From positions 174,220,001 to 174,284,000 of the forward strand of contig OX597815.1 in assembly GCA_951406725.2 (NCBI GenBank): 64,000 bases of DNA, read 5' to 3'. Positions within the stretch are counted from its first letter, which is position 1, and every line of letters begins with the position of its first letter. Positions 1 through 64,000 of the stretch are shown here, in pieces. The DNA comes from Octopus vulgaris. Taxonomy: Eukaryota. The notes beneath the pieces are model-generated. The model was not told the DNA's origin and did no database searches. It saw only the letters and a program-made list of their open reading frames with translations. A program made the position numbers and the translations under genes.

Positions 1-127
1 GTATGTATGTATGTATGTATGCATGCATGTATGTATACATACATACATATATATATGCATGTATATATGTGTGTGTATGTATATGTATACATATTTATAT
101 ATACATATATATGTGTATGTATGTATG

Positions 128-163
<36 letters not shown>

Positions 164-278
164 TACATATGTGTGTGTGTGTGTACACACACTTTGTTTT
201 GCAAGATTCTTTCATGTGTGTAGAGGTTTCCCAAGCCACTACATACATACATAAATACATACATACACACACACACAA
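1..278. repeat. Compound microsatellite (TATG/TA/CA/TG)
   Basis: Directly visible; explains the low-complexity ORFs at 3-282. Confidence 0.95.
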
Positions 279-831
279 ATGAGTGAGTTAGTGAGATAAA
301 GATGAATAGTGTATCATGACCTTTGTAGGCCCTCATAGACAAGTGAGGAAAATGTAGCCAATACCCAACCTGAACATCTATAGCATAGTTTTTACAAGTA
401 AAAAAAAAGTTGTTAGTAAAGCACAAAGATCACTCAATGGGTTGGAAAGAAACAACAGAGATGCACAGACAAACTGTGGACAGTATAAAAGAGTTGGCCA
501 TGAATTAATAAATTGATGAATCTAGTGTAATAGGATTGCTGTTAACTCCTTGTGATGATAGTAATGCTAGAATGGTATGGAAACTTTTATTCAGTTGTGA
601 AAGGTTACATTGTAAAAACCTTTGCTTGGTTTGAAGAAAAAAACAAGTAGAAATATCACATTTCTGAAAACTGAGAAGCAAAAACTGTAGTATTATATAT
701 TTTTGAAAAATTGCACAAAAAGTGAGACCAATCTGACAACATGGGAAAAAAATGGAACAACACAAAAAAACACTATTAGGAGAATTCTTCACTATAACTG
801 CCACCATTTTTTATAAATAATATCAAAAACG

Positions 832-1094
832 GGAGGCACGTGGCTTAGTGGTTAAGGTGTTAGCATCATGATCGTAAGATTGTGGTTTCGATTCCTGGAC
901 CGGGCGACGCATTGTGTTCTTGAGCAAAACACTTCATTTCACATTGCTCCAGTCCACTCAGCTGGCAAAAATGAGTAACGCTGCGATGGACTGGCATCCC
1001 ATCCAGCTGGGGAACACATACGCCATAGAAACCGGGAAACCAGGAAACCGGGCCCGTGAGCCTGGCTAGGCTTTAAAAGGGCGCATTTATTTTT
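832..1094 (+). mobile_element. tRNA-derived SINE, family A
   Basis: A box TGGCTTAGTGG, B box GTTTCGATTCC, central TTGAGCAAAACACTTCA motif. TSD ATAATATYAAAAACG at 817-831 and 1095-1109 (1 mismatch). Confidence 0.85.
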
Positions 1095-1542
1095 ATAATA
1101 TTAAAAACGTGTAAGGCAGCAAAATGGTAGACTCATTAGCAAGCTGTTCAAAATGTTAGAGTTCAAATTCTGCCATTTTAGCAGTGGTAGAAAAGACTGC
1201 AAAAGGAGACAGTATTCCAGTGGGCTAGGGACCAGAAGGTATCAACCAGTCAAGAGACCATTGATGGGAGTTTAGCTCTCAGCTACCTCACCCAAAATAC
1301 ATACAGCTTTACAACACCAATACTCAAAGATGATGATGGATGTCAAAACTGACAGTCACTTTTTAAACTCAGATTTCGTCCTGTTCATTCAAATGGCTGT
1401 AAACTTTTGTTGGAGAAATTTAATTTACATGCTGGAAAACATGGTGGTGAAAACTAATTTAGTTCCTGCTTAGCATTATTGTTATCCATAGATCTTACCT
1501 CAGAATGTTAGAAATAAACAGTTAAATAGTTTAAGCTCTTAA

Positions 1543-2873
1543 AATAAAAATAAAATAAATATGCCCTTTTTAAAGCCTAGCCAGGCTCATAATAATAATA
1601 ATAATAATTGTGTACAGTGCTCAGGTGCACTACAACTCATCTAAAGTGTATATATAATCAGGTGTAGTTTCGACGGATTTCGGGAAGCATGAGGGCCTTA
1701 AAGGATGCAGTGTCATGGCAGTCAACAACTGATGCAGGCAGTTTATTCCACGCTTCAGCAACCCTGAGCGTGAAAAAATGTTTCCGAAAGTCATGGGAGC
1801 TGTGCTGTTTTCTGACTTTGTAGGCATGTCCACGTGTGTTAGACACATGGAGATCAAAAAGGTGTTCAGTGTTGTTGTTGGTGAGGTGGTTGATAACCTT
1901 GTGTGTGTTTACCAAGTCCGTTGCTAGACGCCGGAGCTTCAGTGAATCCATGCCCAGGGAAACAAGGCGCTCAGAATATGGTAGGTGTCTGATGGAGGGT
2001 ATGCGTTTGGTTGCACGTCTCTGGACAGATTCCAGGAGGTCAATGTTCTGAGCAAGATAGGGATTCCAAACTGATGATGCGAATTCCAAGTGTGGTCGTA
2101 CCATAGCTGTATACAGTTTTAAATAGATGGCTGGAGAGCGGCTAACAAAAGTCTTGCTGAGTGATGCCAAGACACCCTCGGCCTTCTTGACAATTTTAGA
2201 GATATGCTTTGTCCAACGCAAATCACTGCTGACAGTGATGCCTAGGTCACGCTCGCAAGAGGATTTCTTGATATCAGTGTTGTGGAGGGAGTATGTGGAC
2301 GCAGGGTTTTTTCTCCCAAAATGCATGGTGGTACACTTGTCCACAGCCAGTTTCAGTTGCCAGTCTGTGATCCATTGCTGCATTGTGTCTAGGTCTGATT
2401 GCAGGAAAGAGTTGTAGACATCAGGATCAGTCCTCTTGATTTCAAGGTACAGCTTGATGTCGTCTGCATATTTCAATACTGTGGCATTCTTTAAATTGGC
2501 ATCTATGTCATTAATGTATGCCACAAACAGGAGGGGACCAAGGACAGATCCCTGTGGTACACCCGATGACATCTCATATGGTGTAGAGTGCTGTCCTAGA
2601 ACTGTGACTACCTCCTTTCGGCTGAGGATGAAGGATTTCAACCAGTTAAAAAGGTCATCCCCCACACCCATTTTCTATGGCATATGTGTTCCCTAGCTGG
2701 ACGGAACACCAGTTCATCGCAGCGTTACTCATTTTTGCCAGCTGAGTGGACTGGAGCAACATGAAGTGAAGTGTTTTGCTCAAGAACACAATGCGTTGCC
2801 TGGTCCAGGAATTGAAACCACAATCTTACGATCATGGTGCTGACACCCAAACCACTAAGCCATGCGCCTTCAC
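1543..2873 (-). mobile_element. Family A SINE interrupted by a LINE
   Basis: 2672-2873 and about 1545-1590 match the 5' and 3' parts of the 832 copy in reverse. 15-bp TSD AGTTTAAGCTCTTAA at 1528-1542 and 2874-2888. Confidence 0.85.
1590..2671 (-). mobile_element. 5'-truncated CR1/L2-like LINE (RT C-terminal half open, 337 aa)
   Basis: ORF 1658-2671 has SGVPQGSVLGPLLF, YADD, RPHLEFASSVWNPY, TRGH and RVAEAWNKLP. Short 3' UTR followed by an (ATT)n tail. Confidence 0.93.
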
Positions 2874-3825
2874 AGTTTAAGCTCTTAAGTTCTGTATATC
2901 TTGCATTTTCAGAATGTTGATGAAATAGCTTGTTAATTTCAAGCAATATGTGTTCTCATTATTTGATTAATAGCATTATCTGCTCAATAAATTCATAAAG
3001 TATTTCACCAACAATTGTGCCTATAATGTAATTCTTAGGTAAAACCAGCAGGACACTGTGTGACAAAGCTGTTTCTTTAAAACACAGAGTTCATTTGACA
3101 AGTTCTGCATGGTTTCTAGCAATTTAGTCATACAGTAGGATTAAACCAAGAATTACATGATTGTGAATGACCTCTTTAACCACTCAGACGAATACCCTCC
3201 ATCAGTCATTTTTTTTTTTTCTGTATTTGTAGCTCATAGTGTATATACTATGCATTTTTTCTCTTTTTCTACTCTTCTGTTAGAATTATTTGCCAATTAT
3301 ATCATTTATTGTCACCTCAGAAACATGGCTGTTGTATTGTAATGTTTGGTTGAATTAAATCTTAAGGAACATCTTTTCCGCACAGAATTTGGTTGAATTT
3401 TTAGTATATAATTTGAGAAACTCTAACAATGTCACTAAAATTTGTATTGCTTCTGTCTAGGAGGAATGCAAATAAATCTTCCAACAGCATTGTCATCAGC
3501 TAAGCAGCATTTTTTTCAATATATATATATACATATTTTCATGAATATCATTTTTACAAGATTTGTAAATAATATTTGTAATTAAGTATGTGCGTATTTG
3601 TGTTTGTCTCTCACCATCACTTGACAACTGCTATTAGTTTGTTTATGTATCCATAACTTAGTGGTTCAACAAAAGATGCAGATAGAATAAGTACCAACCT
3701 TAAAAAAATAAGTACTGAGGTCAATTTGTTCAACCATACACTAAAATCGTCAAAACAGGTTAAAGGTGTCCTAGCATTGCTCAGTAAGACCAACTATCCA
3801 TTTAGAATTATATTTACACTTACAG

Positions 3826-3895
3826 TTTACACTTACATTTACATTTACACTTACATTTACACTTACATTTACATTTACACTTACAATTTACATTT
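3826..3895. repeat. Hexamer tandem repeat (TTACAC/TTACAT)n
   Basis: About 11 visible units inside the degraded LINE. Confidence 0.9.
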
Positions 3896-4064
3896 CCAGT
3901 CTGGAATCCCCATCTTGTCCAGAATATCAATCTCCTGGAGGGTGTCCAGAAGATGTGCAACCAGACAAATATCCTCCATCAGTCACTCATCATATTGTGA
4001 ATGTCTTGCTTCTTTGGGCATTGACACCCTAAAGTTTCAAAGTCTAACCTTTGTACTGATAGAA

Positions 4065-4249
4065 TCGAACGCTTTAGAAAAGTCTACAAATACCATTGCA
4101 AGAGGGCGCACACTCTCCTACCCTGATGTAATCTCCAGGGATACAGGCATCCAGCAACAGGACCTCTGTAATGCCATGATGGACCATGAAGTCTGGCGTA
4201 GCATGGTAAATTCCATTGTCTCGACCACGGTCGAACAATGATGATGATG
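4065..4249 (+). mobile_element. RTE-like LINE 3' end nested in the CR1-like relic
   Basis: C-terminal peptide GRTLSYPDVISRDTG...AMMDHEVWR, (TGA)n tail, 10-bp TSD ACTGATAGAA at 4055-4064 and 4250-4259. Confidence 0.75.
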
Positions 4250-5509
4250 ACTGATAGAAGCTCACAAGATTACTTATCATCTTTCCAACAACTTTGATCA
4301 CCTTTTTGAATTCAATATCTCTACCACTTTTCAACTTGCTTATGATATCAAAATTCTGCACAGCACTTGTGACTTTTGGAAACATTTTTCATGCACAGAA
4401 TTGTCAAAACATGGAATAAACTATTAATGCCAGTTGCTTGCTGTCAGGATACAGCATTCTTTGAAAATTCTATACTTACTGAAATTTGGCAACACTACTC
4501 CTTCTTCTATATGACTCTTTTATAGATCATTTTTCTTTATTTTAGTCTTTTATTCATGTATTGTGCATGTAATTCTAGTTTTCATTACTATCTTTCTTTA
4601 CTTGATTGATATGTCTGCTTTCTGTCCTCTCTTTTAGCCATTTTCCAATGAGTTGTGGTGCATCTGAGCATTATATACAATAAGCTCAACATTATTATTA
4701 ATTATCAAAATTATTGTCAACCTTCTCTAAGAGCCCCAGAATAAACCATAAAGAACACGTCTTAACTCACACCTTTGACAGTTCAAGTCATTAAATTCTC
4801 ATGGCCACCAATCATAACTCAAGCAGGCTCAATTTATCTCCTCTACCCAGACGTGGTCTCTGGCTCTCCTAATATAACTTTTGTTCTTTCTTTCTCTTTC
4901 CTTTGCTCTCACTCTATATCTGTCCATCATATCATATGCTCTTTGATTTAAAGTTCACCTCACAAAACAAGTTAACAAAAAAGATAAACAACCAATCAAA
5001 AAAAAATTTTAATAAACCTCTTTTTCTATGTAAAACTCTCTATAGTCAAAACATCCAACCTAACCCTGCTCGTGATATTTCTTATTTCTTGTCCACTTTG
5101 GCAGAAGTTCTCTCTAAAATCATTGCAGAGCACTTATGTTTGTGTGGGCCTCAAGAAGGGGGAGATATATGCAATATACATGATGTGAAGTAAAGAGAGG
5201 AGCAAGTCATCTCCAAGGAACAAAAGCCATTATAGTATTGAAGGAAAAGACAGCAAGAGTAGACAGTGTAATTGTCTATACCTTTCCTTGTTTCTTTTTC
5301 TTTAAAGTAAAACGAATATGTCAAATTTTTGTCCTTTGGTATCCTAAAATTTTCCTGTTCAAATTCCATGTTTGTATCATCACATTATCAAAAGACCAAT
5401 ATATCAGTATACTCTCTACTTAAGAAAACCCACTTGAGATAATAAAGAGTGTTGATTTTATCTTTCTGATAGGCTGTTCTTATGCACTCTTCAATATTGT
5501 AGAGTGTTA

Positions 5510-5926
5510 GGGCAACGAGATGGCAGAGACGTTAGCACGCCAGGCGAAATACTTAGCGGTATTTCATCTGCTGTTACGTTCCGAGTTCAAATTCCACCGA
5601 GGTTAACTTTGCCTTTCATCCTTTCAGGGTTGATTAAATAAGTACCAGTTATGCACTGGGGTCGATATAATCAACTTAATCTGTTTATCTGTCATTGTTT
5701 GTCCTCTCTGTGTTTAGCCTCTTGTGGGTAGTAAAGAAATAGGTATTTCATCTGCTGTTACATTCCAAGTTCAAATTCCACCAAGGTTGACTTTGCCTTT
5801 CATCCTTTCGGGGTCAATTAAATAAGTACCAGTTACGCACCAGTGTCAATGTAATCGGCTTAATCCTTTTGTCTGTCCTTGTTTGTCCCCTCTATGTTTA
5901 ACTCCATGTGGGCAATAAAGAAATAG
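5510..5926 (+). mobile_element. SINE family B with internal tandem duplication
   Basis: Two copies of the GCCTTTCATCCTTTCGGGGTCGA..AAGTACCAG core. 16-bp TSD ATATTGTAGAGTGTTA at 5494-5509 and 5927-5942. Confidence 0.88.
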
Positions 5927-6901
5927 ATATTGTAGAGTGTTAAATATTAAAACTAGGATTTTTAGAGTCTCTGTATATAGCATTCAAGTGAATTGCTGGA
6001 AGATATTACATGAGATAAATTTAAATATGTAACAGTAGCTTCTGATTATTACCATTCCCTGTATAATGTTCTTCATTTAAGAAGCTAGTGATTATCTCTG
6101 TTTTCAATGGTGTTCAACAGATGTGGACATCATTGATAACTGGATAATACACTAGTCTATCATAGATAACTTTCCTCTTGGTAAAAATGGAACTCAGAAT
6201 TACAAGCTAATGAATAAGTTGTATACCACAGCTATAAACTATAAACACAACAGTGAATTATAATACATTATAGTTCTTACTTAAAGTTAAGTATTGGTGG
6301 CCATTATGTGATAAATGTTCTGGCCAGGATAGGAACCACCAGCTTCTCAGTTTGCAGTCAAGCTCAAAAGAGAAATATATTATCAATGCTTGTAATTTTC
6401 ATTGATTGACTTCCATAAAATTTATGATGGTTATTGCATTACAATATTCTCCACTCCTTAAAAGGAATGGTTTTCTAGTGCTCAGTAAGATAAAAATATT
6501 CTTCTCTTAAACACATATAAAAATATCTAGATATAATAGCAAATACTACCTTTTAAAAATAAGATTACCTATAGTTCAAGTAATAGTTAACTAGTTTAAT
6601 ATACATACACTAACTTCTATAAGAAATATGAGCAATTTTATTTGTTTAGTTTTACCTTCCCACCTATGAAAATCTTGCAGATTTGCATTTTATAATTAAA
6701 CTTTTTTTTATTAACTTTTTAAAATTTATTTGTTATAGTGATTAAAAAATTGTACAAGAGTCATTTTTTTACAATGCCTCAAATAATTTTAGAAGGCAAA
6801 GATTTTTTTAAAATTTATTAATAATATTCAGTACAGAACTTTTTACTCAAATTACAAAGCAATTACAAAGTTTATTAATTTTACTTATTTATACAAAAAT
6901 A

Positions 6902-6968
<67 letters not shown>
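6902..6968. repeat. (ATT)n microsatellite
   Basis: About 22 units. Confidence 0.97.
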
Positions 6969-7361
6969 ACTATTAACAACAGAAAAGGCATTTTATTTAA
7001 AGTCCAAGTTTCATGTAAAACAAAATGTATTTTGAAGTTCAAGTTTCAGATAATACAAGTGTGTACAAAAAGAACAGCCAGTTGTCCCTCATGAGTGAGT
7101 ATAGCTTATTAACATGTACCATGTTTCTGTTGATTGTGGTCAAGCAGCACATCCAGGATGTTGTGGCTGAAAGGAATAAAGACTGCACCAGCTTCTAACC
7201 AATATCCATCACAACTTATTAGACTGGAGCAAAATGAAATGAGATGTTTGCTTAAGGACATGATGCACCACTCAGTCCAGGAATTGAATCCATATGCTCA
7301 TGATCTAGGTTTTTGCTTTCACTGCCACAGAGAGCATGTATTTATAAGTATGGTAAATAAT

Positions 7362-7575
7362 GGTTTCAAATTTTGGTACAGGGCCAGCATTTTCAGAGGA
7401 GGGGGCTAAGTCAATTACATCAACCCCAGTGTTCAACTGGTATTTATTTTTTCAACCCTGAAAGAATGAAAGGCGAAGTCAACCCTGCTGAAATTTGAAC
7501 TCAGAATATAAGGATGGACGAAATTCCACTAAGTATTTTGCCTGGTGTGCTAATGATTCTGCCAGTTCACTGCCT
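7362..7575 (-). mobile_element. SINE family B
   Basis: Reverse core motif, flanked by the direct repeat TAAGTATGGTAAATAAT. Confidence 0.8.
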
Positions 7576-7612
7576 TAAGTATGGTAAATAATATGGAACA
7601 TATACTATCTAG

Positions 7613-8105
7613 TAATAATAAAATTATTGTATACAGTGCTCAGGTGCACCACAACTCGTCAAAAGTGCATATAAAGCAAATGCAGTAATGTACAAATGTC
7701 TGGAAAGTGAACAGTGTATGAGTCAAATACACGCTTGCATGTGTATGGAGGGGAGAAAATCAGGTGTAGTGTTGGCGAATCTCAGGAAGCATGTAAGTTT
7801 TGAAGGATGCAGTGCTCCAACAACTAACAACTGATGCCGGCAGTTTGTTCCATGCTTCAGCAACTCTTAGCGTGAAAAAATGTTTCCAAAAGTCATGGGA
7901 GCTGTGCTGTTTTCTGATTTTGTAAACATGTCCACGGGTGTTAGACAGGTGGAGTTTGAAAAGGTGCTCAGAGTTATTGTTGGTAAGATAGTTAATAATT
8001 TTATGGGTGTTTGCCAAGTCAGCTGCCAGACGTCAGAGTTTCAATGTATCCATGCCCAGGGAAGTAAGGCGTTCAGAATATGGCAAATGCCTGATGGAGG
8101 GTATT
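7613..8105 (-). mobile_element. CR1/L2-like LINE 3' fragment
   Basis: ORF 7760-8017 is highly similar to the C-terminus of ORF 1658-2671, with the same terminal UTR motif. Confidence 0.9.
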
Positions 8106-8114
8106 GAAGTTTAT

Positions 8115-8357
8115 TCCCTTTCTTCTCTAGGCTTATAGCTATTAATCCATTTTCACTGCATACTATTCTTGGGATGGCCGTAGGTATAAAATCTCCATGC
8201 ACTTCTTCCACAGGATCCTATCAGAAACAATAATCTTTAAACTTTCCCGCTGGATCCCCAAGCATGATCAACTGAGACAAATTCTTCAAGCTGAATCAAC
8301 AGGCAGGAGACTTAGGGGTAGACCATGAGCAAGATGATTGGATAATATCCATAGTCT
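8115..8357 (-). mobile_element. RTE-like 3' fragment with inverted 5' segment
   Basis: 8196-8278 matches 32523-32602 in reverse; 8279-8357 matches 32450-32526 forward. Confidence 0.7.
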
Positions 8358-8889
8358 AGGTTTATATTTTATCTACTTCGATATGCTATTTTTAATGCAA
8401 GCAATTTCTAATCGGTATCTACTTGCAGATATATAGAAAAACGTTATCAACTAACAGCTGGATGTTGTACCTCAAAAACATTTCTGTTTCATGTGAATTA
8501 AGCTAGTGATTTCCATATGGTCTTTAATAGATTTCAAATTATTGAAGCTAATAATATATAATAGCATAGTAGTCAGGGGAGTAAATTATGTTTTGTGTCC
8601 TATCTTAGCAATTCATTTTGCTATGTGTTAAAAAGTGCAAACCTAATAAGATTTCAAGCTTAACTTTTTAATCCACAAGGCTGAATCTATACACTTCCCT
8701 TCAGAACTTATATAACAATTTAACATATTATGTTAATGTCATTAAACCCAACAATCGTAGAGGGCTTACAATATTATTTTCTTTAATTCTAGCATGAAAA
8801 ATAGAATAGTAAAACCCCAAATTAACAAAACCCAATAATGGACTTTCTTATTTGAGAGTATAAACATGAATGAAAATGTTATTCTATTC

Positions 8890-9416
8890 ACACACATCGC
8901 ACGCATACATACATGCACGCATGCATACATACATAATTACGCGCGCGCGCGCGCGCGTGTGTTTGGGGTGGTAACTGAGCTTATAATTCAATTGTTAAAT
9001 AAAACAGTCGGAAAAATTTAATTGCGAAACAATCCAAGGGAAACAACTTCTCTTTGTTTACAGAAGTCAATTCTCAAAATATTGTTTTGACAACTTGGCA
9101 GCTAGATCTATTTATTTTTCTTTTAGTAAAAACTTTCCATGTTTGTCTAAACAGAACATATTTTAAAGAAATCTATTTGGAATATCTTTAAATAGATATA
9201 TAGTCATTTATCATTTATTTATTATTTTTGTTTTTTATTGTTTTTTTTTATTTTTCCTGACACCGTGTTGAATATATTTTAGAACATCAACGTTATCAGT
9301 GTTCTAGTTACGTCCCCTGACCTCCTGTAATCTTTTTATTTACTATCTGCGAAGTCGTAAGCTTCAGTCAGCAGCTCCTGTCCCATAACAAACAAGCGTT
9401 CATCGAACTTCCAATC
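8890..9416 (+). promoter_or_regulatory. Putative catalase promoter and 5' UTR (CpG-richer than flanks)
   Basis: Directly upstream of the ATG, free of obvious TEs, locally more CpG. (CG)n run at 8940-8957 and TTGTTTAC at 9054-9061. TSS cannot be determined. Confidence 0.45.
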
Positions 9417-9473
9417 ATGGCCAACCGAGACAAAGTTAGCGACCAACTTAAGCATTACAAGGAAGATCATCCG
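9417..9473 (+). CDS. CAT: Catalase coding exon 1 (MANRDKVSDQLKHYKEDHP)
   Basis: ATCATGG start context, similar to animal catalase N-termini (human MADSRDPASDQMQHWKEQ). Phase-0 donor CCG|GTAAAT is compatible with exon 2. Confidence 0.88.
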
Positions 9474-10199
9474 GTAAATATATTTTGCAAAGCATTTTGA
9501 AGTTTTGTCAACGATGTCTCTTCGCAGGTGTATATAATATTCATTTGTTATTATGTATCGAACCAAATTAGGACAAATGTTACGCCCCGTTTACTATATC
9601 TGTTGTTTGTCTATTTAGTTGCATGGCCGTCTTGTTAGGGTTAGGGTCGCTTTGTTGTAGGCTTCTGATCAGAGAAAGGGATTTCGTTAGTGACCATCTC
9701 ATGTTTTTGTATATAAAAGCTACACTGTTAAATAGAGGGGTGAATGCAATTTGAGGAAGGTTTGGCTGCCATTCTTAACACGGTCAGAGAACCGCGTGAA
9801 GGCTCTTTTGTTAGCTCCTGTCTCCCTAAATGGTCCTTGCATGCGTTATAACGACAACGCATGATCATTCATATTCAATGTTGTAAGCGCTGTCCTAATT
9901 ATCTCGGTACCTTTCCGCCATGAAAGAGTTAACGTCAATACAAAATTATTCTTGCTTTTATTTAACATAAAGGAGACTAAAAATATATAATACACTATAG
10001 TAATCAACACGTATTTTATTCATAATTTAATATTTCAATTCGCGACCACTTTCGGTTAAGGGCAGTCCTTAAGCTTTTTATAGTCATGGCCCATTCATAA
10101 TTATCATATGTCGTTTTACATTTTTTATTTATTTTTTTAATGCTATTTTGGTAAACTGATTTTTCTAAACAAAGCTCGCTTTTGAAATATTGCCAAAAC

Positions 10200-11205
10200 A
10201 TACTTTTGAGCAGGGCAGATATCTTATGAGTTCGATAAAATAAAGTACCAGTCAAGCACTGGAATCGATCTAATTGATTCGTCTCCCAATAGAATTTATA
10301 TAAAACCTGATAACTAACCAGGGCAGAGGGGTTGGCAGAATCGTTAGAATGTCAGACAAAATGACCTTACGATATTTCTACTGACTCCACTTTATGTTCT
10401 AGGTTCAAATTCTGCTGGGGTCAGTAAAATAAAGTACCAGTTAAACTTTGGGTTGTTTGTATTCACTAACACCCACCTCACAAAATATTGCTTGCCTTGT
10501 ATTTTGCCAGTTGCTACGTTCTGAGTTCAAATTCCACCGAGGTCGACTTTGTCTTTCATCCGTTCAGGGGTCGATAAAATAAGTACCAGTTGAACACTGG
10601 GGTCAATATAATCGACATGTCCTCTCCCTCAAAATTGCTGCCCTTCTGGCAAAATTTGAAAACATTACTATAATTATTGCATCCCTTCGAGGTCAATGAA
10701 ATAAATACCAGTTGAGCACTGAGGTCAATATGATCAACTAGTCCCCTATCCCAAAATTTCAGGCCTTGTGCCTTTAGAAGAATGGATTATTATTATTATG
10801 AAGGTGAGAAGCTGGCAGAATTGTTAGCACACCGGGTAAAATACTTAGCGGTATTTCATCCATCCTTACATTCTGAGTTGAAAGTTAGTTTTACCTTTTG
10901 CCATTTCAGGATTGATAAAATATGTACCAGTGGAGCTCTGGGGTTAACATCAATGATTTACCCCTCCCTCGAATTTGTTGGCCTTGTGCCACAATTTGAA
11001 CCCATTATTATTAAGAAGGCAGTGAGGTGGTAGAATGGTTGGCATGTTGGCATTTCATCCGTCTTTATGTCTTGAGTTCAAATTCCAAGGTCAACTTTGT
11101 CATCCTTTTGGGATCGATGAAATAAGTACCAGTTGAATACTGGGGTTTATGTAATCAACTGTCCCTTCCCACTAAGTTTTAGAAAGTATGATTATTATTA
11201 TTATT
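10200..11205 (+). mobile_element. Head-to-tail cluster of about 5-6 family B SINE copies and fragments
   Basis: Repeated GATAAAATAAGTACCAGT cores near 10235, 10425, 10573, 10698, 10913 and 11116. Confidence 0.8.
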
Positions 11206-11734
11206 GAGTGAGAGAGCAGTGCATGCTACCAAAGTGACACTGGGGTATAATATACGAAGCCCACTATACCCGTCATGACTACCCGCCTGATAAGGGTACA
11301 CTAGGCACATGCATCACAACCATATGTACGTCACATGGTGATCTCATATCAAGATAAGCAGCACATGACCTTGCCGGTGGGGCCTAGTTAGAATTTTCTT
11401 CTGTTCGAGTAACCCATCCCGCTCAAAAGGTCCCTGAATAAGAGTTGTTTAAGAATGTTGAATGAAACACCCATGTTTCTAGAGGTGAATTATTCAAACC
11501 CCAAAGAATCCCTCTCAACACATAGCTATGATGCTCCCCCACTACTTCTGCTCGTGATCAGAGATGCACATGTCGTCAGCCACTAAAGGACATGCTCAAC
11601 TGGTTATGGTCAAACAGAATATTTGCTGTAGCCCAAGACAAAACAATGTACATGATAACACTTCCAATCAGTTAAGATCAGAATCCACGAGAGCCACTGC
11701 CTGGCACTGCATCAGGGCATTATTATTATTATTA

Positions 11735-11768
<34 letters not shown>

Positions 11769-11780
11769 TAATATTATTAT
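11206..11780 (+). repeat. Unclassified interspersed repeat with (ATT)n tail
   Basis: A second, degraded partial copy lies at about 54195-54360. Confidence 0.55.
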
Positions 11781-11825
11781 AGGAAGCATGCAGAATTGTT
11801 AAGACATTGGAATAAATGTTAATCC

Positions 11826-13017
11826 AGATACTCCCATGGAATGTGACCAAATGAGGTTTATTTTTCAACATAGTCCTCCTGGAAGTTCACACATTTCTTC
11901 TGTCAGTGTTGCTGTGCTTGGATCCCATTGGGGAAGAAGCTTTCATCCTGTTGGTCAAAAAAAATTATCAACAGTAGATATGAAATCATCACTACAATAC
12001 TGATTCCCAGCCAAGTGTTTTTTTCATGTTGGGCAGCAGATGAAAGTCAGATGGGGCCAAATCGGAACAATAGGGAGGGTGATCAATCAGTTCAAAGCCA
12101 CAGTCATGTACAGCAGGCATTGAAACCAAGGATTTGTGTGCTGGAGCATTGTCATGATGAAATAAGGCCCTTTTCATCAGTTTTCCTGGGCATTTGATCT
12201 TGATAACCTTTCATAACTGCCTTGGCAAGCTAGCATAGTACTCTCCATTGATCGTGTAGCCCTTTTGAACATAGTCAATTGATACAGTGCCTTTTGCATG
12301 CCAAAAAACTAAGACCATCTTGGTCTTCTTTGAAGTAAATGGGCAGGGTTGTTTCCATTGCCTGGGTTGTCTCTGGTTCAAAGGGATGAAGCTAGTTCTC
12401 ATCCTGGGTTAGGAAACATCTAAAGAAACTAGCTGGATCTGCTTCAAACAATATCAAATTTTTCCCATGATGTGATCAGCCTGGAGTGCTTTTAATCAGG
12501 TGTTAAAGATGTGGCACCCACCAAGCAGAAACCTTTATGCTAAGATCATTGCACAGAATATTCTCAACTCTCTCATGGGATATGCTAATAGCATTGGTTA
12601 TTTGATTTATAGGCAATTGCTTGTCACCCATCAGCATGCAGTAAACACAATTGATGTTTTCCTTAGTTGCAAGACTCGCCAATCCCTTTCCCCTAAATTC
12701 AGTTGCCCATTTTACACTGTTTATAAAGCTGGAGCATCATCTCCTATTGTAGCAGTCATGTCAGCATGAATGTCCTTGGAGGTTAAACCCTTTTTCTGCA
12801 AGTGCTTGATAACACTATAATGTCAAATTTTGTCCATTTTCAAGAGAAGTCACTGCAAGTTACTTTTTAAGTCTTCTATGAACAGTGAGGTGTCAGTTTA
12901 CCTGAAAAAAAACAATGAAGTTATTAATAAGAAAGATTGAAATTAATGCATGCAAGATTTCACAGCTATAGCATCACTCTTTCATAGTCAGCTTAGGAAC
13001 TTTTCAGTCCACCCTCG
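11826..13017 (-). mobile_element. Mariner transposon relic
   Basis: Peptides HHDNAPAH, HPPYCSDLAPSDFHL and TINGEYYA. One terminus TA|CGAGGGTGGACTGAAAAGT is intact and the other is lost. Frameshifted. Confidence 0.9.
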
Positions 13018-14125
13018 TATTTGTTCTGACTCTTTATTTTCAGGGTTCGAATCCCACTGTAGTGAACTCTGTCTTATATTCTCCCTCCTCCCAGATCAAG
13101 GACGGGGAAAATTGCATGTCAAATGACTTCATCACTCAGCAAGCATCTTAGACAAGTTCAATTTGACATTAGCAAATATTGTAAACTATTTATTTCATTG
13201 CTGTATTGATTTTGTTAACACATCATCCCAATTTCTGACAGTAGCATAGTGACAGGGCCAGAAATGTGCAAGGAGGAGGTTAGTCAATTATATTGACCCT
13301 AAACTTGATAGATTCTTTATTTGATCAAACCTAGGCAAAAGTGATCTTCAGTGGAATTTGAACATAGAACATAAAAATGTAGAATAAATGTCACAAGACA
13401 TTTTGACAGGGGTGGGGGTGATTAAATCCTTTCCCCTCAAAAATTGCTGGCCTTGCACTTAAATTAGAAATGGTTGTGGTGTTGTTGTAACTGTTATTAT
13501 TAAAAGTTATATGGCAAGTTGGCAGAATTGTTAGCATGCTGGACAAAATGCTTGATTTTGTCTGTCTTTACTTTCTGAGTTCAAATTCTGCTGAGGCTAA
13601 CTTTACCTTTTATCCTTTCGGGATCAATGAAATAAGCACCAGTTGTGCTCTAGGGTTGATGTAATTGACTTGTCCCTTCCCCCTGAATTTCTGGCCTTGT
13701 GCCTTTAATAGAAAGAATTATTGTTATTAAAAGGTGGTGGATTAGCAAAATTGGTAAAACGTCAGACAAAATGCCATCTTGGGTTTGTTCTTGCTATTTA
13801 CACACTTAAGATCAAATGCCCCCAAGGTCAGTTTTGCCTTTCATTCTACCAGGATTGATTAAATAAAGTACCAGTCGAGTACTGGACTAGATTTAATTGA
13901 ATAACACCTACCTAAAATTCAATGTTAGAAATTTGTCCAAGATACACACAGAGCAATAGAGGCTTTCTGTATGCACATGTTCAGTGTCTGAACACAACTG
14001 GCTTGTGGAGTTACGTCAAACAGCTGTTGTCACATGATGGACAAATCCAGCTGTCAGCCAAAGTCAGTGTGAAAATGACCCTGCTGTTCTCCTTTAATAG
14101 GACAGCAGGCAATTTTCCTCTTTAA

Positions 14126-14347
14126 CCCTTTCATTACCATATTTATTTTGAGATGCTTTGTGTTTCTTTCAATTAATTTTAAATATAACAAAGGATTTAA
14201 TAAAATAGCTTAGTTATCATTAAGCTAGTGTTTGGGACATAAATTGTGACTAAGGTTTGGTGGAAGATTTTAATTCAGAATTTTTGAAAATAAGACATTT
14301 GTACAACAGAGGCAGAGGTGGTTTCAGGCGGGTTAGTATCAAAAGGG
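14126..14347. mobile_element. TTAA-flanked (piggyBac-like) MITE, family 1
   Basis: TTAA|CCCTTT...AAAGGG|TTAA; second copy at 57923-58142. Confidence 0.8.
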
Positions 14348-16059
14348 TTAAGATGACTATAGTGAAAGAAGTTGTGTGATGGGCAAGGCTGAAAGAAGTG
14401 GAACATGCACTTTCTTTGGTCAAGCCCTTATTGACATTTCCAATTTTCCCTTCGAAAGGAAGATGAGGATGGAGAGAGAAGTGTTCTCCTACAGTGAAGG
14501 TGAGTGGCTGTGGCAAAGATGGCTTGAATGAATGAATCTAAGAAAATATCAATTAGTTAGAAAACATTTTGGAGAAGGTACTAACCATTAATGGTCAGGG
14601 TGAGTTTAGATCTATTTTGTGTAACTTCATGATGGGCTCTAGTTGGAGGTCCTCCCATATCATGTACTCATGTATTTGTATACTGTGTATTTGTATACTG
14701 TGTATACATCTCATTCTTATTTTTTTCCTTCTATCTCATCCAGTTTTATGTAAATCCCTCACTATATGTCTTTGTAACATTCCCTTTTCCTGATGCCCAC
14801 CTCCTTCTCCAACTTTTAGCCTTTGTACCTGTGTTAGAAACAAGTATTTATATTATTGGAATGGCAGATTGGCAGAAATGTTAGTGCATTTAGTCAAAAT
14901 GTCTTGTGACATTTATTCTACATTTTCATGTTCTATGTTCAAATTCCTCTGAAGATCACTTTTGCCTAGGTTTGATCATATAAAGAATCTATCAAGTTTA
15001 GGGTCAATATAATTGACTAACTTCCTTCTTGCACATTTCTGGCCCTGTCACTATGCTACTGTCAGAAACTGGGGCGATGTGTTACTGTTCCAACACAGCA
15101 ATGAAATAAATAGTTTACGATATTTGCTTATGTCACTTTATGTAGTGTGAGTTTAAAATCTTACTGTAACTTAAAAACTGAGAGAATAGAACAGCTACCA
15201 GTAATTGAACTTGTCTAAAATGCTTGCTGAGTGATGAAGTCATTTGACATGCTCTTGTTCAGTATTTACATGTTGTGGATTTATATCAAACAGCTATTAG
15301 CACATGTGGGAAGGGTTTGGCTATCAGCTGGGTGTTTCATGAAGAATTAGACCACTGGAAGAGTGGGTAGTCTTCCTCTGTCTGGTGTTTATGGTGAAAG
15401 AAGTTGTGTGATGGGCATGGTTGAAAGGTTTGAAGACAGATGTTTTCTTCTCAGGCCAAACCCAAACCTTCAACTTCTTCAAGTACAACTTGGGGAAGAT
15501 AGTAAGAGTGGAGAGAATGATGTTACCCACTGTAATTTTCATGGAAATCTTATAAAGATGGGTGAAATGGTGAAATTAGCATAGCTAAATGGCTTTGTAG
15601 AGCCTTTAGCCATACCAATTTTATAATTTTCATTCACCTTTCATAAAGCCACTGTTGCTACAGGCATGCAGCAAGAAGAGGATTTTTGACTTTGGCTTGG
15701 CAAAGTAATCAAGTGATATGTATGGGCTGCCCTGAATCACCCTCTATGGTTTCCACATCTTCATTTTGTGGATCCTTTTCTTGTTTTTTGGTTTTCCTTT
15801 GTTCTGTATTGAACATGTTACTTATTTCGTTTTTGGATTTGATTTGCAAGATTCTTTATATGAGTTCGTGTGTTGAAGCATATTCTGTTGTGCCTGGGGA
15901 GAATCATTTTCTTTTTGTACCTTATAATGTAACACACTCACTGGTAAAATTTCCACTTATTTCTTATTTTTATTTTCCTAAAATTTTCGTTGCGTCCTGC
16001 AACCTTTTCAATAGTCTTGACTCTGTCTGTTATTTACACTGCGTTCCCTTTTGTTTGTT

Positions 16060-16250
16060 TGTGTGCATGTGTGTGTGTGCCTATATATGCATGTACGTAT
16101 GTATGTATGTGTCTATGTTTGCATGTGTATGTATGTATATATGTGTGTGTATGCATATGTATGTATGTGTGTGCATCTGCATGTATGTATCCTGCATATT
16201 TATGTGCTTGCATGTCCGTGTTTGTATATTTTCTGTATATGTGTGTGTTA
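16060..16250. repeat. Degenerate (TG/TATG)n microsatellite
   Basis: Directly visible. Confidence 0.9.
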
Positions 16251-18668
16251 CTTATTATTGTCTATTTATTCTATGCAAGCATGGAAAAGTGGAAATTAGA
16301 ATGATGACGATTATTATTAATGTCTCTATTGTGGTTGTTAGTTTTACTTTTTACATGATGTAAATCCCCAATGTTTCTTGTTTCTTATTTTCCTTTTCTA
16401 CTGTCACCAGCATCTTGGGTTTTTATGACTAATAAAAGAATTGTTGTTGTTGTGATGAGCAGTACCAAACGAAAATTGGATGTGCAAATGTGATTAGATG
16501 GAAAAGAAGTTTTATTAATTTTGTTTTGTCAACAAAGAACTTTAGTACATTTGAGTGTCCATCCCATTACCCTGGATTGGGAAAATAAGGTTATCCTTGG
16601 GCATGTTTTAAATATTTTTTTATGTTTGTAAACATTTTGTACTAGTATTTCATGAGAGCCGGCTCTGAGACAGCATGAATAGATTCCAACCACAAATATA
16701 GTAGCAGCAAATATACCTCCAAAAATTATGAAAGAAAAATAAATTAAAACAGATTCAAAAAGAGATAAGCAAAACTGCAATTGCACAGACCCATTTGTAA
16801 ACATAAACATTCACACTTTAACCAACACATGCAATAAAGTGTCTAACAGTATCTTTTCTGGATCTTTATGCTCTGAGTTCAAATCCTGCTAAAGTCAACT
16901 TTGTTTTTCATCCCTCCAGGGTCATTAAAATAAAGTGCCTGCCTAGTACTGAGGTCAATTTAATTGACTAACCTTTCCCAACAAACCTCTACCCACCCAC
17001 TTCTACTATTCTTCTGTCCCCACTCACTTCTACTCACCTTGTATCTTGAGCATCCACCTTGATATCTCATCATCACTATCTTATTTCTTTCCAGTTCCAT
17101 ACCAGTTACTTTTACCCACTCTTCTATATTGTGAGTAGCCATGTAGCTCCTCTACAGCAGGAAATCTGTTCTGCTTGGGCCCCCTTCTCTCATACTTTAA
17201 CCCTTTATCACTTAGTCTGAAGCCACCTCTTTCTCTGCTGCAATCCCACTCAGTAAAAGGGAACCTTTGTCTTACAAGCTGCACAGCAACCCTCACTAAT
17301 GCTGGTGCTATGAAAAAAGCACTCTGCACATACTGTAAATGGGTTGGCACCAGGAAGAGTATCCATCTGTAGAAAACATGCCAAAGCAGACACTGGAGAA
17401 TTATGCAGTCTTTTGATCTTGTCAAACCTTCCAACCCATGCCACCATGGAACATGGATGTTAAATGGTGATGATGATGTGCCTCTGTTAGAAATTATTAT
17501 GTTGCTATTATTAGTATTGTTGATGTTGTTTGGTTTGTTATAAGTTGATAAACAATGTTAAATATTTATGAAACCTCAGTAACTTTTCATATTTTGTTGC
17601 TGGATATCAATGGCTATTATTTAGCAAAGGTTATAGCAAAATTTTATGTCTGCTATTTCGTAAAGGACCATGTTGCTTGCTTTCTAATTTCACTTTCCAG
17701 CAAGAATATTTTACTCACCATATGTGTTGATAACAATTGATACCAAATTATCATCTGAGAAGCATATTTCACCACATTTTTACAAAGATTAGTGCTTATT
17801 TTCCCAGAACATAAGTAGTTTAGATGATTGATGGCTAGCAGCTAGTATATGAGAAAATCTCTTTTATCATTGCTTTGTCTTTGGTAAATGGAATCACTGT
17901 AATCCCACTGTGATGTAACTGTATGCAAGCTATAAAAGTAGCATGTTAAACTAAATGTTTTACTATATCTAGTTCAGTATTATACATTTTTTGGACTTTT
18001 TAGAGATGCAAAACAATTTTTACAATATTTACATCTACACATTTTGAGAGATTTGGTTTTCAGTTGTCTTCAGGTGTCATTGTAGCAAGCTGGATATGTA
18101 ATAGGAGACTCTGTTTTTAAACTAAGGATAGCAATGTACTTATCCACTTGGCTACTCGTGCATATATGTCGGCGTGGAAGCATAGTAGAATTCAATCTGA
18201 TAAAATGTAAACATCCAGGAATAAGATTCCTAAGAAAGATTAGTGATCAAATCAATCAAAAGAGTGCAGATGTATACATCAAAGAGATTTTTCATGTCTA
18301 AATATTGGGAAATAGTAATCTTAAATAAGGTGGTAAGCTGGCTCTTTCTATATATTTACATTCTGAACTCAAATTCCACTATGATTGACTTAACTTTTCA
18401 TTGTTTTGAGGTCAATAAAATAAGTAGGTCAAGTACTGGGGCTGATGTAATTGACTCCCCCGCCACCTCAGATTTGCTGGCCTTGTGCAAAAGTTAGAAT
18501 GAATTATTTAATGAGTTAAATCATGGTAGTAGATCGGAAGAATCATTTGGGCATTGGAGAAAATGCCTTCTAGTATTTGTTTCATATCTTTATGAGTTCA
18601 ATTGTTGCCAAGGTCAACTTTCCCTTTCATCTTTCCAGGATCAATAAAATAAAGTGATATATATATAG

Positions 18669-19050
18669 TGCAGGTGTAGCTGTGGGGTAAGAAGTTGTTT
18701 TTTTTCTTTTTTTGCTGCCACATAGTTCCAGGTTCAGTCCCATTACATGGCACTTGGGACAAGTGCCTTCTTTTATAGCCTTGGGCTAACCAAAGCCTTG
18801 TGAGTGGATGTGGTAGACAAACACTGAATGAAGCCAGTCGTTTATGTGTCTGTGTCTGTCCCCCACCACTACTTGATAACTAGTCTTGGTGTGTTTACAT
18901 TCCCATAATTTAGTTTGGCAAAAGAGATTGAGAGAATAAGTACCAGACATAAAAAGAAAAAATACTAGGGTCAATTCATTTGGCTAAAATTCTTCAAGGC
19001 AGTACCTCTGCATGCTGCAGTCTAATGACTGAAACAAGTAAAGGATAAAA
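18669..19050 (+). mobile_element. CORE-type SINE, family C (diverged)
   Basis: Similar along its length to 25296-25692. Confidence 0.75.
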
Positions 19051-19449
19051 GATAACACATCTTAAGTAGTATTATTGGTTTGTTTATTTTTTACTGTTAT
19101 GTATCCATTTTCCATGCTTACATAGTTGGGTTCTGTTATGCTAATTTTGATGAATACCCTTAGTGTTGCTATCCATCCAACTGTAAAGTAGGTGTAGTAC
19201 TGTTCCCCCCACCCCTGATCAGCCAAGTCAATAGAGACAAATACAGTTATGGTGTTCTTTGCTCAAGTTCACAACATATTATTGGATATTGTAAAATATT
19301 TGAACTATGATCATTAGAAAGTTGTCCTACATCAGAACTTCATTCCCACTATGCCTCCAGTGGCTGTTGTATCTTCTATGAATGTACTTAAGGGTGCAAA
19401 TAACAATAATGTGAAGTTGTAGTTATAGTAATAAGATATATCATTTATC

Positions 19450-19663
19450 GTTTAAACAGGCCCTATCTAGCCAAAATATTCGACCTGTTTTATGTTTAAA
19501 CTGACCAGATCTGGCCTCTCACATCTGTCCTACAATGTCATTCTAAAAATAAACAATCACATTACTCATATCTCAAAGTTACAAGATAATACTTAATTAA
19601 TTCAAAGTAATATGAATATATAAGCATTATATCTGACAGAGTATCTGAATACTAAAGTGTTAA
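19450..19663. mobile_element. TTAA-type MITE family 2 (diverged)
   Basis: Similar to 42759-42957, same orientation. Confidence 0.65.
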
Positions 19664-19839
19664 AGCAGAGTTTCTTTATGTGAGTTCCACAGAAAATGTC
19701 TGGGCTTCTTCAAGATTATGTGTTTTTTAATAAAAATTTATTTTATAAAACAAATGTTATGTTGTCATATGGTTTTTTTATATACAAATAAACTCTCTCT
19801 CTTAAAGCATTGTTTCATTTAATGTCATTTTAGAATTAG

Positions 19840-20759
19840 GATGAGCCTGTCACTCAGGATGAAAAGTAGACTGTATGATGCATGTGTGTGAACTGTCATG
19901 CAGTGAAACATGGGCCATGACTGCTGAGGACAAGCGTAGGCTTGAAAGAAATGAAGCTTGTATGATCTAGATGTGTAATGTCAGTGTGCATACATAACAG
20001 AGTGTAAGTGCCCTGAGAGAAATGTTGGACATGAGAAGCATCAGATGTGGTTTGCAAGAGAGACGACTGCGCTGGTATGGTCATGTGTTACAACATATGG
20101 ATGAGGACAGCTGTGTGAGGAAGTGCCACTCTCTAACTGTGGAAGAAACCTGTGGAAGAGGCAGACTCAGGAAGACATGGGATGAGATAGTGAAGCATGA
20201 CCTTTGAATGTTGGGCCTCACAGATGCAATGACAAGAGACCGAGACCTTTGGAGATATGCTGTGATTGAGAAGACCCAGCAACGGAAGTGAGATCGCAGC
20301 CATGACCGATGCCAGTGTTGCATGTCCAGCCTATTTAAGAGTACCCTTGATGCGTCAGGCAATATGATATGCTTGAGAAGACCTGTTGAGTCAAGTAAAA
20401 CCAAAATCACAGCTGTGGCCAGTGCTCCCTGACTGACTCCTGTTCCAGTGGCACATAAAATGCATCATCCAAATGTGGTTGATGCCAGTGTCCCCTGACT
20501 GGGTCTCATGCCAGTGGCACATAAAAAACACCATCCGAACGTGATTGATGCCAGGCTTGCTTGACTGGCTCCTGTGCCGGTGGCATGTAAAAAGCACCCA
20601 TTACACTCTTGGAGTTGTTGGCATTAGGAAGGGCATCCAACTGTAGAAACATTGCCAGATCAGATTGGAGCCTGGTGCAGCCACTGGCTCTCCAGACCTC
20701 AGTCAAACCGTCCAACCCATACCAGCATGGAAAACGGACATTAAACAATGATGATGATG
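19840..20759 (+). mobile_element. RTE-clade LINE 3' portion with long 3' UTR and (GAT)n tail
   Basis: RRLRWYGHV and GRGRLRKTW motifs in ORF 20022-20207. UTR has about 60-bp tandem units and GGCATTAGGAAGGGCATCCA. Confidence 0.88.
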
Positions 20760-21171
20760 GAGAGGCTGTCTGTAAAATATAGATATAGGGTCTACAATTT
20801 TGTGGAAATCATATAATGGACTCTGCTCCATAATAAGAAATGCTGACTGAAAATAAATCTAGAAGTCGAAATAATAATGACCCAGAAATCTAAAGACAAC
20901 TATGCAGAAGTAGTGCAGTGCTTCTTACATATGGCATTCTCTGGTTTTATAATTTGTTAACTGCTTTTTCTCTGTAGAAAACTAATTCACCCAGAATATG
21001 TAAGAAATTAGCAAACTATTAATTCTCTTTTTACATTGTAAGAAGCTCTTCAATCTATTTCCTATTGCTTTCTTATATCACAATGCTTGAAGTGAATTAC
21101 CTCACTGAGAAACCTTAGTTTATCTGCAAAATAAGGTCTACTTACATTGGCCACTAGCACTCTGTTGGTAA

Positions 21172-21478
21172 TGATGATGAGGATTCCAGTTGATCTAATA
21201 AATCGAACAGCCTGCCCATGAAATTAATATACAAGTGGCTGATCACTCCATGGACATGCATACCCTTAACGAAGTTGTCGGGGAGATTCAGTGTGATGTA
21301 GAATGTGACAAAGCTGGACCTTTGAATTACAAGTACAACTTGTTTTTGCCATGTAAGTGGACTGGAGCAATGTAAAATAAGATGTTTTGCTCAAGGACAC
21401 AACATATCTCTGAGAATCAAACCCATGACTTTACAATTGTGAGCTGAATATACCAACCACCAAGCCATACACTTTCAC
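21172..21478 (-). mobile_element. Family A-related SINE (diverged)
   Basis: Reverse complement of the TTGAGCAAAACA..TTGCTCCAGTCCAC core plus a tRNA-like head. Confidence 0.65.
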
Positions 21479-22516
21479 TACATTGGCAACTCTCTGTTTA
21501 TTGACAACATTTGACCGACATGCAATACATTGATAAGCAAGACCCTCCTTAAAGTGACAAAAATATCATGGTTGTGTTGAAACAATGAAAAGGGTTATTG
21601 TGAACTATGAACCTGATGAGTCCATTGTTCCAAATTTAAGAGGCTTAGCTTATAACATCTCATTTTAGAAATCCTTTCAAATTTTTATCAATGTTTTCAT
21701 ACTTCTTAAAATAAATATTTTGGGTAATAAGTATTTACTACTTATAACCTTTATTGAAACTATAATATTAGTGAATAATTTGCCACGGGTGAATATGATA
21801 ATTGGTTAATTGCTTGTAGGTGGATCATTGGCTAGTAAATGCCTTCAGCGAATTGCTGTCAGTGATTTTCTCCTGTAACCATTTATATAAAACATGATAT
21901 TAGATAAATCAGATTTTGTGTAAATAATAAGATTTATACATTTCTCTGAAATCAGATTAAATCCATTACTTTTTAATCTTCTCTCAATTTCTCTACTTAA
22001 CATATTGTTCAGTACATTGAGAAAAAGTTGCATGTTCTACTGCAAATCACTGAGATAGTAATTAATTTTAATTTCATTAAAGTTGTAAAAGAAAATGTGA
22101 CTTAAATTTCTTTTTTAAATCAGTCACTTTTAGGTTTCAGATTTTATTCCGTCATATCATTTGTTCATACTGTGCCAGTTCTTTATCAGTTTAGTTGTCA
22201 CTCTTGAACTCTATTCAATCTCTTGAATTAATAATTGCATTATCTTTGAACAATTGCATTCAATAGATATGAAGATTGTAAACAAGGTTTCAGATTAATA
22301 AAGGAGAACGTAGATCTTGCATACTATGTCAAGGACTCTTATGACATAAATATGATGTCTCTAACTTACAATCAAATTTGCGTCATTAACTTACCTCAAA
22401 GACTGAAACAAAGTCACAGAATTTTACCTTTTACAATTCATTTTTTTATTTTTTGCACTGATTTTACTATATTTTGTTACCATAAAATTTTTATGGACTA
22501 ATTCACTATGAACCAG

Positions 22517-24497
22517 GTGCAGGTGTAGCTGTGTGGTAAAAAGCTTGCTTCCCAACCACATGGTTCTGGGTTCAGTCCCACTGTGTGGCACCTTGGGCAA
22601 GTGTCTTCTACTAAAGCTTTGGGCCAACCAAAGCCTTGTGAGTACAATTGGTAGACAGAAATTGAAAGTCCATCATGTATATACACTGCATATCAAATTA
22701 TTAGGCAGCTCAGTTTTTTCGCAATAACAATTTATTTGTTCAAATCCAGATATTTTTCCACTGCATCATGATAATACCCATCTGCATGTACTGTACCAAA
22801 ATAAATCTGGTCCACCCATACATAAAGAAACAACAGCCATTTTTGTTAAAGGTATCATTTTTACCATCCTAAATTTTTAGGGAGATCTAATAAAAATGCT
22901 GATTATGCAAAAACAAACATTTATTTAATGCGACAATTAATTTTTAACAACAAACATAATCATAACGGACTTTATAATGAACATAATAATATGTTTGAAT
23001 GGAAATAATACAAGAAATATGATCTCATAAAGTTCTTAATGATGGATGTATGATCCTCCACATGAGAGAACGTCCCTGATGCATTTATCCATTGAATTTG
23101 TCAAGGTAACTATTCCATCTGGTGTAATACTGTCAGCAGCATCCACAATAGCTTCCCAGAGTGTATCATTCATTGAAAACTGCCGTCCATCTTGATATAT
23201 CTTCCTCTTCAGAACACTCCATAGATTTTCAATTGGGTTTAAGTCAAGTGAACATGCTGGCCACTTCATCAAACGGTATCCAGAGAAGCCTAATTGCTGT
23301 AGGTATTCCAGATATTTCTTAGCTGCATGGAAGGGCGCATTATATTGCATGAATACCAGCGTTCTCTTTAATGAAACTTTCTGCTTCTTCAACCATGGCT
23401 TAAAATTGTCCTCCAAAATGGCAACATAGGCATTAGATACCATCTTAATTCCATCTAGAACTTTCCAAGGACCAACTAACTTGTTTCAATGATGCCAGCC
23501 CAAATCATGACTCTGCTTCCCCTTTGTTGGCATCTAAAATAATGGGGACGATTTCCGCTAATTGCAACCCATCTTTTACTCCACCCATCTAGTCCATCTA
23601 AGGTAGTACAGCATTCGTCAGTAAAGAGGACTTTTGAAAAACCCATCTTCATGTAGTCTTCTGCCCATTTGACTCTATTTTGTTTATGAACAGCCTTCAG
23701 AGGGGTCCTTGTAACAGGTTTTATACTCTTGGCTACCTGCTTCAAGAGGCGACACCTGGTAGATTTCGAAATGTCTTCCCTACCACAACGTTTAAACACT
23801 TCTCAACTAGTCAGACCCATGTTCTTTGCAACTTCACTTGTTATACGTGACAGGTATGCCTGGAAACAACCCTCAATTTACCCTTATCAGCCCTTAAAAG
23901 GGCAACAGAAGACTCCACAAATTTCTTCACAATTCGATGATCTCTTCCCAGGATCTTTGATATTTCCAATGTTGTTTTTGTTTTTCCACATTCTGAGATG
24001 ATGGTGGACTTCTCATTTGATGTTAAATCACATTTTTGACCCATAATAACACTTTTATTGGGCACTTACCTAATAATTTAGGACAGTAAAATTGTTGCTG
24101 TTTCATAAAAATGATCACCTTTTGTTTACATCTGTGTGGATCCAATTTATTTTACTACAGTATGCGCAAGCAGATGTTGCAATCATCCCGTGAAAAAATA
24201 TCTGGATTTGAATGTATAAATACTCTGTTATTTCAAAAAAACAGAGCTGCCTAATAATTTAATATGCAGTGTATATATGTATATATATTTATGTGTGTGT
24301 GTCTTTGTATCTGTGCTTGTCCCTAACCATCACTTGACAACCAATGCTGGTGTGTTAATGTCCCCAAAACTTAGTGGTTCGGCAAAAGAGACCAATAGAA
24401 TAAGTACTAGGCTTACAAAGAATAAATCCTGTGGTCGATTTGTTTGACTAAAGTGGTGCTCCAGCATGACTACAGTCAAATGACTGAAATGTGTAAA
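22517..24497 (+). mobile_element. CORE-type SINE family C split by a Tc1 insertion
   Basis: 5' half 22517-22683 and 3' half 24272-24497 together match 25296-25692. Confidence 0.85.
22684..24271 (-). mobile_element. Full-length decayed Tc1-like transposon
   Basis: TA TSD, termini CACTGCATAT/ATATGCAGTG, long imperfect TIRs. Peptides KVLFTDE, VMIWAG, QYNAPFH and WPACSLDLNPIENLW lie in three broken frames. Confidence 0.93.
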
Positions 24498-24699
24498 AGT
24501 GTATGTTCATCAATATGTAATTGAAATATCATTAATTGCTAACACTTATGCCATTTTATTCTAAAAATCATATAACTAGACAGATTTATCAAAATTCTGA
24601 AACCTAACAGAAAACAATTAAATCAACAGAGACTCTCCTATGCAAACCCTCAAAAATTCTAGTAAACCTCACATTTGGTATCACCTACCCATGCATGCC

Positions 24700-25050
24700 T
24701 CTTTCAACTGAAAGCATAGATCTTGAGTTATCTGGAAGTTATCTGCCTTCTCCCGTTTTTTCTAACAAACATCTCCATAACTTTTACATACATATATGCA
24801 TAGCATAAACACAACCCTGTATGTAGATGACATTACATTTACTGCCTCCCACCTATCCTATACATAACAAATAAAGAGTCAGTGACTCTGACTCTTTATT
24901 GACCTACTAGAAACCTGGTTGGAAATTAATTCAAAGGCACCAGCACTATTCTTATCAGTGACATCAAAAACATGAATGCATTATATACACAAAAGTCAAA
25001 TATACTAGGAATAACCTACAGCACCACTCTAGTATTTATTATACACATTG
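24700..25050 (+). mobile_element. Highly decayed LINE RT remnant
   Basis: TATGTAGATGACATTACA (YVDDIT) near 24820 and ILGIT near 25002. Confidence 0.4.
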
Positions 25051-25295
25051 GACCAACAAAAGAAACTGTGATTGCTTAATCTGCTAGAAATAGAAACCAA
25101 ATCACATCCTGTTATCTTATAACAGTACACAATGTTGTCCTGTGTTTGGGATAAAGACAGATGGTCATGGATAGGGTGACTTCAAATATGGTCTGCTCAG
25201 TCAAGTGGACTTTGGAATGAACATCTACCACAACAACAACAACCACAGCACTCATAGAAGTCATGGTAAAAAAAGAAAAACAATGCACAAACATA

Positions 25296-25692
25296 TGCAG
25301 GAGTGGCTGTGTAGTAAATAGCTTGCTTACCAACCACATGGTTCCGGGTTCAGTCCCACTGCATGGCACCTTGGGCAAGTGTCTTCTACTATAGCCTCGG
25401 GCCAACCAAAGCCTTGTGAGTGGATTTGGTAGACGGAAACTGAAAGAAGCCCGTCGTATATATGTATATGTGCGTGTGTGTTTGTGTGTCTGTGTTTGTC
25501 CCCCTAGTATTGCTTGACAACTGATGCTGGTGTGTTTATGTCCCCGTCACTTAGCGGTCCGGCAAAAGAGACCGATAGAATAAGTACTGGGCTTACAAAG
25601 AATAAGTCCCGGGTCGAGTTGCTCGATTAAAGGTGGTGCTCCAGCATGGCCGCAGTCAAATGACTGAAACAAGTAAAAGAGAGAGTAAAGAG
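25296..25692 (+). mobile_element. CORE-type SINE, family C (well preserved)
   Basis: tRNA-like head, ACCTTGGGCAAGT CORE-like motif, internal TA/TG tract, multiple copies in the window. Confidence 0.88.
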
Positions 25693-28053
25693 TATACTTA
25701 TTGGCATCACATTTTGCCAACACACAAAATAAAACAACAGTACTGTGCATAAATTACATTAAATCCATCATGAATTCTACATGACTTTCTGTGGCCTCCA
25801 ATCTCTTTAATAAGGAAACCAAAACAGCACATTTTGTATTGTCGCCAACAACACAAATATTACTTATGCAATGTAAAACAAAATACTTAAAATGAAAGGT
25901 CAACAAACTATATGAGGGGCACAGTTTTATGTCATAAGTTCCAACCCACACAATTGCTGTCATTGGTCCAGCCCCAGTGCACAGCACCATGGGCAAATGC
26001 CATCTATTACAGCTCTTGAATAGATTTCATAGGCAGAAATTGAAAGAAATCCATCATGTGTGTTCGTATGTACCTTTGTCTTGACATCATCATGCTCAAA
26101 CATTGCTTTTCTGCAGTCTGACAAACTACAAATAGTAAATGATAACAATTATCAACTAAGTTCTTATCTTATTCCTCATAACATATAATAGTTCTTGGAG
26201 TGGTATTGTAAAACAGAGACAAAAGAATTGATATAAGGGTGTCATAAGGAGTGAAACCTACAGTTTAATTTGACTAAATGCAAGAAAACTCACCTGACCT
26301 ATTCAACCAGATGGACAGTTATTTGTTAAATTTTTGTGAGTGTTAGTGCTAAAAGCAGATGATGTCAAAAGCGTAGAATCATCATATTTACATGAAATAC
26401 ATGCCACATAAACAGTAAAAACAAATACACTCAAGCCAAAGAGGGCACTTCTATATGTCCACTTAATCTATAGTTTCAAGATACAATGCATGAATGCTCC
26501 AAGATGCATCATCAGCGATGTTTCTGAGTGATGTTTCAAGTCCCAGCTTGAATCTCAGTAGTAGCAAATCACTAGTCTGCCCTCTTTATCCAAAGCCACC
26601 TAGCAGCCTTCTGTGCAGGTTTAATGATTGAATTTATAACCTTTCTCTTTGCTTCACCAAGAACTCTAAATTTAACCAGGACCTTGTAGAATGAATGCTC
26701 CACAAAAAGCAGGCACCCTACTGCCAATTTCCCTCAAATAACACCTTTCAATCTCTAAGGAAAATGCATTATAAAATGCATATTATTAAAAAGACAGGAT
26801 GGCCATGGTTTGAATACCTTTGATCATAGGTCTGGTTGATCTGGAATTAACCAGTAACCACTAATACCATCAGTGGTTTTCTAGACATCACTAAAGAAGG
26901 TAGTAGCACTTATTGTCAAGATTAAGCAGATAACAGGTGGGTGTAAAAAGCACAGTGGGTGTCATTGCAAGAAAAGGACATGATGAACTTTGGGATTATA
27001 TTATGCCATTCAGCTGATGAAAGTGATATTTGAAATAGAATTTTTATCAGCTTGAAGAATTTCAAAAGTAGCTCAATAAACCATAATTTCAGATGTTAAC
27101 CTTTAAATTTATGCAGATGGCTCAGTAAAAAGTCCTGCTCTTTTAAATCTCTTATCTTTGTTCAATCTGAATTACATGTTTTAAATGGTACATGGCTATT
27201 GACTGAATGGATCTGTCTTTAGAATCAGTATTTATTTTGTTTTATTGCACTTGAGTCTTTTTTGAACAGTTATGATCAAGGGCATTCCAATCTTGATCAT
27301 ATTGTTCTCTTTTCATATATCATGAATTACATGGCTTAATGTATCCTTCCCTTTTTAAAGACCATGGAGTGTGTCTCAAAGGAGATTTGGCTGCTATTTT
27401 TAGCAGGTTGAAAGATGATGTGTAGGCTCTCTAATTTTTTTTTTCTTTTTAATTTCTGGGTGTCCTTCCCTTTGCTATTATAGTGTCATAAAATGAGATT
27501 GATAAATATTCCGAAATGTGCTTACTTTAACGTCCAGTGATGCAGTGGAATATTTATTGTATTACTTCAGTGCAATTTTTTAAAATTCTTTCATCAACAA
27601 AGCTTTTGTAACAGATTTAATTCGAAGATATACATTTATCCCCATTACTGCAAATGTAGAGGAAATAAGAATTCATTTTTTTTTATAAATATTTATTCCA
27701 GGACTTGACTGATTACAAATAGACAAAATAAACATTTTCAAATATATATAATAATTTAAATGTATTGTTTGTTTGTGGCAGATACATAAGTGCAATAAAC
27801 ACTAAAATCTCACAGGAAATAGATTTTCTGGAATGCCCAGGTAGATCCTTAGAAGTAGAAGATGGTTTCTATTACTTGCTGAAAATATTAAGTTTGGCAA
27901 AATCCATTACATGATCAATCAAAACTAGACAGATTTCAATGCATATAAATTATAGTATGATGGATAAAAATTCTCTTGCTGTATTTTCCAGCTTACAAGT
28001 CAATGTATATAGTAGAAACATGTGGAAACATTGAAGTAATATCTCTGTCTTTC

Positions 28054-28268
28054 TAAGGCAGCGAGCTGGCAAAAACATTAGCACGCCAGGCAAAATACTT
28101 AGCAATATTTCATTTGTCTTTACTCTCTGAGTTCAAATTCCGCTGAGGTCAACTTTGCCTTTCATCCTTTCGGGGTCGATAAATTAAGTACCAGTTGCAT
28201 ACTGGGGTTGATCTAATTGACTGGCCCCCACCCCAAAATTTCAGGCCTTGTGCCTAGAGTAGAAAACG
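28054..28268 (+). mobile_element. SINE family B
   Basis: Intact core; 15-bp TSD ATATCTCTGTCTTTC at 28039-28053 and 28269-28283. Confidence 0.9.
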
Positions 28269-28978
28269 ATATCTCTGTCTTTCCAAATCTTGCTTCATTT
28301 TACATGGAATTTTTGATCCTCCCAAAGTCATCTTGGTGTATAAGTTGACTTACCTCTCTTGGCTATAAATTTTGGTCTGTAAAGTTTGACTTGTATGCAG
28401 GAAAATATGGTTCTTTAAACCTCTGGGGATAACTTTGAAGAGAACTCTTTAATTGCCAGCTTGAACTAGCTATGAAACTCAGAGACTCTTACTACCCCAA
28501 CCATGGGCCAGAAGCTAGAATATGCAGAAACTCCAGTTGCACATCCAATCTAGCTAACCCCTTAGGTCCAAAAGCAGCCTCTTGAGCCTTCCTCTTCCTC
28601 ACCTGATGTCACTTTTCACTTCCAGTCATGTTCCTCAGCTGCTCCTTTCCACTTTTCTGACATCTTCAGTGTATGACCCATTTTGCCACATAAATGGCAA
28701 AGGATGCCTATTGGGGCATTAGTAAACAATATGGATATGTAATGCAAATGGGTTGTGCATGCTGAATGAGAATACTGTTGTGAAATCTTGAGAAGAAATA
28801 GATAAACATATTGCATATGATCTAGAGATAGGCTAAAGAAGACATGGGTTTAAGTCATTAGGACAGATTTTTAAAAATTTGAATTTGCAGTTAATTGCCA
28901 TAAGATTAGGATAAATGACAAGGTGCATGTTCATCTAACTTAAACCAGTTTGGAAAACATTAAATTTATGTTGAATTT

Positions 28979-29322
28979 CTAAAACTTGTTGCTAAATAGA
29001 TTTTCTACATTTTGACTTAACATCAACCCATTTGCAGTGCCAGTGTTTATTCTTAATCTCTTTAAAATCCACCCTGCTTTGATGGGTCTGCAGCTATCTT
29101 TGTTGCTCATTAATTCTTCTATAAAATTTTTCACTTTTAGGGAATCATTTTACTTTTTGTTCCATTCCTTCTGATTCTTCATCAGCATATATTTTTAATC
29201 TGTGTAAGATGTAGGCGTTAAAGAATAGTGACTGTAGACTTCAGGGATAAAATATTGACATGTTCCTTAAATGAAAGGAAATATGAACTTTTTGCACTAT
29301 AATATATCAATGATTTACCACA
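28979..29322. repeat. Direct repeat copy 1 (copy 2 at 31984-32349)
   Basis: Collinear similarity over about 350 bp, with indels. Confidence 0.85.
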
Positions 29323-29955
29323 TGCAGTGTTGTTAGTATTTTGTTTTTGTTTTTTGATGGGGGCAGTCCTCCTTTAAAGATTAATTCTCTAATTCTATTA
29401 TAAATAATATTAAAGCTAAGAAAACATTAGCAACATACTGTATTTGATAGCATAAAAGACACATGGGTGTACTAGAAGCACCCCAATTTCAGTAGTGCAT
29501 AATCAGGAAAGTAAGTTTTTAGTGCATTAAAGCATGTAATGTTTAAAATAATTTAGCAGTACATTACAAAACATTATGAAAGTACTTTAGATATATTAGA
29601 AAACATTACTATATATAAAAAGTAAGTTAGCAGTACAGCTGAACACAAAGCAAAAAATTGTGATAGTGAAAATATCCATCAGGGACAAAATTAGCTTACA
29701 GGAGGCCCTACTTTACATAAAGGATCCAAGGTGACTTTTTGAGCCAATTCTTTTGGAAAATATGTGAATCTTATATGCCATCAAATATAGTACTGTGATT
29801 TGATACATTTAACAAATAAAATCTTTATTTCACTTAATTATGTTGTAGTATTGCAATATTTTGTAAATATTTTGGCTCACTATTCTCTCAATGAAACATA
29901 AACTTCTTTTGTACCAACTAACAATATGAATTTGTTAAATTCTAATTGTTTTTAG

Positions 29956-30127
29956 AGACCTGACACAATGACAACTGGCACCGGTGCTCCTGTTGGAAAC
30001 AAAACAGCTTCTTTGACTGTCGGTCCAAGAGGTCCAATTTTGTTACAAGACTTTGTGTTCACTGATGAAATGGCACATTTCAACAGAGAAAGAATTCCTG
30101 AAAGAGTTGTTCATGCAAAAGGAGCTG
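29956..30127 (+). CDS. CAT: Catalase exon 2 ([14 protein letters not shown]...[16 protein letters not shown]), distal catalytic His
   Basis: Catalase active-site signature; TTTAG acceptor, G|GTATGT donor; 172 nt. Confidence 0.98.
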
Positions 30128-30494
30128 GTATGTAAGAAACCCATAATATTTCAATTATAACATATTTTATTGTAATTATATTTTCAAGGCAATAAGAGAT
30201 AAATCTTTTCCTTGAAAGAATATTGGTCTCTTTCAAGCGACATTTTCAAAAGCTCTGGCATCTGCTCACAGCAGCTTGATGAACTAAGGCCTATAGAATT
30301 AAATGTGCTGTTCAAATACAACAAAATGTTTACAGTAGATCTGAACTCAGGACCTTTAAACTTTGAACTTGTAGTCTCGTACTATATTCACATGGCCAAT
30401 GCTTCTCAACTATTGCAACATTAATTATTTCACCCCTTCCAAACAACACTATCTGAAATTTTGTCAAGTAAAACAACATAACACTGAATGCTCT

Positions 30495-30549
30495 TCCCTC
30501 TCTCTCTCCCTCCCTCCCTCTCTCCCTCCCTCCCTCCCTCTCTCTCTCT
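30495..30549. repeat. (CT/CCCT)n polypyrimidine tract
   Basis: Directly visible. Confidence 0.9.
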
Positions 30550-31191
30550 AAGCTAAATCAAATATACAAAAAAAGTTGTACAAAACCTTTTCCTTTAAAT
30601 AAATTTATTTAATTTTTTTCCCAGTTTTACAATTACTTTTTACAATGTTGCAGTTGTCTTTGTTAGAATTCCTTTCCTACCACTAGCCTTTCAATTATGA
30701 AATTAAAGTAGAATCTGCTTGCTAGTCAGACTGAATGGGCTAAGCAACCTATGTGCATTGTGCAGAGATACAGCAAAAAGGATGTAGTAGGAAAATGTGC
30801 ACACAGTATCTTAACCCCAAAGCATTTGAAATTGTAATTTGTTTATATAAAGAAACATTTTGTAAAAGTTTAGGCTGACAAACTGTTGTTCTGCTACTGT
30901 CTAAATATTTTATGTCATATGAAATACATCATAACAATTTAAGAGAAATATCTAATAAATTACCTGTGCTGTGTTGAAAACAACTTTTGAACTGTCTTGT
31001 GTGGTTAATGAGAGATTGCACTGCCAAACTCATGAATCTAGGTTCAAATCAAAGCTTAGACATTTAATTTTGTCTTTACATTTATACACATCAATTATTT
31101 CTTTATTTTTATTAAATACTAATTGGAGGAATAGTATCCTGATTTTGAGATAAAATAGACTTTGATAACTGACAATAAATGTGCACTTTCT

Positions 31192-31222
<31 letters not shown>

Positions 31223-31556
31223 CAAACTCTTTGGTAAAATAAAGAAATATATAAAATTAGATTAAAATAGAACCAATGTGATTTCTGAATAACATATCTC
31301 GGTTTTTAGAAAAAGCACACTGTAACTATGTGTTATAAAACAGTTGATTGAACAAATAAATACTTATCATTGAAATCGACAGAGATACACCTATCCTTAT
31401 ATATATATATCCGTTGACAGGCCACTAGTATTTATAGAGTGTTAAACACTTTTGGTATGCAATTAGGGACTCCTTCATAGAGTAACTGGTGCATTTGTTG
31501 AGTATATAAACAGTTTGGCTGCTTGTTTCTCTGGAGATTGTCAGAATGATGTAGAC

Positions 31557-31599
31557 ACCTCTGATGAGAACCCAATAAGGTTCAAAAATCAATTAAGGT
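31557..31599 (+). ncRNA. Degenerate minimal type I hammerhead ribozyme-like motif
   Basis: ACCT-CTGATGA-GAACC(caataa)GGTTC-aAAA-ATCaATT-A-AGGT. Stems I and II pair; core G12 is mutated to A. Confidence 0.5.
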
Positions 31600-31651
31600 T
31601 GAGAAATGGCTAAAATTTGCCCTGTTTATAATTATTCCATATGCTACATGT

Positions 31652-31880
31652 ATCATCATCATCGTCATCATCGTCGTTTAACGTCCGTTCTCCATGCTAG
31701 CATGGGTTGGACGGTTCGACCGGGGATCTGGGAAGCCAGAAGGCTGCACCAGGCTCCAGTCTTATCTGGCAGTGTTTCTACAGCTGGATGCCCTTCCTAA
31801 CGCCAACCACTCCGTGAGTGTAGTGGGTGCTTTTACGTGCCACCTGCACAGGTGCCAGGCGAGGCTGGCAACGGCCACGG
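31652..31880 (-). mobile_element. 3' end of the RTE family at 19840 (or a SINE sharing it)
   Basis: Reverse match to 20570-20759. Confidence 0.85.
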
Positions 31881-31882
31881 TG

Positions 31883-31922
<40 letters not shown>

Positions 31923-31983
31923 ACAATTAGCAATATTACAGCTCCAACAATTATGAACAATTTGTGCAGTGTGCTGATTTTAT

Positions 31984-32349
31984 CTAAACCTTGTTGCTAA
32001 ATAGATTTTCTACATTTAACATCAACCCATTTTGTTTAGTGCCGGTGTTTATTCTTAATCTCTTTAAAGTCCAGCCTGCTTTGGTGGGTTGGATGGGTCT
32101 GCAGCCTATCTTTGTTGCTTATTAATTCTTCTCTAAAAGTTTTCACTTCTAAGGAATTGATTTACTTAATTTCAAGTCATACTTTTTTGTCCCATTCCTT
32201 TTGATTCTTCATCAGCATATATTTTTTAATCTGTGTAGGAGTTAGAGATCTGTGGCTGTAGACTTCATCAATAAAACTTCACATGTCTCTTAAGTGAAAA
32301 GAGTTGAATATGAACTTATAGTACCATTATATTTCAATAGTTTACCACA
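31984..32349. repeat. Direct repeat copy 2
   Basis: Matches 28979-29322. Confidence 0.85.
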
Positions 32350-32359
32350 AGTTCTCCAA

Positions 32360-32650
32360 GTCGAGACACTACTTCTCTGCCTTGTGGGATTGCGGCTCCA
32401 GTACTTATAGGTATGTTTTAGAATGTTGCAGGAAAGAATAACAAGATGGATTCTTCAAGCCAAACCTGCTGGTAGCTGTCCTAGTGGCAGGCTAAGGTCA
32501 AGATATTTGGATAATATCCATAGTCTCAGTTGGCCATGCTTGGGAGTCCTGCCGGATTGTCTAATGAGGGTTGCTTCTGATAGGATCCTCTGGAGGAAGT
32601 GCCTAAGGACTCTGCCCCAGTGTCTTGCCCTTTAATAGAAGATGGACAAT
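32360..32650 (+). mobile_element. RTE-like 3' fragment (second family)
   Basis: ERITRWILQAKPAGSCPSGRLRSRYLDNI resembles the RTE C-terminal G.R..GRP..RW.D motif. Confidence 0.7.
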
Positions 32651-32863
32651 CAGAGGGCACAAATTCCTGTCAGTTATTAATTTAGTCAGAGACAACTATT
32701 TGGAAGAAAAATTCAAACCAAGACTGTTTCGCATGTAAGATTTTCTTTATCAAAAAAAGAATAAACATTTACTTCCATTTTATTCACTAATATTTCAGAA
32801 ACAGTTATTTGTGAACCAGATACATATTTATACAATGGAATTGTTTTTCTTTTATTTTTGCAG

Positions 32864-32974
32864 GAGCTTTTGGTTACTTTGAAACTACTCATGATATTAG
32901 GAAATATTGCAAAGCAGCTCCTTTTCAGGCAATTGGTAAAAGAACAAAAGTTGGAATACGGTTTTCAACAGTAG
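32864..32974 (+). CDS. CAT: Catalase exon 3 ([18 protein letters not shown]...RFSTV)
   Basis: TTGCAG acceptor, G|GTAAAT donor; 111 nt, phase 1/1. Confidence 0.98.
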
Positions 32975-33111
32975 GTAAATAAAACTAAGCATATTTTCTG
33001 CTGTCATTTTGCTATGATTATTCAGGACTTTATCTTATCATTTTTCAGTTAAGAAAATGTTTCAATATTAATTTTTATTGTAATATTGTTATACTGTCTT
33101 TTTAAATTCAA

Positions 33112-33326
33112 CCCTTTAGCACTCAGATTACTCTGTCAAATGCAATGTTTATTTATTTACATTGTGTTGAATTAATCATGTGTTATCTCCTAGCTTTGTG
33201 ATTTTAATGACGTGATTGTTTAATTTGGGATTGACATTGCAGGGTAGGTTTGAAGACCAGATCTGGCCAGTTTGAACATAAAACAGAACATTTGGGCCAA
33301 ATATGACTGGTTTAAATGCTAAAAGG
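33112..33326. mobile_element. TTAA-type MITE family 2
   Basis: CCCTTTAGCA...TGCTAAAAGG termini; opposite orientation to the 42759 copy. Confidence 0.78.
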
Positions 33327-33899
33327 TTATGGCCACTGATAATACTCATGAGTTCTCGAATTATACAGTCTATTACTATCAATAGTAGATATGAAATATA
33401 TAAATGTAATAATACCTAGATTGAAATAATTTAAAGTACTCAAAATCTTCAATCCTGTTTCCTGCTTTAATCTTGAAAAATTTAATAAAGCTATGCAGTT
33501 AGCTATGATATTGTTAGCATGATAAAAAATATAGCAAATATAAATGGTTACATGTATTTAAATAATATAAACGATGTAAGTAGTGAGTATTTAACACAGT
33601 TTGCATAAAAGAAAAACACAACCTTCTATGTCCATTTAGGAAAGTATAAAGCTATGGTATACATTATATTATTTAATCATTACTTACCAATAATAGTATT
33701 ATAGATTTCCAATGGGCCAATCACAAGTCCACTACCTTTCTGATAGCAGGAGCAACAAAGAAGTGTTTAAGCGAATGCAAGAGGCTTCAGTCATAAAGCA
33801 TCACTTTTTTAGTTAGTTGTCTCACTGATTGTTATATCCTTACGAAATGGCAAAATACACACGCACGCACACAGACAGACAGACAGAGAGAGAGAGAGA

Positions 33900-34150
33900 G
33901 GATAACTATAGATGACTGCCTCAAAACCTCCAGCTGCTACACCCAGGTTATAAATCCACATTTATACCAATGGTAATTGGTGCATTTGGTTTTGTTGGTA
34001 AAAGCCTAAGTGACAATCTGAAAAACTAGGGTTTGCAGAAAAAGAAATCAACTAGCTAACACACACACATTACAAATATAACCTAATATAACCTATAAGC
34101 AAAATAGTAAAATTATGCAAGACTTTCCCCAAATTCAAAATATGACATTG
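33900..34150 (+). mobile_element. Decayed 3' end of a restriction-like-endonuclease LINE (R4/Dong-like)
   Basis: Translates LQLLHPGYKSTFIPMVIGAFGFVGKSL, resembling the IP.VIGALG motif; contains stops. Confidence 0.5.
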
Positions 34151-35188
34151 TTTTGTTATCTGCATTTCAATATTGGAGTTTTGTATCTTTATTAAACATC
34201 AGCTCCTTCTCCACAGAAAGACTTCAAATAAATAAAAATAGGAGAGAACATACATACATACATACATACATGCATGCAATTCTCCCTATAGTTATGGCAA
34301 AATGTATGCATGCAAGCAATTCTTCCTATAGGTATGGCAAAATGAAATGTTGGGTTTCATTGTTTTCATTTGGAGGTTCATGTGATGGAATTTAGCAGTG
34401 AAAACTGTGCACAATCCTACCATGCATTTACAAGGTATTGGCCACTTAAAGGTTATGGTTGAATAAAACTTCCCAAAATCCCATAAATTAGAGAATCAAA
34501 CCTAGAGCTCTGTGATTATACTGTACCTATAGGAATAATTGAACCAAGTAATGCAAACCAAGGAAACATGAGACACTTTTAAATTTTTGTTGTTCTTAAA
34601 ACAGCAGATTATATAATTCTTTTATCAGCTTTCAATTAGGTCAATCAAACCATTAAAAGTTAAGATAAAGTTTGGGGTCAGTAACAGAATAACAAATGAT
34701 GACTCTTTAGTTGTTTGATACAGCAATGACTTAACTTACAAATTCTAGTGTACCCCTGCTGCACCCCAAAATAGTGATATTTCTTCCCTTCTTTATAAAT
34801 GAGAAGATAAAATAGAGTTTGTGTCCTTATAATTCTTCTTCTTTCATTATATGGCTTAAAATGTTTGAAACCATCTTAATTTTTTTAAACAGTGTCTGCC
34901 CTTTTTTGATCTTCACTGTCACAACCTATGAGAGGTGAGCTTAGTCAGTACATTGGTTCAGGGCCTATGGATCCGAGAAGGGATACTATCAATTTCTGAC
35001 AGGATGTGAAAGGCCCACCCACTTTTGAGGTGGGGCTGAAAAGCAGCCTCTTCATACCACTTAGCAAAATTTTTCTTGGAGTCCCTACTGTGAGTTCCAC
35101 ACTGCAGGAAATACTGATCTACAGCTCTGGTTGCACAGAAAAGAAAATAGTATTTAATTTCTTTCTAATATAAATTATTTATTCTTAA

Positions 35189-35341
<153 letters not shown>

Positions 35342-35976
35342 TAAAAAATATCTATGGTTTTTCAGAAATATTTTATTAATTTCAGTGTTGCTAATTTTTA
35401 ATATCCCTTTTAAAAATGAATCTATTTTCTCTGTTGTGTTATAATTTATGATCTCACTGTTTCAAATGAAAGTCCAAACTGAGCACCCAAAATTTATTGC
35501 CTAAAATCAGCTATACTACATTGGCTATATTATTTATTCAATCATTATAAACATAGAAGTGAATTAGGTTAGATGTGAGATAAAATCAAATGTATGCTGA
35601 TACTGTTTCTATGCTGTTATCATAAGTGCTCAACAAGTCAAGCCTGCTATGTCAGCCAAGTTTTCAATACAAGTGCCATTTCCAATTGACCTATTTCACT
35701 TTACTCAATCATCATATCTACAATTTCTGACAGTAGTCAATAAATAATCTGACAAGAAAGGGCTCAGCCAGGCTGACTTACACCTTATCACTCCTTGAAT
35801 ACTGAGCTTGAATCCTGCTAAGGTCAGCTTTGCCTTCTGTCCTTTTGGGGTTGATGATATAGGGTAGCACTCAAGCACTGGTGATGGTGTAATTGACTTC
35901 CCCACTCACCTCAAAACTGCTAACCATGTTCCAAAATTAGAAAAAAATTATTAACATTGAGGTCAATGTAATCGTC

Positions 35977-36064
35977 TATTATTATTATTCAGGTCACTGC
36001 CTGGAGTCAAACTTGGAATCTTGGGGTTAGTAGCCCGCGCTCTTAACCACTACGTCATATGCCC
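35977..36064 (-). mobile_element. tRNA-like head of family D element (inverted partial copy)
   Basis: Reverse complement of 36132-36215. Confidence 0.8.
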
Positions 36065-36131
36065 TGTTACCAACTCGTACCCCTGTCACCAGCCTCCTTG
36101 TGGTAGATGTGGTTTCTGTTTCAGTCCCACA

Positions 36132-36375
36132 GGCATATAGCGTAGTAGTTAAGAGCAAGAGCTACTAACCCCAAGAGTCTGAGTTCAATTCCAGGCAGTG
36201 ACTTGAATAATAATAATAACAACAACAATAACATCAAAAAATACCTTAGGAATGAGAACTCAGGTTCAAAATTTTCCCCAGGACACCTGGTAAAGGCTGG
36301 AGGGTATATCAGCTGAAACGTTGCGTTAACAACAAACAAATATCCATCCATCAAATGTAAATAATGTATAATTAT
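36132..36375 (+). mobile_element. Family D: tRNA-headed element with hammerhead-like tail
   Basis: A and B boxes, (AAT)n linker, tail matching both arms of 54439-54844. Confidence 0.8.
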
Positions 36376-36398
36376 TATTATTATTATTTTTTTTTCAG

Positions 36399-36449
36399 TT
36401 CCCCAGTTTTATACACACACAGAAAAGAAACCCAAAAACACATTGTAAG
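36399..36449 (+). CDS. CAT: Catalase exon 5 (FPSFIHTQKRNPKTHCK)
   Basis: TTTCAG acceptor, AAG|GTAAGT donor; 51 nt. Confidence 0.97.
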
Positions 36450-38077
36450 GTAAGTGTTGATCATAAATTCATACCCACTGATTTCAACAAGGGAAAGTGA
36501 CATACTGCCAGAAGTGTTAGAACATTGCAGCATTTGTTCAAGGTCTCTGAGTTTTAATTTCAAATCTTGCTGTAGTCAACTCTGCCTTTTCTTTTAATAA
36601 TTGATAAATAAAATATTAGTCCAGGGCTATGGGTTGGTGGTACTCTTTGAACATCTGACAAGTTGTTATGCAGTATCTGTTCTAGTTATTTGCATTCTGA
36701 ATTCCAACTCATACCCCTGTCACCAGCCTCCTTGTGGTAGATATGGTTTCTGTTTCAGTCCCACAATGGCATAGGGCAAATGTCTTCAACTATAGCCCTG
36801 AGCCTTGTGAGTGGATTAGATTGGGAAAAACTGAAAGAAGTCTGTTGTATATATATACATGTGTTTGTGTGAATGTGTGTATGATTGTGTCTCTTTGTCT
36901 TGATACTGTATGACAGTCATAAATTAGATTCACTGCCATACAACCAGTGCCATCCATTTCCAATATTCTGTCTCACCATGAGAAAATATTACCTTACTAG
37001 GAAACAGGTGAGGATTGGCAACAGGAAGGGCTGTTGAAAATTTGTCTCCATAAACCCTGTCCAGTCCATGCAAGCATAGAAAAGTAAACATTAAAATGAT
37101 GATGAAGAGGAGGAGGAGGATCATCATCATCATCATCATCATCATCCAGGTATGGAGCCCAGGTAACAGTGATAGGCCAACATAGAGATACGTTAAATGG
37201 AGTAACAATTTAGTAGTTATTAGCACTTAAGTGTAATAAACACATGGACAGAGAAACACCAAGTATCTTCAGATATTCCTTCTTCATACAATAACAGGCT
37301 TGAAATGATGGTCTATTTGAGGTAGCATATTTTGACTTTTTTCTACATTATCTTAATTTTGATGAAGCTTAATATAGCTTTTAACTTCTTTATTATCACA
37401 CATATCTCCGTATTTTTATTTATTTCTTTATGAACAAACATGATATTGGTTTTAAAATTTGGAGAATAGATTACTTATGAGTATAATAGCAGTTTGATTA
37501 GAATATTGTGTTAGTGAGTAATAGGTGCTGGTATGGCTATGTGATTGAGAAGCTTGCTTCCCAGCCACATGATCTTAGGTTCAGTTACACTGAGTATCAC
37601 CTTAAGCAAGTGTTTTTACTATAGCCACAGGAAACAAAAGTCTTCTGAATGGATTTGATGAATGGAAACTGAAAGAAGCCCATTGTGTGTGTGTATGTGT
37701 CCTTGCCTAAACACCACAAGATGGTTGTAAATGAGCGTCATCAAGTGAGGTTGTTTGTTTCCAGTCTTCTGTGGAAAATATATCTAGCCAGGGGAAAATA
37801 CTACTTTGCTTAGAAACAGGTGAGGGTTGGCAACAGATAAGGCATCCAAATGTAGAAAATCTACCTCAGCAAGTTCTGCCTGATCCATACGAGCATGGAA
37901 AAGTGGATGTTATATGATGATGATGAGTAATATTCTCTAACTAAATTTACAAAGTTTTATAATATATCAAGATTGATGCTTAGAGGTCATCAAAATTAAA
38001 ATGTTGCCTTCAATAAAACACTTTTCTCTATGGTAAATTATTTTTGTAAACTGAAATATTTTCTTTTTTTTTTTAAG

Positions 38078-38257
38078 GATCCAGATATGTTTTGGGACTT
38101 CATTACTCTGCGGCCTGAAACTACTCATCAAGTATGTTTTCTGTTCTCTGATCGTGGCACACCAGATGGCTATCGCAGAATGAATGGTTATGGAAGTCAT
38201 ACATTTAAGATGGTCAACCAAAACAGTGAAGCTGTCTATTGTAAATTTCACTTTAAA
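38078..38257 (+). CDS. CAT: Catalase exon 6 (DPDMFWDF...YCKFHFK)
   Basis: Within ORF 38030-38275; AAG acceptor after a T tract, AAA|GTAAGT donor; 180 nt. Confidence 0.98.
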
Positions 38258-38344
38258 GTAAGTTTTGATTCTTAGATTTTTATCTGTCATTTCCAGTACA
38301 TCACAATGGCTCTGCTTCTGATCTGAAGCAATACTCTGCTTACC

Positions 38345-38577
38345 TATTTCTTTACTACCCACAAGTGGCTAAACACAGAGGGGACAAACAAGGACAGACA
38401 AATGGATTAAGTCAATTACATTGACCCCAGTGCGTAACTGGTACTTATTTAATCGACCCCAAAAGGATGAAAGGCAAAGTCGACCTCGGCGGAATTTGAA
38501 CTCAGAACGTAGCGGCAGACGAAATACTGCTAAGCATTTTGCCCGACGTGCTAACATTTCTGCCAGCTTGCCACCTT
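38345..38577 (-). mobile_element. SINE family B (young)
   Basis: CpG-rich intact copy; TSD AATACTCTGCWTACC at 38330-38344 and 38578-38592. Confidence 0.9.
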
Positions 38578-41002
38578 AATACTCTGCATACCACTTCCAT
38601 CCAGGCCTACCTGATGCACCCGTTTCTCCTCTTTTTATGACCCTTGCTGTGTCTCACCTCTGCTACACCTTCAGTTATTTCATTTATGCAATCATTCCCC
38701 TCAACTAACTGGAATCCCTGACACCCATGTTTCTTCTAAATGTATCAAAGCTCAACTTGTCAAAGTCTAAACTGAACAGGAACCACATTCTGGGATGGCT
38801 TACAAAGATCATTGATGCTGTCATACTTATAACTAATAAACTTCGAAAATATAAATGAAAATAAAATGCACTGTTATTTTTTTAAAAATATTTTGAATTA
38901 GTTCTAACTTATGCAAACTACAAAACTGTATGTTATTGATTTTTCTTTTTAATAGTGAAATGTCAACTTTTATGATAAGGTGTCAACATTTTTAGAAACT
39001 GCTAGCAGTCATGCATGGGTCAACTATAAAGAGTTAAGATAAAAGAAACAGTTAATAAAAGAGCTTGAGAAAAACAGTAGAATTGATACCAAAAATAATT
39101 AAAATCCATTCATTTTAACGACATTAACTGTTATCTTAGTACAAAATATCTGGGCAACGTCACATGACAGTAATAGTACATAAAATGAAACGGCTACAAA
39201 AGAAATACTTCACAAAAGACAGCCAGCTGTAATTCTTTTTAATATAGCTCAAAAATTCTTCTCAGCATTAATGCAGGAACATATTATGAATGACTAGAAG
39301 ATGAAAGCTATTTATTCACTATATTACAATAAAACAATGAAAGATTTTTAGTAGAATTTCATTAAATATTTAACTAGTTTCAGTTAGCTTTCAGTATTCC
39401 ATTATAGCAAATTTTAAAAGTAAGTTGAAAAGCTTATATATGCAAGGAGTTTAATCTGATTTTCATTGTGAAATAAAAAAAAAACAAAAAAACAATGCAT
39501 ATTTGTAACCTAGAGAACAGAAACTTATTAACAAATAATGATAAACATTTTTTGTTTTACAAGATTTGAATCATTTGATTTATACCAAAATGGGCCATAA
39601 AGCATAAGGAAGAATGAACATCATTAGAATGTGTTAATTATTTTATTTTCATACCTGATTATTTTTGTATATCTCTAATAAAAAATATTCTTAACCTGGA
39701 AACTAAATCATTCACCACTATTTAGGCTTTTACTACCTTTAGCAGAGTCTTTTACAAACATTCAGATTAGATCTCTGGTGTATGTGTAGCTTTCTCCTGC
39801 AGCAACTCATGCATCATAATTTCATATCCTACCCATTTCTTACCATGTTTCTCAGGTGACCCTATAAGGGACATAGGTGTTATCCTTCTCTGTATAAGCC
39901 ATACCAATATTTACAATAAATAAATAAATTTTCATTGTTTTAATGCAATCCATAAATCCATGACAAGATTGATTAAATTTTTATTTCTTCATCAGTTATA
40001 TAAGTGGAGGAGGTGGCCTGAGTCAATTTGAAATTTCAACTCCAGAACAGTGAACTACTAGATCTTTCATTTAGCCTCCTTGCAATGCTATGATCAAGTT
40101 ACTAAAACAATAAGAATGCTAAATCAATTGAGTAATGTATTAAACATATGGTGGACACTGGTAGAAAAGTTTAACTCAAATAAAATATTTCATTTATTTT
40201 CTGTCTATATCTTATGGTTTACATCCAGTTCAAAAGCCTGTTACAATGATGAAATACACCAAACATAGCCATTGAGAAAGCCTCTATCTCATTGTTCACA
40301 GCACTGAAAATAATAGCCAGATTTCCTCAAATCACATTCTTATCATCTCAAGAGACATTAAACAACATAATCCTAAATAACTCTAAAAAGCCTGGATGGT
40401 GAAGGCCAGAATGCTTTTGATCATAGATCTGCTGAATTAGGGCTAACTTGGGGCTAAACAACAATATTTAGACTGCAAGGGAGCCTTTACAGATAGTTTG
40501 ACATGCTAAAATAGCAGCAGAATTTTCTTCAAATTACACTCTACCATCTAGAATAATGTAGTCCTAATATTGAATGTTTAAAAAAAGGATGGGATTAACA
40601 AGGCCTGAACACCTTTCACTATAAATCTAGTTAATCAGGACTGCCCTGGTGCTAACAATGACAACAACCTATCAATAAAACACAACCCCTCCTTATTTTG
40701 TGTGGTACCACACTGTAATATTATTTCCAACTGTCTGATTCACTGATATTACCTTCATTACAGGCCGAGATACTTTTCTCATTGGAGAGATGTACCAAAT
40801 TTTGAACAACTATTCAATGATGCAACTTTAAATTTACTATTCTATGTCAACTGTGTTAATAATTGCTTGAAATTCATGTAAACTACCCAGTCATTTAGTA
40901 ATTAGTAAGAATCAAATTTTCATATAAATGCTATTATTACATTTTGAATTGTGCAATGTTCAAATGAAATCTTTTTTATATCTATTTCTACAGATTTAAA
41001 AA

Positions 41003-41039
<37 letters not shown>

Positions 41040-41399
41040 TCATTGCTTCTTATTGGTTGGTTGTAAAATATTTCAATGTACGACAGTCTGATATCGTCTT
41101 TTCCTAGCATCTTTGACTTTTTTTTCTGACATTCTCCATAGGAAAATGTCATGAGTGGCACCAAATTATCTTCGTCATGACATGTATTTAAATATAATTA
41201 GATGGCAAATTTGTTCTTCATTCTCAGCATTTATTATCTAATTTTTAAGGCTGAAAGCAATTTTATATACAAAATGTAATATATACATATAATTAATTTT
41301 AATGATTTCCAAGTTATTTTAATGCCATTTATTAAATCTAAGTTACTGTTTAATAGTTTCAACTTCTTGAAATTTTATTTTATATTTCATTGGTTATTA

Positions 41400-42256
41400 T
41401 TGTGTTGAGTCAAAAGTTTTGCAATATTTTGGTTATTTATTTGCTTTATTCAAGTTACAACAAAAGCAGTCTAGAAGTCAAAGGTGAGGCCATCATGTTG
41501 CACTATTGAAGTCATCTTTCTGCCAGTTCTTTGACCCCTTGCTGATACCAGTTCTTGTCCTTCTAGGCAAAGAACTCCTTCACTGAAGCTTCCACCTCCT
41601 CTTGGCTAATGAAAAAGTGAGCCATGGATCAGAGCAAGTGACAGTCTGAAGGAGATAATTTTCTGCAATCTTAACATGCATATGCTGTGGTTAAGCAAGT
41701 GTTAGCTTCCAGAACCTATCACCAAACATGGATATTTCAAACACAGGGTGAGCTCTGCATCTGGTGGAATTATGAGGGGATAATTCACTATGAGTTCATT
41801 CCAGACAGGCAAACCATTAATACCAATCTGTACTCCAAACAGCTGCAGCAGATATATATACCATTGTGCAGCAAAAATACCTGGCATTGGTTAACAGAAA
41901 GCAAGCTCTACTGCAGCATGACAACACAAGACCTCCTACCACTCAAGCAACCCAAAATAAACTCCAGAAATTTCAAGGAATTGAATTGATGCTACACCCA
42001 GCATACAGTCCAGACCTAGCTCCTTCAGATTACTTGTTCTGATCTATGGCTCACATCCTGCACTCACAACACTTCACCAACCAAGAGGAGGTGAAAGCTT
42101 CAGTGAAGGGCAAGAACTGATATCGGTGTGGGATCAAAGAACTGGCAGAAGGCGGCTTCCAACAGAGCAACATAATGGCCTCTACTTTGAATGCATGGTT
42201 GCTTTTGTTGTAACTTGAAGTTACCAAAATATTGCAAAACTATTGATTCAGCATAA
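41400..42256 (+). mobile_element. Mariner derivative made of two inverted 3' ends
   Basis: TA-flanked TIRs; peptides LCIWWNYEGIIHYE and HPAYSPDLAPSDY; 41400-41655 is the reverse complement of about 42018-42256. Confidence 0.85.
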
Positions 42257-42351
42257 TATTTCTTTTATAAATTAGTTCAGATTGAATAATTGAATATCAT
42301 TGTTCTTATACTCTTCCTTTTTCATTTATCCAAATTACCAAACTATATTAG

Positions 42352-42543
42352 ACAAATCAAGGTATAAAGAATTTAATGGCTGATAAAGCAGCCGGGCTGT
42401 CTGCAAGTGACCCAGATTATGCCATCAGAGACTTACACAATGCAATTGAGAATAGTAATTTCCCTTCATGGACTCTGTACATTCAAGTGATGACATTTAA
42501 AGAAGCTGAAAACTTCCGATGGAACCCATTTGATTTAACTAAA
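42352..42543 (+). CDS. CAT: Catalase exon 7 (TNQGIKNL...WNPFDLTK)
   Basis: TTAG acceptor, AAA|GTAAGG donor; 192 nt. Confidence 0.98.
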
Positions 42544-42758
42544 GTAAGGAATTTTCTTTGCCTATATATCACTGTTTCTGAAAATTTCCTCCTGGAATAT
42601 TTTTTTTATTAATCTCTGAATTTATTTTTTACAAAGATTTTCTTCTGTTGAGAATACTAGTATGAGTCAGCTCTAAACTTTAGTTATATTAATGTTTATT
42701 TATTGAAAAAGACCATAAACAATACAATAAACTTTCATGTACAATTAAGTTCCATTAA

Positions 42759-42957
42759 CCCTTTAGCATTTAAACCGGCCATACCCAGCCAAAATATTCT
42801 ATGCATTTTATGTTCAAACAAACCAGATCCAGTTTCTCACACCTACCCTGCAATTTCATTCTAAAAATCTCAAAGCTACAAGATAATGCATGATTAATTC
42901 AAAGCCATGTGAATAAATAAGCATTACTTTTGATAGAATAATGTGAATGCTAAAAGG
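42759..42957. mobile_element. TTAA-type MITE family 2
   Basis: TTAA|CCCTTTAGCATT...AATGCTAAAAGG|TTAA. Confidence 0.82.
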
Positions 42958-43107
42958 TTAAAATATTTTCCAGTAGTTCTGCAGACCTGATTATCTGACA
43001 CATTTTTGTGTTTTGTCAATTTATTTTCACCTAAATACCATCACTGGTTGCCAACATTATTCCAGTGCTCCTAGTTTGTAACTTACATATCTACTTACTT
43101 ATCCATT

Positions 43108-43330
43108 GTGGAGGCTCATGGCCTATTGGTTAGAGTGTTGCACTCATGATCACAATATTATGGGTTCGATTCCCAGACTGAGTGGTGCATTGTGTTCTTG
43201 AGCAAAATACTTCATCTCAAGTTGCTCAGCAATCGCTCTGGCATTTGACATATAGCATGCCATGCACCTGTAAAGGTAAAACTGATTTGATGGAGGGAGT
43301 GAGCTTATGTGCAGCACAAACATTTAATCA
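43108..43330 (+). mobile_element. Family A-related SINE
   Basis: tRNA-like head plus TGTGTTCTTGAGCAAAATACTTCA. Confidence 0.65.
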
Positions 43331-43799
43331 CTACAAACAAATGATCTGTGCAGGTTGTTCAGGAAGAAATTGCAAAATCATATTTCCTGGATCAATAGAC
43401 TATCATTAAAATACTGTCCATACATGAGAGAAAATATATTTCAAAGTTATTAAGGGTAGCCAATGGTTACCCTTATTAACTTTGTGAAGTGTAAAAAGAA
43501 AGTATGTAATTTTCATATTGTACTGTGAAATTAAAATAGTAGAGTGCTTGAAAAGAGGTAAAATTCAGAACAATTGTGTGTGAATATAACATAGATCCTT
43601 AGACAATTTATGACATTAAGAAATAAAAGGACAAATTAATTTCTGTGTTTGGCTGATTCAGAGATAAGTAAAGATGTTGCTGTGCGGCAAAAACATCAAA
43701 GGTTTCAGAATTAGGTACAATGTTATTTCAATGATTTTGTGCAAATTGATCCAAGGGAATGCTATTAATTCTTTTGTTTTGTTTTCATGAATAATTTAG

Positions 43800-43952
43800 A
43801 TCTGGCCCCATAGTGAGTTTCCACTAATACCTGTTGGACGCATGGTTCTTGACACCAATCCCAAAAATTATTTTGCTGAAGTTGAACAGATTGCTTTCTC
43901 ACCTGCACATATGATTCCAGGAATTGAACCAAGCCCAGATAAAATGTTACAA
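43800..43952 (+). CDS. CAT: Catalase exon 8 ([13 protein letters not shown]...PSPDKMLQ)
   Basis: TTTAG acceptor, CAA|GTAAGT donor; 153 nt. Confidence 0.98.
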
Positions 43953-45292
43953 GTAAGTAGCCTCCATTAAGAAGATGCAACTTCTCTCAGAGAATTTTGA
44001 AGTGTTTTTTATGTCAAGCAAATAAAGAATAACCATATATATATATATATAACTTTGTCTTACTATGCTCCACTATTGTAAAAGAAAAAAGACCCAGTTT
44101 TTAGTGTTTAGAAAGCCAAAAGGATGCAATTACTACTTATTAACCATTTTCATAATGACCAGATATAGTTTCACTATTAAACCGCTATGATGTATATAGT
44201 TGCTGCATAAAGAAAGACTGAGAGTCCAGGGATAATTTATCTGAGACATGGGCAACCATTTTTGAGAAACAAGCTGCATGAGACATGACTTAGTATCAGC
44301 CAGGCCACGCTACTGAAACAATTCAAGGTAATTTTTTGTTGGCATGCCATTCAGAAAGTCCTGCAGGATGCAGCTTGCCCATAGCTGGTTTATACTTTCT
44401 TGTTATGTTGACTAAGAAAAACTGTATTATATGGTAATGATATTTTCCTATGGCGGTTTTAGTTTTAAACCTTAAACTTTCTCTTAGGTTATATTATTTT
44501 ATTTGGCTTTTCTCTGAGTAAGGTAGAATATAATGATTCAACGTCACTTATACTAAAGTGTTATCATTATACCTAAAACCCTAACTACAGTTATAACGTC
44601 ATAGAGACATATACGCATGAAACACTATGAATATTAACGACATGTATGTTAAATATTTTTTTGTGTCCTTTAAACTGCTATAAGAAAACATAATCAAGGA
44701 TTACAGAAATGCATACTTATTTATGCTCAGTTGAAAAATAAATGTGAAGAGAAACATTTTCTTTTAATTAGTTTTATTATATAAATATAACATTTTATAT
44801 TATTTACAGTAGGAAAGATAACTTTGTCGTGAAGAAGAACGACTATAATTTCATTAACTAATTTCTCAATTCTAGCTAATACATTAACCAACAAATCAAA
44901 ATAGACTTGTCATTAACTTAGACATGGCATAAAAATTACCAATGTCTCAAAAGAGTGAGTGTTGTGGAGTTCAGTGACATCCAACAAACACTGAAATTTT
45001 GCCCAAAATCCAGAGTTTTTATAGCTGCTCAACTTGACTAAAAAGAATCGAAATCCATGACAAATATTCTTTACAAAACTTTTAGAATCTTTATATGAGC
45101 AGTTATATTAACCAATAGAAAAAAAACGAAAATGATAATTCTTCGGCAAAGACATTACGTCATATTGCCAATTCGCGCCACATTTCAAAATGGCTAAAAT
45201 GGTTATTGCTACAATATTAAAAGAAGCTAGGAACAAAAATGATGTCATTCGCTTCCAACTGAGTTAATGTCAGAGAACAAGAATTCGTCTTA

Positions 45293-45421
45293 AAATAATA
45301 ATAATAATGAAATTATTGTATACAGTGCTCAGGTGCACCACAACTTGTCAAAAGTGCGTATAAAGCATATGCACTAATGTCTGGAAAGTGAACATTGTAT
45401 GAGTCAGATACATGCTTGCAT
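45293..45421 (-). mobile_element. 3' UTR and tail only of the CR1/L2-like family
   Basis: Matches 7613-7740. Confidence 0.8.
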
Positions 45422-46032
45422 CACTTGTCTTTAATTCTATTCTTTTTACATCTTTAGAAGACTGGATAAATTAACTGATTAAAGAGTAGTTTTTCAACAA
45501 CTATTTTATTTGCGATATGATAAGGACTAAATACTACTTGTATGGATAGCAATAACGTCAATCTTCCCCATTTTTTCATAATTACATTTCCAATGAAATA
45601 AAAATTACTTTTACAATACAAGACCAATATGTTTAAATTTTCTACTAAAATATGTTAACTTCATTAGTCTATATTTAAGAAAAGTAATTTAGTGGGAATA
45701 TATATGTTGATTGGATTTTTCAACATTTGTGTCATTATAACTAAATAACTAATTTCAAATGTTATGTGATGTATTTGGAATTTTCATTCTCCATTTACTA
45801 TATTTTGATCAAAGCCAAATTATATATGTATTCTTCTTTAATTTGATTATCTGCAATATTCTCTTATTTTCAATTTTTAAAAACAATTTATTCTATCATG
45901 TTTAAATTCATATAATGTGTGTGTGTGTATATATATATAGTTCTGTTTTATATATATATATCGTTCTGTTTTATTTAATTTTATATAAAATTATGTATGT
46001 AATTCAATACTTTTTTTATCACATCATTAAAG

Positions 46033-46171
46033 GGTCGCCTGTATTCCTACTCTGATACCCATCGGCATCGCTTAGGTTCTAACTATCTCCAGCTACCAGT
46101 CAATTGTCCTTTTAGAAGCCGTTTAGCCAACTATCAAAGGGACGGACCTCAGTGTGTAACTGACAACCAAG
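46033..46171 (+). CDS. CAT: Catalase exon 9 ([15 protein letters not shown]...GPQCVTDNQ), proximal heme Tyr
   Basis: Heme-ligand signature RLYSYSDTH; 139 nt. The frame-preserving 3' end is followed by non-canonical TTAAGT. Confidence 0.95.
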
Positions 46172-46244
46172 TTAAGTAATTTCATATCTTAACTAATATT
46201 ATTATTATCATTATTATTACTATTATTATTAATAAAAGAAATAA

Positions 46245-46460
46245 AGTGGCAAGCTAGCAGAATCGTCAGCATGCCGGGTGAAATGTTTAGTATTTCATCT
46301 GCCATTACGTTCTGAGTTCAAATTCCGCCAAGGTCAACTTTGCCTTTCATTCTTTCAGGGTCGATAAATTAAGTACCAGTTGCATACTGGGGTCAATGTG
46401 ATCAACTTTATCCCTTCCCCAAATTTGAGGCCTTGTGCTTCCAGTAGAAAGGATTATTAA
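46245..46460 (+). mobile_element. SINE family B
   Basis: Intact core motif. Confidence 0.85.
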
Positions 46461-47039
46461 TAAAAGAAATCACTATTATTATTATGACTATTTCAAGGGT
46501 TGTAGATTGACAGAATACTTTGTGGTATTTGTTCTGGCTCTTTACATTGTGAGTTCAAATCTTGCCATTGTCAACTTTGCCTTTCATCTCTCTGGGGTCC
46601 ATAAAATAAAGTACCAGCCAAGTACTCCTCTTAAGTCTGAAGTCTTATGTCTATGCTAGAAACAATTATTTTGACTATTGTGTGTGTGTGTGTGTTTAAG
46701 ATGTTTGTGATATGTGTGTAGAATATACAAATTTTATATTATCAATGTAGCTACTTATTATATGACAAGACAGTGTGCATAAATGGAAAGCTGAAAAATT
46801 AATGAAATGATTGATTTAGTAATTAAATGTAATGCCTAATTGAAAACCAATATTTGAAATGGGTTAAATTTGCAAACAGCTATTGAGGTGAAAAAAAACA
46901 CACTTTTATTTCAAAAATAATTAAAATGTGAATCAAATATAAATAAAATACTTTTGAGAAAAAAGCTTACTTGAAATTTGTAATACATCATAATCATTGT
47001 TCATTGATTCTGTCAAATGTCTCTTTAAAAAGTCATTAA

Positions 47040-47252
47040 GCCTTTAGCATTCAAATAACTCTGTCAAAGGCAATGCTTGTTTATTCACATTGTTTAGAAT
47101 TAATCATGTGTTATCTCATAGTTTCAAAATTTAGATGTGATTGTTCATTTTTATAATGACATTGTAGGTATGAGAGGCAAGATCTAAGCAATTTGGACGC
47201 AAAATGGGTTAGAATATTTAGGCCTGATATGGTCAGTTTAAATGCTAAAGGG
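47040..47252. mobile_element. TTAA-type MITE family 2
   Basis: Same orientation as the 33112 copy. Confidence 0.72.
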
Positions 47253-47630
47253 TCAGAGTTCTACCAGTAAGATGTTTTTAGAAGTTTCTAGATGGAGTCC
47301 ATTTTTCTCTAGCCTGAATCTTTGAGCCCTTTGATAATAGTAGATTTTTTATAGGGCTCCTAGATAATAAGATATAGATATTTATAAATAGCCTTCTATC
47401 TCAATATTAACAACTTAATAATAGCATTTCTCTTTTCTCCAAAGGCTGATTTATTAATTTATTTATGCCACACTATTGGCAAATAAACTCTGTTCGTTTT
47501 TTTTTTTTGTTTCAAGCCTAACAGATGGAGTGTGTAGGGTAAAATCAAAATTGAACTACCTTTCTGTTAAAATATGAAGACATTAGAAGGGAATGATGTT
47601 GACTGTCTCAACCAAAAAATATTAAGTACT

Positions 47631-48123
47631 TCCGAGACCTCTGAGATATGCTGTGACTGTGAAGACCTGACAAATGAAGTGAGTTCATGGCTAACCTTGG
47701 ATTGTAGAGTGACCTGCTGTTCTTGAGGAGACCTATTGAGTCAAGTACACCAACACCAACATCAAAATAAAAATCAAATGGAAATTGTAGTTAAGATACC
47801 CATGCCAGTGACACGTAAAAAGCACCATCCGAATGTGGCTGATGCCAGCGCCACCTTACTGGCGTCCTTGTCGGTGACACGTAAAAAGCACCAACCAATC
47901 ATGGCTGTTTGCCAGCCTCGTCTGGCCTCTGCGCCGGTGGCATGTAAAAAGCACCCACTACACTCACAGAGTGGTTGACATTAAGAAGGGCATCCAGCTG
48001 TAGAAACACTGCCAGATCAGACTGGAGCCTGGTGCAGCTTCCTGGCTTCCCAGACCCCAGTCGGACTGTCCAACCCATGCTAGCATGGAAAACGGACATT
48101 AAACGATGATGATGATGATGATG
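47631..48123 (+). mobile_element. 5'-truncated copy of the RTE family at 19840
   Basis: Starts in the last ORF codons (matches 20240-20292); has tandem UTR units and a (GAT)n tail. Confidence 0.85.
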
Positions 48124-48606
48124 CTTGACTTGAATGATCTAATGAGGATCTTATGTTTTTCTGGTGTACATTATAATTATAGTTATGAAAGAAACTTGTG
48201 TATGTGTGTGTATTTGTATCTCCTTTTCTTGACATTGTGTGATTGTTATAAATAAATGTCAGTTGTTTCCAATAAGTCTATGAGAACATATCTATGGGGA
48301 AATATTACCTTACTTGGAAACAGGTAAGAGTTAGCAAAAGGGAGGACATCTTGTCATAGAAAATCTCAGTAAGCTCCACTTAAGGCATGCAAGCATGGAA
48401 AAGTGGACATTAAAACAATGAGGATGATGGTGGATTGTCTTAATGTAATCTGTTCACTTCATCTCAATTAAAATCAGTTCTAAGTACACTGATATGTGTT
48501 CTATTGTACACACTGTAGTTTTCAGTAAATGTTTCTACAGACAAAGCTTTAAAACTTAATTTACAATATTTATATATGAAAATCAATTCATTGTTTATTT
48601 ACACAG

Positions 48607-48758
48607 GAGGAACTCCCAATTATTACCCTAACAGTTTTTCTGGCCCTGTTGATGATATTCAATACGTGGAGAAGCCATTTTTAGCGTCTGGAGATGTTCA
48701 GCGTTACAATACTCAAGACACTGACAACTATTCTCAAGTTGGAACATTTTGGCTGAAG
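48607..48758 (+). CDS. CAT: Catalase exon 10 (GGTPNYYPNSFSGP...QVGTFWLK)
   Basis: ACACAG acceptor (phase 1), AAG|GTTAGT donor; 152 nt. Confidence 0.96.
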
Positions 48759-50632
48759 GTTAGTCACATATATATTAAAGAAAATAGCAAAATAAAAACA
48801 ATGAAATTAAAATATTATAGTACATACGCTAAGATAATACCACTAATTTTAGGTTTCCATAGAGTGAAGTAGAAATTATTAATTCAAACTACTTATAAAC
48901 AAAGTATAAACAAGGTGGTATGATAATTGTCAAAACAAAAATGTTTCTTCAAATTTAAGTTTTGTTTGTATAGAGCTATTGGTTTAAAGTTGGTTATCTT
49001 ATCATTGTTATCTCTAATATGGATCTAGATTGTTTGAAATAACACCAGAAAAAAAATTAGAGCACTTGATGTTTGTTTATTTAATTATCTATTTATTTGT
49101 TTATTTTGTTTATTGTCTCAGAGACATTAAACTGGGACTAGAAAATGACTTGAAATTAAGGATGGCAGTAACTGACTGCAAAAAAAAAGAAAAAAACGCT
49201 AATGGCAGTGTAAATATGCTGTAAAAGCTAATGAGAACTGGGTGAATAAATGTCACAGTGGCATGAGTTAACAGAAACAGAGGTGAAGTAATAAATATTT
49301 ATAACAAGCATATTAAGGCTGACCCAAAAAACAGCTAAAGAGAACTGACCTTCAATGAAGCAATGTGAAGAAATGCTATCACTCATACTTGTCTAGACCA
49401 TGACAGCTAAAAAGGATAATTGTCATCGTCATCATCATAATCATCATCAACTTCATCATCTTCATCATCATCCATTTTAGAGTCATCTTCTATGTTGGCA
49501 GGCATTGGATTTCCATTTACATTTTTAATATTTTACTTTTTATCTCTGCTTGCATCAATGAGTGGCTTCTGCAAATACATTTTTTCCCCTTATGAATTGG
49601 TAAAGGACAAACTTTAAAGCTGGATTTCTTTCATAAATGCCAATCTTTGGCTTTACATAAGAATTTTATCTATTTTCCAGTTACATTGCTTAAGACAAGG
49701 AAATAAGGAAATACCTTTTGCAGAGTTTGAGTTATGACCTTTAGTACATTAGTCCAGCATTTGAACAATTTAATAATTTGATTATGATTATAATATTTCT
49801 GAACTTAAAATTACCACTGATACTGAGTACACATTCTTTACTAATAACTGGTGACAAATGAATTGTTTTGATGGAATTTGAGCTCAGGCTCTTTCTAGTC
49901 TCGGTTCAAATTTCACAGAGGATCAACTTTGCCTTTCATCCTTTCAAAATCAATAAAATCTGTACCAGTTGAGGAATGGGGTCATTGTAATTGACTAACC
50001 TCCTTTCTCTGAAATTTCAGGCCATGTACCTATGGTATAGAGAATTATTATTAAAAATAGCCAAAGTTTCATAAATTTCTTTCAACCACAATTAATGCTA
50101 TTCATTATACAAGGGCAGCATATTGGCTGAATCATTAGAACATCACACTATATTTCTTCCAGCTCTATATGTCCTGAGTTAAATCTTGCCAAAGTCAACT
50201 TTGCCTTTCATTTATTTATCTACTTTATTTTGGCCAATAAAATAGAGTACCAACCAAATACTGAGAGTGCTTTAATTGGCTAATGTCACCTGCACTGAAA
50301 AAGAAAAAAAATTGTAGCCCTGTGCCTTCATTAGGAACAGTTCTGCTATGACTTCTGATTACAGAAATAAATGAACTTACCAAAGGAGCAAAGCTGGAAA
50401 CTGATAAAGCACTAATATTTTTTGTAAGCTATATTAGTATCCTTAGTACAATATATAATCTCACTCACTACGGATATCTCTTTCAGGATTAAGTTATTAT
50501 TTAAAGACTAAGCAAAGTTATGGTCTTTGAGTTCCAGAGTACAAAGATACAAGCTTAGAAAAATCTTGACCACCTAACAACATGATTCTTTACAGAATAT
50601 GGGATTCATTGTGTTACTGCTTCAAGCACTTC

Positions 50633-50752
50633 TATTCATTCATTCGTTTGTTCGTTCGTTCATTCATTCATTCATACATACATACATACATACATACATA
50701 CATACATACATACATACATACATACATACATGCATGTTCACGTGTGTGTGTG
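50633..50752. repeat. (ATTC)n/(ATAC)n microsatellite
   Basis: Directly visible. Confidence 0.92.
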
Positions 50753-50759
50753 TCCTTTA

Positions 50760-50965
50760 GCTTTTATCTTTTACTTGTTTCAGTCATTGGACTGCAACCA
50801 TGCTGGGGCACCCCCATAAAGACATTTTGTCAATCAAATTGATACCAGTACTTATCTTTTTGAGTCTGGTACTTATTCTATCAGTCTTTTTGCCAAACCC
50901 CTAAGTTACAAGGATGTAAACACGTCAACATCAACCAGTAGTGGGGGACAAGCACAGATACAAAG

Positions 50966-51011
<46 letters not shown>

Positions 51012-51128
51012 CTGCCAACAAGGCTTTGGTCAGCTCAAGGCTTTAGTAAGAGAAACTTGCCCAAGGTGCCATGCAGTGGGACAGAACCTGGAACCATGTG
51101 ACGGAGAAGCAAATTTTTTACCACACAT
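50760..51128 (-). mobile_element. CORE-type SINE family C (diverged)
   Basis: Reverse match, including ACTTGCCCAAGGTGCCA. Confidence 0.75.
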
Positions 51129-53110
51129 AATGTGCATGTGTATGTGTGTATATATGTTGGCTTGCCAATAACAATAACATTCTCTGAATGACCTACCAGT
51201 TATAACTCTTTTATTATTTCCTTTTTCCTATTTGAAATGAAGAATTTTTTTCCCAGAATTCTATAGGATCATTAAACAACCTATGTAAGGGAACACAGTA
51301 TCTTTTCTCTTTATTTTCATTCTTTGACGTTACACACTTTTCCTGACTCTTCACCTCCATTGCTCAAAGGTCTTTTCAAACATTTATCCTTACACACACA
51401 CACACACTATATATATATATATATATATAGAAAGAGAGAGAGAGAGAGAGAGAAAGAGAAGTTGGGGGAGAAATTCAATATTACATGTTCACTTTAGTCT
51501 ACGTTTCCCAATGTCCGCCTGAATACATCTGTCAAAAACTTTTCTCTAAATCAAATCAACTAAATAATTGCTTGCTTTGTTTCTGCTTCACTCAGTATTG
51601 CATAAATAGCTCTGGAATGTTGTATCTGAATTATTTGTCTAGGATATGATCTCAGATGCACTGGCTGTACTTATTATAATCTATATTTCAGCTTCAGTAT
51701 TTAATCTCTGAAATTTATATAGATTCTCTTTCCTTGTACATAAACCTTACTTTTGTTACATTTGAAAATAGTTAAGGCTGCATTTTTTTTTCTTCTTCTA
51801 ATAAGTTAGTCAGAGGAAAAGGGCCAATGTTTATGACCATTCCAGACTGGTGTGATCGACAATGATGTTCAACCTCAAATATTTGTTGTTCAATGTTAGC
51901 AGAAAAAAACGAAAAGAAAAAAACCAAGCTTAGGTGGGTGAAGGAATTTCAGAGATTTTTAGGGAAGAAAGACTGAAAGACTGGATGAAGAGTTTAGGAT
52001 GAGACACTGTGTTGTTGATAGATGGAGAAGAGACAAGCAGGTTGGGTGGACCTTTGTGGAGAGGATATCATCAAGGATGACAATTTTCATATGTTATCTG
52101 GCCTATTATTTCTATTATTTCTTAAAAGTCTTGTTTTTTGTTTGTTTAGTTTTTTTTTAATATTTTATATAATTATTCAGTCTTACTGATATTACTATGA
52201 TCCAATGGTCCATATTGTTGGTAATTGGGTTGTGTGACATATTCTCATTTTTGTAGTTATTCTGTTCCATTATTCCTGCTAAAATTTGTAGCTGTTTTGT
52301 CTCTAATAGAAATCTCTATTATTAAATTGAATTCAAATTCTACAAAATCTGTAGTACCTTTTAGTCTAATAGTAGAGACCAATAAAATAGAAACTAGTCA
52401 GACTTTTAACTAAATCTATTGTTTCCTCTCTGCTTGTGAAATATACTGACTATGTGTTTCCTTTCATTTTGAAAATATACCAGAATTTGGAAAGATTCAT
52501 TGAAATAACTAAATCTATCATTATTAATCTGGTGTTTATAGCAAAACTTGATAAATTGTTAATGAAAGCTTTTAATTTAAATATGAACACTTTCACACCA
52601 TAAGTTTTAAGTCATCGAAATCAAGAGCAGTTTCAGCTGGTACATAAAGCATTAAACCATGAGCTACCCCATTCTTAATGTTAAAAAAGGGATTGTCAAA
52701 TTTTTAAAATATCAAGCAAAGACATTTAGAATCATTCTATCAACTTATAGAGAAGAAATGGGTTACCAGAAAAATACATTCTTGAATAAAGCTTACAGCC
52801 ACAATTAGGCATAAAGTAGATGTTGAATTAAACATCATGTTACTACTGCTTAATATAAGGGTCTGTCTGAAGAAATTCAGAAATTCTGCAGCATATTCAA
52901 TATTAAAAATAACACTACACTTTAACAAATCCCTTATCAAAGTTACACCTATCCAAGAATGGCTAAATTTTAAAAAATTCATCTCTAAAATCATGTTCAT
53001 TTGCACTAAGACCTATAAGTGTGAAATTAGGCAACCTCTGAAGCTCAGATTATAGAGATAAAAGAAAGCCTTAATGAAAAATGAAACATCTTGGTCAGGA
53101 ATGGCAGAAC

Positions 53111-53142
<32 letters not shown>

Positions 53143-53238
53143 TATTAGAATTTTCTCTGACTCCTCAGATTTTTGTATGCTGGACTACTGGTTTTAAATT
53201 GATATTAAAATTAATATTAATTTATCTCCCTCATTATT

Positions 53239-53279
<41 letters not shown>

Positions 53280-53820
53280 CACAAGCAAGGAAATTACATC
53301 CATCATTAAAGGAAATTCATATAGATCTACAGGAGAAACTTAGATAAGTCAGAGAAGCTATATTACTATAGTCTAGAAATAAAGTTTTCTATTTTGAATT
53401 CACACTGGCACTTATCCAAAAATAAAGCATTTAGTGACGGTCAGAGATGTGAATATTGAAAAATCTTTCATCTCCAGAGGCAAATTTTATAGTCTGGGAA
53501 ATGATCTTTAAAAATATAACACACTTTTGTCTTTAATGAGCACAAACCTTTACAAAATAATTAATATGTGTTCATAACTAAAGAAATTACCAACAAGATA
53601 GCATAACTTCATATGATATTGATAAATAAGGGAGATTACCTCTTACAGAAATGTTGATTTCATTTTTCTCTTTCTTCAATCACTTTTATTCTTTTTTTTT
53701 TATTATTGGAGAACTTAGTTGCTATTTCTGAGTTTCATGTAATATATTTTATCTATAGAACAACTAGATGTACAGTCAATGATTGCAACAGTTAAAAAAA
53801 TTTTCTGAAATTATTTTTAG

Positions 53821-53988
53821 GTATTGTCATCAGCTGAACGTGAAAGACTTGTGGAGAACATTGCTAATCATTTGATTGATGCCCAAGAGTTTATTCAAAA
53901 GCGTGCTGTGTACAATTTTGGACAAGTGAATTCAGAATTTGGCCATAAGCTACAAGCCAAACTGGACAGTTTGAAGTCTTCGAAATAT
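53821..53988 (+). CDS. CAT: Catalase exon 11 (VLSSAERERLVENIANHL...LKSSKY)
   Basis: TTTTAG acceptor; catalase C-terminal helical domain; TAT|GTAAGT donor; 168 nt. Confidence 0.94.
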
Positions 53989-54514
53989 GTAAGTAAAACT
54001 GAAAAACAATTGTTTTTACTTCCAAAATCAAATATTTGTAAATAGTGAGAAACAGTTTCTTTGTGTATTTTAAAGTGAGTGGGCTGTACTTGGAAATGAT
54101 TGTTGGAATTATACTGTGTAACATGATTTTTGTCCTTGAGTAGTAACTGTTATTTTTTATTTGCTTACCCCTAGAAAGTATAAAAAATGACTGTTTCCCT
54201 CAAACTCCAAAGAATCACTCTCAACTTATGGCTATAATGCTCTGCCACTACTCCTGCGATGTACATATTGTCAGCCACTTAGAAACAAGCTTAAGTGGTT
54301 ATGGTCAAATAACTGACAAGCAAATCAATGGTATTGAGCAGAATATTTGCTATAACAGTATTTCTGCTCCAGTAACTCAGGCTGAATCTGTCTGAAATGT
54401 AATGAAAAATAGGTCAGTTTCTAAACATTAATGTCCAGCTCTATATTTAAGAGACGAGGAATTATGTACATTATTTACATTTGACGGATATTTGTCCTCA
54501 TCTTGTTTGTTGTT

Positions 54515-54560
54515 AACACAATGTTTCAGCTGATATACCCTCCAGCCTTCATCAGATGTC
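54515..54560 (-). ncRNA. Minimal type I hammerhead-like motif
   Basis: Minus strand reads GACAT-CTGATGA-A-GGCTG(gagggtatat)CAGCT-GAAAC-ATT-GTGTT. Confidence 0.55.
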
Positions 54561-54754
54561 TTGGAGAAATTTTGAACATGGGTTCTCATTCCTAAGGTAT
54601 TTTTCTATGTTATTATTATTATTTAGGTCACTGCCTGGAATTGAACTCGGAATCTTGGGGTTAGTAGCCTGCACTCTTAACCACTACGCTATATGACCTG
54701 AATAATAATAATAATAACATTGAAAAGTACCTTACCAGGTTCAAAATTTCCCAA

Positions 54755-54797
54755 GACACCTGATGAAGGCTGGAGGGTATATCAGCTGAAACGTGTT
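54755..54797 (+). ncRNA. Minimal type I hammerhead-like motif
   Basis: GACAC-CTGATGA-A-GGCTG(gagggtatat)CAGCT-GAAAC-GTGTT; 3 nt are missing at the predicted cleavage site. Confidence 0.5.
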
Positions 54798-54895
54798 AAC
54801 AACAAACAAGACGAGGATAAATATCTGTCAAGTGTAAATAAAGTATTAATGTCCAGGTCACAAAAGCAAAGTTTGAAGGGAATAGTAGTAATTTC

Positions 54896-55736
54896 GGATC
54901 TTTTCCTTTTGATGGACAGAATTTTCTAGTTAACTAAACAATTTGAAACTTCGTATACTGGTAGAATGTGTCAAAAGAAAACATTATTGTAAACAAAATT
55001 GAAAACAAAATTGTAATTTGTAAGTTTAACGTAGTTTAATTCTTCGAATTTTAACCAATGAAATCCCAGCATTTGAGCTCAAATCATTTGCTGCGTCTAA
55101 AAACTCACACGTCTTATTCATCCTTCTGTCTTCTGCATGTGCTAGAAATAACAGCTATATCTCTTAAATCGATGAATTTCATCGCCCAATAAAAATATTA
55201 ACGATATTTTTTGAATATTTTCTTTATTTTTTTTTTACCGGAAAGGCTTCTCCCATGGTTTTGAAGGGCCAGAAAAAACAAAACAATAATATGCCTAAAT
55301 CGGTGTAGAGGGTGCGCGTGGAGTGTGGGTCGTATTGTAAAAATTTGCGAAATATTTTTTCATAAAAGGATGCCCCAGCTTGTCGGAAGCTGTGTTATAA
55401 ATTTGGAAAAAAATCCTCGACACCAGTGCGTAATTGGTACTTAATTTATCGACCCCGAAACGATGAAACATTGCCTTTTGTGTAAATTTGTTGCAGCAAG
55501 GGGCAAAACACACAGGGGACAAAGCATGAGATTAAGTCAATTCTATCAACACTAGTGCCAACTCACGAACGTGTATGTATGCCTGTATGCGTATGTGTGT
55601 GTATGTATATCTCCATTTGTATGTGTGTGTACGCTTATATATTAATTACTATGTGCTTGTGCAAATGTATATGCATGTGTTTGAGAGAGAGATAGTGACA
55701 GAGAGTGTGTGCAAGTGTACGTGTGTATGTATCTGA

Positions 55737-55779
<43 letters not shown>

Positions 55780-56018
55780 CGGCTTGCGTCTGCTATGTTT
55801 CTTTATCAATATCGATAATGCAGCAAATGATTTGAGCTCAAATGCTGGGATTTCATTGGTTAAAATTCAAAGAATTAAACTATGTTAAACTTACAAATTA
55901 CAATTTTGTTTTCAATTTTGTTTACAATAATGTTTTCTTTTGACACATTCTACCAGTATACGAAGTTTCAAATTGTTTAGTTAACTAGAAAATTCCGTCC
56001 ATCAAAAGGAAAAGATCT
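54896..56018. mobile_element. Non-autonomous DNA transposon with about 200-bp near-perfect TIRs
   Basis: 54897-55094 is the reverse complement of 55820-56017 with only a few mismatches; flanking direct repeat GTAATTTC(G). Confidence 0.9.
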
Positions 56019-57922
56019 GTAATTTCGTTTGATTTCTAGATAGAAATAAATAGGAAATAACACTTAAAGACAAAAAAAAAATTTTAATCGTGTTACACAG
56101 TATTATTTGCCTGTGATAAAAAAAAACATAGTTTATAGTACTTTGTTAAGTCCCTTTATGTTATGAGTTTAAACCTTGCTATGATTATTTTTGCTCCTCT
56201 CCAGACATAGCCAGATTTACAGGGATGGCAAAGGTGTTATTGCCTTGGATCCCCCCCCCCTGGTCAGTGCCCCGCCCCCACACTGACAATACCCCCCCCC
56301 CCAATATTCAGAGCTCCTTTCTACAAAGGATATGGTGCACTCAATACAGAGGGCCCACTCCACTTACCAGCAATCTTGCATGAAGAGGCTACCTTTCAAA
56401 TTACAAAGATCTGTATTGCTTAAAAAACGTAATGGATTCTCTATAATGATAAATAACTGAAGATTTCCTCAACTTTAGTGACAATAGTTCGAATTACGAA
56501 AAAAAAGCAAAAGGAAAACAGATTTTTCTACTTTAGCAGCACCAGTCCCCAAAAGCGTGTGTGTGTCCCCTAAAAAAAGCATGGTACCAGTGAAACTAAG
56601 TAAAACACATGTATGTATGTATGAATGAATGTTTATATATATGAATGTGTGTGTGTATGTATATGTCCATGTGTGTGTGTGTGTGAATGTATATATAAAA
56701 AGAAATAAACTGAAAAAGACTTTTGTCTCTAGTTCAAGTTCGGTTTCAGACATCAGTCTCCAAGAGCAGCATGGTGCCAACAAAGCAACAAAAAGTAAAA
56801 AACATGTATGTATGTATGTAGGTGTGTGTATGTGTGTGTATGAATGTATATAGAGAAATAGACTGAAAAATCTAGTTTAATTCCCGTTTCCATCACAACT
56901 GACCAATGATGACCTCAAACTGACTGTTTCCAAATAAAGGAACACACATGCATGCACACACTCACATGCACACACACACACACACACACACTCACACATA
57001 TATTAACACTGCTAATTTCAGTAAGTCTTCGAAATCTCCCTAACAGGTAAGTACAAAATATGTTCCAAAATTTAGATTTTGATTTTTGTTTTAATTATAA
57101 AATTACATCTATCAACAGCTCAAAGCACTTCTTTTTTTATTTTTTAAATCTAACCATTTTCTTGAGACAAAATAATTAACTAGGGCAAAATGAGTAATTT
57201 CTGATCTTTTGTTATTTTTTTTCCTTACTAGTTTGAAAACATTTTATTGTATTTTACATTCTGAAACATTTTCAACTCTCATTTAAAAAAAAAAGTCTCT
57301 TTTCTCTCCTTTATTGAATTTTCACAATGAAGAAAAAGCCAAACACTGCAGGTGCATGAGTGGAAAATGAAATTAGAATTTTGAAAAGGAAAGAGACATT
57401 TTTAGTCATTTAAAAATGTATAAAAAGAATATTTTTTTATTGAAGAAATGTATAATGGGATAAAAAATATCACTTGTTCTCCTTTTTGTACCATATAAAA
57501 GCAGTTTGTCACAGAAGCACCTTATTTCAAGTAAAATTAAATTTGAGGGAAATTATATCAGGTAAAGTAGAAATGAATGTATTATGTCATGCATAAAAAT
57601 AAAATTCTTACAGTGTGGCAAAACTATGAAAATGACAGGGAACAGGGCTTTAAGAGTGCCATATAAATAACATTTTAGATATTTTTTGGAATTTTCAGAC
57701 AATTTTTGCAATTTTTTGGAATTTCCAGACAATTTTTGCAAATTTGTATCTACACATGGGACTTCATACGATTAAGCAAAAAAACAAAAAGTTGTGGGTA
57801 TACGTGATTTAAGGCCTATTTAGCTGTTATTTTTAGCACACCTCACGACCACCTCAATGACAAAAAACAAAACAAGTAAACTATACATATTTTATAGTTT
57901 TAAGTAGTCAATATACATTTAA

Positions 57923-58142
57923 CCCTTTTGTTACTGTATTTATTTTCAGATGCTTCATGTTTCTTTCAGTTACTTTAAATATAACAAAGAATTTAGTAAA
58001 ATAACTTAGTTATCATTCAGCTTGTGTTTGGAACATAAATTGTGGCTATGGTTTGGTGGAAGATTTTAATTCAAAACTTATGAAAACAAGATATTTATAC
58101 TCAGAGTCAGAGCTGGTTTCAGCCAGGCTGGTAATGACAGGG
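57923..58142. mobile_element. TTAA-flanked MITE family 1
   Basis: TTAA TSD; similar to 14126-14347. Confidence 0.8.
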
Positions 58143-58592
58143 TTAATGCAATAAACAGCACATTACAAATTAAATATTTCTAAAAAAACAAACATCTCCA
58201 ATGTCAACTGGATAATGGAGCAAGTCCTCCGTATGAATATAGGACAACCACCAGCCCCTTACCTAGGACAAAATGATTTTTTTCTTTTTACTTGTTGCAG
58301 TTATTAGACTGCGGCCAGCCATACTGGGGCACCACCTTGAAGAATGTTTAGATGACTGTATGGAACCCAACATTTTTTTTAAGCCAAGTCAAAACCACCT
58401 CAGTGATATATTTTTTTTTGTTTTTTTTTTTGTGTGTGATTTTTTCTTTGTATTTGTTAAATCATTAGATTGCAGTGATGCTGAGGGCACTGCCTTGAAG
58501 AACTTTCAGTCAAATATATCAACCCCAAATTTTTTTGAAAATTACTATTTATAAATCTCACAACATGAGATATTCAGCAACAGTACTTTGTA

Positions 58593-58959
58593 AGTAAAGA
58601 TTGTTTGCCAACATAACATGGCAATCCTGGTTTAGGACAAATGTTGCTGTAATTTAGCCCCAGGAGACATCGTCTCCAGCTGGCTATACGACATGATCTG
58701 TGTCCTTATATTTTCGAACAAGGGATTCTACCACTCCCACTCAGTTCAAAACAGTATCTGTACATTGCGATGAAGAGAAATAACCCAGAAATTGCGATAT
58801 TGTTTTGAGCTGAGTTGGGGTGCTAGATTCTCTTGTTCAAAAATATAAGGACACAGATCGTGTCTTATAGCCAGCTGGAGACAATGTCTCCTGGGGCTAA
58901 ATTACAGCAACATTAGCTAAACCAGGACTGCCATGTTATGTTGGAAAACAATCTTTACT
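58593..58959. mobile_element. Hairpin (foldback) MITE
   Basis: Inverted arms of about 165 bp around a spacer of about 37 bp. Confidence 0.85.
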
Positions 58960-60718
58960 ACCCAGAATTTTTGTTAGGTGATTTTCAACCAGTGCATGAA
59001 GTTAAGCCTAGGTCTCTCCACATGCTAGAAATAACAGCCAAATCTCTTAATTTTTTTTTTTTTATAATTTCACATAAATGAAAATAAAACAAAAACAAAA
59101 TTTTGTGAGAGGTATGAAATAGGGGGTATGGTAGAGAGGTTTTTATTTTTTTTAATACAACTTGAAGGTGTTTCAGAATGTGGAATACAATAAAATAACA
59201 AAGGGTGGGACAGCTATTCTATCCCAGAAAAATACTTCTTCAACATTTGGCAGAGTTCTGATCATGCTCACCATTTAATTAGTCAAGACTTTTCTTATTC
59301 TTGGGTATTTTCAGAAATACACACTGTACCTTATATGATTATACAAAAATATTTTTAAAAAATTTTCCATCCCTTCTCCAAATCCTAAAATTTTCAGGGA
59401 AATAGTTGTTTCATTGGTGAGAGAGGGCTCTTGCAGTGAAGATATGTTGTTATGAAGAATTCATTTTGATTTAGGGGCATGTAAGAGAAACATCGTCGTC
59501 TGTAGTCATGTTTCTCTGTCAGTGGTTCCCATAAAATGAAACTAACAGCAATGAGGAATGTACAAAAACTGACTTGATTATCTTGATTTATACTGTCTTA
59601 TTTTCTTCCGATGCTACTTTAATGAGTTAACAAAATGATGCCATTGAAAAATAATTTTAAAAATAAGAAATCTATAATAATATCCTACTTCTTTACATTA
59701 ACCTATTCATTTTAGCCAGGGTAATCAAGTTATTTTTATGCCATTACCTATTATTTCATTTTCATTTATATTTTACCTAATATGGCTGTAAAACAAAAGA
59801 TCACCTTAATTTGTTGAATATAATTTATGATTTTGTTTTCTAATCATGTTTCAATATTTTAAAAGATATTTTAAAATGTTTCTGTCTTTAATTTTTTGAT
59901 GTATTACAGTTTGTTATTACTGTTATTTTCGTGTTGCTTTTTTTTAAAAGGGAGTATAATTTTGTCTGATGTTGCTTACTATATCATTTCCACTTTTTCA
60001 AAAATATCACAGCAACTTTTCCTTCTAGTTTTGCTAATTGTTCTTTCAGATTGTCTATACCCCACACCAATTTTTAACTATCTCTGCCAAACATTAGTTA
60101 TTTTAGCGGCTGTCTATTACCATAGTACCTGACCATAAATAGGTGGATGTATAAAAATATGAAAAAAAACGTTGAAACAAACAAATAGATAAATAAGCTC
60201 CAGTGTCATAACTAATAGTAAGACATCTTAATTGCAATCCAAAATACCCTCTTCCTTCTCAAAATGATTAGGGTCATTGCATCTGCAAATGTAACAAAAG
60301 TAAAAGCAAAGTTGTATGCCCAAAAATTGCTATCAGATAGTTTAAAGTTTAGGGAAATCTATGAAATACAAAATTTATTCTCAAATTATATCTTTTGAAG
60401 TGATTCTGGCATCTTTTCATTTCAATTGAAGTGAAAAACATAATTTTGAAGAAAAGTAATTTTATGGAAACCAAATCCTTGATTTGCTGTTTCACTCAAA
60501 CTCTTTTCTATTAAATTTTGATTAGCTTTGGCAGCAGGGCTATTTATCTGCCAAACACACAAGAGTAACAGATATTCATAAAGTGCCTGTCTTAATACAC
60601 CTGTAGCAGGATTAAATTAAGTGATTCTACATTGCTGTTATTAGTTCCAGCTTCCTTTTATTTTTTAAACTATTCTCATTTGCTTCTGTTCAGATTATAT
60701 ATATTCTCAGAATATTTA

Positions 60719-62105
60719 ATGATGCCACAGAAAATTCAACTGTCTGGAGCTCAGAAGAGAAAAATTTCTAAAGAAAAAAGTGAAAGAAATCCTGCAGTGT
60801 TAGCAAAGACACAATGCCCTGCAACTATTTTGGTTTCATATAAAGGTTATACACCTTTTTTTCTGCATCAACGCACAGATGGGCATATTTAATGAAATCA
60901 TTGGAAGGTAATAAAAGAGCACTAACTTTGAAGTCCCTGTCAGAAACACATTGGTTAGCAAGAGGTGATGCTACTGAAGCCCTCATTGATGGATATAATT
61001 GCATCCAAAATGTACTCAGAGATATTGAAGATGATCTAGGACAAACACCTGAAGCAAGATATGAACCTGAGACATTGGCAGACAAAATAGATTGTCTTGA
61101 AACTACTCTGATGGCTAAGATTTAGCCTATAATTCTTGTACGGTTTAACAGTACAAATAAAGCTTTTCAAGGAGTTGGAGTTGATTTGAATAAAGTAATT
61201 TATTTTATTGATTTTTGGAAAGCTTTCTGAAATCGCTTCAAGCTAGGTATGAAGAATTGGAGCTGCATGCCAAGAAGATGTGTGGAAACACAAAGTATAA
61301 AGCAATAATAGGTTGGTCAAGGAAGAGAAATAAACATGATGTAAATCCAGCATCAACCTCTGAAGAAGTTGTCCTTTCTGCAAGAGAAAAGTTCAGATAC
61401 GGCACATAAAAAGCACCCACTACATTCACGGAGTGGTTGGCATTAGGAAGGGCATCCAGCTGTAGAAACACTGCCAGATCAGACTGGAGCCTGGTGCAGC
61501 CTCCTGGCTTCCCAGACTCCAGTCGAACCATCCAACCCATGCTAGCATGGAAAATGGACATTAAACGATGATGATGATGATGGATCATTCAATGTCATTT
61601 TAGATCAGTTGTATGTTGCCTTACAAAAATGCAAGGTAGCCTATCAATCAGTGCATAGCAAGTTTAAAGTCAGAGTGGACTTATATGGTTTACCTGATGC
61701 AGAAATAAGATCTGAAGCTGTGAAACTCATCACTGCTTTCCCTTGTAATTTTAATGAGGTGTTCATAGAAGAAATTGTACAGTCAGCAGCTTTTTGTAAG
61801 CTCAGGTTATGTTTTACCCCATCTCAGCAGGCACTTTTAATCCATAATGAAGAGCTTGCTGAAACCTTTCCTTATGTTGATGTAGCTCTTAGAATATTTT
61901 TGAGCTTAATGGTCACAAATTGTTCCAGAGATAGGTCATTCAGTAAATTGAGTCTGATAAAGAATTACCTGAGAACCATGGTGACCCATAAAAAACTAGT
62001 GCTCTGGTGCATGTTGAATGTAGAGAGCAGTGTCCTAAAGACAATACAGTTTGAAGAATTCATTAAAGATTTTTAAAATTCCAACTGCAGAAAGACTTTC
62101 TGTAG
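60719..62105 (+). pseudogene. hAT (ZMYM1-like) transposase remnant
   Basis: LSGAQKRK N-terminus, KSLSETHWLAR, and the dimerization-domain-like FPYVDVALRIFLSLMVTNCSRDRSFSKLSLIKNYLRT. Stops, internal deletion and an insertion. Confidence 0.88.
61399..61583 (+). mobile_element. RTE-family 3' end inserted in the hAT transposase
   Basis: Nearly identical to 47937-48123. Confidence 0.88.
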
Positions 62106-63925
62106 GTATTGAAGTCATATATAGCAGTAAATTGATAAAACTTTCTGTAATTAGTTTAGATGACAAAATTTTGCATGAACAGGTGCATTTAAACTTTCTC
62201 TGCTAAATTGTCAAATTCAACTACAGGCAATATAAGGGTTTTGAGATTTAAATCTGATTTTCATTGATTTTAAGTCTTGTTTCTGAGGACCCCACTGAAC
62301 TTGAAGTGCCCTGGGAAGCTTTGAGTTAAATCCAGTTCTGTCTCCAGGCACCAATAAGAAAATCACCAATAATAGAGTTGATTAAAAATAACCTCACCCA
62401 TTCCTAGCTGGTGAACTTGTTATATTTCAGAAAGTATATTCCAATGTAGATTATGTAACTGAGTTTTGTTCATTTATACTCTTCTTTGTGTCTTGGACTT
62501 TGCTGCTGTATATTATTATGCAAATGTATATTGTTTTGTTTTTTTTCTGTTTATTTTAAAAGACAAACAGAATATCTAATATCTTTGATACAACCCTATA
62601 ATTATTTGCTGTTTGAGGGATTTTGTATGTCATTGCCTTCCTGCTTGAGGCATATTATCATTTAGAGGCAGATGATAGCAATTTTCTCCAGCCTCAGGAT
62701 AGCTCCTAAAAATTTTTTTAATTAGTATTATCAACAGCAAAACTTTTCCATGACTAAAAAATTCATCTTTTTAAGTGATTCTTTCTCTGTTAGAAAGTCA
62801 GTAACTAATAAAGTATTTGCCAAAAGTTAATATTTTGTCGGTATGATTTTCTAAACTATATGGCATTTACAACAGTTTCTTCCCTCTGGTATAATAAAAA
62901 AGATGTATTTAAAATTTATATTTAGTGTCTAATGTCTTCCTGTATGAATAGGTGATAGTGGCACACCAACTGACTAAATTTATAAGTTAATAGTGATTTC
63001 CAATACCAAGATTGAATTCTTTAATATGAGAATGAATGGGTATAATCTTGCTTATTTAGTCTTAGCTACAGATTATAGATTAACACATATTCTTTATCAA
63101 GTAAGCTGTGCAGCTGAATCAATATTAAAAGATGCCTAAAGAAATACTCTTACTACGATGTCAAATATTGCAGATCAAGTTATATGGAAATATTTTACCA
63201 CTCAGCAACAATAAGAAGCATAGTGAGGGTGACAGTCAGCCCCAGGCAACACTTTTATGATGATGGCACAATGGGGTCTCCTGTATAAACTGTATGATGG
63301 GAGGAAAGGGGGCATCAAACTCAAGGGCTGCTCTGGGCAGCACTCACACTAGCTATAGAAAATAAATTCATCATTTTTATTTAAAATCTTTAGTATTTGA
63401 ATTATAGACAGTGAATGTTAAAACATTTTATATTATTTGAATTACAAGTTTGGATTATGAAAACTGAATTTCTTATATACAGCAACACAATTGTAGTAAC
63501 TGGTATTATTTTGTCAAATAATTGATAAAACTTAAAGTATATACAACAAGAATTTTGGCAAATAAAATCTTTGAGAAGAAAGGCATGCAGAATTGATAAA
63601 TAAAAACACTTGTAATTCTGAATAATTGATTCTTGAATTGCATAGCTTCAATCAAAAGAGATGGCATTGCAATTTCACAAAGAAAATGATTATAGAAGGA
63701 ATTAATCCATTGTTTCTTACAGGCCTTTATTTAACGTTGTTGTAACACATTGTTTTAAACTGTCTTTTTAATTCAATTAATTCTATTATTCTTCTGTTAA
63801 TTCATTAAACTAGCAAAGAATTACTGTTGACCTTAATTTAATAAATGTGAAACTACTATTGAAAATTAATTCTATAATTTCTGATTTATCTTGAAATATT
63901 TTATTTATTTATTTTCATTTTCCAG

Positions 63926-63958
63926 ATGAGTTCCCAATTAATTGTGTCAAACTTATAG
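63926..63958 (+). CDS. CAT: Catalase terminal exon 12 (MSSQLIVSNL*), PTS1-like SNL
   Basis: Strong acceptor TTTTCATTTTCCAG, phase 0 matching exon 11. C-terminal SNL resembles human catalase ANL. Gives 512 aa in total. Confidence 0.8.
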   Translation: MSSQLIVSNL

Positions 63959-64000
63959 ACCAAAGAGAAAGAGAAAAATGAAAAAGCAAAATGACAAAAC

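What the first reader, a model, noticed from the sequence alone, without database searches (positions are those of the whole stretch)
46165..48612. Catalase intron 9 needs a non-canonical TT donor
Seen: exon 10 acceptors (CAG 48606 or GAG 48609) require phase 1, and homology (NQ-G-G-xPNY, 139-nt exon) puts the donor after 46171, where the sequence is CAAG|TTAAGT. That is a perfect GTAAGT except at +1. The nearby GTs at 46171 (phase 0) and 46176 (phase 2) frameshift, and the phase-1 GT at 46154 makes TGA. The same mRNA could formally come from a GT..CA intron (46171-48605). All other exons are intact, so the gene looks functional. Inference: a rare TT-AG intron in a core antioxidant gene, a splice-defective allele, or a base-call error. 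A-to-I editing cannot fix a T.
Basis: partly seen in the sequence, partly recalled or inferred. Interest (0 to 1): 0.75.

Follow-up and report, generated by a model that had tools for sequence, protein, structure and literature searches.

The report
Octopus catalase uses a TT donor
One intron of the octopus's only catalase gene starts with TT instead of the near-universal GT, yet the assembled transcripts join the flanking exons correctly, so the ordinary splicing machinery likely cuts at this rule-breaking signal, as it is reported to do in a few human genes.

Summary
Confirmed. Intron 9 (46172-48606) of the single 12-exon catalase gene of this Octopus genome begins AAG|TTAAGTAA; the other 10 introns are GT-AG. 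It is not a base-call error: an independent DNA run carries the same letters at depth 42. It is not a dead allele: 3 of 3 transcript-type runs, one from that same sample, join 46171 straight to 48607, giving a 512-aa catalase, 511/512 identical to O. sinensis RefSeq. An O. bimaculoides gene model that detours around the site implies T there too (inferred). Other animals have G here (8 of 8 read-through ORFs). Best reading: a U2-type TT-AG intron like human FBXO9 and ETV1, whose donors it matches almost letter for letter, read by standard U1/U6 (no suppressor U1 among 42 copies). Not excluded: the same mRNA made in two GT-AG steps through a one-base G exon (four candidate sites, not enriched). 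It is a known kind, rare in invertebrates, and I did not find it in print for octopus. It explains four broken public gene models. The scan's earlier notes held no such case.

The parts
9417..63958 (+). Catalase gene, 12 coding exons (9417-9473, 29956-30127, 32864-32974, 35196-35326, 36399-36449, 38078-38257, 42352-42543, 43800-43952, 46033-46171, 48607-48758, 53821-53988, 63926-63958), 512 aa; single copy in G000
   Evidence: open frame, 511/512 to P0019; one match each for exon 9 and exon 10 in the genome
46033..46171 (+). Exon 9, 139 nt, ends in phase 1
   Evidence: contigs of X9, X10, X18 fit exactly 46033-46171, with exon 8 before and exon 10 behind (checked)
46169..46179 (+). Non-canonical donor AAG|TTAAGTAA: T at +1 (46172), G at -1, second GT at +5/+6; 8 of 11 Watson-Crick pairs to the genome's U1 5' end
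   Evidence: (X3 identical)
46172..48606 (+). Intron 9, 2435 nt, TT..AG, phase 1
48587..48606 (+). Ordinary U2-type acceptor: T-rich tract ending in CAG
   Evidence: transcript contigs resume at 48607
48607..48758 (+). Exon 10
46076..46077 (+). Cryptic in-frame GT in exon 9 used by public model P0015 (480 aa); not seen in the laid contigs
   Evidence: (route identical to P0015)
46359..46359 (+). Best-looking AG|G|GT site (others at 46498, 47251, 47538): candidate one-base exon of the rival route; lies in a dispersed repeat
47525..47529 (+). 5-nt AG..GT-flanked piece (a second at 47292-47296) that, with GT 46176, yields the residues QVKWRG of the O. bimaculoides model P0020; an annotation detour, absent from the transcript contigs

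Best explanation
The single octopus catalase gene has TT at the start of intron 9 and its assembled transcripts join exon 9 directly to exon 10, so the major spliceosome likely removes it in one step as a TT-AG intron. The intron position is old and began with G in other animals; a G-to-T change at +1 likely became fixed in Octopus. Standard U1 is predicted to bind in the normal register with 8 of 11 pairs and only a U-C mismatch at +1. The AGT at +4 to +6 would let U6 set the cut before the first T, not at the GT one base upstream. A minor leak to that upstream GT is predicted from human reporters and would give a frameshifted, likely NMD-degraded mRNA. Shown: genomic T, correct junction in the dominant contigs, single gene copy, standard U1 and U6. 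Inferred: cut register, one-step removal, fixation across the genus, leak.
For: DNA: X3 (organism B), one contig, depth 41.9, 0 other letters across 45960-46188. RNA: X10 (same sample S3 as X3), X9 and X18 each give one spliced contig (depth 218, 347, 83) whose next 30 letters after 46171 equal 48607-48636. One genomic match each for exon 9 and exon 10. O. bimaculoides model P0020 reads QVKWRG at the junction, which is what T at +1 plus a 5-nt detour gives in this window. 8 of the 22 hits read through this intron position, and all 8 have Gly, i.e. G at +1; three more named fish models show the same (P0060, P0089, P0128/P0132). U1 duplex -5.5 kcal/mol, inside the range of the gene's ten GT donors (-5.0 to -12.5). 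40 of 42 U1 matches have the standard 5' end, two are degenerate, none is compensatory; 8 of 8 U6 loci fetched, of 48 matches, have the standard ACAGAGA box. Human FBXO9 (aAG|TTAAGTAT) and ETV1 (aAG|TTAAGTtg) are natural TT donors; in reporters accurate +1 use needed the second GT at +5/+6 (PMC6280755 section 6). ETV1 is constitutive and RT-PCR validated (PMC4176328).
Against: Only assembled contigs were available: they drop minor forms and may collapse a heterozygous site, and they cannot tell TT..AG from GT..CA, AG..AC or a one-base exon route. 2 of 4 DNA runs gave no cover of the donor. In X16 (organism E) one difference near the 3' end of the laid piece (about 46166-46188) is unplaced and could be a G at 46172, so conservation beyond the closest relatives rests on one protein model. 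In curated Drosophila annotation the donor G is invariant among about 60,000 introns (PMC4528330), so the prior for an invertebrate TT donor is low. In human reporters close variants also cut at -1. 'RNA' is the tool's guess for X9 and X18 and X10 is listed as DNA?; I take them as transcripts because their contigs lack introns 8 and 9.
Confidence: 0.85

Rival explanations
1. Two canonical steps: the GT at 46171 is the donor, the missing G is supplied by a one-base exon (or recursive site) at an internal AG|G|GT, and a second GT-AG intron follows. The mature mRNA is identical.
For: Four such sites give the exact 512-aa product (46359, 46498, 47251, 47538), and 46359 has a good pyrimidine tract. 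GTTAAGT is the kind of donor read by shifted U1 pairing (motif recalled from Roca and Krainer 2009, not held; only seen cited). A one-base exon is proven in Arabidopsis APC11 (PMC4674806, abstract).
Against: 4 sites seen against 1.7 expected from the gene's other ten introns; the best one lies in a dispersed repeat where the same five letters occur in 6 of 17 copies examined. No intermediate contig in 3 runs (weak, contigs drop rare forms). The -1 register puts AAG instead of AGT at +4 to +6. The human sites with the same donor are cut at +1 in reporters.
Confidence: 0.05
2. One step in a shifted register: GT..CA (46171-48605) or AG..AC (46170-48604).
For: Both give the same mRNA. GT..CA keeps a canonical donor dinucleotide.
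Against: It would skip a perfect CAG one base away. U1 pairs 8 of 11 in the TT register and 5 of 11 in the GT register, and the energy model re-pairs the -1 site into the same helix. GT-CA is not among the curated Drosophila classes.
Confidence: 0.03
3. T is a segregating, partly defective allele, and the good mRNA comes from a G allele hidden by haploid assembly and collapsed contigs.
For: Contigs drop variants (tool note); no raw reads were offered; X16 is unresolved.
Against: The window, X3 (another organism label) and, by inference, O. bimaculoides would all have had to keep the T path; a damaging polymorphism shared across species is unlikely.
Confidence: 0.04
4. Base-call error, or a second catalase copy with a normal donor that makes the mRNA.
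For: None found.
Against: X3 has T at depth 41.9. One genomic match for each of two exons. X9 and X10 contigs match exon 9 with 0 other letters.
Confidence: 0.02

Closest known systems
Human natural TT-AG U2-type introns of FBXO9 and ETV1 (Parada et al. 2014, PMC4176328: passages and supplement rows; Erkelenz et al. 2018, PMC6280755: abstract, introduction, section 6, discussion part 1)
   Same: Donor core AAG|TTAAGT with G at -1 and a second GT at +5/+6 (FBXO9 differs only at +8); normal AG acceptor; the dominant junction; breaks aligners and gene models.
   Different: A mollusc, in the only copy of a housekeeping enzyme; no lariat or reporter evidence; the -1 leak is unmeasured; independent origin (inferred).
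Mutant TT donors: human FANCC c.165+1G>T (as described in PMC6280755) and C. elegans unc-73(e936) (PMC6140464, passages)
   Same: G-to-T at +1 of an old GT donor, with competition from nearby cryptic GTs.
   Different: Those are damaging alleles with low or altered correct splicing; here the correct join is the dominant form and appears to be wild type in at least two organisms.
Atypical 5' splice sites read by shifted U1 pairing (Roca and Krainer 2009; paper not held, seen only as cited; motif recalled)
   Same: GTTAAGT string that pairs best with U1 one base downstream of the GT.
   Different: There the cut is before the G; here a cut before G46171 frameshifts unless a G is supplied elsewhere.
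Single-nucleotide exon of Arabidopsis APC11 (PMC4674806, abstract)
   Same: A one-base gap between cDNA and canonical splice signals can be closed by such an exon; candidate sites exist here.
   Different: No enrichment, no intermediate seen, conservation untested; the base is already present at the exon 9 end.

Membership tests
U2-type TT-AG intron (ETV1/FBXO9 kind) | Genomic TT at +1/+2, not an error | tested here: met
   Window and run X3, 0 other letters; X16 unresolved; X2 and X6 no cover
U2-type TT-AG intron (ETV1/FBXO9 kind) | Transcripts join the exons in the register that leaves TT..AG | tested here: met
   3 of 3 transcript-type runs; sequence-equivalent registers cannot be separated
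U2-type TT-AG intron (ETV1/FBXO9 kind) | Otherwise U2-like donor: G at -1, AAGT at +3 to +6, high U1 complementarity | tested here: met
   8 of 11 pairs, -5.5 kcal/mol; pattern as in PMC6280755 section 6
U2-type TT-AG intron (ETV1/FBXO9 kind) | Canonical AG acceptor with pyrimidine tract | tested here: met
   48587-48606
U2-type TT-AG intron (ETV1/FBXO9 kind) | Lariat begins at the T; removal depends on U1/U6 in one step | not testable with these tools
   Needs lariat RT-PCR, nascent RNA or a minigene
U2-type TT-AG intron (ETV1/FBXO9 kind) | Partial leak to the -1 GT | tested here: inconclusive
   One contig per run, no minor form listed, but contigs drop rare variants
Donor read by a compensating variant U1 | A U1 gene with a changed base opposite +1 | tested here: not met
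   0 of 42 U1 matches; 40 standard, 2 degenerate; the count is a lower bound
U12-type intron | ATCCT-type donor at +3 onward (consensus recalled) | tested here: not met
   Donor reads AAGTAA from +3
Atypical 5' splice site with shifted U1 register | Cut before the G of GTTAAGT gives the functional mRNA | tested here: not met
   Direct join from 46170 gives a 420-aa frameshift; contigs keep the G; survives only with a one-base exon
Single-nucleotide exon (APC11 kind) | AG|N|GT site that supplies the needed base | tested here: met
   Four sites, but 1.7 expected by the gene's own background
Single-nucleotide exon (APC11 kind) | Site is required, conserved, or seen as an intermediate | tested here: inconclusive
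Haem catalase (Pfam PF00199 + PF06628) | Full-length open frame with both domains | tested here: met
   512 aa, 511/512 to O. sinensis RefSeq catalase P0019; domains as precomputed for the cluster representative P0002

The most novel reading that the evidence does not exclude
The intron is removed in two ordinary GT-AG steps, and a single G, taken from inside the intron (best candidate in a dispersed repeat at 46359), completes the glycine codon: a one-base exon in an animal nuclear gene that rescued a donor mutation in an essential enzyme. If so, some reported TT-AG introns elsewhere could hide the same route.
Probability: 0.05. Interest if true: 0.78.

Novelty: new member of a known kind. 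Interest (0 to 1): 0.42.

Why it matters
The +1 G is among the most fixed letters of splicing: curated Drosophila annotation has no exception (PMC4528330), and most human GT-to-TT changes disrupt splicing (PMC6280755). A wild-type TT donor giving the dominant mRNA of a single-copy antioxidant gene in a mollusc suggests that tolerance of the G|TTAAGT context is a general property of the animal spliceosome and can become fixed in evolution. It offers a natural comparison for what makes human +1G>T disease alleles leaky or silent. The competing -1 GT would give a stop 244 nt before the last junction, a possible but untested dial on catalase level. In practice it explains why three O. vulgaris models (480, 397, 374 aa) and one O. 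bimaculoides model are wrong at this spot; the right protein is 512 aa.

Tried and rejected
Base-call error, hidden paralogue or retrocopy, and sequence-changing micro-exon or alternative acceptor routes: rejected. Suppressor U1: none in 42 matches. RNA editing: not needed, the contigs match exon 9 letter for letter in X9 and X10. No RNA holder was listed on record as RNA and no raw reads were offered, so allele counts and minor isoforms could not be measured. Runs X2 and X6 gave no cover of the donor; this is no evidence either way. I laid 7 of the 24 listed runs (X16 twice). The second lay was designed to place X16's unlisted difference and narrowed it only to about the last 23 bases before 46188. 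Searching for exon-9 read-through ORFs of other octopods found none. The search with the read-through model found no further cephalopod detour models among the best 120 of 270 hits; cuttlefish P0048 and the similar unnamed P0046 have the normal junction, which says nothing on their donor. T content behind the donor is the highest of 11 donors (0.55 against 0.20-0.50), but part of it is a TAT repeat, so I do not count it as an enhancer. My first gene model had two exon edges wrong; its phases and lengths were discarded and redone, and only its register and U1-pairing tables are used. Literature: octopus + non-canonical splice + catalase gave 0 papers; searches showed no cephalopod TT donor in their listings. 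Frey and Pucker (PMC7072748; passages and supplement rows) count 23 TT...AG among about 110,750 annotated O. bimaculoides introns, no more than AA...AG (29), CA...AG (26) or TA...AG (22). These are unvalidated counts without gene names, so octopus shows no general TT excess, and this intron may be among the 23. One supplement file of PMC4176328 could not be searched and FlyBase File S4 was not read. Earlier scan notes held nothing on this.

Full report
What is there. The window holds a whole catalase gene of 12 coding exons from 9417 to 63958. Joined at homology-defined edges it gives an open 512-aa frame, 511/512 identical to RefSeq Octopus sinensis catalase and 489/512 to O. bimaculoides. 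Three public models named O. vulgaris (P0015-P0017) equal splice routes computed from this window letter for letter, so the window is O. vulgaris-type DNA. Exon 9 and exon 10 each match once in the 2.8-Gb genome: no paralogue or retrocopy was found. Ten introns are GT-AG; intron 9 (46172-48606, phase 1) begins TTAAGTAA behind AAG.

Is the T real? Four DNA-type runs were laid on 45960-46260. X3 (organism B) gave one contig at depth 41.9 with 0 other letters from 45960 to 46188. X2 and X6 gave no cover of the donor, which the tool says can be a filter effect. X16 (organism E) covers it with 4 other letters, 3 of them listed. A second lay on 46020-46188 showed 3 other letters, 2 listed, so the third lies near the 3' end, about 46166-46188, and could be 46172; this stays open. 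Indirect evidence reaches further. The O. bimaculoides model P0020 reads QVKWRG where cDNA- and RefSeq-type sequences read QGG. In this window exactly those residues arise from the GT at 46176 plus a 5-nt piece at 47292 or 47525, and the valine needs T at +1. I infer that O. bimaculoides also has T there. In other animals the same intron starts with G: 8 of the 22 hits read through this position and all 8 have glycine, as do three further named fish models. So the T is derived.

Is the gene spliced correctly? Three runs whose contigs lack introns 8 and 9 (X10, X9, X18; depths 218, 347, 83) each gave one contig that fits 46033-46171 and continues with 30 letters identical to 48607-48636. X10 comes from the same sample as X3. 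No micro-exon, cryptic donor or skipped form appeared, though contigs show only dominant forms, and the RNA label is the tool's guess (X10 is listed as DNA?). The canonical alternatives on paper all change the protein: cuts after 46170 or 46175 frameshift (420, 404 aa), internal GTs delete part of exon 9 (466, 480, 495 aa), and an upstream AG adds 29 residues. The three O. vulgaris public models are the cryptic-GT, read-through and exon-skip routes; whether they are real minor RNAs or predictor detours cannot be told here.

How it most likely works. The genome's U1 is standard: 40 of 42 matches begin with the usual 5' end, two are degenerate, none compensates. The 8 U6 loci fetched, of 48 matches, have the usual ACAGAGA box. 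In the normal register the site forms 8 of 11 pairs with U1, against 5 for the GT one base upstream, with a predicted -5.5 kcal/mol, inside the range of the gene's GT donors. It has AGT at +4 to +6, as six of the ten GT donors do. This is the context in which human TT donors work: FBXO9 aAG|TTAAGTAT and ETV1 aAG|TTAAGTtg. In reporters, accurate +1 cutting needed the GT at +5/+6 and less than full U1 pairing; FBXO9 was cut at both -1 and +1 and ETV1 only at +1 (PMC6280755). ETV1 is a constitutive, RT-PCR-validated TT-AG junction, and FBXO9 has over 2,000 supporting reads (PMC4176328). I therefore put 0.85 on one-step removal as a U2-type TT-AG intron. A small -1 leak is predicted; its stop would lie 244 nt before the last junction and would likely trigger NMD (general knowledge, untested here).

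Rivals. The mature mRNA cannot separate TT..AG from GT..CA or AG..AC; these would need a non-AG acceptor beside a perfect CAG (0.03). More interesting is an all-canonical two-step route: cut before G46171, then take one G from an internal AG|G|GT. Four sites give the identical mRNA, and one-base exons exist in plants (PMC4674806, abstract). But 1.7 sites are expected from the other introns, the best site lies in a repeat where 6 of 17 examined copies have the same letters, and no intermediate was seen (0.05). A hidden G allele (0.04) would need the T path kept in the window, in X3 and in O. bimaculoides. Error or paralogue (0.02) is contradicted directly.

Comparison and novelty. It works like, and on every feature testable here belongs to, the small class of natural TT-AG U2-type introns. 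It is not U12-type and not a shifted-register GT site in the strict sense. Curated Drosophila models have no donor without G among about 60,000 introns (PMC4528330); the invertebrate case I found in the papers read is a mutant worm allele (PMC6140464). A survey of annotations counts 23 TT...AG introns in O. bimaculoides, no more than other odd pairs and without names or validation (PMC7072748 supplement), so octopus is not generally TT-rich and this intron may already sit unnamed in that count. Searches found no paper on this site; most subscription journals are not searched. Verdict: real and well supported, a new member of a known kind, interest 0.42.

Noticed in passing
P0002 (named O. vulgaris cDNA protein) against the window gene: Differs at 26 of 512 residues, more than O. 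bimaculoides does (23) and far more than O. sinensis (1), so that label likely covers another lineage.
   Followed up: no
window 46033-46171, run X18: Labelled organism A like X9 but has 2 other letters in exon 9, one shared with organism E (46056); perhaps mixed lineages under one label.
   Followed up: no
G000:C18:48.97-49.21 Mb: 26 of the 42 U1 matches form one cluster in both orientations.
   Followed up: partly
G000:C1:139423726-139428422: Five U6 matches with equal scores about 1.0-1.4 kb apart.
   Followed up: no
window 60844-62073: Open frames in intron 11 that look like a decayed hAT-type transposase (resemblance recalled, not searched).
   Followed up: no
window 41675-42039: Open frames in intron 6 that look like a mariner-type transposase remnant (resemblance recalled, not searched).
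   Followed up: no
window 63926-63958: The last coding exon has only 10 codons, after a 9.9-kb intron, and ends in SNL, resembling a peroxisomal import signal variant (recalled).
   Followed up: no
window 46335-46385 and 11 more window copies: A common dispersed repeat carries a pyrimidine tract followed in many copies by CAG-G-GT, i.e. a ready-made acceptor-donor overlap in introns.
   Followed up: partly
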